A DNA stretch of 64,000 nt, from positions 138,696,001-138,760,000 of the forward strand of contig CM059431.1 of the NCBI GenBank assembly GCA_030390025.1, read 5' to 3'. Shown piece by piece: positions 1 to 64,000 of the stretch (position 1 is its first letter; the number at the start of each line of letters is the position of its first letter). The position numbers were made by a program, and so were the translations under genes. The DNA comes from Squalus acanthias. Taxonomy: Eukaryota. The notes under the pieces are model-generated. The model saw only the letters and a program-made list of their open reading frames with translations. It made no database searches and had not been told where the DNA came from.

Positions 1-134
1 CCTTCCTCAGGTGCCCAGAACTGAACCCAATCCTCCAACTGTGGTCTATCCAGGGCTTTGTATCGCTAGAGCATCAGCAGCACATGTCTATATTGGAATC
101 CCCTAGATATACCTGCCCATGATAATTTAATGAT

Positions 135-480
135 TATTTTATTCATTGGACATGTGGACGCCGCCAGCTATGCCAGTTTTCATTGTTGGTGGCGAGCTGC
201 CTTCTTGAATAAAAGTGAGTGGTTTGCTAGACCATTTCAGAGTGCAGTTAAAAGTTAACCAAATTGCTGTGGTCCTGGAATCACACACAGGCCAGAATGG
301 CAGATTTTGGCTCAATTCGGGAACCAGATGCATTTTTGCGATGATGTGGTAGTTTTGCCATTACTGATTGATTATTTAATTGAATTTAAATTCCCCAGCT
401 GCTGTGGGGGGATTTAAAACCCATCTCTATGGATGACCTCAGGATTACTACTCAAATAACAGACCCACTATGCTACTGTA
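135..480 (-). mobile_element. Degenerate tRNA-headed shark SINE
   Basis: Minus strand reads GTAGCATAGTGG (A-box-like)...GGTTTTAAATCCC (B-box-like)...CTGGCCTGTGTGTGATTCCAG...CTGAAATGGTCTAGCAAACCACTCA, ending GGCGTCCACATGTCCAATGAATAAAA; resembles a common elasmobranch SINE as I recall it. Confidence 0.55.
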
Positions 481-1600
481 CCCATATGTACAATGAACCC
501 TAAGTCTCTTGGAATCTCCACTTTTTCTAGCCTTTTACCATTTAGAAAGTATTCTGATCTATCCTTATTAGGTCCTAAGTGGAAGACCTCACACTTCTTC
601 AATCCAGTTGCCATAATAAAGGCAACATGGTGGCATAGTGGTTAGCACTGTTGCCTCACAACACCAGAGACCCGGGTTCGAATCCGGCCACGGGTGACTG
701 TCTGTGTGGAGTTTGCACATTCTCCCCGTGTCTGCGTGGGTTTCTTCCGGGTGCTCCGGTTTCCTCCCACAGTCCAAAGATGTGCGGGTTAGGTTGATTT
801 GGCTATGATAAATTGACCCTTAGTGTTAGGGGGGATTAAATAAGTGGGGTTATGGGGATAGGGTGGGATATGTGTCGGTGCAGGCTCGATGGGCCGAAAT
901 GGCCTCCATCTGCACTGTGGGGACTCTGTGAATTTTGCCCATTCACAATCTATTAATATCTCTCTGTAAGTTCATGCTTCCATCTGCACTGCTTACAATG
1001 CCGCCTATCTGTGTCATCATCACACTTCGATGTGCGGCTCTCAATCCGAACTTCTAAATCGATAATGAATAGGGTGAATAGGTGAGGCCCCAACACAGAA
1101 CCCTCGGGACACCACTCGTCATATGCTGCCAACTGAAGTACCTGCCCATTATCTGTACACTCTGTATTCTGTCACTCAAAAAATGTCCTAACCAGGACAA
1201 TAATTTGCCTTCAATTCCACGAGCATCAACTTTAGCTAACAGCCTCTTTTGAGTGAATTTATCGAATGCATTTTTGCCCATGTATACTTGTTTTTAATGA
1301 TTTGTGAACTGGGACTCACAAACCTCTTTGCTCCTCAAGTTAGCAGCTTCCCATCATTTAAAAATACTCCGAACTATCTTAGTTGTTTCCAAAGTGGATG
1401 AACTTTTGTACAATGAACTCGATTTGCCATAATTTTGCCCACTCACGTCATCTGTCTCTGTCGCTTACTACTACAGTGCCTTCGAACTTAGTGCGAACTT
1501 GGAGCTGCCGCACTCTGTTGCTCCATCCACGTCATTAATAAATATGGTGAAAAGATGACGATCCAATACAGATATCTGGGGAACAGCACTTCTCACATCT
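481..1600 (-). mobile_element. CR1-family LINE RT fragments (interrupted by a V-SINE)
   Basis: ORF 1054-1281 gives NAFDKF..RLLAKV..GIEGKLLSWL..FLSDR..TSGVP, typical of CR1 RT; flanking pieces encode decayed CR1 RT C-terminal sequence. Confidence 0.75.
621..930 (+). mobile_element. V-SINE (HE1-like)
   Basis: tRNA-derived head (TGGCATAGTGG A box, GGTTCGAATCC B box), V-domain TGTGTGGAGTTTGCACATTCTCCCCGTGTCTGCGTGGGTTTC...CCGGTTTCCTCCCACAGTCCAAAGA, CR1-like tail GGGCCGAAATGGCCTC. Confidence 0.9.
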
Positions 1601-1797
1601 GACGCCGCTGCTAAACAGCGTGTCGCTTGTGGGAGGGAGAATATTCCTCAAGTGAAGCCTGTATGAGGCAGTCAGCCTGGGTGTGTGAGAAAAATGTGCT
1701 GTACAGAGTGGATCACTGGAGAAGCAAATGGAAAATATAGAGGGTGTAATGATGCACGGCAGCCGGTGAAGGTCGCTGTGTGAGCTTGAGATCCAGA

Positions 1798-1871
1798 GCG
1801 TGGATTTCTCAGTTAGTAGAGCATCAGCCTTTATAATCTGAAGGTCCAGGTTTCAGGTTCCTGGTCAGGTG
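1798..1871 (+). pseudogene. tRNA-Lys(TTT) pseudogene
   Basis: GCGTGGATTTCTCAGTTAGTAGAGCATCAGCCTTTATAATCTGAAGGTCCAGGTTTCAGGTTCCTGGTCAGGTG is collinear with vertebrate tRNA-Lys-TTT but has many stem mismatches and an altered anticodon loop. Confidence 0.75.
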
Positions 1872-1911
1872 TTCATTTATATCACGAGTCTAATCTCCAC
1901 ATTCGTGCATT

Positions 1912-2780
1912 GACATAGAACAGGAGCAGGCCATTTAGCCCCTCGAGCCTGTTCTGCCATTCATTGAGATCATGGTTGATCTGTGACCGAGTTCAAAAAA
2001 CAGCCTTTGCCTCAGAATACCGTTAGTTAACAAAAATCCATCAACTTCAGATTTAAAATTAGCAATTAACCTAGTATCAACTGCCTTTTTTGAAGAGCTT
2101 TCCAAAAGTCTACCACCCTTTGCACATAGAAGTGTTCCTCAGACCTGGACTCCCCAACCATCGGAAATAGTTTATCTCTATCTACACTATCAGTTCCCTT
2201 TAATATCTTGAAAACTTCTTTCAAATCACCAACATAACCTTAAAAATACCATGAATCCAGCCCTAGTTTCTGTAATCTCTCCTGGTAAAATAACCCTTGG
2301 AGTCTATGTATCATTCTGGTAAATTTACACTGCACTCACTCCAGATAATACATCCTTCCTAAGGTGATGTGCCCAGGACTGATCACAGTATTCCAGGTAA
2401 GGTTTAACCAGGGGTTTGTATAGCTGTAGCCTAGCTTCTACCCCTTATAATCTAGTCCCCTAGGTATAAATCCCAGCATTCCATTAGCCTTTTTGATTAT
2501 TTTCTGTACCTGTCCATGGCATTTTAATGATTTATCTACACGGACTGTAAGTTTCTTTGGACCTGCACTTTTTCTAGCTTTACACCATTTAGAAAGTACT
2601 CTGATCTATCCTTTTTAGGTCCAAAGTCGATGATCTCACTTTGCCTCCGTTAAAACCCAGTTGCCACAGTTTTGTCCAGTCACTTAATCTATTACTATCT
2701 ATTTGTAATGTTACGTTTCCATCCACATTGCTTACAATGCCGCATATCTTTGTGTCATCGGCAAACTTGGATATGTGGCT
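1912..2780 (-). mobile_element. CR1 LINE 3' portion
   Basis: ORF 2589-2849 contains ISKFADDTK; the 3' UTR and tail (CATAGAACAGGAGCAGGCCATT on the plus strand) are present. Confidence 0.8.
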
Positions 2781-2789
2781 TGTTAAGAA

Positions 2790-3590
2790 GTTGGAATTAA
2801 GTGGAATGTGGCGGTATGGATACAAAGTTAGCTCAGTGACAGGAAGCAAATTGTGGGAGTGGATGGATGTTTTTCGGACTGGGAGGTAGTTTGCCGTGGT
2901 GTTCTCCTAGGGTCATTTTGTGTCCATTACTCTTTTCATTTTTTTTATACAGAACCTAGGGAGTAGCATTATAACGTTTGCAGTTATACGACACTTGGAA
3001 AAGCAATAGATAGTGATGAGAATAGTTATAGGCTTCAGGAAGACATAGCAAGGATGGTACGATGGGAAGAAGCATGCCAGAGAAGTGCGGAGAAGTGTAA
3101 GTGATGCACTTTGGGAGGACTAAAATGGAAAGACAGTGCACAATTTTGAAATATTTAAATTATCCGAGGAACCTAGATGTACATAGAACAAATCCTTAAA
3201 GGTGGCAGGGCAAGTTGACAAGTTGGTTAAAAATATATCTGGTTTAGTTGGGTTTTAAATAGAGGAATAGAATATAAAAGAGAAGAGATAATGCTAGAAC
3301 TTTATAAATCACTGGTTAGGCCTCAGCTGGAGTATTGTTGACCATTCTGAGCACCACACTTCAGGAAAGATGTAAAGGCCTTAGAAAGGGAACAGAGGAG
3401 GTTTAGCAGGATGTTACCAGGGATGAGGGACTTCAGTTATGAGGAGTAGTTGGAAAAGTTAGGACTGTTCTCCTTTGAACAGAGAAGTTAAGAGGAGGCC
3501 TAATAGAGGTTTTCTGCATGATGTGAGGTTTGATAGAGTAGACAGAGAGAAACTATTCCCTCTGGAGAGTGGGTCAAGAACTCGAGGTAT
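2790..3590 (+). mobile_element. Degenerate CR1 LINE RT C-terminal fragment
   Basis: Decayed KCKVMHFG, YKSLVRPQLEYC, LERxQRRF motifs. Confidence 0.75.
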
Positions 3591-3594
3591 TGGC

Positions 3595-4340
3595 TACCAG
3601 TGAATCCCCAGTCAATTTGCCGCATCAAAGGCCGAGTTTTGTGCCGGATGCTAAACTTCTCCCAATAGTGTGTTAGACTCTCACCTCGGCAAAATCATCG
3701 ACTGAAGAGATTCTCAGTAAACCTCCTCACATTTCCAATCATTGTTGAAGCTTCGCGTTTCCAGTCTCCAACACTGGGGGTCTTGGTCACAACTGATCTT
3801 CTCTATGAACCTAGCGACCTTTCTCCAGTCCCAGTTAGTGTAGTGATGATTCGAATTCTCTCTCTTCACCTTCATGGGATACTGCTTTATCAAAGAAATT
3901 TTTAAGATAAACATGATTTATCTTAATTACAGAATATGTTACAGGAAAGCAATGTAACTATTTTTGTGAATATTAATATATTTATTTTTAAAATATTTAC
4001 AATTTGTTTGAATACTTACTTTAATATAAAATTAATATTTTATTTCCTTGCCCCTATTTATAGGGACTGTACTCACTCACAGTATGTGCTGCCAACTCCA
4101 GCTCCGCCCACAGTAACTCAACACTGATGGGGCGTAACCAGGGTCGGAAACCTGTCTCCAGGTGAAATTACAATGGAGGCAGGAGCCAATCACACAGCAG
4201 CCAGTAACAATGTCACAAAGCAGCCGGAGCACCGCCCAGTCGAGGTGTCACAGGATCACATGACCATGCTCTGCTCCTGGTGCGCAGTCTCACTGGGGAT
4301 GAACACATGTTGTACATTCAGTCCTGTCTCCGACTCCGTT
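3595..4340. repeat. Local ~750-bp repeat cassette, copy 1 of 3 (others 8190-8845 and 9735-10218)
   Basis: Blocks CAATTTGCCGCATCAAAGGCCGAGTTTT (copies 1 and 2), AACAATGTCACAAAGCAGCCGGAG (all three) and CACTGGGGATGAACACATG (copies 1 and 3) recur. Confidence 0.9.
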
Positions 4341-4737
4341 CAGAGCATCAGTGAATAAATCACTGGTAAAGCATCAGCTGAAGTATTGTTGACAATTCTG
4401 AGCACCACCCTTCAGGAAAGATGTAAAGGCCTTAGAAAGGGAACTCAGGAATTTTAACGGGGTGTTACCAGGAATGAGGGACTTCAGTTATGAGGAGAGG
4501 TTGCAAAAGTTAGGACTGTTCTCCTTGGAGCAGGTTACCTGGTTAACTGGTTACCTAATCGAGGTTTACAAGATGATGTGAGGTTTGATAGAGTAAACCA
4601 TTCCATTTGTCGAAATGGTTCAAGATCTAGAGATGTTACATAGATACATAGATACATAGAAGATAGGAGCAGGAGTAGGCCATCCGGCCCTTCGAGCCTG
4701 CTCCGCCATTTAATGAGATCATGGCTGATCCTTCAAT

Positions 4738-7488
4738 TCAGTATCCCGTCCCCGCCTTCTCTCCGTAACCCTTAACCCCTTTTGCCTGTAGAAATATATC
4801 TAATTCCCTCTTAAATATATTTAATGAGCTGGCGTACACTGCCCTCTGTGGCAATGAGTTCCACAGGTTCACCACCCTCTGAGTGAAGAAATTCCCCCTC
4901 ATTTCTGTCCTAAATGGTTTAGCCCTTATCCTTAAATTATGTCCTCTAGTTCTGTTCTCACCCGCCAAGGGAAACATTCCTTCTGCATCTAATCTGTCTA
5001 GACCTGTCAGAATTTTATACACTTCTATGAGGTCCCCTCTCAATCTTCTAAACTCCAGTGTGTACATCCCTAAACCACATAGTCTCTCCTCATAGGTCAA
5101 TCCCGCCATTCCTGGTATCAGCCTGGTGAATCGCCGCTGCACCCCCTCCATGGCAAGAACATCTTTCCTCAGATGAGGCGACCAAAACTGTACACAGTAC
5201 TCGAGGTGTGGTCTCACCAGTGCCCTGTACAGCTGCAGCAAGGTATCCCTGTTCCTGTATTCCAACCCTTTTGCTATGAAGGCCAGCATACCGTTTGCCT
5301 TCTTGACCGCCTGTTGCACCTGCATGCTCGCCTTCAGTGACTGGTGTACAAGAACACCCAGGTCTCTCTGTACTTCCCCCTCTCCCAATTTATTGCCATT
5401 TAAATAATAATTTGCCCTCCCGTTCCTGCACCCAAGGTGGATAACTTCGCACTTGTCCACATTATAGTGCATCTGCCATTTATCCGCCCAATCACCCAGT
5501 CTGTCCAAATCGCTCTGGAGCTTCCTGGTCTCCTCCTCTGAGCCCACCCCCCCTCCTAGTTTAGTGTCGTCTGCAAATTTGGAAATGCTGCATTCGACTC
5601 CCTGATCCAGGTCATTAATATAAATTGTGAACAGCTGGGGACCCAGGACAGATCCCTGTGGTACCCCACTTGTTACTGCCTGCCATTCAGAAAATGAGCC
5701 GTTTATTCCAACTCTCTGTTTTCTATCTGACAGCCAGTTCTCTATCCACGTCAATACTTTCCCCTTTATCCCATGAGCTTCAATTTTCCATGCTAATCTT
5801 TTATGTGGGACCTTATCGAAGGCCTTTTGGAAGTCCAGGTACACCACATCTACTGGCTCTCCCCCATCTATTTTACCCGTTACTCCCTCAAAAAATTCCA
5901 ATAGATTAGTCAAGCACGATTTACCCTTTGTAAATCCATGTTGACTCTGTCCTATCCTGTCCCCATTTGCTAAGTGCTCGGCTATTTCATCCTTAATGAT
6001 GGACTCCAGCATTTTGCCCACAACTGATGTAAGGCTTACAGGTCTGTAATTACCTGCTTTTTCCCTACCCCCCTTTTTGAATAGTGGGGTAACGTTAGCT
6101 ACCCTCCAATCCATGGGCACTGTTCCCGAGTCTAATGAATTCTGAAAAATCATGCTTAGTGCATCCGCTATCTCTAGGGCCACCTCCTTCAGTACCCTAG
6201 GATGCATGTTATCAGGCCCTGGGGATTTGTCCGCCTTCAATCCCTTTAGCTTCCTTAACACCATATCCTTAGAGATATTGATTTGCGTCAGTTCCTCCTT
6301 TGCCAATGTCCCTATTTTTCCCGATATCCCAGGGAGGTTTTTTGTGTCTTCCTTCGTAAAGACTGACCCAAAGTATGCATTTAGTTGGTCTGCCATTTCC
6401 TTATTTCCCATTATATATTCCCCCGTATCTGACTGCAATGGACCAACTTTGGTTTTCACCAGTCTTTTCCTCTTGATATACTTATAAAAGCTTTTGGAGT
6501 TAGTTTTTATATTTTCCGCCAGCTTGCTTTCGTAAGCTATTTTGCCCTTCTTGATTAAGCCCTTTGCCCTCCTTTGCTCTATCTTAAACTGTTCCCAATC
6601 TTCCGCTCTGGCGCGTTTTTTGGCTATTTTATACGCCCTATCTTTGGATTTTATGCTGTCTCTAATTTCCCCTGTTATCCACGGTTGAGTCACCTTTTTA
6701 GATTTCCTTTTATGCCAGATTGGTATAAACAATTTTTGCAATTTTGTCATTCTATCTTTAAATGCTTGCCATTGTTTATCTACCTCCAGTCCTCCCAGGA
6801 ACGTTGTCCAATCAGACCTACTCAGTTCCCGTCTAATGGCATCATAATTCCCCTTGTTTAAATTCAGGACCTGAGTCTCTGAGTCAATTTCTTCGCTCTC
6901 CATTTCGAGTGAGAAATCGATCATGTTATGATCGCTCTGACCCAAGGGTCCCCGTACAACAAGATTACTAATTAGTCCCTTCTCATTGCACAGTACCCAG
7001 TCCAATATAGCCTGTTCCCGAGTTGGTTCCTCGACATATTGATCCAGATAACCATCCCTTAAACACTCAAGGAATTCCTCCTCCTCATTATTTTTACTGA
7101 TTAGGCTAGTCCAATCTATATGTAAGTTAAAGTCACCTATGATGACAGCTGTGCTCTTATTGCACGCTTCTCTAATTTCCCTCGTGATGCCCTCCCCAAC
7201 CTCTATTTTACTATTTGGAGGCCTATATACCACTCCTATTAATGTTTTTCGCCCCTCGCTATTTCTTAGCTCCACCCATATAGATTCTGTATTAACTGAG
7301 TTAATATCCTTCCTTTCAATTGCATTTATCCCCTCTTTTACCAGCAATGCTACCCCTCCTCCCTTTCTTTTTTGTCGATCCTTCCTAAATACTGAATACC
7401 CCTGTATGTTAAGCTCCCAGCCCTGCTCACCCTGCAACCATGTTTCCGTAATCCCAATTAGATCATAATTATTAACCTCTATTTCCAC
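4738..7488 (-). CDS. CR1 LINE ORF2: apurinic endonuclease plus reverse transcriptase (frame stays open upstream to about 7700 with no ATG)
   Basis: Uninterrupted 916+ aa with ITETW, YRPP, GDFN, SDHN (endonuclease) and YLDFQKAFDKV, GVPQGSVLGP, KFADDTK (RT). Confidence 0.95.
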   Translation of the reverse strand: MEIEVNNYDLIGITETWLQGEQGWELNIQGYSVFRKDRQKRKGGGVALLVKEGINAIERKDINSVNTESIWVELRNSEGRKTLIGVVYRPPNSKIEVGEGITREIREACNKSTAVIIGDFNLHIDWTSLISKNNEEEEFLECLRDGYLDQYVEEPTREQAILDWVLCNEKGLISNLVVRGPLGQSDHNMIDFSLEMESEEIDSETQVLNLNKGNYDAIRRELSRSDWTTFLGGLEVDKQWQAFKDRMTKLQKLFIPIWHKRKSKKVTQPWITGEIRDSIKSKDRAYKIAKKRARAEDWEQFKIEQRRAKGLIKKGKIAYESKLAENIKTNSKSFYKYIKRKRLVKTKVGPLQSDTGEYIMGNKEMADQLNAYFGSVFTKEDTKNLPGISGKIGTLAKEELTQINISKDMVLRKLKGLKADKSPGPDNMHPRVLKEVALEIADALSMIFQNSLDSGTVPMDWRVANVTPLFKKGGREKAGNYRPVSLTSVVGKMLESIIKDEIAEHLANGDRIGQSQHGFTKGKSCLTNLLEFFEGVTGKIDGGEPVDVVYLDFQKAFDKVPHKRLAWKIEAHGIKGKVLTWIENWLSDRKQRVGINGSFSEWQAVTSGVPQGSVLGPQLFTIYINDLDQGVECSISKFADDTKLGGGVGSEEETRKLQSDLDRLGDWADKWQMHYNVDKCEVIHLGCRNGRANYYLNGNKLGEGEVQRDLGVLVHQSLKASMQVQQAVKKANGMLAFIAKGLEYRNRDTLLQLYRALVRPHLEYCVQFWSPHLRKDVLAMEGVQRRFTRLIPGMAGLTYEERLCGLGMYTLEFRRLRGDLIEVYKILTGLDRLDAEGMFPLAGENRTRGHNLRIRAKPFRTEMRGNFFTQRVVNLWNSLPQRAVYASSLNIFKRELDIFLQAKGVKGYGEKAGTGY

Positions 7489-7679
7489 AGCTAATTCATC
7501 TACCTTGTTCCTGATGCTTCTCGCATTAAGGTATAAAACCCTCAGGCTTTTTTTATGCTCACATTTTTTATGAATTAGTTTGGCCCTTTGTTTTTTGTTC
7601 CTCTCCTTTTTACCATTTATTTCTGTCTGCCTTTCACTTTCCTCTATTTCACTACATGGGTTTCTAGCCCCCTGCCATA

Positions 7680-8174
7680 CTAGTTTAAATGCTCCCGAAC
7701 TGCTTTATCAAAATTTACCCCGAGAACCTCAGTTCCATCTTTGCACAGGTGTAGACCGTCCCTTTTGTATAGGTCACACCTACCACAAAACTGGTCCCAA
7801 TGCCTCAAAAATTTAAAACCCTCCCTCTTACACCACTGCTCAAGCCACGTATTTAGCCTAACTATCCTGTTCTCTGTACTCTTACTAGCACGTGGCACTG
7901 GTAGTAATCCAGAGATTACTACCTTCGAGGTCCTACTTTTTAGCTTGGCTCCTAACTCCCTAAATTCTACTTGTAGGACCTCTTCCCTTTTTTTAGCTAC
8001 GTCGTTGGTACCAACATGTATCACGACAACTGGCTGTTCCCCCTCCCCCTCCAGAATGTTCTGCACCCGCGCCGAGACATCCTTGACCCTTGCACCAGGG
8101 AGGCAAATTACCATCCTGGAGTCTCGGTCGCGACCACAGAAACTCCTATCTATTCCCCTTACAATCGAATCCCC
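7680..8174 (-). CDS. CR1 LINE ORF1 C-terminal SGNH/GDSL esterase domain (5'-truncated)
   Basis: GDSIVRG, CLPGARV, HVGTND, DGLHL blocks. Confidence 0.88.
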   Translation of the reverse strand, partial: GDSIVRGIDRSFCGRDRDSRMVICLPGARVKDVSARVQNILEGEGEQPVVVIHVGTNDVAKKREEVLQVEFRELGAKLKSRTSKVVISGLLPVPRASKSTENRIVRLNTWLEQWCKREGFKFLRHWDQFCGRCDLYKRDGLHLCKDGTEVLGVNFDKAVREHLN

Positions 8175-8189
8175 ATGTTGTCTAGCTTT

Positions 8190-8845
8190 CCATACCAGTG
8201 AATTCCCAGACAATTTGCCGCATCAAAGGCCGAGTTTTATGCCAGATGCTAAACTTCTCCCAATAGCTCTTTAGACACTCACCTCGGCAAAATCATCGAT
8301 TGAAGATATTCTCAGTAAAGCTGCTCACATTTCCAATCATTGTTGAATCTACCCGTTTCCGGACTTTGAAATGGGGGTCTTGGTCCCACCAGATTCTCTC
8401 TATGAACCTAGCGACCATTTTCCAGTCCCAGTTAATATAGTGATGATTCGACTCTCTCTCTCCACCTTCCTGGGATACTGCATAATCAAACAAACGTTTA
8501 AGATAAACGTGATTCACCTTAATTAGAGAATCTGTTACTGGAAAGCAATGGGACTATTTTTTTGACTATTAATATATTTAATTTGAAAATATTTTCAATT
8601 TGTTTTGAATGATTTACTTTACTGTTAAATAGTTCTTTTGTTTACCCCTATAGGCACTAAAATCACTCACAACATCTGCTGCCAACTCCAGTTCCGCCCA
8701 CAGTGACATTCCAATGATGGTGTATAACCAGGGGCGGAAACCTGTCTCCAGGTGACATCACAAAGAAGACAGGAGCCAATCACACAGCAACCAGGAACAA
8801 TGTCACAAAGCAGCCGGAGCTGCGCCCAGCAGAGGTGTCACAGTG
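8190..8845. repeat. Local repeat cassette, copy 2
   Basis: Collinear with 3595-4250; ends where the 67-bp tandem array begins. Confidence 0.9.
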
Positions 8846-8854
8846 TCACGTGGC

Positions 8855-9720
8855 CCTCTACACTGTCCCATCACACACTCCCAGGGCAGGTGCAGCATGG
8901 GTTAGATACAGCGTAAGCTCCCTCTACACTGTCCCATCACACACTCCCAGGGCAGATATAGCACGGGTTAGATACAGAGTAAATCTCCCTCTACACTATA
9001 CCATCAAACACTCCCAGGGCAGGTACAGCACGGGTTAGCTTCAGAGTAAAGCTCCCTCTGCACTCTCCCATCAAACACTCCCAGGGCAAGTACAGCACGG
9101 GTTAGATACAGAGTAAACCTCCCTCTACACTGTCTCATCAAACACTCCCAGGGCAGGTACAGCACGGGTTAGATACAGAGTAAAGCTCCCTCTACACTGT
9201 TCCATCAAACACTCCCAGGGCAGGTACAGCGCGGGTAAGATACAGAGTAAAGCTCCCTCTACACTGTCCCATCACACACTCCCAGGGCAGGTACAGCACG
9301 GAATAGATACAGAGTAAAGCTCCCTCTAAACTGTCCCATCAAACACTCCCAGGGCAGGTACAGCACGGGTTAGATACAGAGTAAAGCTCCCCCTACACTG
9401 TCCCATCAAACACTCCCAGGGCAGGTACAGCAGGGGTTATATACAGAGTAAAGCTTCCTGTACACTGTCCCATCAAACACTCCCAGGGCAGGTCCAGCAC
9501 GGGTTAGATAAAGAGTATAGCTTCCGTTCTACTGTTCCGTCAAGTACTACCAGGACAGGTACGGCAAGAGTTAAATACAGTGCAAATGCCGCTGAATTTT
9601 GATTCATCAAGCAGAGTCAACTCAGCATGTGCTCAATGCAGCGTAAAGCTCCTCTGACACTGTCCAATGAAACTCATCAACTCAGGTACAGCATGGTACG
9701 GTTACAGGATAAAATTCCGT
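8855..9720. repeat. 67-bp tandem repeat, about 10 good units decaying after ~9520
   Basis: Unit CTCCCTCTACACTGTCCCATCAAACACTCCCAGGGCAGGTACAGCACGGGTTAGATACAGAGTAAAG; unit starts at 9186 and 9253. Confidence 0.95.
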
Positions 9721-9734
9721 GTTCACTGCATAGA

Positions 9735-10218
9735 TTCGACTTTTCTCTCTCCACCTTCCTGAGATGCGGTTGACTCCAGTAATCTATCAATATAAAAATG
9801 ATTCATATTAATTCCATAAACTGTATTCGGAATACAATGGGACTATTTTTGTGACTATTTTATATTTAATTGGAATATATTTACAATCAATTACATTTGA
9901 TTTCATTACTTATTTAATATTACATTGCTATTTTCTTTCCTCTACCTTATTTATAGGAGCTTTACTCACTCACAATATCTGCTGCCAACTCCATCTCCGC
10001 CCACAGTAACACACCACTTTTGGAACTTAACCAGGGGAGGAAACTTTTCTCCAGCTGACATCCCAAAGGAGCCAGCTGCCAATCATACAGAAAATAGTAA
10101 CAATGTCACAAAGCAGCCGGAGGTCCGCCCAGTCGCAGTGTCACAGGATCACATGACCATGCACTCCTGGTGCGCAGTCGCACTGGGGATGAACACATGC
10201 TGTACATTCAATCCTGTC
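9735..10218. repeat. Local repeat cassette, copy 3 (partial)
   Basis: Collinear with 3850-4329. Confidence 0.85.
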
Positions 10219-10971
10219 TTGGCCCGTATTTTCCGATCGGAGGTTTCCTGCGTGCAGATGCCTCCGATCTGGAAAAAATCTACGCCCTTACCTAAGGGCT
10301 TCAGAGGTCTGGACATTTCCGCTCCTGGGCCTCTCCTGGTGCGCGCGCAGATGCTCAGGTATCCCAGGCGGTTCGCAAGCGTCCCTGAGATCACGTGGGC
10401 CATAGGAAATAAATGGAAGAAGGGAATCTCACCTTCACACTTTTGACAGGTCTCTCCGCTTAGACCTTTCAAAAGTATGAATGGAGATCACTCAAAAAAC
10501 ATACTAAAACATTAAATAATTTTTTTTAAATCATCACGTTTTTAAAATTAGTTAAAATTACATTACATTATTTTAAGCAAATATTAAATTTTTTGAAAAA
10601 AAAAAATTAAAGTTTTTTACTGGGCTAAAAATAAACTTATCTTTTTTAAAAGTATTTTTTAAATATAAATGAGTGAAAAAAAAATTATTTTCCTTTTTTA
10701 AACTCTTATGCTGGTAAAAGCAGACCTTATGCCTGCTTTTAACAGGCATGAGTTTTTATTTAAGATTTTCAGCGGGCGGAGGTTCTGCAGAAAGCGGAAA
10801 TCTCCAGCCGCAGAGGCCCTTCTCCAGGGCAGGCGGAGGATCTGTCAAGAGAATTCTTGACAGATCGGAAGTGCCGGTTTGCTTCGCATGTCTGAAACCG
10901 GCACTTGCGAGTCCCCTACGGGTGCGTACACAGCGCGTACACACCTGTATGGGTCGGAAAATACGGGTCAA
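10219..10971. mobile_element. MITE-like non-autonomous DNA transposon
   Basis: 18-bp terminal inverted repeats TTGGCCCGTATTTTCCGA / TCGGAAAATACGGGTCAA (1 mismatch), TGTC on both flanks, AT-rich core, no transposase. Confidence 0.75.
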
Positions 10972-11271
10972 TGTCAGAGAATATTTGTCGCTGAGAAATA
11001 ACCGGTCCTGTTAAGCTTAAGAGAAGTTGCAACACATTCCTGCGGTCAGAAGTAATTAACATTTTAAACCAAACTCCTATGTGTAAAATGAGATGTGGGT
11101 AACAGTTCATCAAAGAAAAAATATTGAAATATCGAGTCTTAGTCAGTCAGCATTTCTTTCATCTTGCGAAAGAAGGTCATCAGTTAATTAATGGTGATTA
11201 AAACAATTATTTTCTGACATTAGATGCACGTAAGTAATTTAATTAAGAGATGTGTTATCTCTTGTTAATTC

Positions 11272-11345
11272 TAACCAGACAGCGAATCGAACTTTTTTCC
11301 ACCATGAATGACAGCGCCGAACCAAAACCACTAGACCACCGGGGA
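11272..11345 (-). pseudogene. tRNA-Glu-derived pseudogene
   Basis: Minus strand TCCCCGGTGGTCTAGTGGTTTTGGTTCGGCGCTGTCA...GTTCGATTC matches the tRNA-Glu-CTC 5' half; anticodon mutated to GTC and 3' half degenerate. Confidence 0.7.
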
Positions 11346-11634
11346 AAACTGAACTAAACAAAAGTGATCATTTTAAATACAATTGAGTCTATCCGTTTCG
11401 GATGCAAATTTATTTTTGACTTGTTTTACATTTAAATGCATTTCCTGACTCTGCTGCTTACAAATGTGTTTCCCAGTATCTGTGATATGTATTCTTTTAT
11501 TGGGGGCTTCTGTCTTCATTCCAAATGTATTTTGTAATTATTTATTTCTCAATATGGTACTTTTAAATTACACAACAATGCATTTATATTTAACACAGAC
11601 AGACACAAATACAATGATAAATAACATAAAAAGA

Positions 11635-11640
<6 letters not shown>

Positions 11641-11678
<38 letters not shown>
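11641..11678. repeat. (TA)n microsatellite
   Basis: Direct inspection. Confidence 0.95.
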
Positions 11679-11834
11679 ACTAGTACATTTAGAAGTACCA
11701 CAGATGAAATTATATATATTTATATTTTATGTAGGATACCTCATATTATAAAAATAAACTTTAAATTGGCACACATATAAAGCATCGCAATCATCACATA
11801 AACACTGATTTTATATATTAACATCACACCCACA

Positions 11835-12700
11835 CAGGAGGTTTGTTAAGATGTCTGAAGCCCATGGAATTGAGGGAAAAGTTATCGTGTAAATAAGGAA
11901 TTGGCTGAATGACTGGAAACAAAGGGTGGTGATGGACGGATGTCTTTCAGACGATGTGATGGTTTGCAGTGGTGTTCCCAAGGATCCGTTGTTGTTCCAT
12001 TACTTTTTGCAAGTTTTATAAACGACCTAGACTCAGGTGTAGGGAGCAGCATTCTACAGTTTGCAGGTGTAACCGAACATTGGCAGCGTAGTAGATAGTG
12101 ATGATGATGACAGTGGTAGGATGGTGAAATGGTCAGAATCATGGCAGATAGAGTTCAATGCGAAGAAATCTGAAGTGATGCACTTTGGCAGGAGTAATAT
12201 GGAAAGGCAGTATACTATAAATGGAACGATTTTGAAACGTGTAGATGAGCAGAGAGACCTTGGTGTCCATATACACAAATCCTTAATGACGAAAGAGCAT
12301 GTTGATAAGGTGTTTTAAAAAGCACGTGGGTTAATGGGTTTATAAATAGAGGCATAGAATATAAAATAAAAATATAATGCTAGTTATAGAGTAGATAGAG
12401 AAAAACTATTCCCTCGGTCGAGTGGGTCAATAACCGGAGGTCATAGATTTAAAATCATTGGCCAAAGATCTAGAGGGGGGATGAGTTGTCGGCATGTGGA
12501 ACGCTCTACCTGAACAATTGGTGGAAGCTGATTCCATCAATAATTTTAAAGGGAGTTTCACAGGTACTTGAGGATGAGAAACTTACAGGGTTAGGGACAA
12601 AAAGCGGGGGTGGGATTAAGAACGGCAGCTCTTTCTAAGCCAGCACAGGCACGACGGGACGAATGTCCTCCTGTTCTGGGAGTTTCTATGATTCTATATT
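11835..12700 (+). mobile_element. CR1 LINE 3' fragment
   Basis: SGVPQGS, WQIEFNAKKSEVMHFG, EQRDLGV; tail TTTCTATGATTCTAT. Confidence 0.8.
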
Positions 12701-14027
12701 TACACACCCACAGTTTATAGTTTCACACGGCCTTGTTTGCACTTCTAACTATTGTCTACACGCCGACAGTTTAATTGTTTTTCGGAAGCTGCTCGATCTG
12801 TTGTGTATTCTGAGCAGTTTCCCAGTCTGACTCTCTAAATCATTAAGGCTGCGTGTTCAGAATAGGTCAGGCTCAGCACTCTTTTTAGCGTTGATTGGAG
12901 TCTGGATAATTCCCGAAGAATATTTTTTGTTGCTTTTCCACAATAAACAGAACCTTGGTATAAAGTCTGTCTCACTCGTTCCCCAGTGTGAGGGACAGAA
13001 GCGCCAGATGCCCTTATTTATTTAATGTAACAAACAGACACAAACACACGTGTTCAGTAAAGTGTTCCACACAGCTTGATAAACCCTGGCCCCCTCCCCA
13101 CCTCCAGTGGATCTCCCAATCCGCTTCAGAGAGGTGTGATCAAAAATATGGAAGCCAAATCCAAAGGAGGAACATTTAAACGTCATCTCCTTTAAGAATA
13201 CTCAAAGCTTACAGTTTTAAGTAGTGTCTTAAATGAGGAGACGGGGAATTAGGGGAGCAAATTCTAGAGAGTGAGACAAAGGGTATGACAGACTATTTAA
13301 AGTGTGAAGAGAAAAGGGGATGCGCAAGAGGTCGGAGTCATAGAATCATAGAATCTTAGGATCATAGAATCTTACAGCACAGAATGAGGCCATTCGGCAC
13401 GTTCTACCTGTGCCGGCTCTTTGAAAGAACTCTCCAATTTAGTCCCACACCCCAGCATTTCCACGCAACACTGCTAATTATGTCTCTTCAAATACATGTC
13501 CAATTGCCTTTTGCAAGTTCCTATGGAATCTGATTCCACCATCCTTTCAGGGAATGTGTTCCGGATCTTACCACCCTTCTTGTATCTCAATATCTAAAGG
13601 GATCAAACTTAAATGGTATCAAGTCCACAGCAGGTCCCTTAATAAATAACCTGGAGATGGAAAGCTACCACTGAGGAAGCTGCACCTCCCCATACGGACT
13701 CTGCCACTAAATGAAGTTCTTCAGGAATAAAGAATCTCCTTTCAGCCACTGTAACTAACAATAACAGGCTGTGAAAATGATTCTCCCAATGTCCCCTCTA
13801 GGTCTTTGGGACATTAAATCAATGACCTCTGGTTGCCGATCCACGGACCAGAGGAAACAGTTTCTCCCTACTTGCACTATCATAACTTTGAATACCTCTG
13901 TTCGGTCTCCCCTTAACCTTCTCTGCTTGAACAATCGAAGTGTTAGTTTTCAAATACAATGGACCGACAAGGCAGCGGTAGCTAATTCCGCAAAATACAA
14001 TTGCGCAGGGAATTGAAACAATTGCTT

Positions 14028-14114
14028 TGTCAGAAGTGGGATTCTAACCAATTGCTTCTGGCGAGGATTTGTGCGACCTAAATACAGCACCTTAGACCGC
14101 TCGGCCATCCTGAC
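14028..14114 (-). pseudogene. tRNA-Leu(CAG)-derived pseudogene
   Basis: Minus strand GTCAGGATGGCCGAGCGGTCTAAGGTGCTG...GGTTAGAATCCCACTTCTGACA matches the tRNA-Leu-CAG ends; anticodon reads TAG, B box mutated, variable arm altered. Confidence 0.8.
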
Positions 14115-15146
14115 TCATACTCAACGCCCCGGAATTTCTCCAAAGAGGCTCAGAGAAGGTATCACTCATTCGGGTCGTACGTAAATGCTGGAAGTCTCGG
14201 TGACCTTAAACAACATCACTTCTGTCCCACACTAAAAACTCTCAATCCTTCTCCTCCGTTGCCTTTTACAGACATTTCATTGATGGAAACCACACAAGTC
14301 AAACAAGAAATTGATTTTTAAGTGATTATCGTTCTGAAGGAGCTCCCTAATTGTCCTACCCCAGTCTCTTCAATCAGGCAATTCCCGCCAGCTCCCTTTA
14401 CATAGCATCATAGGATTATAGAATGAGACAGCACAGAAGGTCATTCGGCCGATCGTGCAGGTGCCGGCTTTTTGGTTGAGCTTTCCAATTAATCCTGTAT
14501 TATTTCCCCTCAAGTAATTATCCGGTTCTCTTTTGAAAGTTGCTATTGAATCTTCTTCCACCGCCCTTTCAGACAGTGCATTCCAGATCACAGGAACTCG
14601 CTGTGTAAAAAAAGATTTTCTCATCTCGCCTCTGGTTCTTCCTCAACGTGGAACGGCTGTTATTGGCCCCCAGGACGTGGCCATTCTAATTCTGTGACTG
14701 GAACGTCACACCTGCTTCGTAAATGGCAAAGTTACCTCTGACAAAATTTGAGGCCCGTCAGGAATCTAAACGCTAACATTTTATGTCCCTTTTAAAGTTT
14801 TACCATTTATTGTACGTTACTTGAGGGAGGGGGAATACAGGGCTATGGGGAAAGAACAGGCGTGTGGGATGAATGGGATACCTCTGCCAAACAGGCGGCA
14901 CAGACACGATGGGCCAAATGGCCTCCTTCTGTGCTGTTTCATTCTATGATTCTATGATTGCGTGGCACAAACCAATTTAAGTCTGGCAATTGCAGTGAAG
15001 CGAGGCCCAATTTTCACTCTTAAACCGGCAGTTATAATATTAAGAGAAAGGTGTCGGATAAAAAACCATTTTCAGCGCGGTGATACTGCCGCGGAAATTC
15101 GGAGCTGGGGTTCACCAGAGAAAGCAACATAAAAACTTAAAACATT

Positions 15147-15219
15147 CGCCCAACTTGGGACTCGAACCCACGACGCTGAAATTAAGCGTCTCATGTTGTA
15201 CCGACTGAGCCAGCCTGGC
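15147..15219 (-). tRNA. tRNA-Lys(CTT), probably a pseudogene
   Basis: GCCAGGCTGGCTCAGTCGGTACAACATGAGACGCTTAATTTCAGCGTCGTGGGTTCGAGTCCCAAGTTGGGCG, 73 nt, CTT anticodon; D-stem, T-stem and U33 substitutions. Confidence 0.8.
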
Positions 15220-15794
15220 ATAGCAAATGTTGGCGTCCTTGTCGGTTATTGCAGAGAGGCGGCTGTTGGCTCCGCCCCAGGGGTGCAGCTTGTTCTGCAA
15301 ACTGTGAACCGAGCTCTCCTGAATTACAAGGTGTATAAGGAAGCCAACTATCAAACCTTTCTGAAGATCAGAAACTAGTGACTGATGTTACGGAGATGGG
15401 AATAGATTTTATGATGAAGAGGATATTAGCTTCAGATGATGAGAAGGGGAATTGACTCGATGGCAGCGGACAGAGTTTGTTCCAAGGACTGAAGACGATG
15501 GTTTTGTCTTCATACTGTTCTTTTCCGCCGATTGGTCATTCGGAGGAATGCGCCTTTCATTGACTGTTGCACATTTCCTCAACCTGTCTGTTCACCGCAC
15601 AGATGTTAAATGACCGGCTGTTTTGATGGAGCTTTTAACTTTTGTTCACATGTTGGTTTGGGGATGTGACGATGTACATCAAAACGTGACGTGGATGGAG
15701 GTGGGGTTAATTTTCTGATAAAAAAAAAACCAGTCAACTGGGCCGAAACATCAGCTGCAGCTCATACCACAAATATAAAACCTGTTACAGCTCT

Positions 15795-16478
15795 ATGATG
15801 ATAGGGCAGGTTGAGAAAGCGGTTAAAAAAGCATGCGGGATCCTGGGCTTCATAAATAGAGGCATAGAGTACAAAAGCAAGCGAGTTATGATGAACATTT
15901 ATAAAACAATGGTTCGGCCTCACCTGGATCATTGTGTTCAATTTTGAGCACCGCACTTTAGGAAGGATGTGAAGGCCTTAGAGAAGGTGCAGAAAAGAAT
16001 TACAAGAACGGTTCCAAGGATGAGGGACTTCAGTTACGTGTATAGACTGGAGAAGCTGGGGCTGTTCTCCTCAGAGCAGAGAAGATTGAGAGGAGATTTG
16101 ATAGAGGTGTTCAAAATCATGAGGGGTCTAGACACAGTAGATTGAGGGAAACTGTTCCCATTGGCGGAAGGGTCGAGAACCAGAGGACACAGATTCAAGG
16201 TGATTGGCAGAAGATACAAAGGTGACATCAGGAAAAACTTTTTTACGCAGTGAGTGGTTATGATCTGGAATGCACTGCCTGAAAGGATGGTGGAGGCAGA
16301 TTAAATCGTGGCTTTCAAAAGGGAATGGATAAGTAACTGAAGGAAAACAAATGCAGAGCTAAGGGAAACGGCGGGGGAGTGGGCCGAGCTGAAGTGCTCT
16401 TGCAGAGAGTAAGTACGGGCTCGAGGCGCCGAATGAGCTCCTACTGTGTTGTAACCATTCTATGATTCTATGATTCTA
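15795..16478 (+). mobile_element. CR1 LINE 3' end
   Basis: YKTMVRPHL, LEKVQKR, RRLRGDLIEVFKI, FFTQ motifs; (ATTCTATG)n tail. Confidence 0.88.
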
Positions 16479-16479
16479 A

Positions 16480-16623
16480 CTTCTTCCCAGTTCTAATGAA
16501 AGGCCATCCAGCTGAAACGTTAATTATGTTTCTCTCTCCACAGATGCTGCCTGACCTGCTGAGTATTTCCACCATTTTCTGTTCTTATTTCAGATTTCCA
16601 GCATCTGCAGTGTTTTGCTTTTG
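16480..16623 (+). mobile_element. Penelope-like element terminal repeat with degenerate minimal hammerhead
   Basis: AGTT-CTAATGA...GAAACGTTA followed by CTCTCCACAGATGCTGCCTGACCTGCTGAGTATTTCC; the same sequence occurs inverted at 39912-40013. Confidence 0.7.
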
Positions 16624-16833
16624 CCCGGAAAATTATTTTTTGCCTTTCGATTGAAGAGGCGAAAAGCCGAGACATTTGTTGTTTTCAATACGGCGGCTGA
16701 AATGGCCGGATGACACGTGACAGGAGTCGTTTGTGAATCATTTAAAGGTGGATTCTAAAAATCAACGAGTGTTAATTTAAAATCACGGTTACAGTTTATT
16801 TCGGTGTAAAAGGAGCGGATTGAATATAACAAT

Positions 16834-16920
16834 AAAACGCCAAGCAGTGCCCGCGGTGAGACAGATTCGAACTCCTGATGAAGTTGGTGCTGCGAAGTAA
16901 CCGCTGAGCTAAAGCTGACC
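16834..16920 (-). ncRNA. Vault RNA gene (vtRNA)
   Basis: GGTCAGCTTTAGCTCAGCGGTTACTTCG...GAGTTCGAATC...CCGCGGGCACTGCTTGGCGTTTT: vertebrate vault 5' signature, B box, CCGCGGGC 3' motif pairing with the 5' arm, T4 terminator. Confidence 0.88.
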
Positions 16921-17060
16921 CCGATCAAAGCGGCAGAAAACACTAAATATAAAGGATGAGCTCACAAATATCAGGCGCAGTGCGGGTCTGGTCAACGTCA
17001 AACCCCCTCTTCTTTTCTCATTCAATAGAGGAAGAAGAGACTCAACGGGAGTCAGACGGC
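16921..17060 (-). promoter_or_regulatory. Upstream Pol III promoter region of the vault RNA gene
   Basis: TATA-like TTTATATTTA about 24-33 nt upstream and a CRE-like TGACGT about 75-80 nt upstream; both retained in the duplicate at 26142-26420. Confidence 0.55.
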
Positions 17061-17189
17061 AGAAAGATTCATAAATAGAACAAATAAAGACACAAATACA
17101 AGTAACACCCACATTCCAAACATTCACTGTGAAATTATTTCACTTTATTTAAAAGGTTACTGCTATTTACTTGAAAATAATCACCGGAG

Positions 17190-17282
17190 AAAAAGAAATA
17201 ACTTGCACTTATGTCGCGCCTTTCACACTCTCAGGACGACTCAACGCGCTTAACAGACAACAAAGTACTTTTAAAGTGCACT
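17190..17282 (-). mobile_element. 3' tail of a Deu-domain SINE (SacSINE1/AmnSINE1-like), split by a CR1 insertion
   Basis: Minus strand CACTTTAAAAGTACTTTG...AAGCGCGTTGAG...CCTGAGAGTGTGAAAGGCGCGACATAAGTGCAAGTT; continues at 21624. Confidence 0.75.
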
Positions 17283-20200
17283 CATAGATACATAGAAACA
17301 TAGAAGATAGGAGCAGGAGCAGGCCATTCAGCCCGTCGAGCCTGATCCGCCATTCAATGGGATCATGGCTGATCATCCAAATTCAGTACCCTGTCCCTGC
17401 CTTCTCTCCATATCCCTTGATCCCTTGATCCCTTTAGCTTTAAGAAATATATCTAACACCTTCTTGAATATATTTAATGAATTGGCCTCTACTGCTTTCT
17501 GTGGTAGAGATATCCACAGGTTCACCACTCTCTGGGTGAAGAAATTCCTCCTCATCTAAGTCCTAAATGGCTTACCCCTTATCCTTAGACTGTGACCCCT
17601 GGTTCTGGACTCCCCGGCCATCGGGACATCCTTCCTGCATCTAGTCTGTCTAGTCCAGTTCGAATTTTATAAGTTTCAATGAGATCCCCTCTCATTCTTC
17701 TAAACTCCAGCGAGTAAAAGCCCAATCGACCCAATCTCTCCTCATACGTCATTCCTGCCATCCCAGGTATCAGCCTGTTGAATCTTCGATGCACTCCCTC
17801 CATGGCAAGAACATCCTTCCTCAGATAAGGCGACCAAAACTGCACACAATACTAAAATTGCGGTCTCACCAAGGCCCTGTACAACTGCAGCAAGACATCC
17901 TTGTTCCTGTACTCGAACCCTTTCGCTACGAAGGCCAACATACCATTTGCCTTCTTAACCGCCTGCTGCACCTGCATGCTTACCTTCAGCGATTGGTGCA
18001 CAAGGATACCTAGGTCTCGTTGCACTTCCCCTTCTCCCAATCTATTGCTATTCCGATAATAATCTGCCTTCCTGTTTTTGTCACCAAAGTGGATAAACTC
18101 GCATTTATCCACATTATATTGCATCTGCCATGCTTCTGCCCAATTACCCAACCTGACCAAATCATACTGGAGTTTCTCAGCATCCTCCTCACGGCACACA
18201 CTCCCACCCAGCTTTGTGTCGTCTGCAAACTTGGAGATATTACATCCAATTCCCTCGTCTAGATCATTAATATAAATTGTGAATAGCTGGGGTCCTAGGA
18301 CCGATCCCTGCGGTACCCCACTAGTCACTGCCTGCCACTCGGAAAAAGACTCATTTATTCCAACCCTTTGCTTTCTGTCTGCCAACCAGTTCTCTATCCA
18401 AGTCAATACCTTGTCCCCAATCCCATTTGCCTTAACTTTACACGCTAATCTCTTATGCGGGACCTTATCGAAAGCCTTCTGAAAGTCCAAATACACCACA
18501 TCAACTTGTTGTCCCTTATCTATTTTACTAGTTATATCCTCAAAAAATTCCAGTAGTTTAGTCAATCACGATTTACCTTTCGTAAATCCATGTTGACTTT
18601 GTCCGATCCTGTCACCGTTTTCCAAGTGTTCTGCTATTGCATCATTTGTAATAGACTCCAGCATTTTCCCCACTACCGATGTCAGGCTTACCAGTCTATA
18701 ATTCCCCATTTTCTCTCTACCACCTTTTTGGAATAGTGGAGAATATTACCTACCCTCCAATCCATGGGTACTGTTCCAGAGTCTATAGAATTTTGGAAGA
18801 TGACCAGCAATGCATCTACTATTTCGAGGGCTACTTCCTTAAGTACCCTAGGATGTAGATTATCAGGCCCTGGGGAATTATCGGCCATCAATCCCGTCAA
18901 TTTCCCTAACACTTTTTCCCTACAAATATTGATTTCTTTCAGTTCCTCCCTCTCATTAGACCCTATGTTCCCCAACATCTCGAGGAGGTTATTTGTGTCC
19001 TCCTTTGTGAAGACAGAACCAAAGTGTGTATTTAATTGGCCTGACATTTCTTTGTTCCCCAATATAAATTCCCCTAATTCTGACTGCAAGGGACCTATGC
19101 TTTACTTCACCAGTCTTTTTCTCTTCACATATGTATAAAAGCTTTTACAGTCAGTTTTTATGTTCCCTGAAAGCTTCCTGTCATACTCTATTTTCCCCCT
19201 CTTAATTAATCCCTTTGTCCTTCTTTGCTAAATCCTATACTGCTCCCAATCCTCAGGTTTTCTACTTTTTCTGGCCAATTTATATCTCCTCTCCTTGAAT
19301 CTTATGCTATCCCTAATTTCCTTTGTTAGCCACGGTGGAGTCACCTTTTTTGTTTTATTTTAATGCCAAACTGGGATAAACAAATTCTGTAGTTCATTCA
19401 TGCGATCTTTGAATGATTGCCATTAACTAACCACTATCAACCCTTTGAGTGACATTCCCCAATCAATCCTACCCAACTCGCGCCTCATACCATCGTAGTT
19501 TCCTTTATTTAAATTCAGGACCCTTGTCTCGGAGTCAACTACTTCACTCTCCATCTTAATGAAGAATGATATCATATTATGATCGTACCGACCCAAGGGG
19601 CCTCGCACAACAAGATTGTTAATTAATCCTTTCTCATTACATAATACCAAGTCTAAGATGGCTTGATCTGTAGTTGGTTCCTCGTCATATTGGTCCACGA
19701 TACCATCCCGTATACACTCCAGGAATTCCTCCTCCACAGTATTGTTACTAATTTGGTTATCCCAATCTATATGTAGATTAACGTCGCCCATGATAACTGC
19801 TGTGCTCTTATTGCACGCTTCTCTAATTTCCCTTTTAATGCCATCTCCAACCTCCGTATTACTGTTTGGGGGTCTGTATACCACTCCCACTAGCGTTCTT
19901 TCCCCTTATATTTCTCAGTTCTACCCATACAGATTCCACATCATCAGAGCTTATATCCTTCCTTACAATTGTGTTAATCACCTCTTTAAACAGCAATGCT
20001 ACCCACCTCCTTTTCCTTTTTGCCTATCTTTCCTGAATATTGAATACCACTGTATGTTGAGCTCCCAGCCTTGGTCACCCTGGAGCCACGTTTCTGTAAT
20101 CCCAATCATATCATATTCGTTTACCTCTATTTGCACAGCTAATTCATCCACCTTATTACGAATGCTCCACGCATTAAGACACAAACCCTTCAGGGTTGTT

Positions 20201-21623
20201 TTTTTAACGCTCTTAGACCTTTTAGAATTATTATTTACTGTGGCCACGTTTGATTTAGACACTTGATTTCTCTGGTTGACACCTTTGTTTTTTTCCTTCC
20301 TGACTTTTGCTTCTGTCCTTGTTTCCCTTTCCTCTGTCTCCCTGCTCAGGTTCCCAACCTCCTGCTATTTATATTAAACCCTCCCCCAGAGCACTAGCAA
20401 ACACTCCCCCAAGGACATCGGTCCCAGTCCTGCCCAGGTGTAGACCGTCCGGTTTGTACTGGTCCTACCCCCCCTCCCCCCCAGAACCGGTTCCAATGTC
20501 CCAGGAATTTGAATCCGTCCCCCTTTCACCATTCCTCTAGCCACGTATTCGTCTGAAATATCCTTCTATTTCTAATCTGACTAGCACGAAGCACTGGCAG
20601 CAATCCTGAGATTACTACCTTTGAGGTCCTCTTTTTAAATTTACCTCCTAACTCCCTATATTCAGCTTTTAGGACATCATCCCGTTCTTTACCTATATCG
20701 TTGGTACCTATATGCACCACGACAACTGGCTGTTCACCCTCCCCTTCCAAAATGTCTGCAGCCACTCTGAGACATCCTTGACACTTGGACCAGGGAAGCA
20801 ACACACCATCCTGGAGTCTCGTTTGCGGCCGCAGAAACGCCTATCTATTCCCCTTACAATAGAATCCCCTATCACTATAGCTCTATCCCTCTTTTTCCTC
20901 CCTTCCTGTACAGCACAACCACCCCTGTTGCCAGGAAGTTGGCTGCTGCTGCCTTCCCCTGATAAGCCATCCCCCTCAACAGTATCTAAAGCAGTATATC
21001 TCTTTGAGAGGGGGATGTCCACAGGGGACTCCTGCACTACCTGCCTGCGCCTACTACTCTGTCTGGTGGTCACCCATTCCCTTTCTGCCTGTGCAACCTT
21101 TACCTGCGGTGTGACCAGCTGGTTAAACGTGCTATCCACGAGGTCCTCAGCATCGCGAATGCTCCAGTATGTATCCATTCGCAGCTCCAGCACCACAATG
21201 CGGTCTGCCAGTAGTTGCAGCTGGATACACTTCCTGCACACATAGCACAGGAGGAGCATACCACGGCGACGAGCTGTGTTGCCATGACTTACCCTTTAAT
21301 TAATTGAACTTAAATTAAATCAAATCAATCCCACCAATTATACTATAATTAAATGATATAGGGCCCTTGTTTACCAACTGTCCCCGCTACACCACAGAGA
21401 CCCTAGAAACTATAAACGACAAAATTTAAGTTTGGACAAAGGAGAAAAAGAGAAATACTCACCAACCAATCACTTACCTGCTTTCTGGTGACGTCACACT
21501 TGGATTATTTTTTACTTCTCTCTCTCCCGCTCTCGGGGCTCAGATTGGTAAACCTACCTGGTCGCTGCCGCCTATAATTGCCGCCGCCTCACCGCTGTCG
21601 TTCCACCCAGGTCCGCCGCCTCT
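17283..21623 (-). mobile_element. Near full-length, degenerate CR1/HER1-like LINE
   Basis: ORF1 remnants (zinc-finger CRKC, GDSIVRG, HIGTND; 21285 to ~20375) and fragmented ORF2 (ITETW, YRPP, GVPQGSVLGP, KFADDTK); microsatellite tail at ~17283. Confidence 0.93.
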
Positions 21624-21988
21624 GTCACTGCTGTAATGTAGGAAACGCCGCAGCCAAATTACACAAAGCAAGTTCCCCCAATCAACAATGTGATAATGAC
21701 CAGATAATCTGTTTCTGTGATGTTGATTGAGGATAAATATTGGCCAGGACACCGGGGATAACTCCCCCGCTCCTCTTCACAATAGTGCCTTGGGACCTTT
21801 TACCTCCACAAGAGAGCAGACGGGTCCTGCAATTAACATCTCAGCTGAAAGACAGCACCTCCGACAGTGCAGCACTCCCTCAGTACTCCACTGGAGTGTC
21901 AGCCTAGATTTCCGTGCTTAAGTCTCTGGAATGAGACTGAAAGTATCGCCTTCTGACTAAGAGGTAAATAGTGCTGCCAACTGACACG
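21624..21988 (-). mobile_element. Deu-domain SINE head and core (SacSINE1/AmnSINE1-like)
   Basis: Minus strand GTACTGAGGGAGTGCTGCACTGTCGGAGGTGCTGTCTTTC...CCCCGGTGTCCTGGCCAATATTTATCCTCAATCAACATCAC...ACAGATTATCTGGTCATTATCACATTG, the Deu-domain signature. Confidence 0.85.
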
Positions 21989-22359
21989 GGGTTTGTGTTC
22001 ACAAGTGACTTGATTTACTATGTTTGTCCATCAGGTTGGCAATTCAAACTGTATTCGATATTATTGAAGAGATTCGAATTTCAAGTTGAGGGCAAAAGGT
22101 GCCACATTTAAAGCCACCGACTTGTATAATGGCAGATAGAGTTTGTTCCAACACCTGTGCTACCAGACCCTTTCAATGTTTTTCAACAGTTGATTTTTGA
22201 TGTTGGTAATTCGCATCCTGTGGAGAATGGGAGAGGAGAATGCACACATGGTACATGGACATGATAGAATGTGCGGAATGGGATCACAGAAATACTCCCA
22301 CTTCGTTGAAAGTTATTGACCAGTATTCTATGTAAGCGTTTGTCCACACTGATAGAGTG

Positions 22360-22960
22360 AATGCATTGATTGCACACTTTCAATCTAATTGAAGTTATGT
22401 TAAACTCGAAAAAAAACTTGTTTGGACCAAATTTGCAGTACTGGTTAAGTTCAGGTATCCATATTATAAAAAAAAATATATAGAGACACTTGAGAAGATT
22501 CAAAAAATATCACTAGAATGATAACAAGAGCTGAGAGGATATACCGAACCGGAAAATTGAACAGGCTGCAGATCTTTTCTCTTGAAAATAGAAGACTTTA
22601 AGATTATGAAAGCGTTTGAAAGGGTAGACGTAGAGAAGATGTTCCCACTTGCGGGAGAAACCAGAACTAGGGGCCATAAATCTAACATAGTCAATAATAA
22701 ATTAAATAGGGAATTCAGGAGAAACTACTTTTGCCCGAGTGTGGTTACAAGGTCTTACTCGCTGCCACAGCATTAATTAAGGCCAATAGAATAGATGCAT
22801 TTAAAGGTAATCTCGATAAACACTTGAGGAAGGAGTAGAAGTATATGTTGATGGATTGAGATGAAGGAGGGTGGGAGGAGGCTCATGAGGAGACTGAAAA
22901 CACGGGCATGGACCTGTTGGGCTGAATGGCCTGTTTCCCTGCTGTACATACTGTGTAATA
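22360..22960 (+). mobile_element. CR1 LINE 3' fragment
   Basis: FKIMKAFERVDVEKMFPLAGETRTRGH; 3' UTR GGGCTGAATGGCCTGTTTC. Confidence 0.75.
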
Positions 22961-23599
22961 CTGTGTAATACAGCACAGATATTCCCTCGTGCAAACTTCA
23001 TCTACTTGTGCTACTTTTAAGTGTTTCCGAGCATCAACTGCCCAAATGTTTACCGCTGGTTGGCTGCTGGCGTAGACCAATTTCACTCAACGTTCTTCTG
23101 ACGCGGAGATGAGAGTGCTGGAACTGAGTCAAAGCGAGTCTGAACCAAACCTCTCTTCCTGTTGTGTGGGTTTTTAGCTATTTCCCTATTTTCTTCTCTT
23201 CCAACTTGTGAAAGTGCTGACGCTCAGTTGTTGAATAAAATGATCACAAATCTTCAATGAAAGTTTCACAGTTTCTTCACCCACTTTTCCCAAATACTGT
23301 TCTAAGTGCCATAAAAATATAAAATCCGCTTTTCTATTAAGGCAAATTACAACCAAAGTTCATCTCTCTTGATTAACCGAATCACATTCCAGGTGGAGTG
23401 GGTCTTTATCAATGCTTTGGTTGAAGGCTTTTGCGAGAGGAAGATTATTTAAGCTTTTGTGGCACTGACACTTAACATTTAAATTTCAGTAATATTGGGC
23501 ACATGCTGTTGGTGTAAGGAACGTGTGCGCCGAGTGATTCAGCGATGGATTATTAAGCAATTGTGTGATGCTCGCATGGATTTGAATTTCAGCCGATCT

Positions 23600-24080
23600 C
23601 GCATCAAGTCCCGTTCACCCATCACCACTCTGCTCGCTGACCTACAGTGGCTCCCGCTTAAGCAACGCCTCGATATTAAAATTATGTTCCTTGTTATCAA
23701 ATCCCTCCATGGCCTCGCCTCTCCCTATCGCTGTAATCTCGCCCTGTCCTAAACCCTCCGAGATTTCCGCGTTCCTGCAATTCTGACCTCTTGTGCATCC
23801 TCGATTTAATCGCTTCACCATTGGTGGCTTTGCCTTCATTTTGCCAAGGGCCTATGCTCCGGAATTCCCATCCTATGCCTCTCCACCTCTCTACCTCTCT
23901 TTCCTCGTTTAAGATGCACCATAAAACATTTCTCTTTGACCAAGATTTTGTTCTTCTGCCCTAATATCTCCTTACGTGGTTCGGTGTCAAACTGTGTTTG
24001 ATAATCGATCATGTAAAGCGCTTTGGGACGTTTTACTGCGTTAAAGGCTCTTTGTGAAAGTAAGTTCTTGTTGTTGTTAG
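23600..24080 (+). mobile_element. L2-type LINE 3' end
   Basis: ITTLLADLQWLPLKQRLDIKIMFLVIKSLHGLA motif; tail TGTAAAGCGCTTTGGGACG...AAGTTCTTGTTGTTG. Confidence 0.8.
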
Positions 24081-24444
24081 TAATACAGGAGGAGGCCATT
24101 CACCCGTCGAACGTTTTCCACCATTGAATTAGAGCAGGGCTGGTCTGTACCTAAACTCCATCCACCCACCTAGGTTGCGTTATCATGTTTGTCCTTTCTC
24201 TTATTCTTGATATTTACAATTTTAGACACTGATTGCCTTTGTTGAAATTCTGCATCATTGTCTCGATTATTACCGAAAATCCCATCGAGCTCTAGAATGT
24301 TTTTTCCCAGTTGCGCTTCCAGTGTCCTGGATGATGTGAGTGTTCCAGAGTGTAAGGTCACGGTTGCTTCCATTGAGGCAACGATAGGAACATGGGAGAG
24401 GTGGGAAACCGCGGGTACAGGCTGCTGTCAAGGATCGGACACAA

Positions 24445-24900
24445 AATCATAGAATCACACAGCACAGTAGGAGGCCATTGGGCCCACCGTGCCTGTGCTG
24501 GCTCTTTGAAAGAGCGATCCAATTATCCCCACTCCCTGCTCTTTCCCCATAGCCCTGCAATGCTTTTAATTTTAACTTCCCTTTTTAAAGTTACCATTGA
24601 ATCTGCTTTCCCCGCCCTCTCACGCAGTGCACGTTCTCTCACCCTGATCGTAACAACTCGCTGAGTAAAGAACAATCTCCTCACAACACTTTACCAATTA
24701 TCTGAAATCAGTGTCCTCTGGTTACCGACCCTCTTGTCAGTGAAAACAGTTTCACCCTCTCTGCTCTATTACCACCCCCAACCCCCACGGCCATAATTTG
24801 CAACACATTTATTAAATCTCAGATAAACCTTATTTGCTCTAAGGAGAACAATCCCAGCTTCTATAGTCTCTCCACATAACTGAATTCACTCATCACTGGA
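24445..24900 (-). mobile_element. CR1 LINE 3' fragment
   Basis: Inverted CR1 tail ATCATAGAATC...GGAGGCCATT and RT C-terminal remnants. Confidence 0.7.
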
Positions 24901-25462
24901 CATGATGCAAAGCGACGAAGTTTGGAAAATATTGCCAGTTGGGAGCGGGAAAATCTAAAGAATCCAAAAAAAATACATTCGCCAGCTTTGTGAATCTTTA
25001 GATCCGCTTCAGGAAACGGAATCAGAGGAGAATGAAGGGCGAACCGCCCGATTGACCAGAGGCGGTTAAGACACCGTTCCCTGGTTTCAGACGCTGGGAC
25101 ATTTTCTCTGATGGTATCGGTGACATTAACTGCTCTGAGACATTTAAATGATTCTCGTTACTGCAGATCAGGAAATCAAACGCAACATTGGGTTCGGGAC
25201 ATTCAGATTAATTCGGAACAAACAACGCACCGGAAAGGCTGGAAGGGAGACCGCACCGGTTGCAGGAGAGCTGGTTCGCGATGACATGGGTGTGTCTGCA
25301 GTGTGCGGACCAGACAGTCTCTGTGTGTTCCCAATGAATGGCACATTCTTTAATTTGGAAATGTAAAACTGATAGTGAGCAATTGCTATTCCGGTCACAG
25401 CAATCTGAAACTTTCACTGCCTGACACCCTGGTTTAGGAAATCTTACCACGGAAGGTCCGCC

Positions 25463-25536
25463 GTCTCTGTGGCGCAATCGATTAGCGCGTTCGGCTGTTA
25501 AGTGAAAAGTTGGTGTTTCGAGCCCACCCAGGGTCG
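25463..25536 (+). tRNA. tRNA-Asn(GTT), probably a pseudogene
   Basis: GTCTCTGTGGCGCAATCGATTAGCGCGTTCGGCTGTTAAGTGAAAAGTTGGTGTTTCGAGCCCACCCAGGGTCG, 74 nt; anticodon stem, D-loop GG and T-stem mutated; T-run downstream. Confidence 0.85.
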
Positions 25537-26141
25537 AAGATTTTAACAGTTTTTTTCCATTTACGATTCTTTGTCGCACAGTTCCAGGTTGTCAATGTGA
25601 GCTTTGGCTGCAGGAAAATATTCTGCACACATTGCCAGCTGTGCTGATTAGCAGTAAGTTCCCACCCAAATACTTTTATGAGTACTCATTTCAAATCAAA
25701 TGATAAAAACATGCAGATGGTTCATGTTCCTCCAACTAACCCGTTAGAAATATATTAAGTTATTGGGTTCAAATAAACTGATGGAAATTGATTCAGTATC
25801 TACATATATAGAACTGGAACAGGCCATCGCACCGTGTGAGGCTACATTGAATGTGTGGCTACTGTACAGCTGGTATTAGGGAAAACAATTTAAAACACGC
25901 TGGGCCATTTTATTGATAATTTAGCGGCATCTAATAACTGTATTTTTTCAATGTAAAACGTTGTAAAACACTGCGATCTGACAGCAGGCACATGCGAACA
26001 TGAAGCAATATTTGTGTAGGCGTCATGCTCTGGAACTCCACCTTTAACCCTCCCTCACCTCCTTTCAGACCCGCCTTAAAACCGAAGGCTTTGAACAGTT
26101 TGGGTGAACCCTATTAATATTTCCATATTTGTATAATATAA

Positions 26142-26605
26142 TGAGCTAAAGCTGACGCCGATCAAAGGGGCATAAAACACTAAATATATGGATGAGCTCA
26201 CAAATATCAGGCGCAGTGCGGGTCTGGTCAACGTCAAACTCCTCCTTTCTCATTCAATAGAGGAAGAAGAGACTCAACGGGAGTCAGACACCAGAAATTT
26301 TAATAAATAGAACAACAAAAGACACAAATACAAGTAACATCTATTTCCAAATCTTATCAATGCACATTTATTTCACTTAATATAAAAGCTGACTGCTATG
26401 ACTTTGAAAATGAGCACCATGAGGCTTGTGTTCACTAGTGACTTGTGTCACTATGCTTGTCCTTCAAGTTTGCAATTCAGTTTGTATTGGATATTGAAGA
26501 GACTCCCATTTCAAGATGAGAGCACAACGCACCACGTGTAAAGCAACTGACTTGTATAATGACACATGGAGTTTGTCCAACACCTGTGCTACCAGACCCT
26601 TTCAG
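26142..26605 (-). pseudogene. Truncated duplicate of the vault RNA locus (only ~15-18 nt of the RNA 5' end plus upstream region)
   Basis: TGAGCTAAAGCTGAC followed by sequence collinear with 16921-17190 and 21990-22175. Confidence 0.8.
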
Positions 26606-27566
26606 CGGGTAGATTGATGACAGAATTTGCAGAATAGGACAACAAAAATACTCCAACGTCATTGAAAGTTAGCGATCATTTTTCTAAGTAAGGGTCCTGT
26701 GCACACTGATCAAGTCAGCAACACGTTTCTCTAGTTTAACCCTATTAATTCCTTTCATAATTCTAAAAACCTCAATGAAATCAGCGCATAACTTTCTATA
26801 TTCCAAGGAATACAAGCCTAGTTTATGTAATCTCGCCTAATAATCTAACCATTGGACCCTGGAAACATTCTGGTGAATCTGTGCTGCACTGCTTCCGAGG
26901 CCAATGTCAAAACTTTCTGAGGTGCGGTGGCCAGAGCTGTACAGAGTCCTCCAGAGGTGGTCTAACCAGGACTTTGTACAGCTGTAGCAACACTTTCTCC
27001 CCTTTGTATAACTGCCTCTGTAACCGATTATACAGCTCGTGTGATTGCATTGTATATACCAACTCGGCAACGAAGAACTCGTTTGACGGGAATAAACTGT
27101 TTAAAATTTCGATTTGAAATCAATTCCACAATTTTTTTTTTTTAAGAAACTGTATAACAATCCCGGTATCCAGTTTTAGTGTAATTGGATCAGGAAACTT
27201 CGTCAGTCACCACACACTGTGCATCGACACTGCAGAGGCTCCAGCAACTCTGAGAATATTGTTTTTCCAAACTCTCAGTTTTCAAAATGGAATTGGATAA
27301 TTACTTGAAAGGGTTAAATGTGCAGGGCTGTGGGGAAAGAGCAGGTGAGTGGAATTAATTGTCGAGCTCTTTCCAAGAGACGGCACAGGCAGGATGGGTG
27401 AATTGCCTCCTTCTGTGCTGTGTCATTCTATGATTCTACTAACAGATCAATTTCTGCCATTCTCTACAGCCTTCCTCAATGGAGCACCGAAATTCTATTT
27501 CTGCAAAAAATAATTTCTGAAGTGCAGCACGTTTGGTTGTGTTCCTAAAATCATTCTTGCTGCCGT

Positions 27567-27639
27567 ATTTCCGTAGTGCACTGGTTATCATGTTTGCTTA
27601 ACACAGGAAATATATCTGTTTCGGAACTGGACAGAAATA
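27567..27639 (+). pseudogene. tRNA-Val(AAC) pseudogene
   Basis: ATTTCCGTAGTGCACTGGTTATCATGTTTGCTTAACACAGGAAA...TTCGGAACTGGACAGAAATA is collinear with tRNA-Val-AAC; heavily mutated. Confidence 0.75.
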
Positions 27640-27814
27640 TTTTGAGAATTTGTTCAATTACATATTAGGAAAATAGAATAATTCACATTGGTGTTTCGAT
27701 ATTAACAAAATACAACATCTCTCAGCTGTGTTATATTTGCTGTTTCTCAGTTCGGTTCTGTACACATTCAAACTCTACAGTGGCTCTGTATCTCTGTATG
27801 CACTGTCACTGCAA

Positions 27815-28705
27815 CTATAGAAACCCTGGTTAGACCATACCAGGAGTACTGTGAACAGTTCTGGGCACCACACCTTAGGAAGGATATATTGGCCTGGGAG
27901 GGAGTGCAGCGTAGGTTTACCAGAATTATACCCGGACTTCAAGGGTTAAGATACAAGGAGAGATTAAACAAATTAGTATTGTATTCACTGGAGTTTAGAA
28001 GGTTAAGGGGTACCTGATCGAATTTTTCAAGATATTAAGGGGAACAGATAACGTAGATAGCGAGAAACTATTTTTGCTATTTGGGGATTCTAGGAGTAGG
28101 GGGCATAGTCTAAAAATTAGTTACAGACATTTCAGGAGTGAAATTAGGACACACTTCTACACACAAAGGATGGTAGAATTTTGGACCTCTCTTCCGGAAA
28201 TGGCAATTGATGCTAGATCAATTGTAAAGTTTAAATCTGAGATTGATAGTTTTTTGTTAACTAAAGGTATGAAGAGATATGAAAGGCGGATGTATAGAGT
28301 TAGATCGCAGATCAGCCTTGATCTCTTGGATTATGGGGCAACACGGTGGCATAGTGGTTAGCACTGTTGCCTCACAGCGCCAGGGACCCGGGTTCGAATC
28401 CGGCCTCGGGTGACTGTCTGTGTGGAGTTTGCACATTCTCCCCGTGTCTGCGTGGGTTTCCTCCGGGTGCTCCGGTTTCCTCCCAGCAGTCCAAAGATGT
28501 GCACGTTAGGTTGATTTAGCTATGATAAATTGACCCTTAGTGTTCGGGGGATTAAATACGTGGGGTTACGGGGATAGGGTGGGATATGTGTCGGTGCAGG
28601 CTCGATGGGCCGAAATGGCCTCTATCTGCACTGTGGGGATTCTGTGATTCTGAATGGCGTTACAAGCTCAAGGGGCTGAATGGCCTCCTCCTGTTCCTAT
28701 ATTCC
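27815..28705 (+). mobile_element. CR1 LINE 3' end (interrupted by a V-SINE)
   Basis: YRTLVRP..EYC..FWAPHLRKDILA, SRGHSLKI, FYTQR motifs. Confidence 0.82.
28335..28652 (+). mobile_element. V-SINE (HE1-like)
   Basis: Near-identical to 621-930; A/B boxes, V-domain, GATTCTGT tail. Confidence 0.9.
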
Positions 28706-29419
28706 GATGCTCTCTCACTCGCTGCCGTCAACAGTGCTGACGACCCTCTCAAAGCTGCAAATTCCGGCTGATATCAGTTGAATTGTGATTCAAAGAACCT
28801 GCAGCGCTGCCTCGGTCAACAACAGCAGTTCTAAGCCGCATTTCAAACCCGGGAACAAACCCATCAATGATTCGCTCTTCCCCAGCTCCAGGCTGAGTGA
28901 GGCCGGGACAAGCAGCAACATTGCGGCCCCGCACTCTCCAATCACCCGATGCCAGCGGACAGCGGCGAATGCAGCCTCAATCAGTGGGTTACTGCCCATC
29001 CCTGGAATGCAAGCTGCCACGGCCCGGGCCAAATCTCCCCGTACACCCAGCACAGGCTTCCGAAAAGGCGAGGCGATTATATCCGGGCCACTCAGCCTTC
29101 TAGCAGCATTTACAGATACCCGAGAGAGGGAAACTTTCTTTGGTCCTCAATGGGGAAACACCGGGTGGGAACTTGCTGCTCATGAACATGTGTGAAAGGG
29201 GCTACAATCCTTTTAAATTTAACAACGGCTGCAGCAGATTCCAGGTTTCATACTCACTGAATAGTTTAAACCAAACTCTTAAAATACAGTGCACAAAACG
29301 GGAAGGTTCAATGTTCAGGACATGCAGAGCAGAAAAGCTATTTCATTTTCACTGTCACTCGTCAAACATATGAACATTTCGTTCAGTCTGCAAAAAAATG
29401 ATGGACATTAATATAATTA

Positions 29420-30780
29420 TTCACGGTCTCACAGAGAGGCTGAGGATAATGCGGGCACCTTAAACACAGACGCAGGCGACATTGTAGTTGAAAATAAAGA
29501 AATGGCAGACATGTTAAACAATTGCATTGCATCAGTCTTCAAAGTAGAGGAAAGGAAAAACTAATAGAGACATGGAGAATACGAAAACTAAAACACCCGG
29601 AGGGATATACTAGATTTAATATAACGACATCCGGCAGGCATTTGATAAGGTTCCTCACAAGAGACTGTTAGCAAAAACCAAAGCGCGTGGAATTTGAGGC
29701 AACGTATTGACACGGGTAGGGAATAGGTTAGGAGGTAGGAGGCACAGAGTATGGATAATGGGTTTGTGCTCCAATTGGCAAGATGTGACTTGTGGTGTCC
29801 CCTGGGATCTGTACTGCGGCCTCAGATTTTCACTATATTGATAAATGACTTAGATGAAGGAATAGAGAACCGGATTTCCAAGTTTACTGATGGCACTAAG
29901 TTGGGAGCACAGTAAGCAGTGTAGGTGGGAGCAGTGAATTGTAAAAGGACATTGATGCGTTATGTGAGTGGGAAATCTGTGATTAATGGTTTTCAATGTG
30001 GGGAAGTGTCTGATCATCCACTTTGGACCACAGAAAGATAAGTCAGTGGTTTTTCCAAAAACTGTGTGTTAGAGAATGATTTTTTCTGAGGACAGTGGAA
30101 TATGGCAACTGATATTAGAAATAGCGACCCCCCTTTGTGATTGGTTGTGCCGACCCACATGATCCCAGGGAGGGTTATGAACCGCATGTGCTCCTGGGAC
30201 ATGTGGGCCTTTACTCAGGCGTAGGCCTGCAGACCCAGGAGCGCGAGTCTTCGAAGGTACGGAGGCACCAGGTAGTTGCGAACTTTACTGGCGATTCGGA
30301 CCTCATTAAATCCAATGGGACCTGCGGGCCACTCACAGCGTTTATATTTTAGCGACTTTGTAGTGAAGTAGAATGTTTGTAAGTGAGATTTCATAGTGAA
30401 ATTTTAGTAACAGGACAAGTCTGCTTTGGATGATATAGAGGCTGAAGACATAGGCTGTTAGATTCTGAATTAAAATATAATGTAAACCACTAAAACTGTT
30501 GAATTGTAGTTGACCCCAACACCAGCAGTTTAATTGTACTTTTCGTATTAACAATCCTATGACAAACATACAAAGGTTACAGGAATATCCGGGACCTGAA
30601 TGTATGCGAGACACTGTTCTTAATCCACTAAGATAAGGTGGAACATGATGAGCTGTTTCACCTTGTCCACAACAGGGGAACCAGAGGACACGGCCTGAGA
30701 TTGAAGAAGTAAATTCAAAACGAATCTCTGGAAACATTATTTCAGTGAGCGACTGTCTATCTATGGAACAGGCTTCCTTC
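29420..30780 (+). mobile_element. Old CR1 LINE fragments
   Basis: Decayed AFDKVPHKRLL, GVP, INDLDEG, SKFTD motifs with an intervening insertion. Confidence 0.65.
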
Positions 30781-30799
30781 CTAATCTTTATAATAAATC

Positions 30800-31465
30800 T
30801 AGAGGTCAGGGGAGTTCAGGGGAACACGGGCAGCAAAATTAGAATTAAAATATAGGAGAATTCAGGGGAACACTGTAAATGTTTAATTAGAAATGGAGAA
30901 CAGGAAAATTAAGTGCAATAAATTAACTGCTAATTAGAAATAGACTAAAGGAAATATAGAGGAACACAGTGATGGTTTAATTAGAAATAGAGCACAGTGG
31001 AATATGGTAACTGATATTAGAAATAGGGACCAGCGGAACACAATAACACTTCATTTACAAGTAGGGGACAGGGGAAGATAGCAACTGTTCAATTAGAAAT
31101 AGAGGACACGGAAATTCAGGGGAATCAACGAACTGTCTAATTAGAAATAGAATTAAATGAGACATGGGGTAACACAGTAACTGTTTAATTAGAAATAGGG
31201 GACTGGGGAGACAGTAACTCTTTATTTATAAATAGAGGAGACGGGAATGTCAGTGAAACACAGTAACTGTTTAATTAGAAATTGGGGCGCAAGAACATAG
31301 TACCCATGGATATAGAATTACTTGACAGGGGAACACAGTTACTGTTTAATTACAAATAGAGGGCAAGCAATGTCTAGGAAACACAATAACTGTTTAATTA
31401 GAAATAGAGAAACTCAAAGGGAGTATCAAAACATTTTAAATAGAAACAGGGTACGGGGAAACACA
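30800..31465. repeat. Degenerate minisatellite with core AACACAGTAACTGTTTAATTAGAAATAG
   Basis: Core recurs more than 10 times at irregular 30-60 bp spacing. Confidence 0.8.
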
Positions 31466-34112
31466 ACCACATCAGATTGAATGTGACACGGTAATGTAAT
31501 GGTTAATTATTCATGCCTTTGCTTTCTATATTACCTGTTGAGTTCGGACGATGTGGTTGATTGCAGGTCGCGTTCTCAGGATTGTAGCTGGGTTGAGAAC
31601 ATCGCTGACTAATGGAATTAAAACCTCCGCCTACTGCCTGACTCCTGCCTTAAATATTGTGGGTCGTCTGAATCGAGATAAATGAGAATGTGATTCTTGT
31701 ACAGAACTGTCCCCATCTAATGAGCAATTCCCCCAGAAGTTGGATGCCATCCGGATTGGCAGAGCCCGGGGTCCTGCAATCAATTGTATTTTGGCTTTTG
31801 GATAACGTCAGGGTCAAGAAGAACGTTAAAGAGTTAATCACAGTAAGTAAATGGAGCCCATTCAAAATTAAAGTACAAAGGCTTTTATTAGCGTAAGATT
31901 TTCAATAAGGCTCTTGAACATTGGAGTGAAGTGCCATAGATTTATTAAGCACATAATACACGCAATTTTATTTAAGTATACATTTAAAAGGTAGAAATTA
32001 GACCCACACCTGATATTGATTGGGTGGAGACCCAAACTTGTCACAGTTCTGAGTTGCTTAGGCCTTTAACAAAACAATATTCATTAAAACTGCCAGTTTT
32101 CATGCATTTTTCTCATTCCCTGTACTTGACAATCCACACAATCCTGCATTACAAGAGTATATCAAATTTAAAAAAAAATCCATATAAAGATAATTTAATT
32201 GAGATATATGAGCGATAGTTTCACTCTTGATTCATATAATTGCAATTGTACCAAATGAATCATTTAGTAATAAGTCCGTCTTTGTTTCTGTATCTGTTGT
32301 ACTAATTCAAAATGATGATGGATGCCCGGCTGTTTTGCTTTGCAGTACTGTCTTCCCACACTGTTACTAAATGATTAAAGTTCCCTGAAATTGATGAATC
32401 TTTTTCCAATGTCATGAGTTTAATTAAATCGCTTATGACTTCATCCTGAAACTGACCGTCGCTGCAGCGTTAGCGCTGGCCCAACAGCCAGTGGTACTGT
32501 AAGTAGATTTATACGTCCCTGCATAACAGGAAAAGGCTAAAGGTTTACATTGCTACAATAAAAAGACAAACCAATACAGTATAGCTTTAGAAGAATGTCG
32601 GGTGGTTTGATTAACCATTTCCTTACATTGCATCCTTTGTTGGCGTTAGAATATTTATGGTCAATACTAAGCAATTTTTCATCAGCATCATATATCTATC
32701 TCGACCTATTCTATGGCACAGGTCTCTGCACCTTGATTTTACATATGTTCTCACTCTCCAGAGCCAGATTAAACATTTCATGCAGTGGTGTTATCAGTGT
32801 GACTGACCATGTCTTGGAACCTATTCTTCATCAAGTATTTCACAGGCTGGTTGCTTTATGTACGATATGTCACTTCTGCACACACAGCGATTCCAAAGAT
32901 TATGCCGCGCGAGCCATCCGATACAAGCCATCCCTCTCCTTTTTGGTTATCATATAGAACGACCAGGGGCATGAAGGTGTTTGATTAGAATCTCCCCCTG
33001 CATGGTCCTGATGTTTTTGGATAGTGACCAAGCTATCAAATACAAACTTCTCATCGTTCCGTATAAAAAGGGACACAGCCATTTCCAAGAAAAAGTTATC
33101 AATTATCCATCTTAACTAAACTTACCTGACTTTCACTAGATTGTGCTTTGACAGCAGATTGATATATTTTGGCGAGTGGTACCCAGGTGATTTAAGTTAA
33201 GAAGGGACTTGGCAGTATAGATAGAAGCAGACTGCTTCCATTAGTTGAGGGATCAAGGGCTAACGGCCAGAGATACATATATGTTAGAGATTTAGAACGA
33301 AAGTAAGTAGGAGCCACTTTACACGGAGAGTTGTGAGACTGGAAATAACGGAGGCAGAAATTGTCATGTATTGAAGATTAAATTATATACATGGATGAAT
33401 AACAATAGGTTGAATTGATGTTGAAACCGGGCGGGTAAAGTGGATGGAACTAATTACTGGGGTGGAGTGAATACGCCAACAAGGACTGATTGGGTTCCCT
33501 TTTGGAACGGCCGTCTTAACATTCCAACATTGTGATGACCAGTTGAGATTTTCAGTAAATATCTGTGAACAAAGATGTCTAATGTCACATTGACGAGTCA
33601 AGTTCCTACTGTCTCCATGATTAGACACTGATCAGGAGACATGGCCCCGTTCTATTGGTCCAGGAGACAATGGGGGCGGAGTCTGATGGGGAGACCAGCG
33701 CCTGCAACATTCACACCAAGATTACAGAATTACAGGTAACCACCATTGTAACACATTGTTTCTACACTGAAGGAAATATTACCTGTTAATTAAACTGGGG
33801 CGTCTCATTCCAGTACCTGCGGTGTGAGGCAGTTAATGCTGACGCCCACATGTTCTACTTCACTGCTGAAGCTCAGTCATGACTGTTCTCTTTGAATCTT
33901 GAGCGGGAAGGGCGCTGTTTTAGAAAAAATCGCTTCTGTTCACCCGGGGAAAGCAGCAGACATCAAACACACGGCAGAATGTCACGGAAATTTGTTCTGA
34001 TACCTGTTTACTTTAACAACAGCAAACCCTTACCGTCCTAACAGAAGACGGCCGTTCCAAAAGGGAATTTTAATTTAACTCTAGTTTGGACAGGAAGTTT
34101 CCGGGTATTTTT

Positions 34113-35011
34113 TCATTTTCGAAAAACAATAAACTTCCATGGAGATTTAATCAGCTTCTTCAGCTCTGCCCTGAATTTAGTTTTAGTAGCTGCATAAATA
34201 CAGGTGTTTGAACAGGAACTCAAATACATGAGCATATAACCGGTTGCTGTGGCGATATATGCGGGAGCTGAATAATCGCCTCGGTAAAACGCGGTTTTTG
34301 ACAGTCTGGTAGTTAAATAACTAACAACAGATGTCAGCCACAACAGTATAAAACTGCCCGATACACTGAAAAGTAAAATGATGGATTTCCTTCGGTTCTC
34401 CATCTTTGGATCGCTCTGATTCTCACTGCTGTGACCCCGAAATCCCCTGCGGGATCTACTGGCCACTAAAATACGTCTGACTGTCAAACAATTAAACAGT
34501 AATATCAAAGCAAATGCAAGCCAAGCAATGAAAATGCTTTCTAACCAGTAGTACGCGACACTTGCAGCGGATGAGAAAAACTCCACTCTGGCGCGGCAAC
34601 CCCAGGGAACATTGTTAATTATTCGCTCAGGTTCATATGCAAACCAAAAAGGGAGACTCTGTAAACAGATCACGACAGAGACCGTTGTTATAACCGCGGC
34701 CACAGTTCTCACTGTGCAATACTTGGTTTTAAACTTCTCACAACATATAGCTACAAATCGGTCAAATGTGAATGAGACTGTAAACCACACCGACAAATAC
34801 AAGGTGACACATTGCACATATATAATGATCTTACAAACGGCAGTTAACGACAGGAATGAATGTGGAAAGTGATAACGTACAATGCGGTTCACTAATATTT
34901 TGATGATCATGACCAGTAGATCTGCTGTTGCCATGGCCACCATGTAGACAGAGATACATTTGGAAAGGCCGCAATTTCCTCTGGAGAGAATCACGATTGT
35001 CAGTAGGTTCG
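34113..35011 (-). CDS. gpr139-like: GPR139/GPR142-like class A GPCR, exon 2
   Basis: ANLLTIVILSR, MATADLLV, SVWFTVSFTFDRFVAIC, SCSNTCIY motifs; seven hydrophobic segments overall; acceptor CCCTCTTTCTCACAG at 35012. Confidence 0.92.
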
Positions 35012-35763
35012 CTGTGAGAAAGAGGGTCAAGAGGTCAGTAACGGGGTGATTCAGATAAATCTCACAGCTTTTTGTGGGGAAATGTTCAGATGTGAAACCT
35101 ACTTAGGGTTATTCACACGGATTGCTATCATGAATATAGGCGAGGGTTAACGTATGTTGTTTAACATAAATTATTCATTGGGCATTCAATATAGAGGGAC
35201 AGAAAATCCATCATCCTTCCAGCATGCTTCACTCAGTCTTTGTCAAATATTAAAAATAATTTCACGGCAATTTATGGAAAGATATAATTCAAATGAAACA
35301 TTCAGCTGAGAGAAAAACGTTCAATTTATGTCCAAATTCTGCCGAGGGGAGTGGAGCATCTTCTTCAGTGGAAATTATTTCTCAAAATATCTTGCAAAGA
35401 CCTCTGTTGGGTGGAGGTGGTTTGCAGTCCGAGGAATTATCACATTAATATAGACAGGGAACATCGGCACAAATGAGGTGAATATTATAGACACTGAGCA
35501 ACACGTTCTTTAGTGATCTATGCACGGTTGGAGAGCCCGGGGAATTAGCCTCGCCCTCCCTCAGCATAGGGAGGAAGGTTGAGCGCCCGGTACAAACGAT
35601 CTGCCCACCAGAACAGCGGCCGCGCGTTCTGGTAGGATTCCCGCTGATATTCAGAGACTGATCCCGGTTGATGAATGAATATGCATTGAGGACATTCTCG
35701 GAATATGTTGCATTAACACTCAGATAGTCAACAGCTATTAGGCAACAGGATACATTGACTTAC

Positions 35764-35833
35764 CGGGAACGCCAAAGGCTGCGAGAAAATGATAGTAAAT
35801 CTCCTTTATCTGTAGAATTGCTGGCCGTGCCAT
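35764..35833 (-). CDS. gpr139-like: GPR139/GPR142-like GPCR, exon 1 (MARPAILQIKEIYYHFLAAFGVP); spliced product 322 aa
   Basis: ATG at 35833, donor G|GTAAGT at 35763; phase-1 join gives FGVP-A-NLL in frame with exon 2, the TM1 intron position I recall for GPR139. Confidence 0.88.
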
Positions 35834-35912
35834 TGTTTTGCAGATTTGTGTGAAGATTGAGCGGCTTTACGGTTCCGACTAGAGTCAATCGGCGATCCGT
35901 AAGTGCTCCCCC

Positions 35913-35918
35913 TTTATA
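35913..35918 (-). promoter_or_regulatory. Candidate TATA box of the GPCR gene
   Basis: CCTATAAAGGGG about 80 nt upstream of the ATG. Confidence 0.55.
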
Positions 35919-36284
35919 GGACCGCCGCTGCCCCTATGAGAAAATCATGTTACACAATAATTGGCGCTGGTTACAGTCACTTAACAAACAAGGAGCGATT
36001 TTCCCATTCAGTGTGCCCCGACCGCCACTGGGGAAATTGAACAGATCAGTCCATGAAACTCGGTCCATTAAAATCAATGAACGGAAAGTACTCCCAGAGG
36101 GAATGTGCTCTGCGAATCTCTGGTGAAAACTGAAGGCAACATCCTTCCCGGACTCTGCATTAGGTTCTTGAAGTCACATGTTAATTTGATGAAATCGTCA
36201 CTCATCCATTGTATAACGATTTGTTTTGTACTGTGATGATGAATGATGATGAATCGGCTCCAACATGACTTACGATGCTTTTAA

Positions 36285-39200
36285 TTTTACATTACTGGTG
36301 GAGACCCTACTCTAACATTACTGCTGGTGTCACTACTCAAACATTACTGGTGGTGACCCTTTTCTAACATTACTGGTGGTGAACCTACACTAACATTACT
36401 GGTGGTTACTCTACTCTAACATTACTGGTGGTCACCCTACTCTAACATTAATGCTGGTGACCCTACTCTAACATTACTGCTGGTGACACGACGCTGCCAA
36501 TAATTGTGTTGATCCTACTGTAACATTCCAGGTGATGACCCTATGCAACATTACTGAAGTTGAGCCTACACTCACAGTACATGTCATGAATCTAGGCTAC
36601 TAAAGCTGGCAGTGATTGTACTCCTACATTATTAGTGCTGATCCTGCTGTGAAATTACTGGTGGTGAACCTGATCTAACATTACTGGTGGTGAACCAACT
36701 CTAACATTACTGGTGGTGTCTCAACACTAACATTACTGGTGGTGACCCTGCTCTAACATTACTGGTGGTGTCCCTTCTCTTACATTACTGGTTGTGAACC
36801 TGTAATAACATTACTGGTGGTATCTCAACTCTAACATTAATAGTGGTGAACCTACTCTAAAATTACTGGTGTTGACCCTACTCTAACATTACTGATGGCG
36901 AACCTAAACCAACATTATTGATGGCGAACCTACTCTAACATTACTGCTGGTGTCTCAACTCTAACATTACTGGTGGAGTCTCAACGCTAACATTACTGGT
37001 GGTGAATCCACTCTAACATTACTGGTGGTGAACCTGCGCTAACATTACTGGTGGTGACCCTACTGTAACATTACTGGTGGTGCCTCAAGTCTAAAATTAC
37101 TGGTGGTGACCCTACTCTATCATTACTAGTGGTGACCCTACTCTAACATTACTGCTGCTGAACCTGCTCTAACATAACTGGTGGTGTCTCAACTCTAACA
37201 TTACTGGTGTTGACCCTACTCTAACATTACTGCTGTTGAACCTGCTCTAACATTACTGGTGTTGTATCAACTGTAACATTACTGGTGGTGACCCTACTCT
37301 AACATTACTTTTGGCGAACCTACTTTAACATTACTGGTGGTGTCTTAACTCTAACATCTCTAACATTACTGTTGGTGACCCTACTCTAACATTAATGGTG
37401 GAGAACCTACGCTAACATTACTGGCGATGACCCTCCTCTATCATTACTGGTGGTGACGCTATTTTAACATTTCTGGTGGTGACACTACTCTAACATTACT
37501 GGTGGTGACTATAATCTAACATTACTTTTGGTGACCCACTAACATTACTGGTGGTGACCCTATTCTAACATTACTGATGGTGACCCTACTCTATCATTAC
37601 TGTTGGTCACCCTGCAATAACATTACTGGAGGCGTGCCTAGTTGAAATTAATGGTGGTGACTCTACTTTTTTTATTAATGATGGTGGCCCTACTCGAAAA
37701 TTACTTGTGGTGACGCTACACTTACACGACAGTTGTTGATCCTACTCTAACATTAATGGTGTTGACCTTACTCTATCATTACTGGCGGTGAACCAACTCT
37801 TATATTACTGATGGTGACTCTACTCTAACATTAATGCTTGTGACCGTATTCGAACATTATTGGTGGTGACTCCACTCTAACATTACTGGTGGTAACAGTA
37901 CTCTTACGTTACAGGTGCTGAAACTACACTAACACAACTGATGGTGACACTGCTCTAACATAGCTGATTGTGACCGTAACCTAAAATCAATGGTGGGGAA
38001 CTTAAACTAACATTACTGATGGTGACTTACTGTAGCATTGCTGTTGGTGGAACTACACTAACATTACTGATGCTGACACTGTACTAACATTGCTGATGGT
38101 GAATCCACGCTAACATTATTGGTATTGACCATACCCTAACATAAATGTTGTCGTGTCTCTACTCTAGCATTACTGGTGGTGATTCGACTCAAACATTACT
38201 GGTGGTGAACCTACTCTAACATTACTGGCGGTGACCCTTCCATAACATTACAATGATGACCCTGCTCTAACAATACTGGTGGTGACTCTACTCTAACATT
38301 ACTAGTGGTAACGCTATGATAACTTTTATGGTGGTGATTCTACTCTATCGTTACTGGTGGTGACCCCACTCCAACATTACTGACAGTGAACCAATTCTAA
38401 TACTACTGGTGGTGAGCCTATGATAAATGTACTAGCGCTGACACTTCTCTAACGTTAATGGCGGTGATCCTACTCCAACATTACTGGTGGTGACCCTACT
38501 CTAACATTACTGATGGAGACCCTACTCTAACATTACTGGTGGTGAAACTACTTTAACATTACTGTTGTTGACCCTGGTCGAACATTACTGGTGGTGACGC
38601 TACTCTCACATTACTGGTGGTGATCCTACTGTAACATTACTGGTGGTGACACTACTCTAACATTACTGACTTTGACACGGTGATTACATTACTGCTGGTG
38701 ACACTACTCTAACATAACTGGCGCTGTCTCGACTGTAACATTACTGATGATGACCCCACTCTTACATTACTGGTTATGGCCCTATCCTAACATTACAGGT
38801 GATGACCCTACGCTAACATTAATGAAGTTGATCGTACTTTCAGTGTACATGTCAAGAAACTAGTCTAACATTACAAGTGGTGAACCTACTCTAAAATTAA
38901 TCTTGATATCCCAACTCTAACCTTACTGGTGTTGATCGTACTATAACGTTACTGTTGGTGACCTTACTCGAAAGTTTCTCCTCGTGAAACTAATTTAACA
39001 CTACTGATGGTGACAATTCTCCAACATTGCTGGTGGTGACCGTGATTTAAAATTACATTTGGTTACCCGACTCTGACATAACTGATTGTGACCCTTCTCT
39101 ATCATTGCTGTTGGCGACCCTACTCTAACATTATTGGTGGTGAATCTACTCCAAATGGTGGTGACCCACACTAACATTGCTGGTGCTGACTGCACTCAAA

Positions 39201-39910
39201 CATTACTGGTGGTGACTCAACTCCAACATTTCTTGTTGTGACCCTACTCGAACCGTTACTGGTGGTGAAACAACTCTATCATTACTGGTGGCGACCCTAC
39301 TCTAGCAATACAGTTGTTGACCCTACTCTAATATTATTGGCGGTGATCCTACTCTAACATTACTGGTAATGACTTTACTTTAACGTTACTGGTGGCGAAA
39401 CTATCTAACATTACTTGTGGTGTCCCTGGTTTAACATCACTCTTGCTGAACCTACTCTAAAACAACTGACTGTGACCCAACTCTAACATTCCTAGTGGTG
39501 ACCCTACTCTAACATTACTGGTTGTGACTGTATGATAACTTTACTGATGGTGATCCTACACTAACATATATGGTAGTGATCCTTCTGTAACATTACTGCT
39601 GATGCCGCACTCTAACATTACTGGTGGCTTACTTTACTCCAACATTACTGCTGGTAACTCTACTCTAACATTACTGATGGTGACACTATTCCAACATTAT
39701 TGGTGGTGAATCTACTCTAACATTATTGGTGTTTACCCTGCTCTAACATAACTGATGGTGACCCTACTCTATCGTTACTGGTGTTGAAACTACTCTAACA
39801 ATTCTGTTCGTGAACCTAGTCTAGCATAACTGATGGTGACCCTACTCTAACATTACTGATGGTGACCCTATTTTACATTACTGTTGGTAAGCCTATGATT
39901 AATTTACTGG
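36285..39910. repeat. 26-bp minisatellite array, left block
   Basis: Unit TAACATTACTGGTGGTGACCCTACTC with diverged variants. Confidence 0.97.
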
Positions 39911-39911
39911 T

Positions 39912-40372
39912 ATAAAAACAGAAAAAGCTGGAGGAACTCAGCAGGTCAGGCAGCATCTGTGAAGAGATAAACAGAGTTAACGTTTCAGGTCGATGACCTT
40001 TCGTCACAACTGGAATAAAGCAGAAAATTGAACAGATTTTTAAGCAAGTGTAGAGGCTGGGAAAGTGGGGAGGGGATGAAAGAACAAAAGGGAAGATCTG
40101 TGATAGGATAGAAGGTTGGAAGAGGTTAAGAGACATTAAGAGATTTTAAAGGCAAAAGGAGACGGTAATGGGACATTGTTAAGAAACAAAGGATGACTCC
40201 AGGTGAAGTGTAAATTGCGCTGGCAGAATAAAAGACAGCTGCCATGTGGGGGAGAAGAAAAAAAAGACAGACAAGGAGTCTGGATAAAAAAATATATATA
40301 TAAATGATAAGGGCTGAGGATATGATCTGAAATTGTTGAATTCTATGTTGAGTCCAGAGGGCTGTAAAGTGA
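39912..40372 (-). mobile_element. Penelope-like element 3' fragment (GIY-YIG end plus terminal repeat); a further probable piece at ~44960-45017
   Basis: Minus strand encodes TLQPSGLNIEFNNFRS, resembling the C-terminus of a PLE GIY-YIG endonuclease; hammerhead-like motif at 39974-40013. Confidence 0.7.
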
Positions 40373-40392
40373 CTAGAGGAGTAGACTAGGGT

Positions 40393-43300
40393 GTCATAGA
40401 GTCATAGTCATAGCGTTATACAGCACAGAAAGCGGCTCTTCGGCCCATTGTGTCCGCGCCGGCCATGAAGCCCTGTCTATTCTAATCCCATTTTCCAGCA
40501 CTTGGTCCGTAGCCTTGTATGCTATGGCGTTTCAAGTGCTCATCTAAATGCGTCATAATGTTGAGGATTCCTGCCTCTACCATCCTTTCAGGCAGTGAGT
40601 TCCATATTCCAACCACCCTCTGGGTGAAAAAGTTTTTTCCGGAAATCCCCTCTAAACCTCCTGCCCCTTACCTTGAAACCATGCCCCTGGTTATTGTGCC
40701 CTCTACTAAGGGAAATAGTTCCTTTATAACTACCCTCTATATGCCGCTCATAATTTTGTACACCTCAATCAGGTCCCCCCACAGCCTTCTCTGCTCTAAG
40801 GAGAACAACCCCACCCTGCCCAGTCTCTCTTCATAGCTGAAGCGCTGCAGCCCAGGTAACATCCTGGTGAATCTCCTCTGCACCCTCTCCAATGCAATCA
40901 CATCCTTCCTATCGAGTGGCAACCAGAACTGCACACAATATTCCAGCTGTGGCCTAATCGGCGTTTTGTACAGCTCCATCATAACCTCCCTGCTCTTATA
41001 TTCTATGCCTCGGCTAATGAAGGCAAGTATCCCATATGCCTTTTTAACCAATTTATCTAACTGACTTGCTGCCTTCAGGGATCTATGTACATGCACACCA
41101 AGGTCCCTCTGATCCTTTGTCCTTCCTATGTTCCTACCATTCATTCTGTATTCCGTTGCCTTGTTAGTCCCCCCAAAATGCATCACCTCACACTTTTCAT
41201 GGTTAAATTCCATTTGCCAGTCTTCTGCCCATCTAATCAACCCGTCTATATCGTCCTGTAGCCTGAGGCTTCCCTCCTCGCTATTTATCACTTCACCAAT
41301 TTTCGTGTCATCTACGAACTTACTGATCATACCTCCTATATTCATATCTAAATCATTAATGTACACTACAAACAGCAAAGGACCCAGCACCGATCCCTGC
41401 GGTACGCCACTGGACACAGGCTTCCAGTCACAAAAACAACCTTCGACCATCACCCTCCGCATTCTGCCACTAAGCCAATTTTGGATCCAATTTGCCAAGG
41501 TGCCCTGGAACCCATGGGCTCTTTCCTTCTTGACCAGTCGCCCATGCGGGACTTTGACGAAAGCCTTACTGAAGTCCATGTAGACCACATCAGCTGCACT
41601 ACCCTCATCCACACACCTAGTCATCTCCTCGAAAAATTCAATCAAATTGGTCAGACATGATCTCCCCCTGACAACGCCATGCTGACTATCCTTGTTTGAT
41701 CCTTGCCTCTCCAAGTGGAGACTAATTCTGTCCCTCAGAATGTTTTCCAATAATTTCCCTAGCACTATTGTTAGGCACACTGGCCTGTAATTCCCTGGTT
41801 TATCCCTACTACCCTTCTTGAATAAGTGTACTACGTTAGCTGTGCTCCAGTCCTCTGGCACCTCCCCTGTGGCCAGAGAGGTTATGAAAATTTGAGTCAG
41901 AGCCCCTGCAATCTCTTCCCTTGCCTCACACAGCAGCCTGGGATATATCTCGTCTGGGCCTGGGGATTTATCCACTTTTAAGCCCGCTAAAACCGCTAGT
42001 ATCTCCTCCCTCTCAATACTAATTTGTTCACGTATATCACAATCCCCCTGCCTGATTTCTATGCCTAAATCGTCCTTCTCCATAGTGAACACAGATGCAA
42101 AATATTCATTTAAAACCTCACCTACATCTTCCGACTCTACAAACAGATTGCCACTTTGGTCCCTAATGTGCCCTACTCTTTCCCTGGTGATCCTTTTGCA
42201 CTTAATATACTTGTAAAACACCTTGGGATTTTCCTTTCTTTTGCCCACCAGTGTTTTTTCATGCTCCCTCTTCGCTCTCCTAATTTCATTTTTAAGTGCC
42301 CCCCTGCACGTTCTATACTCCTCTAGGGCTTCCACTGTTTTTAGTCCTTTGTATCTGGCAAAAGCCTCCGTTTTTTTCCTAATCCATTCTTGTATATCCC
42401 TTGACATTCAGGGTTCCCTGGGCTTGTTGTTCCCACCCGTGACCTTTACGGGAGCATGTTGGCGTTGTACTCACTATTTCCTTTCTGAAAGACTCCCACT
42501 GCTCTGATGTGGATTTCCTGCAAGTAGCTGATCCCAGTCCACTTTGGCCAGATCCTGCCTTATGATATTACAATCGGCCTTCCCCCAATTTAGAACCTTT
42601 ATTTCCGTCCATCTTTGTCCTTTTCCATGACAACCTTAATTCTCGCCGAATTACGCTCACTCTCACCAAAATGCTCTCCTACTGTCACTTCGACCATTTG
42701 CCCGGCTGCATTCCCTAGAATTAGGTCCAGTACCGCCCCCTCTCTTGTAGGACTTTCTATATGCTGGCTCAAAAAGCTCTCCTGGATTCACTTTAACAAT
42801 TCCGCACCCTCTAAGCCTTTCACACCCTGACTATCCCACTTAATATTGGGGAAGTTGAAATCCCCTAATATTATTACCCTATTATTTCGACACTTCTCTG
42901 AGAATTGCCTACATATCTGTTCCTCTATCTCCCCTGACTATTTGGGGGCCTATAGTACACTCCCAGCAAAGTGCTTGCCCCCTTTTTTTTTTAAGTTCTA
43001 CCCATATGGCCTCATTTGAGGAACCTGCTAAGATATCATCCCTCCTTACAGCAGTAATTGACTCCTTGATTAATATTGCGACACCTCCTCCTCTTTTACG
43101 CCCCTCTTTGTCTCGCCTGAAGATTCTATACCCCGGAATATTGAGCTAGCTGTCCTGCCCCTCCCTTAACCATGTCTCTGTGAAAGCAACAATATCATAC
43201 TCCCATGTGTTCATCAACAGCTTCACTTCATCTGCCTTACTCGCAAGACTCCTTGCATTAAAATAAATGCCATCCAGCCTTGTCATACTCCTTTTGCCGT

Positions 43301-44957
43301 TACATATTTGCTCTGCCTTCCAGGCTGACTTGTTTTTTCCTCTATATTTGGCTGTGCATCACCCTCTACTATAGCTCCACTCCGTTTCCCATCCCTCTGC
43401 CAAGTTAGTTTAAACCACCCCCCTTAAACAGTACTAGCAAACTTCCCCGCAAGGATGTTTGTCCCGTTCCGGTTCGGGTGCAACCCGTCCGACTTGTACA
43501 GGTCCCAACTTCCCCAGAAGCAGACCCAGTGATCCAGGAAACTAAAGCCCTCCCTCCTGCACCAACTCTTTAGCCACGCACTCATCTGCTCTATCGTCCT
43601 ATTCCTATACTCACTCGCACGTGGCACCGGGAGTAATCCAGAGATTACAAAATTTGAGGTATTACTTTTTAATCTGCCACCTAGCTCCCTAAATACTTGT
43701 AGCAGGACCTCATCCCTCTTTCTACCCATGTCGTTGGTACCAATGTGAACCACGACCTCTGACGGTTCGCCCTCCCCCTTCAGAATGCCCTGCAGCAGTT
43801 CAGTGACATCCTTGACCCTGGCACCAGGGAGGCAACATACCATCCTGGAGTCACGTCTGCGGCCACAGAAACCTCTATTTGTTCCCCTTACGATAGAATC
43901 CCCTGTCACTATTGCTCTTCCACTCTTTTTCCTCCCCTCTTGTGCAGCTGAGCCACTCGTAGTGCCACAGACTTGGCTCCTGCTGCATTCCCCTGAGAAA
44001 CCATCTCCCCCCGCAGTATCCAAAAAGGAAAATCTGTTTGAGAGGAAGATGTACGCAGAGGACTCCTGCACTACCTTCCCAGTTCTTTTACTCTCTCTGG
44101 CGGTCACCCATTCCCTGTCTGCCTGTGCACTCTTTACCTGCAATTTGAACCATCTTGTTAAACGTGCTATCCATGAAGATCTCAGCTTCGCGGATGCTCC
44201 ACAGTGACTCCAGCCGCAGCTCCAGCTCTGAAACACGGATTTCGAGTAGCTGCAGCTGGAGACACTTCCTGCACATGTGTTCGCCCTGGACACCTAAAGT
44301 TTCGCTGAATTCATACATAGCACAGGAGGAGGACTCCAGGCTGCCGAGCTGCCCTGCCATGTCTTACCCTTAATTTGCACCATTTACTGCCTTTAAATTA
44401 AAGAATATTAAATACACTAGGAACCTTACTTCCCTTGAACCACTACTTACTCTAAACTAGAGACCTTACTTTTACTTTAACGACTGGAATGTAGAAACAC
44501 TGTAGAAATACTCACCGCAGGTTCTCTGTCCCCTGTTGTGCAGCTTTTTAGCGCCTGCTCTCCTGGAAGCTGACAAAGATAGAGAAAGAAAGGAACACCT
44601 CCCTCCCCTACTCCCTCACTCACCAAACTAGCAGCTTACCACTCTGTTCCGATCTGCACTCTAGCTTCCCTTATTTATACTGCTGAAATTTAAGTAAGTG
44701 AGCTCTCTGGCAGTTACTGAACCAGATTAGACCAGTTAATTAATTAATTGCTCTCACCTGCTCTCCAGCACAGAGCTTGCTTAGCCCTGCCCAAGCCTGG
44801 AAGAAACTTAAAACTTGAAACAGTACATTTCAATTTATGTTAAATGCTAATTGCAAGCATACAAGACAAGATTGTATATAAAAAAAGAGATTAACCTTTA
44901 AGAATCACTCCCTCACTCACCAAACTCGCAGCTTAACACTTTGTTCCGATCTGCACC
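40393..44957 (-). mobile_element. Near full-length, degenerate CR1 LINE (different subfamily)
   Basis: ORF1 remnants 44360-43410 (CRKCLQLQ, GDSIVRG, HIGTND, DGLHP); ORF2 RT 42407-40737 (GVPQGSVLGP, KFVDDTK); CTATGA-type tail; duplicated ~50-bp 5' UTR block at ~44610 and ~44907. Confidence 0.93.
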
Positions 44958-45017
44958 ATGTTGCAGAGGGAGCGGTCCCGACGGAATGCTGAAAGGGGAG
45001 CCAAGGGGAAGATGCGT

Positions 45018-46070
45018 TTAACACTACTGATGGTGACCATTCTCCAACATTACTGGTGGTGATCGTGAATTAACATTACTGTTGGTGACCCTACTCTAAC
45101 TGAACTTATTGTGACCCTACTCTGTCATTGCTGTTGGTGACCCTACTTCAACGTTATTGGTGGTGAAACTACTCCAATATTAATGGTGTTAACCCCACTC
45201 TGTTATTATTGGTGTTGAGCCAACTCTAACATTACTGATGGTGTTCCTACTCTAACATTACTGGTGTTCGCTCTACTCTAACATTACTTTTGGTGAACCT
45301 ACTCTAACATTACTGGTGGTGACCCTACTCTAATATTACCAGTGGTGACCCTACTCTAGCATTACTGGTGGTGACCCTACTCTAACGTTACTGATGGTGA
45401 TACTACTCTATCATTACTGGTGGTGACCCTACTCTAACATTACTGTTGTTGACACCACTCTAATATTATTGGCGGTGATCCTACTCTAACATTACTGGTA
45501 ATGACTCCAATCTAACGTTACTAGTTGCGAAACTATCTAACAATACTTGTGGTGTCCCTGGTTTAACATTACTCTTACTGACCCTACTCTAACACAACTG
45601 AATGTGACCCTACTCTACCATTCCAAGTGGTGACCCTACTTTAACATTACTGGTGATGACTCTATGATAACGTTACTGATGGTGATCCTACAGTAACATA
45701 AATGGTAGTGATCCTTCTGTAACATTACTGGTGATGCCCCACTCTAACATTACTGGTGGCTTACTTTACTCTAACATTACTGCTGGTAACTCTACTCTAA
45801 CATTACTGAAGGTGTCACTATTCGAACATTATTGGTGGTGACTCTACTCTAACCTTACTGTTGTTTAGCCTGCTCTAACATAACTGGTGGTGACCCTACT
45901 CTATCGTTACTGGTGTTGAAACTACTCTAACATTACTGTTGGTGAACCTGGTTGAACAATACTGTTCGTGACCCTACTCTATCATTACTGGTGGTGATTC
46001 TACTCTGACATTAATGCCGGTGAACCTACACTGACATTACTGGTGGTGACGCTGCTCTGACTTTAATGGC
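45018..46070. repeat. 26-bp minisatellite array, right block
   Basis: Same unit as 36285-39910; ends abruptly at the LTR. Confidence 0.95.
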
Positions 46071-47204
46071 TGTAGGCTTCGCAAAATCCCCCAGAAACTC
46101 GAACAGAGCCCTAAATGGAGTGATTTTTGGACTTTTCATACAAACTTGGGATGATGGGACCTCAGTGAAGTGATTTGATGTAAAAACCTAAAGATCACAA
46201 GAAGAAAACCTGAGGAAAATGACTTTTCGAATCTTACTGGGGAAAGACGCCTCCAGAGACACACAGGCTGCAGTGGGGCGTGGCCAGGCAGTGCAGTAAA
46301 CTGTCGACAAAAAAAACCTCACAAACACATTCAAATATGGATCCCCAGGGGCAAACAAAATGCTGGAAATCGAAAAACGATTCAATGACAATATAAAACC
46401 GATCACACAGTTTCATAGCCATTATCCCATCCAAAAAAACAATCAACCAGGTATCCAGAGAAAAGTTTTAAAAGCCCGCCAACAGAAGGACAATAGAGTG
46501 AAGATTTGGCACGTAGATAAGGCGGTGTTTTATTCGGAAAGCGATTAACACTAAGCAAAAACCATCGGAGCTGGCCAGCACGCCAAAAACGAGACAAAGG
46601 GTCATTTACATTCAAAAAGGAATTCGTTTTAGTAGGGGGTTTTGAGCGCGAAAATGGATACAGTATAATTTGAAAGCCTGGGCCATAATCTCTCTCTTTT
46701 CGGACTGACTACCACGCAAACACAGCTCTCTCTCCTTGCTCCAGCAAAACTTACCACAAGCCACGAGGAATGAGGCCAGGAGATCAGCACGCAAGAAGAA
46801 TCCAGAGCGACTGCCACAGTGGCCATCAGACACCTCGCAGCACCAAGGGCCTTACGGAGTCCTTTTAAACAAAAAGACTCTAAAATTCTGTCAAGGACTC
46901 GTTGGTGAGCATTATCCCTGATCTCCTGAAACCAAAAACCTAGCCAGATAGTGGGATATTTGGGAGGGATAAGGTTTTGTTTGATATATTGTCATTTCCC
47001 TCGCTTCTACCGTGTGTTCCTCGAATCTGTGTTTTAAGTAATAAGTGTGTTTCAAGTTTGTTACCTTTTTCTTTCAATAAAGTAAATTTCTTTCATCAGA
47101 AACTGTTTACTGCAATTTTGTTCACAATCCCTAAATAAGCCCAAAGTCTAGGAACCGGAGGGGTGTTGGTCGATTCGAACCGCTCACTTAAGATACCCCT
47201 TACA
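46071..47204 (+). repeat. 5' LTR (1134 bp)
   Basis: Starts TGTAGG, ends CTTACA; GC box, TATAAT at ~46665, AATAAA at ~47076. Confidence 0.95.
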
Positions 47205-47206
47205 TA

Positions 47207-49029
47207 ATGGCGACTGCGGCAGGACTTTGGCGAAAGGGTTGTGAAGCAGTAAATGCTGGTTTTGAGGAGATAACAAAAATGGAAGAGAGGATGTCATCCT
47301 ATGTATATAAAAAAGTAAATATCACCAAGAAATGGGTCCTCAGGCTGTTGCATGCTGAACGTCCTATGAACGCTGCAGCTGCATGGACTGAGAGCAAGGA
47401 ATACACTACGTCTGTGGAGAAAGCCAGATGGTTGGTCTGCTCCCAGAAACAAACGCATCTTATGGGGAAGCGCATTCAGGCTCTCACAGAAGAGCTAAAG
47501 GAAGAAAGCCAACTGTCCCGTGCCAGAGCTATAGCAGGGGATAGGTTGTTAGCAGAGCTCGGCACAAAAGATCAGGAACTGTCACAGATGCTGGAGGAAC
47601 ACCGTGCCAGTAAGGGATACCGCCAGTGTCAGGCCACCGAGGCCAAAAGTAGTGAACTGGCATTGCGGGAAGAGAACACCCGCCTTGCCAAGCAATTAAG
47701 GGAACTCACAGAGAAGTTAAACGATGTTCAGGCAGCCTATAGAGTAGCCAGTACAAGGGAGTTTGAGGTAGGGGACCACGGCCCCTGTCAGAAGCAGATT
47801 GAGAGTCTGAACCTTGCTCTGTCCAAGACGAAAGGCATGCTGTGCCTGATAAGTCCGGGTGCGGCCAGGGCAGACCTGGAAGGGCAGGGGGAGACTGTTC
47901 GATCACCACCTGTGGCGCCAAGGAGAAGCTTGGTTAGGCAGCAGGAGGTGCAGACAATCTGTGAGGCTGACAGGGACTGCACACCAGCACCTGTGGCGCC
48001 GAGTTTTGACTCGGTCTGGCAGCAGGGAGAGGGGGGCGAATCGATGCAGGAGAAGTCGGAGCCAGGGCCAATGTGCCGAGCACGACAGGAAAAATTCGGC
48101 CCGCCCGCCGGTGGTGGAGGTCAGGGACCCCTTGAAAGTCAATTCTTGACTCCCCACGGTACACAACAGCTTAGGGCTATGGTAAGCCACCTGAGTAAAC
48201 TTACCCAAAAGGAAGACCCCTCAGTCCACTTCATGGAGGTGGAACAATCAGGAGCCATTAACGATTGTGACAATGCCGAAATGGCAAAATTGCTGCTGTT
48301 CTCATTAGATGGCAAATTGTACCAGTCACTCTCTACTGAGAGCAAGGGAGGACAGACCGGGTATGCTGCCGTAAGGGAGGAAGTATTAGAGGCCATGGGA
48401 ATGACTGAGGGAAGTCCTTTCTCCCGGGTGGAGGAAACAGTGCAGCTCGCAGGGGAGACCGCACAGACTTTCGCAGACAGGCTGTGGCCGGTGTACAGGG
48501 GTGCTTGTAATGGGGCTCTCGACAGGGCTAACCTGAACCGGGACGAGCTGGCCCACTGGCTCCGTAGCCTAGTGGCAAACAGCTTGCCACGAGTCAAAGC
48601 CAAGGCTGAGCTTTGGTTTGACCCAAGAGATCCCCGGGTCACCGAGGAGGCAGTGGTCAGGCAACTGACCCTAGCCTACCGGAAGGGTAGGGGAGATGAA
48701 GACACCCCACCGAAAGGGAAGGTGCATGTGATAAAGCCCAGTCAGGATAAGAAGGAGTTGCACCAGGAAGGTGGTAAACCTTCCGACACGAAGCGTCCTG
48801 TTTCGGGTGCGGGAAGACTGGGCACTGGAGAAAGGACTGTAGGAATCCCTGGAAGGATAGCCTAGCAAATAAGTCCCCAACTCCTGCCCCAAAAGTAGAG
48901 GCTCTGACCTCTTTCCCCACACTGGACACAATAGTAGCGGCCATCAGCGTCCTGTTTGATGGCCCAGGGAAGGTGGCTACAGCCACTGGTGCTCTGATCC
49001 CATCTTCCCCATTCAACCCAGAGGCATGA
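47207..49029 (+). pseudogene. gag: gag (coiled-coil N-terminus, capsid-like region, CCHC knuckle); one frameshift near 48790
   Basis: 552-aa ORF from 47207; CFGCGKTGHWRKDC at 48799-48840 in a shifted frame that stays open to TGA at 49027-49029. Confidence 0.85.
47208..47224 (+). promoter_or_regulatory. Primer-binding site, tRNA-Ser-like
   Basis: TGGCGACTGCGGCAGGA three nt after the LTR; 13 of 17 match to the complement of the tRNA-Ser(AGA) 3' end TGGCGTAGTCGGCAGGA. Confidence 0.65.
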
Positions 49030-52000
49030 CTGGAGCTAGCACAGCCGGTCTACCTGTGTCCCCTCGAGTATGATGCCTGGAAGAGACCGCATGTTAAGAT
49101 GGAGGTAGAAAAGGTAGAAGGGAACTATCTGTTAGACACAGGAGCTTCGAGCACCCTCATTTATTCAGATAACCCAGCCACTTCACCTCTGTCTAACGGG
49201 GTCCCGTACAGCCTTGTGGGATTTACAGGTAACGAGCAGGCTGGCTCATTCTCCATCCCGCTGTCCATTCATTTGGGAACGCTCCACACCAAGTGGACCT
49301 GTGTCCTAATGAAGTGGGAGCAAGAAGTGAAGGGGATCCTGGGGGCCGACTTTATCACAGGCCACAGGATTTTAGTGGATTTAAGGAACCACTGTCTATG
49401 GGGAGCATGTACCCAAAAGGGTAGTGAGGTAGCAATCATCCCGGAGGCACAAGGCAAGGGGACCTTGTGCACAGTAAAACCAAAGGAGGGTTACGACCTC
49501 GAACTCATGGTCAGTCACACTCCAAGGGAGTACCAGGCATTTGTGCAGGAAAACCTCGCAGCATTTGCCACTCACAAGCACGACTGTGGGAGGGTAACCG
49601 GGGTCGAGGTTAGTGTAAGTGGGGACCCCATGAACCGCCCACCAAAGCAGTATAACTTCCCCAGGGAAACTTAGACAGACTTGGAATAGGCTTTTACTTT
49701 TTAAGTAAAGCAGGGGATATTGAGACCTATAGTTACCCACGTGAAAACCCCACTGAGGCCGGTTAGAAAACCAGACAAATCTGGAGGGCCACAGTAGACT
49801 ATCGAGTACTCAACCGAAACATCCCCGCCTGTGCCCCCACGGTTGCAGCCGTAGCCGACCTCATTGGAAGTATCCCGGCATCTGCGACCACCTTTACAGT
49901 GCTGGATATTTCCAACGGGTTCTGGTCCATCCCTCTAAGGAGAGAGGATCAGTACAAGTTCGCCTTTACATTTAAAGGCCAACAGTCCACATGGAACTGT
50001 CTGCCCCAGGGCTACCACAACAGCCCAAGCATGTTTCCCCAATGTATGGTGAATTGCTTGAATGACTTCAGCAGGCCCCGTCAGCTTGTCCAGTATGTGG
50101 ACGACCTACTCCTCTTTACCGATGAGGGAGAGGAACATGGTCCCCTTCTGGAAGAACTGCTGGAACTGCTCAGGCAAGAGGGCTTTACGGTAACCCCCAA
50201 GAAGGCACAGATTGGCCAGCGGGAAGTCAAATTCCTGGGCCTGGCTGAGCGAGCAGGGAGAGGGCCATTGACAAAGCTAGAAGGGAAGCAGATCAGGAGT
50301 TACCAGCCCCCAACACAGTTACAGGGGTAAGGTCTTTTCTAGGGCTAACTGGGTACTGCAGAGATTTCATTGAGGATTACGCAGCCACAGCAGCCCCTCT
50401 GCTCCGACTCCTACACAAGGGAGTGGAGCGGGTTTGGGATGAGGGTTGCGAGGCTGCCTTTGTGAAACTCAAGAGAGATCTGCAAACCGCACCGGCTCTA
50501 GGGGCCATTGATGGAGGGGTAGAGTTTTTCCTGGAGGTAGCAGCCAGTGGGGACAGTCTGAGTACAGTGCTGCTCCAAGAGAGGCATGGCAAGCTGAGAC
50601 CAGTGTTTACTTCTCCAGAATACTCACTGATGTGGAGAGGAGCTACTCCAACTGTGAGAGGCACCTCCTAGCCGCTCACTGGGCTGTGAAAAGATCATTG
50701 ATCTTCACAGGAACCTCTCCCATCACACTCCTCACTCACCACACGCCCACCCAGATGCTCTTGGATGGGAGAATTAAAGATGGGACAGTGAGCAGTGAGC
50801 AGTGCCCGCATTGCTCGCTGGACCCTGCTTCTCTCACAAATGGATCTGAGGGTAAAAGTTCTCTGCGAGCCAAAGCTCGCAGCAAACATGATTTACTCAG
50901 GGACAGCCCACCGGAGTTCCGTTGAAGGGGCATGGGAAGTCAACATAGGTTTGCGAGCTGGGATACACCCCACAGGCCGCGAAATCTATGTGGACGGTTC
51001 AAGCACAGTATCAGCTGGCAAACGACCCACAGGGTGTGGGATTTATGACCCAGAGGCAGGCATTGCTCTGGCAATCAAGCTCCCCAGCACCATGAGTGCC
51101 CAGCAGGCTGAACTGTCTGCGGTGGTGTATGTAGTCACACACCCCAAGGAATTCCCTACCCCATACACGATTTGCTCGGACAGCATGTTCACATGCAATT
51201 CGTGTACAGAGTACCTGGCCATCTGGTCCCTTCGTGGATACACCTCCGCCGATGGGAGACCCCTGGCCATCAAGCCTCTGTTGGAGAAAATCATGAAATC
51301 AGTAGGGGAGGAAGGTAGGGTATACATGCAAAAGGTGAAGGCCCATTCCAAGGTAAAGCCCCGCGCAGAGGGCAATCACCAAGCCGACATGCTGGCCAAA
51401 GAGGGCGCCAGTACAGGCACGTTGTGGGATCCATATGGATCAAACCCGGTAGCAGCAATCAGAGGCAGAGGAGGGACCCAAGGGAGTGCAGGGGTAGCAT
51501 TGACCCCGGACCTAAAGACGGTCCAGGCACGGGATCCCATCCTAAAAACTGTCCCGGAAACGCTGGCTACAGGGGAGAAGGTAGAGGGCCCTTACGGCGC
51601 AGCAGCCATCACCCGCAAAGAAGGGATGCTGTTCAGTGGGGAACAATGGGTAGTGCCGCAGCAGCACCGAAGGGAATTCCTCCAACTGACCCATGAGGGT
51701 CCAGGAGCGGGGCATCCCGGGACTGAGACTACTTGGCAGCAGGTGGAACAGGCAGGATGGTGGCCAGGACTGATGGAGGATGTCCGCGAGTTCTGTGCAG
51801 GCTGTCTGGTGTGTGCTGCTAACAACCCTGAGCCACAGAAAAGGAAGGTATCTATGGGACACATCAGGAGGGTAGAGGGACCATGGCAGTCGACCCAGGT
51901 TGACTACATCGGGCACCTACCCACCGCTCAGGGTGGCTACAAATACTGCCTAGTCCTGGTGGATGTGTTCTCAAAGTGGGTGGAAGCTTTTCCATGTCGA

Positions 52001-53194
52001 ACAGCTACCGCTTTGGGTACAGCCAGGATCCTGGTCAGGGAAGTGTTCTCACGATGGGGACTCCCACAGTAAGTGGAGTCAGACCAGGGGAGTCACTTTA
52101 CTGGGCAGGTCATGCAAGAGACCCTCAGGGTACTCGGCATAGAAGGGAAATGGCACGTCGCCCACAACCCACAGTCATCAGTGATTGTGGAGCGTTTAAA
52201 CCGTACCATCAAAGAAAGGCTGCGAAAGGAGATGGGAGACTCACCCAAAAAGTGGGTAGAAGCCTTACTGTTGGTCCTAATGGGGATCCGGGCCAGCCAG
52301 TCAAAAAGCACGGGGTATTCCCCACACCAGCTCATGACTGGCAGGATTATGCGGACCCCCACCCATGTGCTAGCCCCGGTGCTCACGGAAGGGCAGCTCA
52401 GGGAGTTGAAGCGGGACAGATTCGTCAGGAATCTGTTGGACCACCTTAAACAGGTCCACTGGCAGGCTGCGAGTAACATGGGAAAACAGCATCGGGGTAA
52501 CCGATTGCTGCTGGAACCCCGCAAGCACCACGAGTGGGAGGTTGGAGATCAGGTCATGGTGAGAAATTTTGCTCGGGTAGGGAGTTTCGAACCATTGTAG
52601 ATGGGGCACTACAACATTGTAGACAAGGCAAGCCCCATGGTCTATGCCATAAAGATGCCCCGCCGTACAAAGTGGTTTCACATCAACCAATGCAAACTGT
52701 TTAAACCTAAAAGGGAACAGCCGCCAAAGCTGGATGGCCCCCAAGTTAGAAATCCTCAGCCTGCCGCAGCTGTGGCAGACGCACAAGCTGCAGCGGGAGG
52801 GACAGTGCGTTGTCTCACAGGAGAGGTCACTCCACCGATTATGTGGGACTCAAGCACACCCCCAGTGGCCAGAGCCCTAAGAAGGTCTCCCCGCACACCA
52901 CAGCAAAGGCTACTGTGGCCACAGGTGTATCTGTTTAGAGGGTCCCACCCAAAGAGGGTTGCAACCCGAAAAAGAGCGCCCAAGAGCAGGGAGCGTCCTA
53001 AAGTTGGGGATTCTCAGCCTACAGCCTCCAACAGTGAGGGTTTCACAGGAGAGGTAGTACTGGAAGAAGAAGAGAGAGAAGGGTCCCCCGCCCGCAGCCT
53101 CCGGCTGGGAGGAGCCCACAGATATGAACGAGGGCGCTGCAGCCACACAAAAGGGGGTAGTCTGCTGCAGCACAGGACGCAGCTGGGATGTTAA
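49030..53194 (+). pseudogene. pol: pol (protease, RT, tether, RNase H, integrase) with stops and frameshifts
   Basis: LLDTGAS/ILGADF; LDISNGFW, LPQGYHNSP, YVDD; tether FFLEVAAS..CERHLLA; RNase H YVDGS, AQQAEL, SDS, KVKAHS, GNHQAD; integrase HHCC, VDYIG, SDQGSHF, ERLNRTIK. Confidence 0.92.
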
Positions 53195-53499
53195 GATACC
53201 CCCAGCGGTTTTGAGGAAGGCCTTCTGTGTCCGGCGGTACAGGCCGCACTACACCCAGGTGTACAAGCCATCCAGAGGCCACATAAGGCAGAGACTAAAC
53301 AGGATTTAACCTGGCCGTCCGGAGACGGGCGGCAAATGTACAGAATTTTTCGGTTTTAAGTAATTGCAGTTTTGGTGGTTATGGTTATCACTAGTTTAGT
53401 TGTTTGTAGAGTTTTTTTTAATTTTAAGGGCTTGATTAATTATCCAGCCAGAGAACCTTTCTGGGACATGGATATATGTTTTGTGTGTGCCCCTACAGA

Positions 53500-55862
53500 A
53501 TGGACTTCGGGATGACAAGGTTTCTGCTCCTGCTCGCCCTCGTAGGGGTGAGCATCGGTGACCGAGGTGACGTGGAGGACTCCCACATCTATGAGTGCTC
53601 AGGAGTGAGAGCACCAGTCGTCACCACAGGGGGTGGCGAGCGGGGAGTGGAGGAGCTCGCCATCTACTTCCACGAGGGAAGGTGGCCAGGGTGGCTGGGG
53701 TCCAACTCTACTAAATACTCCAACCAGCCCGGGTTCACGTACGGGGAGGCCTCCCTCCCATGCCCCAGAATACAGGTCGTTGCCACAAGGGTCAGTGTCA
53801 CCGAGGGGAAGCGTGTGTGCCTTACCTGTAAGGGACGAATTCCTTGAATAGGTGGTGGTGGCTCAGGAAGCTGAGCATGGACGCAGGGGACAATACAGCC
53901 GACTGGGAAAGATTAGGGAACGACACCCACCGGACAATCACAGGGACCCAAGGAGGAGTTAGTGTTTGTTGGGATAAGTGGTGGGTGTCGGAACAGGGAG
54001 TCTATATTTGTATGTGGGGATCAGAGGAATCCTGCCCCAAAGGGGTATCCATCATCATCTCCAGCCAATGGAAAGATGCCGGGGAGGGGATAGGTTGGGA
54101 TTCTAGCCTGCATGGGTGCGTGGTCCCACACATTCCGATCCCAGTTAATGCCACTGAACTCGTGGCACACACCCGAAAGCCCCTACCCACGACCCAGGTA
54201 CCGAAACCCTGGAAGAAAAGTGCCCTACCCACGACCAAGGGACCAGGGAATGGGTTAGTCCTAGTACCAAACGAAAAGGTACTATACCAGGGGGTACACT
54301 ATGCAGTAGCTTCAGTAATATTAAACCTTACCGAGGTATACTTACCTGAGTGGTGTCCTAAGGAGACGGAGCAGCTGTACCTGGCCCTGCTAAAGGAAAT
54401 GTTTTGAAATTTTACGAATTTGGTTTTGCCAATATAGACAAAGTAGAGCTATACAGAATACACACTGATAACCCTATGGGCACGGGTAGACAAATAAGGG
54501 GAGCCTGGAATGATGTCTTCACTGCCTACAGTACAGGGTCCTCTGTAATAAATAGCCTGGATGAGATGGAATTACAGACACAGATAAATGGTTTAAAACC
54601 CAGTTAAGAAAGATCCTGAAGGATGGGAACACAGTGGTAGGCTCAGAGCTACATGAGGACCAAGCTATGACGGTTCATTTAAAGGAAATTATTGCAGAAT
54701 TGGAAAGGCATGCCAAAACAGTAAATGCACTGATACGGGAGGATAGGAATGCATCGGATCAGGCTGCACAGAATGAGGTGCGTGTGCTGTACGGGGCATG
54801 GTTGCTGGGCGAGGGCCCTAGCAACCTGGAGGATTTAAAGCAAGGTTTAGTCCCCTCCTGGATCAGCAACAAGCACCTTGCAGCCCTCCACCCGTTTAGT
54901 AATTCGCTGAGCCCATGCCAATTTCGACTAGCCTCTGAAGTCTACCCTGTCCCAATAGATTGTGGGCGTTCAAATCACACTATCATGGGGATAGTAGTGA
55001 GAATGCCGGTCATGAGTGGGACAGCCCGACCCGTACCGGTATATAGGGTGGAGAACATTGGAGTCATTCAAGGGGGTGCACACATCCGTTTTACAGCGGT
55101 CCACCTTAAGTCATAAAGTGGGAGCACGCCATGACAGGTACTGACCTCTCCGGGTGCCGGAACCGTGGTTCACACATAATACTGTGTCCCCAGCACTTGA
55201 ACGCCTATTCGAAACCACAGTGTGGGTTTAAAGCTGCTGGCGCACGACCTATCAATTGTACCATGGAGGTGATGGCACACGGCCATGTTTCCCCACAGGT
55301 AACATATATAGGGGGTGGGACATATTGTGTCACCACAGGTGCGTCCCACTACCAGCATGGACACTTCTGGTGTCCGGTAAGTGACAGCAGTTTCTGCTTT
55401 AAACCCGAGGCAGAAGTTCAAGTGGCCCAGGAACGGATTGTCCCCATTCCTGAACCCTCCACTGTTCACCTCACTGTAACAGAAAACATAACCAACCTGC
55501 AAAAGTATGTGACTTACTTTGGATATAAAATTCCCCCACTACCCGAACATCTTACCATCCTACTTAAAGCTGTAGAGATTTCACAAAAACATTTCTACAC
55601 CCTGGAACAGAAAACAGTTGAAATAGGGGCAGAGATTTTGGATATAGTAGTTCCACCCTGGTGGGATATTTTCGGGAATATAGAGGTCCCGTCCTGGATC
55701 AGGATGGCTTTCCATCTTTTGGTGGTCTGCCAGCTCGGGATAGTTCTCTACCTGCTGTGTACAAAGTGCAGGGGAAGGGACGGGGAGCTCCGCTCCAGAC
55801 ACGAAGGGACTTGTGAAGTGCATCAGAATAAAGGCTATGGCCAGGGATGGAACGAACCTTGA
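53500..55862 (+). pseudogene. env: env-like class I fusion glycoprotein with Ig-like domain; four frameshifts
   Basis: Splice acceptor ...CCCCTACAG just before the ATG; signal peptide MDFGMTRFLLLLALVGVSIG; RQIR cleavage-like site at 54488-54499; heptad region; Cys-rich block; TM WIRMAFHLLVVCQLGIVLYLLC. Confidence 0.82.
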
Positions 55863-56137
55863 ATTTCGTCTTTTAATTAAAAAAAAATTGTATGTGTGTT
55901 GTGTCATTTTTACGATGTGTATGATGTGTTTTTTTCCAAGCTGTGCAGGGGTGTCGGACCCTCTCCGTGCTTGGATGTGAAATAAAGATTGATTCTTACC
56001 TGTATTTACCTGAAACACCACTTTCAAAAGGGGAATGAATGTTTGGGTTTTTAGTTTAGGTAATACAGGGGAAGGTTGGTTTTCGGGGATCGGAAATTTT
56101 GCTCACCTGTTAATGATACTAAGTCAGTGTTAGTATC

Positions 56138-56148
56138 AAAGTGGGGGA
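56138..56148 (+). promoter_or_regulatory. Polypurine tract
   Basis: AAAGTGGGGGA immediately before the 3' LTR. Confidence 0.8.
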
Positions 56149-57241
56149 TGTGGGCTTCGCAAAATCCCCCAGAAACTCGAACAGAGCCCTAAATGGAGTG
56201 ATTTTTGGACTTTTCATACAAACTTGGGATGATGGGACCTCAATGAAGTGATTTGATGTAAAAACCTAAGACCACAAGAAGAAAACCTTGAGGAAACTGA
56301 CTTTTCGAATCTTACAGGGGAAAGACGCCTTCACAGACACACAGGCTGCAGAGGGGCGTGGCCAGGCAGTGCAGTAAACTGTGGACAAAACCAAAAAAAA
56401 ATCACAAACACATTCAAATATGGATCCCCAGGGGCAAACAAGATGCCGGTAATCTAAAAACGATTCAATGACAATATAATTTCGATCACACAGTTTCATA
56501 GCCATTATTCCATCCAAAAAATACAATCAATCAGGTATGCAGAGAACCGATTTAAAAGCCCGCCAAACAGAAGGACAATAGAGTGAAGATTTGGCGCGTA
56601 GATAAGGCGGTGTTTAAATCGGAAAGCGATTAACACTAAGCAAAAACCATCGGAGTTGGCCAGCCCGCCAAAAACGAGACAAAGGGTCATTTACATTCAA
56701 AAAGGAATTTGTTTTAGTAAGGGGTTTTGAGCGCGAACAAAGATACAGTATAATTTGAAAGCCTGTGCCATAATCTCTCTCTCTTTGGACTGACTGGCGA
56801 CGTGAACACAGCTCTCTCCCTGCTCCAGCAAAACTTACCACAAGCCACGAGGAAGAAAACCAGCTCGCAAGAAGAAACCATAAGGGCCTTCCGGAGTCCT
56901 TTTAAACATAAAGACTCTAATATCCTGTCAATGACTCGTTGGTGAGCATTATCCCTGATCTCCTGAAACGAAAAACCTAGCCAGATAGTGGGATATTTGG
57001 GAGGGATAAGGTTTTGTTTCATATATTGTCATTTCCCTCGCTTGTACCGTGTGTTCCCCGAATCTGTGTTTAAGTAATAAGTGTGTTTTCAAGTTTGTTA
57101 CCTTTTTCATTTAATAAAGTAAATTTCTTTCATCAGAACCTGTTTACTGCAATTTTGTTCACAACCCCTAAATAAGCCCAAAGTCTAGGAACCAGAGGGG
57201 TGTTGGTCGATTCGAACCGCTCACTTAAGATACCCCTTACA
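56149..57241 (+). repeat. 3' LTR (1093 bp)
   Basis: Starts TGTGGG, ends CTTACA; collinear with the 5' LTR with substitutions and a ~45-bp net deletion near 56850-56880. Confidence 0.95.
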
Positions 57242-57720
57242 GTTATTAAAGATTGTGTCCCAACGAAGCCATTTAGTGAGGAAACTATAGATAGTCCAAA
57301 CGGAACAGTGGCACAGCACAGCAGGTGAGCAATTGGAGGCGGTCACAACAAATTAAGGCCAGCAAAGAGCAGAAGTTCCTGCGTATAAATTCTCAGCGAG
57401 ATGTGGCCTGGACCCAGCCATTACATCACGATCAAGTCTTCAGCAAGGCGGCAACAATTATTAGTCTTCTGCAAAAAGAACAGTCAACCTTTGAACACTC
57501 CTCAGATTGCAGAAAGCCTACTTCCGTCCAATCCTGCCCAGACTTCATAGAGCCTGGTGCGCCCTGAGTCAGACACACATCAAAGGGCCGCAAATTATCG
57601 AAAACTGAGCTAAAAGGACAATGTGTTGTGCCCCATGCTATATTTACTCAAACAGTCTGCACATCCATGGATCCAAACCCTGGAAATAAAGTTCATTAAA
57701 CTCCACCAGAGATACTTGCA
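57242..57720 (+). repeat. Dispersed or long-period repeat, copy 1 (copy 2 at 63558-64000)
   Basis: GTTATTAAAG..TGTGTC, AGCAAAGAGCAGAAGTTCC, TATAAATTCTCAGCGAGATGT, CAGACACACATCAAAGGGCCGCAAATTATCGAAAA shared. Confidence 0.88.
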
Positions 57721-58199
57721 GAGCGAAAAAAGACAGGATTATTTTGTATATTTGCAACTCCGCACTGTGGGCGTGCAGCAGGCCGGGGCGATTTGCCAAT
57801 ATTCAGTCAAAGAGATGAGCCTGCTAGACAGAATCAATCGCACGTAATCCAAACAACCATGAAACCAGATTGACACATTCCAGTGTATCTGATATAAAAA
57901 CATGTTGTTTAAAAATGGGAACAAACAATGGACGTGACTGTAAATCTCCCAAAATTACTAATAAAGCTGTCTCTCCTTCGTTCTCACTTTCCATTGCCAG
58001 CTGGCATCATCCCTGCCAAAGACAACACGGGCCTTGGGAAAGTATATTCACTGAAAAAGGACCTGCAGTTGTGCTGACAAACAAAGGGGTATTCAGAGCA
58101 CGTGATTGAAACAATAAATAAGGGAACTATAATATCGACCAATCGACAACACTGCAGCATCAACTCAGGACAAGACTCAGGCAATTCCAGACCAGCCCA

Positions 58200-61080
58200 A
58201 CCAGAAAATTCTTCCTGACTACCATCTGGGGACTGGTGCTAATTTGGAAGAGCTCCCCCACAGATTGCTCAAGCAACAGCTTGATACAGATTATATTTAC
58301 AAAGGCAGTCTCCCAGACTACTGCATGTGTTGTGAGAGTACTGGCAGTGTGGAGTGACCTACTTGATCACATCTTCAATAATGCACCAGTCAGAGACACG
58401 TCTGTAGACGATTGCTTTCATCGATGTAACCACCTTCTTTGACAAGGCCTGGACTCCACAATGAGAACACTCTCTATTGTGCAGTTCTACCAGTGAGGCA
58501 ATAGCTAGTAGCCAGATACTGGGCGTACATAAGGTGTTGTGGGCCGTTCAAATTCGCAGAATTATATCCCTCGACAATGTCTGATGCCTGACCTATACAA
58601 TTCTACAATCTACCGGCACCATAATGTAAAAATTTCAACTATGGGTTTAATTAGGGACAATTAAATAACGTGACAGTAACAACAGCATTGAAACTGAGAA
58701 TAAGGCACTAACTTAGTGAAACTACAATTAAACCAAAAACGGCAAAAGCACAGTGTTGCAGATCAAGTTAATGTGTTCCACGGCCAAACAATAAGAACTA
58801 AGCGTACACTGCCTACCACATCCATTTATTAATGGGAGTGGCAACAGGAGATTATTAAGCAGGGGCGGGTCCAAGACACCCCGGTGATGGAAACAAGGCT
58901 TCAGTGTTCGAAGCAGATTCAGCCAAAAGTGAAATTTTAACGAGCAAACGTGGCTCCCATTAGCATTCAGCCCAGCGTCAAGCCATTGGAGATCTCCCCA
59001 CGTGACATTAGGAAGCACTGGAAGAAACTGACCACAGAGATAATGGGTCCTAACAGAACCCTAGTTAAGAACATAATAACATAAGAAATAGGAGCTAGAA
59101 TCTGCCATTTGGACATTCAATAACATCATGGCTCATCTTCTACCTCAAGTCCACCTTTCACAATAGTCCCATATTGTTTGGTTCCCTTAGTATCCAAAAA
59201 TCCATCTCTGTTCTGAAAATATACTCAACGAATGAGCATCCACAGCCCTCTGGGGTAGGTAATTGCAAGGATTCACAGCCCTCTGAGTGAAGGCATTTCT
59301 CCTCATCTCGAACCTAAATGACTGACCGCTTAATCTGAGAGAGTGACACCTACTTCTAGACTCCCCAGCCAGGGGAAACATCATCCAAACATTTATCCTG
59401 TCAAGCCTTAAGAATTGTATACGTTTCAATGAGATTACCTCTAGGGAATATATGGATAGTCTCCTCAATATCTCCTCATAGGACAATCCCACCTCCTTCC
59501 CATCCCAGGAATAAGTCTGGCAGGCCACCGTTCCACTCCCTCTAAGGCAAGTATATGCTTCCTCAGGTAAGGAGACAAAAACTGTACACAGTACTCCAGG
59601 TGTGGTCTCACCAAGGCCCTATATATTTACAATAATTTTTCTTTATCCTACACTCCAATCCATTTGTAATAAAGGCAAATATAACATTTGCTTTCCTAAT
59701 TGCTTGATGTATCTGTCTGTAGTTACTAAGACCTGCCTAAAATAATTAACCACCACCACCCCCACAGCCAGTCTATTCCAGTACAGCTGTGGTAATAGTA
59801 TACCTGATAACATAAGAAATTGCCGACATCTGTTCAGTTCATTGGAAAATGACACAATTTACAAAGCCGATTTTTGCCCTATTAATATCTTAATAATCAT
59901 CAATACAGTGATAAAATTAGTCAATTGTAGAACTATCGAGGTCATCTACAAAACAATATTCGACTCGCCAACAATCAGTTCCTGCTCAGCCTGGACCGCT
60001 CAGCTCCAAACTTCATCACAGCCTTGATCCAGACCTGGATATAAGAGAAAATGCGACACGAAATGTGAGATTAACTTCCGTAGACATGAGTGCAGATCCG
60101 ATCGAGGACAACATCAAGAAGCCCTGTTAAACCGTATGTAATAGTTATCGGGGGTATAAGGGAATCATTATCAGTAAAATGGGCATGGCTGTTAGAGGGC
60201 AAGCATCACAATTGGACTTTCTCAGGGCTACACCCTTCGTTAGGTACAATCATAAATAACAATCGCTCTGTCATAAGTTCAGGAATCGATCCGTTCTCTG
60301 TTAATTCAACAGTGCCCTGCTCCATTTCCAAAATAATGAAGCAGCCCATGAGAGCCTATTTCAGGACAAGAACACTTCCCAGGCGTGGGCTAACAAGAGG
60401 CAGGTATTTTTTGTGCGATGTCAGTGCCGGGCAATTACCAAATCCAACAGGAAAAGTCACAACAAAACCCCCCAACTTTTTGCGGCAACAAAATCACCTA
60501 CTGCCGCACCATCAACATCCTGGATATGCTCATTGACCAGAAGATTAACGGCACCTGCTGTGTCAACACTGCAGATGAACGCCAGAGGCTGTGCTCTCCA
60601 CGATATGTGTCTCTCTTCCTGATCTCTGAAAACCTCTTCACTAGGCCTCAAGTTAGGAATGTGATGGAATATTCACCACTCGTCTGAAATGGTTACACGC
60701 ACAACACCAGCCATGAAGCTCGGCGTCATTCAGGGCAAAACATTCTGCTTGATTCAAATCCACAATATCCACACCGGTCACCATCAGTGCACTATTGCTG
60801 CAGTCTGTATTATCCACTGCAAATCACCAAGCTTAAATTAATATCACCGCTCAGAGCAGCTCTCTCTATCATTGATAAGGATAAGGGCAGCAAAGTCTTG
60901 AGATACCCACTGCCCCAATCTTCCCTGTAAGTCACAGGCTATCCTGACCTGAACACATATCATGGTTCCTTCATCATTGCTGACTCAAAATCCTGCAATT
61001 GGATTTTTCAACGTCACCACAGGATTGCAGCGGTTCAAAAAGACCAACAAGGACCTATTTGAGGCAGCGACAGACAAAAG
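58200..61080 (+). mobile_element. Ancient, highly decayed LINE (CR1/L2 superfamily) remnants
   Basis: Endonuclease-start-like ELPHRLLKQQ at ~58250; RT-like SAPNFITALIQTW at ~60000 and QVRNVMEYSPLV at ~60650. Confidence 0.55.
59070..59710 (-). mobile_element. CR1 LINE 3' end
   Basis: YRALVRPHLEYCVQF, MFPLAGESRSR, FTQRAVN; tail ACATAAGAAATAGGAGC. Confidence 0.85.
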
Positions 61081-63145
61081 ATAAAACCATCGGGTAGAAT
61101 GAGAAACAATGGGAGTTTTTAATATGGAGATGTGTGAGCAAAAATAAAGGAATATTGAAGAGAAACAGGAGGCGGCTGCTAGCCAGTTATTGTCGGAACT
61201 GTTTTCCCAATCGGTAACTGCATTCGCTGAAGTTAATAGGAGAGGGTCTCTGTAGGTTATGGGGGATTATGTGGACACTTAGTGTGACATGGAGTACTTT
61301 GAATAGCTTTGATGTGTACTTTGTGGTGAGTGAGGAACCAGACATGTAGCAGGATGGAAAGGGAAGCAGGGAAGATAATCAGTTGCAGAAGAGATGGAAA
61401 GGGAAGGATAGGGAAGATCAGATATAGAGCCGGAGGTTGAACGGAAGCAGGGACTGAATCAGGAACCGTGCAGGAGAAAAGGAAGATAAAGGGGAGAATT
61501 AGGATTGTAGCAGGTGGGGGAGGGAAGTAAACATCAGGAAGAGAACAGGTGGGGAACCAGACATGAAGCACTGGAAGGAGCGGCACGGAGAAGGAGGAAG
61601 GGGAATCAGACACAGAGGAGTCGGCAGATATATTAGAACGTTTTATATTTATGTTAAATGCAAATTCTTATTCTGAAAATCATTAATTTTGCAGCGTGTC
61701 TCAGTCTCATAATGAATTGAATCCGCTGACAGATACTTATACAATGAAATGTAAAGATAAATTTATAACACCACTAATAAAAGTTAACTTGTAATGTTAC
61801 AAACCATTTTCCTGTGATCCGCAATCAGATCACTCCTGAGTTTAGGCTGCTCTGTCAAATTTATCCTTATTAAATCTCTATAAAGCTATTTGTTCATTTA
61901 TTTTATTACTAGTCTTATTATTCAAATCATTCAATTCTTACAGTCGAATATAGTCTTCAAGAGCGAGGACCGATGAAAAGTGATCATTTATTATTTATCC
62001 AGACCCAGTGAGTCCGTTGTAAGGTGACCTTGACCAACCTTCAATGGCCCAATACAGATTTTCACAGTTCACAGACTCTTCACATCACTGAAAAAACTTC
62101 ACCATAACTTCCACAATTATCTACCATCATCTTTTCCATAAGCCTTTTAGCTGATCTAATGGCAGCCTTCGTTTTCTTTAGTTGTTTCTTACACTCAACT
62201 CTGTTTAGCTCAGTGTTAGATGCCTTTAATTTTTGCAAACATGTTTGATTACATCCTATTTGTCTTTCTACCTGACACAATGCAGAAGCGCAATTCACAG
62301 AGTTCAGAGAATACAGAAGCTGCCGCAGCTGACCTGGGATTAACTGCATTGAAGTTGTGGGGAAATGATATAATTAGCGCTATATAACACCCTGAGGAAC
62401 ACAACACAATAAAAGTAATATTATCAATCAATTTGAACATGTTAGAATCAAAATAATGAAACAGAAATGTAACAAGTCCGGAAAAGATTCTATCTCACAG
62501 TTTTTAATGTGAGAACTAACGAGGGAAAAACCTTTTGAAGCACCTCGAGGCTGATATAGTCCAACTTGAACCACGTGGTACAGGTAGATGCAGTCGATAC
62601 CGTCGAGCAGTGGGAGGGGGCCGTTGTTTGTAAGGCCGACCAGCTATATAAAAATAAACAGTCCTTCCAGCTAAACAGTCTGTGGTAGAGTACTCAGGGA
62701 TATAAGTGAACACCTGTTACTGTTTATCAATAACTTAGGTTCTTCAGTGCCAGTGTTGTAGGATTGAAGGCAATCTCCCCTCCATAAAGGTTATATTTGT
62801 TTCCGGATGGAGAGCGGTGGAAAGAATGGGAAAGATGTCGCTATATTTGTAAAGGAAATTAACCGCTCTAGAAAACGCCGACGTCAGAAAATCAGTTACA
62901 GACTGAACTATTTGGATCCAGTCAGTTCAAGGTAACAATCCCAAATGAATCCCTCTCACCTGTTACAGTCCCCAGGACAAGGAGTCCTTTCTGACGAGGC
63001 ACTCTGAACACAAATTAATAAATATACTGGATGGGACTAGGTGCAGTTGGACCAGTAGACTGGCACTGGGCTAGCCCAAGGCGGGCTTTGCCCAATGTGA
63101 TAAAATGCAGCAAGCTTCACAACCGTCACTGACTGAGAGGCGAAA

Positions 63146-63218
63146 CCGGGACAGGAATCCATACCTGCACCGCCCAATGGATCAGAAGCGCAGCAGCTTA
63201 ACCACTTGGCCACCGTAA
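63146..63218 (-). pseudogene. Very degenerate tRNA-Ser-like sequence or SINE head
   Basis: Minus strand TTACGGTGGCCAAGTGGTTAAG...ATCCATTGGG...GCAGGT..GATTCCTGT resembles tRNA-Ser(CGA). Confidence 0.35.
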
Positions 63219-63557
63219 GTAAACTGAGATCAATTTGAAGTGGATGAGTGGAATGACTCCGGACTCGTCCAATGGAACCAGCACGAAATAATCTCTTCAA
63301 CTGTTTCCTCCCTTGTGAGGGCACAACTCCTATACGACTATAGAGATCATCCGCTCAAATAGAGATGTGTACAAAGTAGAATTAAATCATAATCCGGTTT
63401 TTTATTATCTCTAAAGCAATCAATGGCCTGCTATGGCCAAGAGTCCTGGGATGGCCATTGGATTGGGAAATGTCTGTATTATGGACGATTTTAGTTTCCT
63501 GACATTCTTTGTGAATCATCCGGCGCAGAGGCCACAACAGGCGAAAGGTTTTTTGAC

Positions 63558-64000
63558 GTTATTAAAGTTTGTGTCTTAACACAGCGATTTAGAGTCGAAA
63601 CTAGAGATAGTCCAAAAAAAGAAATCACACAGCAGGCGAGGATAGAGTTACTGTCAAAACAAATCAAGCAAAGAGCAGAAGTTCCGGGTATAAATTCTCA
63701 GCGAGATGTCGTCTGGACCACTCTATTACATCACGATCAATTCACCAGCAAGACGGGAATAAGAGTGCGTGCTCTGCGAAAAGTTACAGTCAAACCTTGA
63801 ACATCCCTCAGGCTGTAGAAAGCCTACTTCTGTCCAATCCTGCCCAGTGTCCATCGAGCCTGGCGCGCCCTGATTCAGACACACATCAAAGGGCCGCAAA
63901 TTATCGAAAACCGAGCTAAAAAAGTCTCCCTTGCTATATTTGCTGAGACTGTCTGCAAATCTGTGGAATCCAAACCACGGAAATAAAGCACTTTAGACTC
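63558..64000 (+). repeat. Repeat copy 2 (matches 57242-57720; runs off the window)
   Basis: Collinear with the sequence right of the 3' LTR. Confidence 0.88.

Follow-up and report, generated by a model that had tools for sequence, protein, structure and literature searches.

The elements that most resemble the locus described here are lokiretroviruses (Loki), foamy viruses with their endogenous fish relatives, and the snakehead retrovirus SnRV. Loki Env is reported to be F-type, and a match to the Pfam fusion glycoprotein F0 family (PF00523) has been reported for the Env of Loki-Str; Loki reverse transcriptase (RT) carries, in the alignment of the same paper by Wang & Han (2020), the motifs PLSRWPM and CPFGY[A/S]NSPAEF and a short linker followed by IYVDD (PMC7947760). 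None of the six chondrichthyan genomes screened in that study was Loki-positive, and these include species that carry the Env family analysed below. Foamy Env is also F-like (PMC11468914), and shark ERV RTs are reported to be mostly class III (PMC11089739). Fish foamy-like ERVs (FLERVs) are described as expressing pol separately, carrying accessory genes downstream of env and having a GGGTG motif at the PPT-LTR junction (PMC5210030). The elephant shark's CmiERV lineage I (Han 2015, PMC4422223), a cartilaginous-fish ERV of ~9.6 kb dated to tens of Myr and reported to cluster with SnRV, is compared here by description only.

Anatomy of a broken provirus

The window, a stretch of 64,000 nucleotides of Squalus acanthias DNA, contains an 11.17-kb provirus at 46071-57241 (Table 1), with the order LTR-PBS-gag(CCHC)-stop-PR-RT-dead tether-RNase H-IN(GPY/F)-env-PPT-LTR. 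A preceding sequence-only reading had claimed LTRs, a PBS and a PPT, and these were recovered as direct repeats, a TGG-initiated 18-mer and a purine run, the last two being PBS-like and PPT-like. It had also claimed a single CCHC knuckle in gag, where zf-CCHC matched once (E 1e-4), and a pol ordered PR-RT(YVDD)-degenerate tether-catalytic-type RNase H-integrase. This order agrees with the succession of Pfam domains (zf-CCHC, RVP/aspartyl protease, RVT_1, RT_RNaseH_2/RT_RNaseH, RNase_H PF00075, Integrase_H2C2, rve) and with the replacement of the Gypsy catalytic D..E..D by A..E..H in the tether.

Table 1. Features of the Squalus acanthias provirus, in window coordinates.
Feature	Position	Strand	Basis and remarks
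5' LTR	46071..47204	+	1134 nt; direct repeat with 56149-57241
PBS-like 18-mer, TGG-initiated	47208..47225	+	3 nt past the 5' LTR; read from sequence
gag	47192..49029	+	ORFs; zf-CCHC; one frameshift near 48797
Single in-frame TGA	49027..49029	+	separates gag from pro-pol, both in the same frame
Protease	49030..49647	+	RVP / gag-asp_proteas; DTG at 49135-49143
Reverse transcriptase	49648..50425	+	RVT_1 4e-31; tblastn with P0028; stitching; YVDD at 50094-50105
Tether (dead Gypsy-type RNase H)	50432..50853	+	RT_RNaseH_2 / RT_RNaseH; catalytic-position alignment
Second RNase H, cellular/retroviral type	50981..51409	+	PF00075 8e-21; PDB matches RNase H1, MLV RNase H
Integrase	51653..52720	+	Integrase_H2C2, rve; HHCC zinc domain, DDE core, GPY/F-type C-terminal module
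env	53500..55862	+	tblastn of shark/skate homologues; family alignment A1; fold evidence from member P0015
PPT-like purine-rich run	56138..56148	+	directly before the 3' LTR
3' LTR	56149..57241	+	1093 nt; direct repeat with 46071-47204

Aligned with MAFFT, the two LTRs are identical at 1021/1083 aligned sites (94.3%), with 11 gap events and a K2P distance of 0.060. They start with TGT(A/G)GG and end with CCTTACA, and no target-site duplication of 4-6 bp was detectable at their edges. Contigs of other copies of the family part from the window exactly at 46071, which supports this position as the 5' edge of the provirus. At the PPT-LTR junction the sequence reads GGGGGA followed by TG, and only ~290 nt lie between the end of env and the 3' LTR, so that accessory genes have no room.

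The N-terminal part of gag is rich in coiled coil and runs in frame 2 to 48865, and the C-terminal part, in frame 1, holds the CCHC knuckle at 48799-48840; the break in gag coincides with a length difference in other copies. RT contains three in-frame stops within 49648-49782 and frameshifts near 49782 and in 50258-50327, the tether is shifted near 50605 and 50853, and the integrase (IN) is interrupted by stops at 52070-52072 and 52598-52600. With ~9 frameshifts and several in-frame stops in total, gag, pol and env are all broken. The family is multi-copy, one DNA run having yielded 5,843 matching contigs, and at five of the provirus's break places other copies differ from it in length by a single base, which marks the breaks as private to this copy. 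The provirus is an old, broken ERV copy of a multi-copy family in a cartilaginous-fish genome.

The envelope gene and its relatives

The env gene comprises a signal-like N-terminus, SU, an R-x-x-R site (54488-54499), heptad repeat A, a Cys-rich core, heptad repeat B and a TM anchor (~55695-55776). Shark and skate homologues align with it colinearly through its four frameshifts (~53845, ~54410-54425, ~54595 and ~55095-55105). The claim of a spliced env-like gene holds as to the gene itself. A polypyrimidine-CAG acceptor-like motif lies directly 5' of the env ATG, and three presumed-RNA read sets contained no leader-to-env joint; as no spliced form was seen, splicing stays inferred from this motif. 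A loose end recurring at 53664 was considered as splicing and is better explained by divergence of the SU of other copies.

Exhaustive HMMER searching returned 23 members of the Env family, in elasmobranchs only. Twenty relatives were looked up, and all 18 that carry a species name are elasmobranch (18/18), in accord with the earlier guess of a shark genome. A near-length search for full-length relatives recovered nothing but fragments and chimeric gene models. Parts of this env are also included in several annotated shark 'genes' (cadherin-related 5-like, Niban 1-like).

The sequence-only reading had proposed a non-orthoretroviral Env, as would fit lokiretroviruses, whose Env is related to the fusion (F) proteins of Mononegavirales. 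By fold and language-model features, the ~450-aa TM subunit resembles paramyxo-/pneumovirus F and the foamy-virus fusion glycoprotein; the fold matches of family member P0015 include foamy 8rm1/8rm0. By these features the Env is F-type. Neither PF00523 nor any other Pfam env family matched the five window env pieces at E<=10 (0/5) or the Env family members at E<=1 (0/19), and the family profile gave nothing significant against PDB sequences (best F0 match E 0.28). The window piece 55110-55862, when folded (pLDDT 58.1), had no Foldseek match at E<=0.001. Identity to paramyxo-/pneumovirus F (1ztm, 3maw) and to the foamy glycoprotein (8rm0/8rm1) is 10-15%, and, unlike these, the shark Env adds an N-terminal SU of ~230-290 aa in the same chain.

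The ancestral virus would have been transcribed from the 5' LTR and would have made Gag-Pro-Pol by reading through its one in-frame stop, in the manner of gamma- and epsilonretroviruses and SnRV. Minus-strand synthesis would have been tRNA-primed at the PBS and plus-strand synthesis started from the PPT, with catalysis by the second RNase H and the dead first RNase H serving as tether only. Env would have been translated from an mRNA spliced through the acceptor-like site at ~53499, cut at R-x-x-R by a furin-like protease and then used for F-type class I fusion. Integration into the germ line would have been followed by decay of the copy.

Placement among retroviruses

We compared the element with natural lokiretrovirus, SnRV, foamy, gamma, epsilon, delta, class II, Gypsy and caulimovirus references. 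Loki is represented by just two natural pol genes, L007 and L008, which are closely related to each other, and lamprey and eel Loki, Odin, ERV-L, fish/shark FLERVs and published shark ERVs stand outside these trees. In the RT tree (30 rows, 258 columns) under rtREV+G4, outgroup and Loki are split from all other rows at 98.2/97. The same rows under LG+C20 PMSF unite canonical retroviruses, the family included, at 100/98, and within them SnRV, foamy, gamma, epsilon and delta without the family at 85/84. Addition of class II retroviruses (35 rows) gave 100/98 and 80/77 for the groupings with and without the family, and the RT-to-IN tree (23 rows, 823 columns) gave 97/98 and 81/87. The branch setting the family apart from the other canonical retroviruses thus has moderate support only (80-87). 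RT nested in none of the epsilon, spuma or Gypsy references and forms a separate deep branch. Coelacanth members, P0031 among them, belong to the family.

These trees place the family and its coelacanth relatives inside canonical Retroviridae, at or near the base, with Loki outside. We therefore read the locus, with a probability of roughly 0.78, as one defective provirus, from a multi-copy family, of an extinct or unsampled cartilaginous-fish retrovirus that is not a lokiretrovirus. If IN instead of RT carries the true history, the reading of the placement changes.

It is possible, though less likely than not, that the family belongs to the SnRV lineage, as the elephant shark's CmiERV lineage I is reported to do. 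By RT, no exogenous virus is nearer than SnRV, with 40% identity to the window over 187 aa and 43% (202 bits) to P0028, an intact relative that is 70-73% identical to the window element and was used for domain comparisons. Core RT motifs are shared, as is the layout: SnRV (L006), with a genome of ~11 kb, has a gag with coiled coil and one CCHC, in one frame with pol across a single in-frame stop, and a large Env without a Pfam family. The rtREV+G4 tree joins family and SnRV weakly (UFBoot 65), and the AU test does not reject this clade (p 0.237). Profile comparison of the two Envs with hhalign gave a weak similarity (prob 42%, E 2.6e-4) at the equivalent Cys region after heptad repeat A; a literature search found no link between SnRV Env and paramyxovirus F. 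The site-heterogeneous trees, however, group SnRV with other retroviruses to the exclusion of the family (85/84, 80/77, 81/87). Searches with SnRV Gag and Env (tblastn, BLASTP) found no match in the window, IN and tether resemble Loki far more than they do SnRV, and the extra 3' ORF of SnRV (L006 9390-10112) has no counterpart in the shark element.

A basal foamy-like ERV, perhaps the one that Wang, Chen & Cui (2023) named 'cartilaginous fish endogenous foamy virus' or one related to CmiFLERV or ERV-Spuma.0-Sca, is an unlikely identity for the provirus, and yet one with several points in common. Among PDB sequences, the RT and IN fragments match foamy PR-RT (5e-31) and PFV integrase (1.3e-10) best, and the fusion subunit is F-like and of similar size. 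Both groups lie deep in the tree, a clade of the two is not rejected by the AU test (p 0.092 and 0.168), and the Gag of coelacanth P0031 ends in a Gly/Arg-rich tail without CCHC. The reported tendency of shark ERV RTs towards class III also fits. But no ML tree joined the family to foamy viruses. The window Gag has a CCHC, where foamy Gag has GR boxes and no Cys-His box, gag and pol share one frame across one stop, and the RT has a long linker ending in QYVDD, in contrast to the short foamy linker of the ZFERV-2 and FLERV rows. Accessory genes would find no space before the 3' LTR, the GGGTG motif of fish foamy-like ERVs is absent from the PPT-LTR junction, and the provirus has no Pfam match to Foamy_virus_ENV or Gag_spuma.

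The sequence-only reading had taken a gypsy-like RT and IN in a retroviral architecture, together with a non-orthoretroviral Env, as the mark of a divergent chondrichthyan lokiretrovirus. That assignment is now very improbable, although for part of pol the resemblance is genuine. The IN of P0028 is nearest Loki (44%, 224 bits; every other reference <=139 bits), the C-terminus of the family's IN has a GPY/F module like that of Loki, the tether of P0028 scores 100 bits against Loki and 51 against SnRV, and the IN tree, which has no NYNRIN sequence among its rows, groups family and Loki at 75/84. Integrase of the CGIN1/NYNRIN-related type counts as a Loki trait. The two also share two RNase H domains, the first a dead but well-preserved tether, an F-type Env with an R-x-x-R cleavage site, and aquatic vertebrate hosts. 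A tether plus second RNase H, which is found here, is common to all retroviruses and so does not discriminate for Loki.

Membership of the Loki lineage is defined by RT phylogeny, and the RT does not follow. P0028 RT is only 34% identical to Loki (157 bits), and in all three RT trees and the RT-to-IN tree Loki falls on the outgroup side of a branch supported at 97-100%. The AU test rejects a family+Loki clade (delta lnL 17.85, p 0.007; in a second test delta lnL 19.67, p 0.009). The Loki RT signatures are absent from the window and P0028, which instead read LPQG[Y/F]HNS and have a longer linker ending in QYVDDLLL. Six motifs taken from the window or from P0031 were sought in the supplement of Wang & Han: none occurs in any Loki sequence, five have no occurrence at all, and the sixth, QYVDDLLL, is found only in the MuLV, FLV and Xen-1 rows. 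A Loki motif scan of viral contigs gave no matches, and the PF00523 match known from Loki-Str is not seen here. Loki-Lch and family member P0031 are both present in the coelacanth and are distinct from each other. The absence of Loki from the six chondrichthyan genomes of Wang & Han, among them species holding this family, likewise argues against the assignment, and our literature search found no report placing lokiretroviruses in cartilaginous fishes.

Three further classes are set aside. That the element is an env-bearing Ty3/Gypsy (errantivirus-like) element has a negligible chance: a Gypsy-type RNase H is still recognised in the tether and Gypsy-env and Baculo_F clusters are among the Atlas Env look-alikes, but a second RNase H (PF00075) is present, the first is catalytically dead (A..E..H), and the Gypsy references L083 and L088, with a single RNase H, fall in the outgroup, set apart at 100/99. 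Troyka, unlike the shark element, lacks tether and env. ERV4, a Repbase class from crocodilian and turtle hosts that PMC4299795 describes as having neither a Gag zinc finger nor GPY/F, is ruled out on that description, as the shark element has a CCHC and a GPY/F-type module.

Implications for retroviral envelopes and integrases

For an extinct or unsampled cartilaginous-fish retrovirus, the best reading of the Loki-like integrase, the well-preserved tether and the F-type Env is that a deep lineage has retained them from ancestral retroviruses. A lokiretrovirus cannot be recognised by 'Loki-like' features alone. The foamy-like ERV of cartilaginous fishes reported by Wang, Chen & Cui (2023) may be the same family, in which case our account would be mostly a re-description with a different placement.

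A bolder proposal, which we put forward tentatively and consider rather unlikely, is that the shark and coelacanth family is a previously unrecognised major retroviral lineage that split off later than Loki but earlier than SnRV, foamy viruses and all orthoretroviruses. The ancestral gene set would survive in it: an integrase of Loki/NYNRIN type with GPY/F, a tether that has hardly degraded, and an Env of F-type. NCBI names P0031 NYNRIN-like. These questions bear on the source of the retroviral envelope, for which Wang & Han list four scenarios (PMC7947760), and on which integrase and RNase H are ancestral. If the proposal is true, the ancestor shared by Loki and Retroviridae already had an F-type envelope and a Loki-type integrase, and both the short TM of orthoretroviruses and the remaining integrase types replaced these later. 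An RT on the canonical side, combined with a Loki-type IN and tether and an F-type Env, would, together with the F-like foamy Env (PMC11468914), speak for an F-type fusogen that was acquired once, early on, and was later replaced in orthoretroviruses.

Architecture and decay of the provirus

Direct repeats and the reading of its edges confirm the provirus as a complete element with exact coordinates, bounded by two LTRs that start with TGT(A/G)GG, end with CCTTACA and, when aligned, are identical at 1021 of 1083 sites with 11 gap events (K2P 0.060). Contigs assembled for other copies from public runs part from the window sequence exactly at 46071. The primer-binding site and polypurine tract of the sequence-only reading were likewise recovered, as a TGG-initiated PBS-like 18-mer 3 nt past the 5' LTR and a purine-rich run adjoining the 3' LTR; no target-site duplication was seen at the LTR edges. 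GC content is 0.54 in the internal region versus 0.42–0.43 in the flanks. The second of two 26-nt satellite arrays reaches right to the 5' LTR and forms the 5' flank, and the 3' flank sequence is unrelated. Elsewhere in the window lie non-LTR retrotransposons (two fuller copies and one fragment), each with a GDSL/SGNH esterase-like domain encoded in an ORF upstream, and an uninterrupted 329-aa ORF, probably a host GPCR gene without introns.

Features of the provirus and of the surrounding window
Feature	Position	Remarks
Provirus	46071-57241	
5' LTR	46071-47204	direct-repeat blocks
3' LTR	56149-57241	direct-repeat blocks
env	53500-55862	preceded by acceptor-like polypyrimidine-CAG
gag frameshift (1)	~48797	
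pol frameshifts (4)	~49782, 50258-50327, ~50605, ~50853	
env frameshifts (4)	~53845, ~54410-54425, ~54595, ~55095-55105	
In-frame stops	three in 49648-49782; 52070-52072; 52598-52600	
26-nt satellite array	36289-39895	~139 copies, 70-72% matches
26-nt satellite array	45019-46069	~40 copies, 70-72% matches
Non-LTR retrotransposons	4738-8222 (-), 40737-44293 (-), 17852-19905 (-)	APE endonuclease + RT
7TM receptor ORF	34113-35102 (-)	rhodopsin family, 7tm_1, E 2.5e-21
67-nt tandem repeat	8854-9580	10.9 copies, 89% matches

Pfam domains follow one another along the provirus as a single zf-CCHC, a retroviral protease, RVT_1 (4e-31), RT_RNaseH_2/RT_RNaseH, RNase_H PF00075 (8e-21), Integrase_H2C2 and rve, which bears out the gag with one CCHC knuckle and the pol order of protease, RT, tether, second RNase H and integrase that had been proposed. 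In alignment, the first RNase H-like domain carries A..E..H at the catalytic D..E..D positions of Gypsy elements, and it is therefore a dead tether, as predicted. The integrase ends in a GPY/F-type module. One TGA separates the CCHC-bearing end of gag from pro-pol, both in one frame, the same gag-stop-pol layout as in snakehead retrovirus (SnRV).

Breaks in the genes were mapped with intact relatives as guides, and the genes can be read through only with X at these places. In one DNA run, 5,843 contigs aligned to the element at 90–100% identity, and five of the break places coincide with single-base length differences in other copies; the family is thus multi-copy and the breaks are private to the window copy. 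Near-identical words from window 46000-57400 occur in public runs of at least six organisms from eight studies, and this distribution suggests that the provirus family is common to several related species. One of the rates applied in dating was the catshark rate given in PMC10699275; assuming that sharks evolve more slowly, as Han 2015 does (PMC4422223), would give a greater age.

Placement of the polymerase

What defines lokiretroviruses, to which the element had been likened, is an RT clade that stands as sister to all retroviruses; a dual RNase H, an Env matching PF00523 and an integrase near CGIN1 are their further features (Wang & Han 2020, PMC7947760). We retrieved natural reference sequences with short degenerate motifs. 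SnRV was identified by an RT letter-for-letter equal to its row in the available supplement of PMC7947760, and foamy, gamma, epsilon and delta references were labelled by exact match to rows of that source. Three lokiretroviral pol genes (L007–L009) came from metagenome contigs. L008 holds an apparently intact frame (739-5976, 1745 aa) and L007 two ORFs (2038-5298 and 70-2037 (-)), and the RTs of both are nearly identical to the consensus stretch printed in the available part of PMC7947760. Gypsy-type and caulimovirus RTs were confirmed by Pfam, and class II retroviruses were added separately. From 118 RT matches, seven partial domains (six records, including P0030, P0033, P0034 and L009) were dropped; the remaining 111 and the stitched window RT made 112, dereplicated to 30 rows.

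All four trees separated the outgroup and lokiretroviruses from the rest, with support of 98.2/97 for RT under rtREV+G4, 100/98 under LG+C20 PMSF, 100/98 with five class II rows added (35 rows) and 97/98 for RT to integrase (823 columns, 23 rows). The remaining retroviruses grouped without the family at 85/84, 80/77 and 81/87 in the last three, and the first joined the family to SnRV at 35.6/65. AU tests rejected a union with lokiretroviruses (p 0.007 and p 0.009) and did not reject one with SnRV (p 0.237). Given this split and its support, the element is not a lokiretrovirus, and the proposed membership falls on the defining RT criterion. The trees place it in a deep lineage on the canonical-retrovirus side. 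The RT rows printed in the available supplement of PMC7947760 show lokiretroviral signatures that are absent from the window RT; the SnRV row has core motifs in common with it, and the coelacanth row Loki-Lch is clearly unlike P0031, a coelacanth member of the window's pol family. P0031 (1480 aa) bears the host-gene annotation 'NYNRIN-like'; its Gag-like N-terminus has a Gly/Arg-rich end without a CCHC knuckle, and the shark copy has one.

The intact relative P0028 is a mosaic when its domains are compared one at a time. Its RT is nearest SnRV (43%, 202 bits; lokiretroviruses 34%, 157 bits), its tether nearest lokiretroviruses (100 bits; SnRV 51 bits), and so is its integrase (44%, 224 bits; every other reference at most 139 bits). 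For the second RNase H, gamma-type, SnRV and lokiretroviral sequences all stand at about the same distance. The integrase tree united the family with lokiretroviruses at moderate support (75/84), and its other deep nodes lacked resolution. The proposed resemblance to lokiretroviruses stood for integrase, tether and an F-type Env, and the RT places the family outside them. Because of the RT and RT-to-integrase results, we read these three as retained ancestral states; recombination is a possible source of the same mosaic.

An elasmobranch Env family

The sequence-only reading had also described a spliced env-like gene. The gene is present, and its splicing is predicted from the acceptor-like motif before it. 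The product begins in signal-like fashion and has an R-x-x-R site, a Cys-rich core between two heptad regions, and a TM anchor. The C-terminal piece first matched one sawshark and one skate protein, and an exhaustive HMMER search with an uninterrupted sawshark piece (P0007) returned 23 proteins at E<=0.001. Twenty were looked up, and all 18 named ones are elasmobranch (Mustelus, Chiloscyllium, Pristiophorus, Heterodontus, Scyliorhinus, Rhincodon and Heptranchias). In the available supplement of PMC7947760, none of six chondrichthyan genomes screened (Carcharhiniformes 1, Orectolobiformes 3, Rajiformes 1, Chimaeriformes 1) was positive for lokiretroviruses; among the six were C. punctatum, S. 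torazame and R. typus, which bear this Env family. A single whale-shark gene model (P0012) contains RNase H, integrase and Env, all of the family type, and so ties window-type env to window-type pol in another species. Several relatives are chimeric gene models; two from Pristiophorus japonicus (P0001, P0005) are annotated as env-family pieces fused to cadherin-related 5-like and Niban 1-like, and these are probably chimeric models rather than co-option.

No Pfam env family matched the window env pieces (E<=10) or 19 family members (E<=1), and the family profile found nothing significant among PDB sequences (best F0 match E 0.28, in the Cys-rich region). The complete bamboo-shark Env (P0015), folded with a 22-row family alignment, gave a weak model (pLDDT 55.5) with 67 Foldseek matches at E<=0.001; among the matches listed, 40 of 40 were paramyxo-/pneumovirus F or foamy-virus fusion glycoproteins. 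For the TM part, the nearest ESM Atlas features were PF00523 and Baculo_F/Gypsy-env clusters (0.93–0.94). The model of the window's own longest env piece had no Foldseek match at E<=0.001. A class I fusogen of the F type is likely from these comparisons, for the family rather than for the broken window copy. The available text of PMC11468914 makes an F-like fold known in foamy viruses as well, so an F-type Env alone does not point to lokiretroviruses. With the SnRV Env, hhalign aligned the equivalent region just past heptad repeat A (prob 42%, E 2.6e-4), a weak profile similarity. The SnRV Env may also be F-type, a statement not found in the literature searched. The SnRV env lies at L006 6131-9535, and its product has no Pfam family.

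Other affiliations

A foamy-like endogenous retrovirus is a candidate, given that the best PDB matches of the window RT and integrase are foamy and that AU tests did not reject a union of the family with foamy viruses (p 0.092 and p 0.168); the CCHC in gag, the gag-stop-pol layout, the lack of space for accessory genes and the absent GGGTG junction all speak against it. Endogenous foamy viruses of cartilaginous fish are reportedly the subject of a J Virol 2023 article by Wang, Chen & Cui. Shark elements already known are the SnRV-like CmiERV lineage I (Han 2015, PMC4422223), CmiFLERV (Aiewsakun & Katzourakis 2017) and ERV-Spuma.0-Sca (PMC10699275). Neither ERV4, which in the available text of PMC4299795 lacks the zinc finger and GPY/F present here, nor Troyka, without tether or env, fits.

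The provirus is one defective copy from a deep retroviral lineage that is poorly classified, occurs in sharks, rays and the coelacanth, and has a probable F-type Env. If its branch point does lie between lokiretroviruses and all other retroviruses, the lineage would gain in interest.

Follow-up and report, generated by a model that had tools for sequence, protein, structure and literature searches.

Env proteins that resemble the F protein of paramyxoviruses and pneumoviruses have been described on several retroelements, including lokiretroviruses (PMC7947760; PMC9040795), foamy viruses, where they are subclass Ib fusogens (Fernandez et al. 2024, PMC11468914), and errantiviruses, where the Env is F-type (10.1101/2023.10.26.564294). 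The link between F and retroviruses is not new in itself and is already in print for all three groups. Lokiretroviruses are described as having a dual RNase H, and their published hallmark is an Env that resembles paramyxovirus and pneumovirus F (Wang and Han 2020, PMC7947760); the same paper recorded lokiretroviruses in none of six chondrichthyan genomes, and it did not decide among four scenarios for how retroviral env arose. Of the retroviral Envs, the 2024 structural scheme assigns foamy Env alone to subclass Ib; orthoretroviral Env falls in Ia (PMC11468914). Among elements of cartilaginous fishes, CmiERV lineage I of the elephant shark clusters with snakehead retrovirus, SnRV (Han 2015, PMC4422223), and gag-pol readthrough has been reported for SnRV (PMC13517186).

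The locus studied here lies in a 64,000-nucleotide stretch of the Squalus acanthias genome, referred to below as the window. It carries an 11.2-kb provirus on the plus strand (46071-57241) with LTRs, gag, a dual-RNase-H pol and env; gag, pol and env are all broken in this copy. The features outside env are:

46071..47204, plus strand: 5' LTR, TG...CA, 1134 bp, a direct repeat of the 3' LTR
47192..49029, plus strand: gag, split over two frames and encoding a CCHC zinc knuckle (Pfam zf-CCHC, E 1.1e-4)
47208..47225, plus strand: PBS-like 18-mer, 13 of 18 bases the same as at the PBS position of CmiERV scaffold 2 (by eye)
49030..52705, plus strand: pro-pol, broken, in the order protease, RT, tether (degenerate RNase H), RNase H, integrase
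56138..56148, plus strand: polypurine tract, read from the sequence
56149..57241, plus strand: 3' LTR, TG...CA, 1093 bp

The PBS-like 18-mer may be that of tRNA-Ser. The end of gag is a single TGA (49027-49029) in frame with pro-pol, presumably passed by readthrough, and the Pfam matches in pol are RVP, RVT_1 (4e-31), RT_RNaseH_2 (1.5e-9), RNase_H (8.1e-21), Integrase_H2C2 and rve. Between integrase and env, a gap of ~800 nt (52700-53480) holds short ORFs (the tail of 52601-53194, and 53058-53309) that contain Cys and His and have no Pfam match except the integrase SH3 end; by analogy with SnRV, they could be an accessory ORF. Aligned over 1083 columns, the two LTRs differ by 62 mismatches (89% identity in a gapped BLAST alignment). 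No target-site duplication was found when the flanks were compared (46059-46070 vs 57242-57318); on the 5' side lies a 26-bp satellite (45019-46069), on the 3' side another repeat, which is seen again at 63558. Recombination or deletion has likely joined ends from two separate insertion sites. Because the target-site duplication is missing, the LTR divergence (K2P 0.06) may not date this copy, and dating by it was dropped. The ten bases flanking each end match each other at 8 of 10 positions in inverted orientation, possibly by chance. Elsewhere in the window there are a 139-copy array of a 26-bp satellite (36289-39895) and a minus-strand SGNH esterase ORF (Lipase_GDSL_2; 43424-44293), a domain typical of LINE ORF1.

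The env gene runs from an ATG at 53500 to a stop at 55860-55862, ~787 codons in five pieces. The frame changes four times, near 53845, 54405, 54595 and 55110, and the landmarks fall in different frames; as assembled, this copy cannot encode an intact protein. The breaks may be either mutations or assembly errors. Among the sequencing runs listed as matches, 19 of 24 contained 0.24-0.47 of the env words, and no RNA run containing env words was on record among them. The parts of env are:

53480..53556, plus strand: splice-acceptor-like pyrimidine tract and AG, then the env ATG (53500) and a signal peptide (hydropathy 1.73); splicing would be expected from the sequence
53557..54240, plus strand: N-terminal arm, ~215 residues more than in loki Env
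54241..54487, plus strand: F2-equivalent segment ahead of the cleavage site, by family profile against loki Env from loki residue 28 on
54488..54499, plus strand: R-x-x-R cleavage-site position (RQIR), aligned with the loki RPKR site
54500..54562, plus strand: putative fusion peptide (GAWND...SLD), amphipathic and not strongly hydrophobic, assigned from its position after the site
54655..54838, plus strand: predicted long helix, HRA-equivalent (helix 51-112 of the relative's model, mapped over)
54840..55460, plus strand: predicted beta-rich head, equivalent to domains III/I/II, with seven conserved cysteines at 55155-55397
55548..55700, plus strand: predicted second helix (HRB-equivalent, mapped from the relative's model) and a Trp-rich membrane-proximal stretch read from the sequence
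55704..55862, plus strand: transmembrane helix (mean hydropathy 2.26 over 19 residues), short tail and stop

A sequence-only reading of this DNA had proposed that the Env fusion module resembles paramyxovirus and pneumovirus F rather than retroviral TM. Its landmarks (RQIR, DLSGC, YCVTT, CFKP, the Trp-rich stretch and the TM helix) were each found in place: DLSGC at 55143, which is 214 codons past the cleavage site, YCVTT at 55323, CFKP at 55395 and the Trp-rich stretch near 55660-55700. The post-cleavage subunit, put at about 450 residues, counts ~453 codons. The spacing of the Cys block was correct for x9 and x11 but not for the third spacer, which is x11 and not x12 (x9-x11-x11). The absence of CKS-17/CX6CC was borne out, since CX6CC and LQNR..LD (ISD) motifs occur in none of the five env pieces and none of ten relatives checked. 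The heptad regions were moderate by a crude count (best register 9/14 and 8/13 hydrophobic vs 23/50 and 22/45 overall), and the model of a relative shows a long helix at each. The seven ectodomain cysteines are retained more often than chance would give, in 16/17, 17/18, 17/18, 19/19, 19/21, 19/20 and 19/20 ungapped relatives. RQIR itself is a minimal R-x-x-R; a full basic furin-type motif stands at the matching place in 8 of 10 relatives, while one of the other two has a weaker basic motif and one begins past the site. Close Env relatives were found in sawshark, skate, sevengill shark, horn shark, catshark and bamboo shark, and a distant one in a frog, which by itself would make a cartilaginous fish the likely host. 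Three proteins, P0007 (bamboo shark, GCC29952.1), P0010 (Pelodytes frog) and P0021, are uninterrupted F-type Env-like proteins of 723-749 aa, 24-30% identical to the window; they may be either co-opted genes or proviruses of other lineages that are still young. Env fragments are also annotated within shark host proteins (P0001, cadherin-related; P0011, an fbxo15 isoform; P0038, Niban-like), either through exonisation or as gene-prediction artefacts.

The fold of the post-cleavage subunit was modelled from a natural relative that spans the whole subunit and is 59-72% identical to the window; the pTM was modest (0.32). Among the PDB matches that Foldseek listed for this model, 33 of 34 were paramyxovirus or pneumovirus F and the other was a foamy-virus Env; none of the 34 was an orthoretroviral TM. 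The best E value was 2e-6, and the top solved structures were the F proteins of hMPV, measles, RSV and PIV5. The best matches were thus neither orthoretroviral TM nor non-fusion proteins. The foamy-virus Env (PDB 8rm1) stood level with hMPV F as the best structural match in both structure searches. The post-cleavage subunit is therefore predicted to be F-like and not an orthoretroviral TM, a reading that is supported with modest scores. A likeness of this kind could arise as an artefact, from long helices and generic beta sandwiches in a model of low quality, and we consider this most improbable here: the helix-free head alone gave F proteins in 41 of 41 matches listed, and sequence profiles connect the family to loki Env, and from there to Fusion_gly, independently of any structure model. 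Walleye epsilonretrovirus Env models were also among the F-type matches listed (WEHV1, E 2.7e-3; WDSV, 5.8e-3), and epsilonretrovirus Env may likewise belong to subclass Ib. SnRV Env was not among the 50 matches listed in the viral model library, and no statement on its fold was found in the literature searched.

The top solved structures might suggest that this lineage took its env directly from a paramyxovirus- or pneumovirus-like RNA virus. However, the PDB is skewed to human pathogens, and among the matches listed in the viral model library, invertebrate-virus glycoproteins score at least as high as paramyxovirus F. By sequence, the Pfam scan found the F family in none of the five env pieces and none of 21 relatives, and neither phmmer (two env pieces against the PDB) nor profile searches returned an F protein, whereas similarity to loki Env is clear. 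Homologues of this Env also occur among proteins of sharks, a skate and a frog, which suggests that the retroelement family is old. A direct capture thus appears very improbable. The earlier reading had offered shared ancestry or capture; of these, common descent with RNA-virus F is preferred here, and capture from a paramyxovirus or pneumovirus is singled out by no result. Its premise that a long F1 with an internal Cys-rich domain characterises Mononegavirales F is not supported in that form, as foamy Env and errantivirus/baculovirus F-type proteins match as well as paramyxovirus and pneumovirus F. The best explanation makes this Env a long-standing member of a broad F-type family and not a recent paramyxovirus capture.

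By sequence, the Env is clearly similar to that of lokiretroviruses. The family Env profile aligned with a natural lokiretrovirus Env (hhalign 97.9%, 351 columns, 15% identity), with the cleavage site and the Cys block in register, and P0010 aligned with L038 and L040 in one alignment spanning the cleavage site, its F2-like segment matching the loki Env N-terminus. L038, L040 and L043, from the metagenome collection, are near-complete fish lokiretrovirus-type proviruses and probably represent host DNA that entered the assemblies. Lokiretroviruses also share the LTR-gag-pol-env order, tether and RNase H, and a homologous F-like Env (PMC7947760). The best named RT matches of the window are coelacanth NYNRIN-like proteins, and a relation to CGIN1/NYNRIN is described for the integrase of lokiretroviruses (PMC7947760). 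If the provirus were a lokiretrovirus, cartilaginous fishes would be a new host class for the group and extend its published range. This reading was rejected: the RT motif and the trees set the provirus apart from the loki clade, which is sister to all other retroviruses. The dual RNase H is common to all retroviruses and not diagnostic. The loki RT motif is absent from the window, and the window's own is absent from the available loki supplement of PMC7947760. In Env, the pre-cleavage part has ~333 residues against 116 in loki Env, the fusion peptide is less hydrophobic, and the pre-cleavage piece gave no significant pairwise BLAST match to loki Env.

RT trees were built as a quick tree of 71 rows and a careful tree of 39 of those, with redundant rows and the long-branch L065 omitted; L006, L041 and L042 were excluded for a missing RT motif. 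The references contained three natural loki rows and did not include SnRV, ERV-L, FLERVs (those of fishes and sharks among them), Odin or lentiviruses. Three fish loki-type loci were recognised by motif and Env; one foamy locus was confirmed, and the other type labels are motif-based assignments. In both trees, the window and seven relatives fell with canonical retroviruses, apart from loki and the outgroup (100/99). With three loki rows, the AU test rejected a joint clade with loki (p 0.0023 and 0.0028), and over 86 RT residues the window is identical to natural loki at 34, to foamy viruses at no more than 37 and to CmiERV scaffold 2 at 53 (the last by hand). A lokiretrovirus identity is accordingly largely refuted already, and we regard it as very unlikely.

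The family also fell outside gamma, epsilon, alpha, beta and delta retroviruses (99/95) and outside the clade of mammalian foamy viruses (100/100). Vertical inheritance of the F-type Env together with foamy viruses, in a divergent foamy-like ERV (clade Tu) and with no swap on this side, would agree with the best PDB RT matches (foamy Pol 4.8e-31 vs MLV-type 2.2e-22), with an AU p of 0.19 by which a sister relation to foamy viruses is not rejected, and with the level standing of foamy Env and hMPV F in the structure searches. Foamy viruses have a Gag without a CCHC knuckle, a separate pol, and accessory genes after env (tas/bet). In the window, the knuckle is present in Gag, a single in-frame stop separates gag from pol, and the 276 nt from the env stop to the polypurine tract are too short for tas/bet. 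In addition, there is no large insert between F2 and F1, where the foamy RBD sits (PMC11468914), and the RT is far closer to CmiERV-I than to foamy viruses. We therefore consider a foamy-like origin unlikely.

CmiERV scaffold 2, whose RT and env were read by hand translation of the supplement of PMC4422223, appears from its RT to be the closest published Pol among the published elements found. The likeness covers the RT (53/86), motifs upstream of and within it, the PBS (13/18), a gag in line with pol and a cartilaginous-fish host (PMC4422223). By this identity, and as CmiERV-I was placed by Han (2015), the window Pol likely belongs to the SnRV-like (class III) lineage. SnRV shares the in-frame gag-pol across one stop, which is also found in gamma, epsilon and loki elements; its stop is UAG, whereas that of the window is TGA. 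Neither the RT alignment nor the RT motif search retrieved SnRV or close kin from viral contigs. In sum, the locus is probably the broken env of a dead ERV whose post-cleavage subunit is predicted to adopt the F-type (subclass Ib) class I fold of paramyxovirus and pneumovirus F, foamy Env and loki Env, and whose RT groups with canonical retroviruses, likely SnRV-like (class III).

The N-terminal arm holds a Pro/Thr-rich linker and, by eye, an Ig V-like pattern (~53770-54030); it is 54-56% identical to the skate protein P0002. A weak V-set score (E 0.045) was obtained in the distant relative P0021, and another relative carries the UniRef label 'Ig-like domain-containing'; a PDB sequence search with the arm of the skate relative gave no match. 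Atlas features of a partial arm piece led to gamma-type SU fragments (TLV_coat, 0.96), and the gamma RBD-C is IgV-like (10.1101/2024.03.17.585361). A retroviral-SU origin of the arm is thus a lead. That the arm binds a receptor is a guess, in keeping with the absence of any separate attachment gene.

From knowledge of the F family and section 10 of PMC11468914, a working sequence may be outlined for an intact Env. The env mRNA would be spliced, a signal peptide would lead the protein, and the Env, as expected from the fold, would assemble as a trimer and be cut at the basic site by a furin-type protease, with a short F2-like segment remaining in the head. Binding to the host cell, otherwise the task of a separate attachment protein, would likely fall to the extra N-terminal arm. 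Once triggered, HRA (the first helix) would extend and drive the fusion peptide into the membrane of the target; HRB (the second helix) would then fold back to give a six-helix bundle.

Compared with paramyxovirus and pneumovirus F (PF00523; 7m0i, 8utf, 3rrr, 4gip), the window Env has the same predicted order of fusion peptide, HRA, beta Cys head, HRB and TM, and an F1 of the same length (~450). The two differ in that identity is only 8-18% in structural alignments, with no direct sequence match, and that the window Env has an extra N-terminal arm and stands in an LTR provirus. The errantivirus/baculovirus F-type Env (PF12259) is likewise carried on LTR elements and is the best language-model neighbour (0.94); however, errantiviruses are invertebrate Ty3/gypsy elements (10.1101/2023.10.26.564294), whereas the window Pol is retroviral both in its dual RNase H and in its grouping. 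In foamy Env the RBD is inserted between the subunits, whereas the extra module of the window is N-terminal, a placement like that in the coronavirus spike as described in PMC11468914. If the arm is receptor-binding, it would be a natural case of a module placed before a minimal F scaffold.

What this locus adds is the distribution: an F-type Env on a non-loki Pol lineage whose nearest published relative has a gamma-type Env. Within a partial coverage of the literature, no publication was found that reports an F-type Env for an SnRV-like ERV or for an ERV of sharks, and work on cartilaginous-fish foamy ERVs and the 2024 spumaretrovirus cryoEM work may bear on novelty. The available parts of PMC12440569, 10.1101/2023.10.17.562709, PMC6001957, PMC12583693, 10.1101/2024.03.17.585361, PMC12193657, PMC13517186, PMC13709493 and PMC10699275 contain no such statement. 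The last of these reports a 'spuma' ERV from a catshark in which no Env was recognised; this ERV may be of the same family as the window provirus.

The Env of CmiERV-I (PMC4422223) is short and gamma-type, with ISD and CX6CC, whereas that of the window is a 787-codon F-type Env. Because this close Pol relative carries a gamma-type Env, a swap of fusogen class in one of the two lineages is suggested; judged from the sequences, either the window's lineage or that of CmiERV-I likely replaced its env, in either direction. The pairing of the window pol with an F-type env rests on this provirus and on P0018, a single record with gag and env pieces. It is conceivable, and we propose it tentatively, that a third retroviral lineage, SnRV-like and neither foamy nor loki, has an F-type (Ib) fusogen that carries an N-terminal receptor-binding arm of its own, and that close relatives in this lineage exchanged whole fusogen classes, F-type and gamma-type. 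If this is true, since loki and foamy viruses, the two deepest branches, are also F-type, a paramyxovirus-like fusogen would likely be the ancestral retroviral Env and the gamma-type its later replacement. A close Pol pair that differs in fusogen class, such as the window provirus and CmiERV-I, would give a direct handle on which Env is ancestral.
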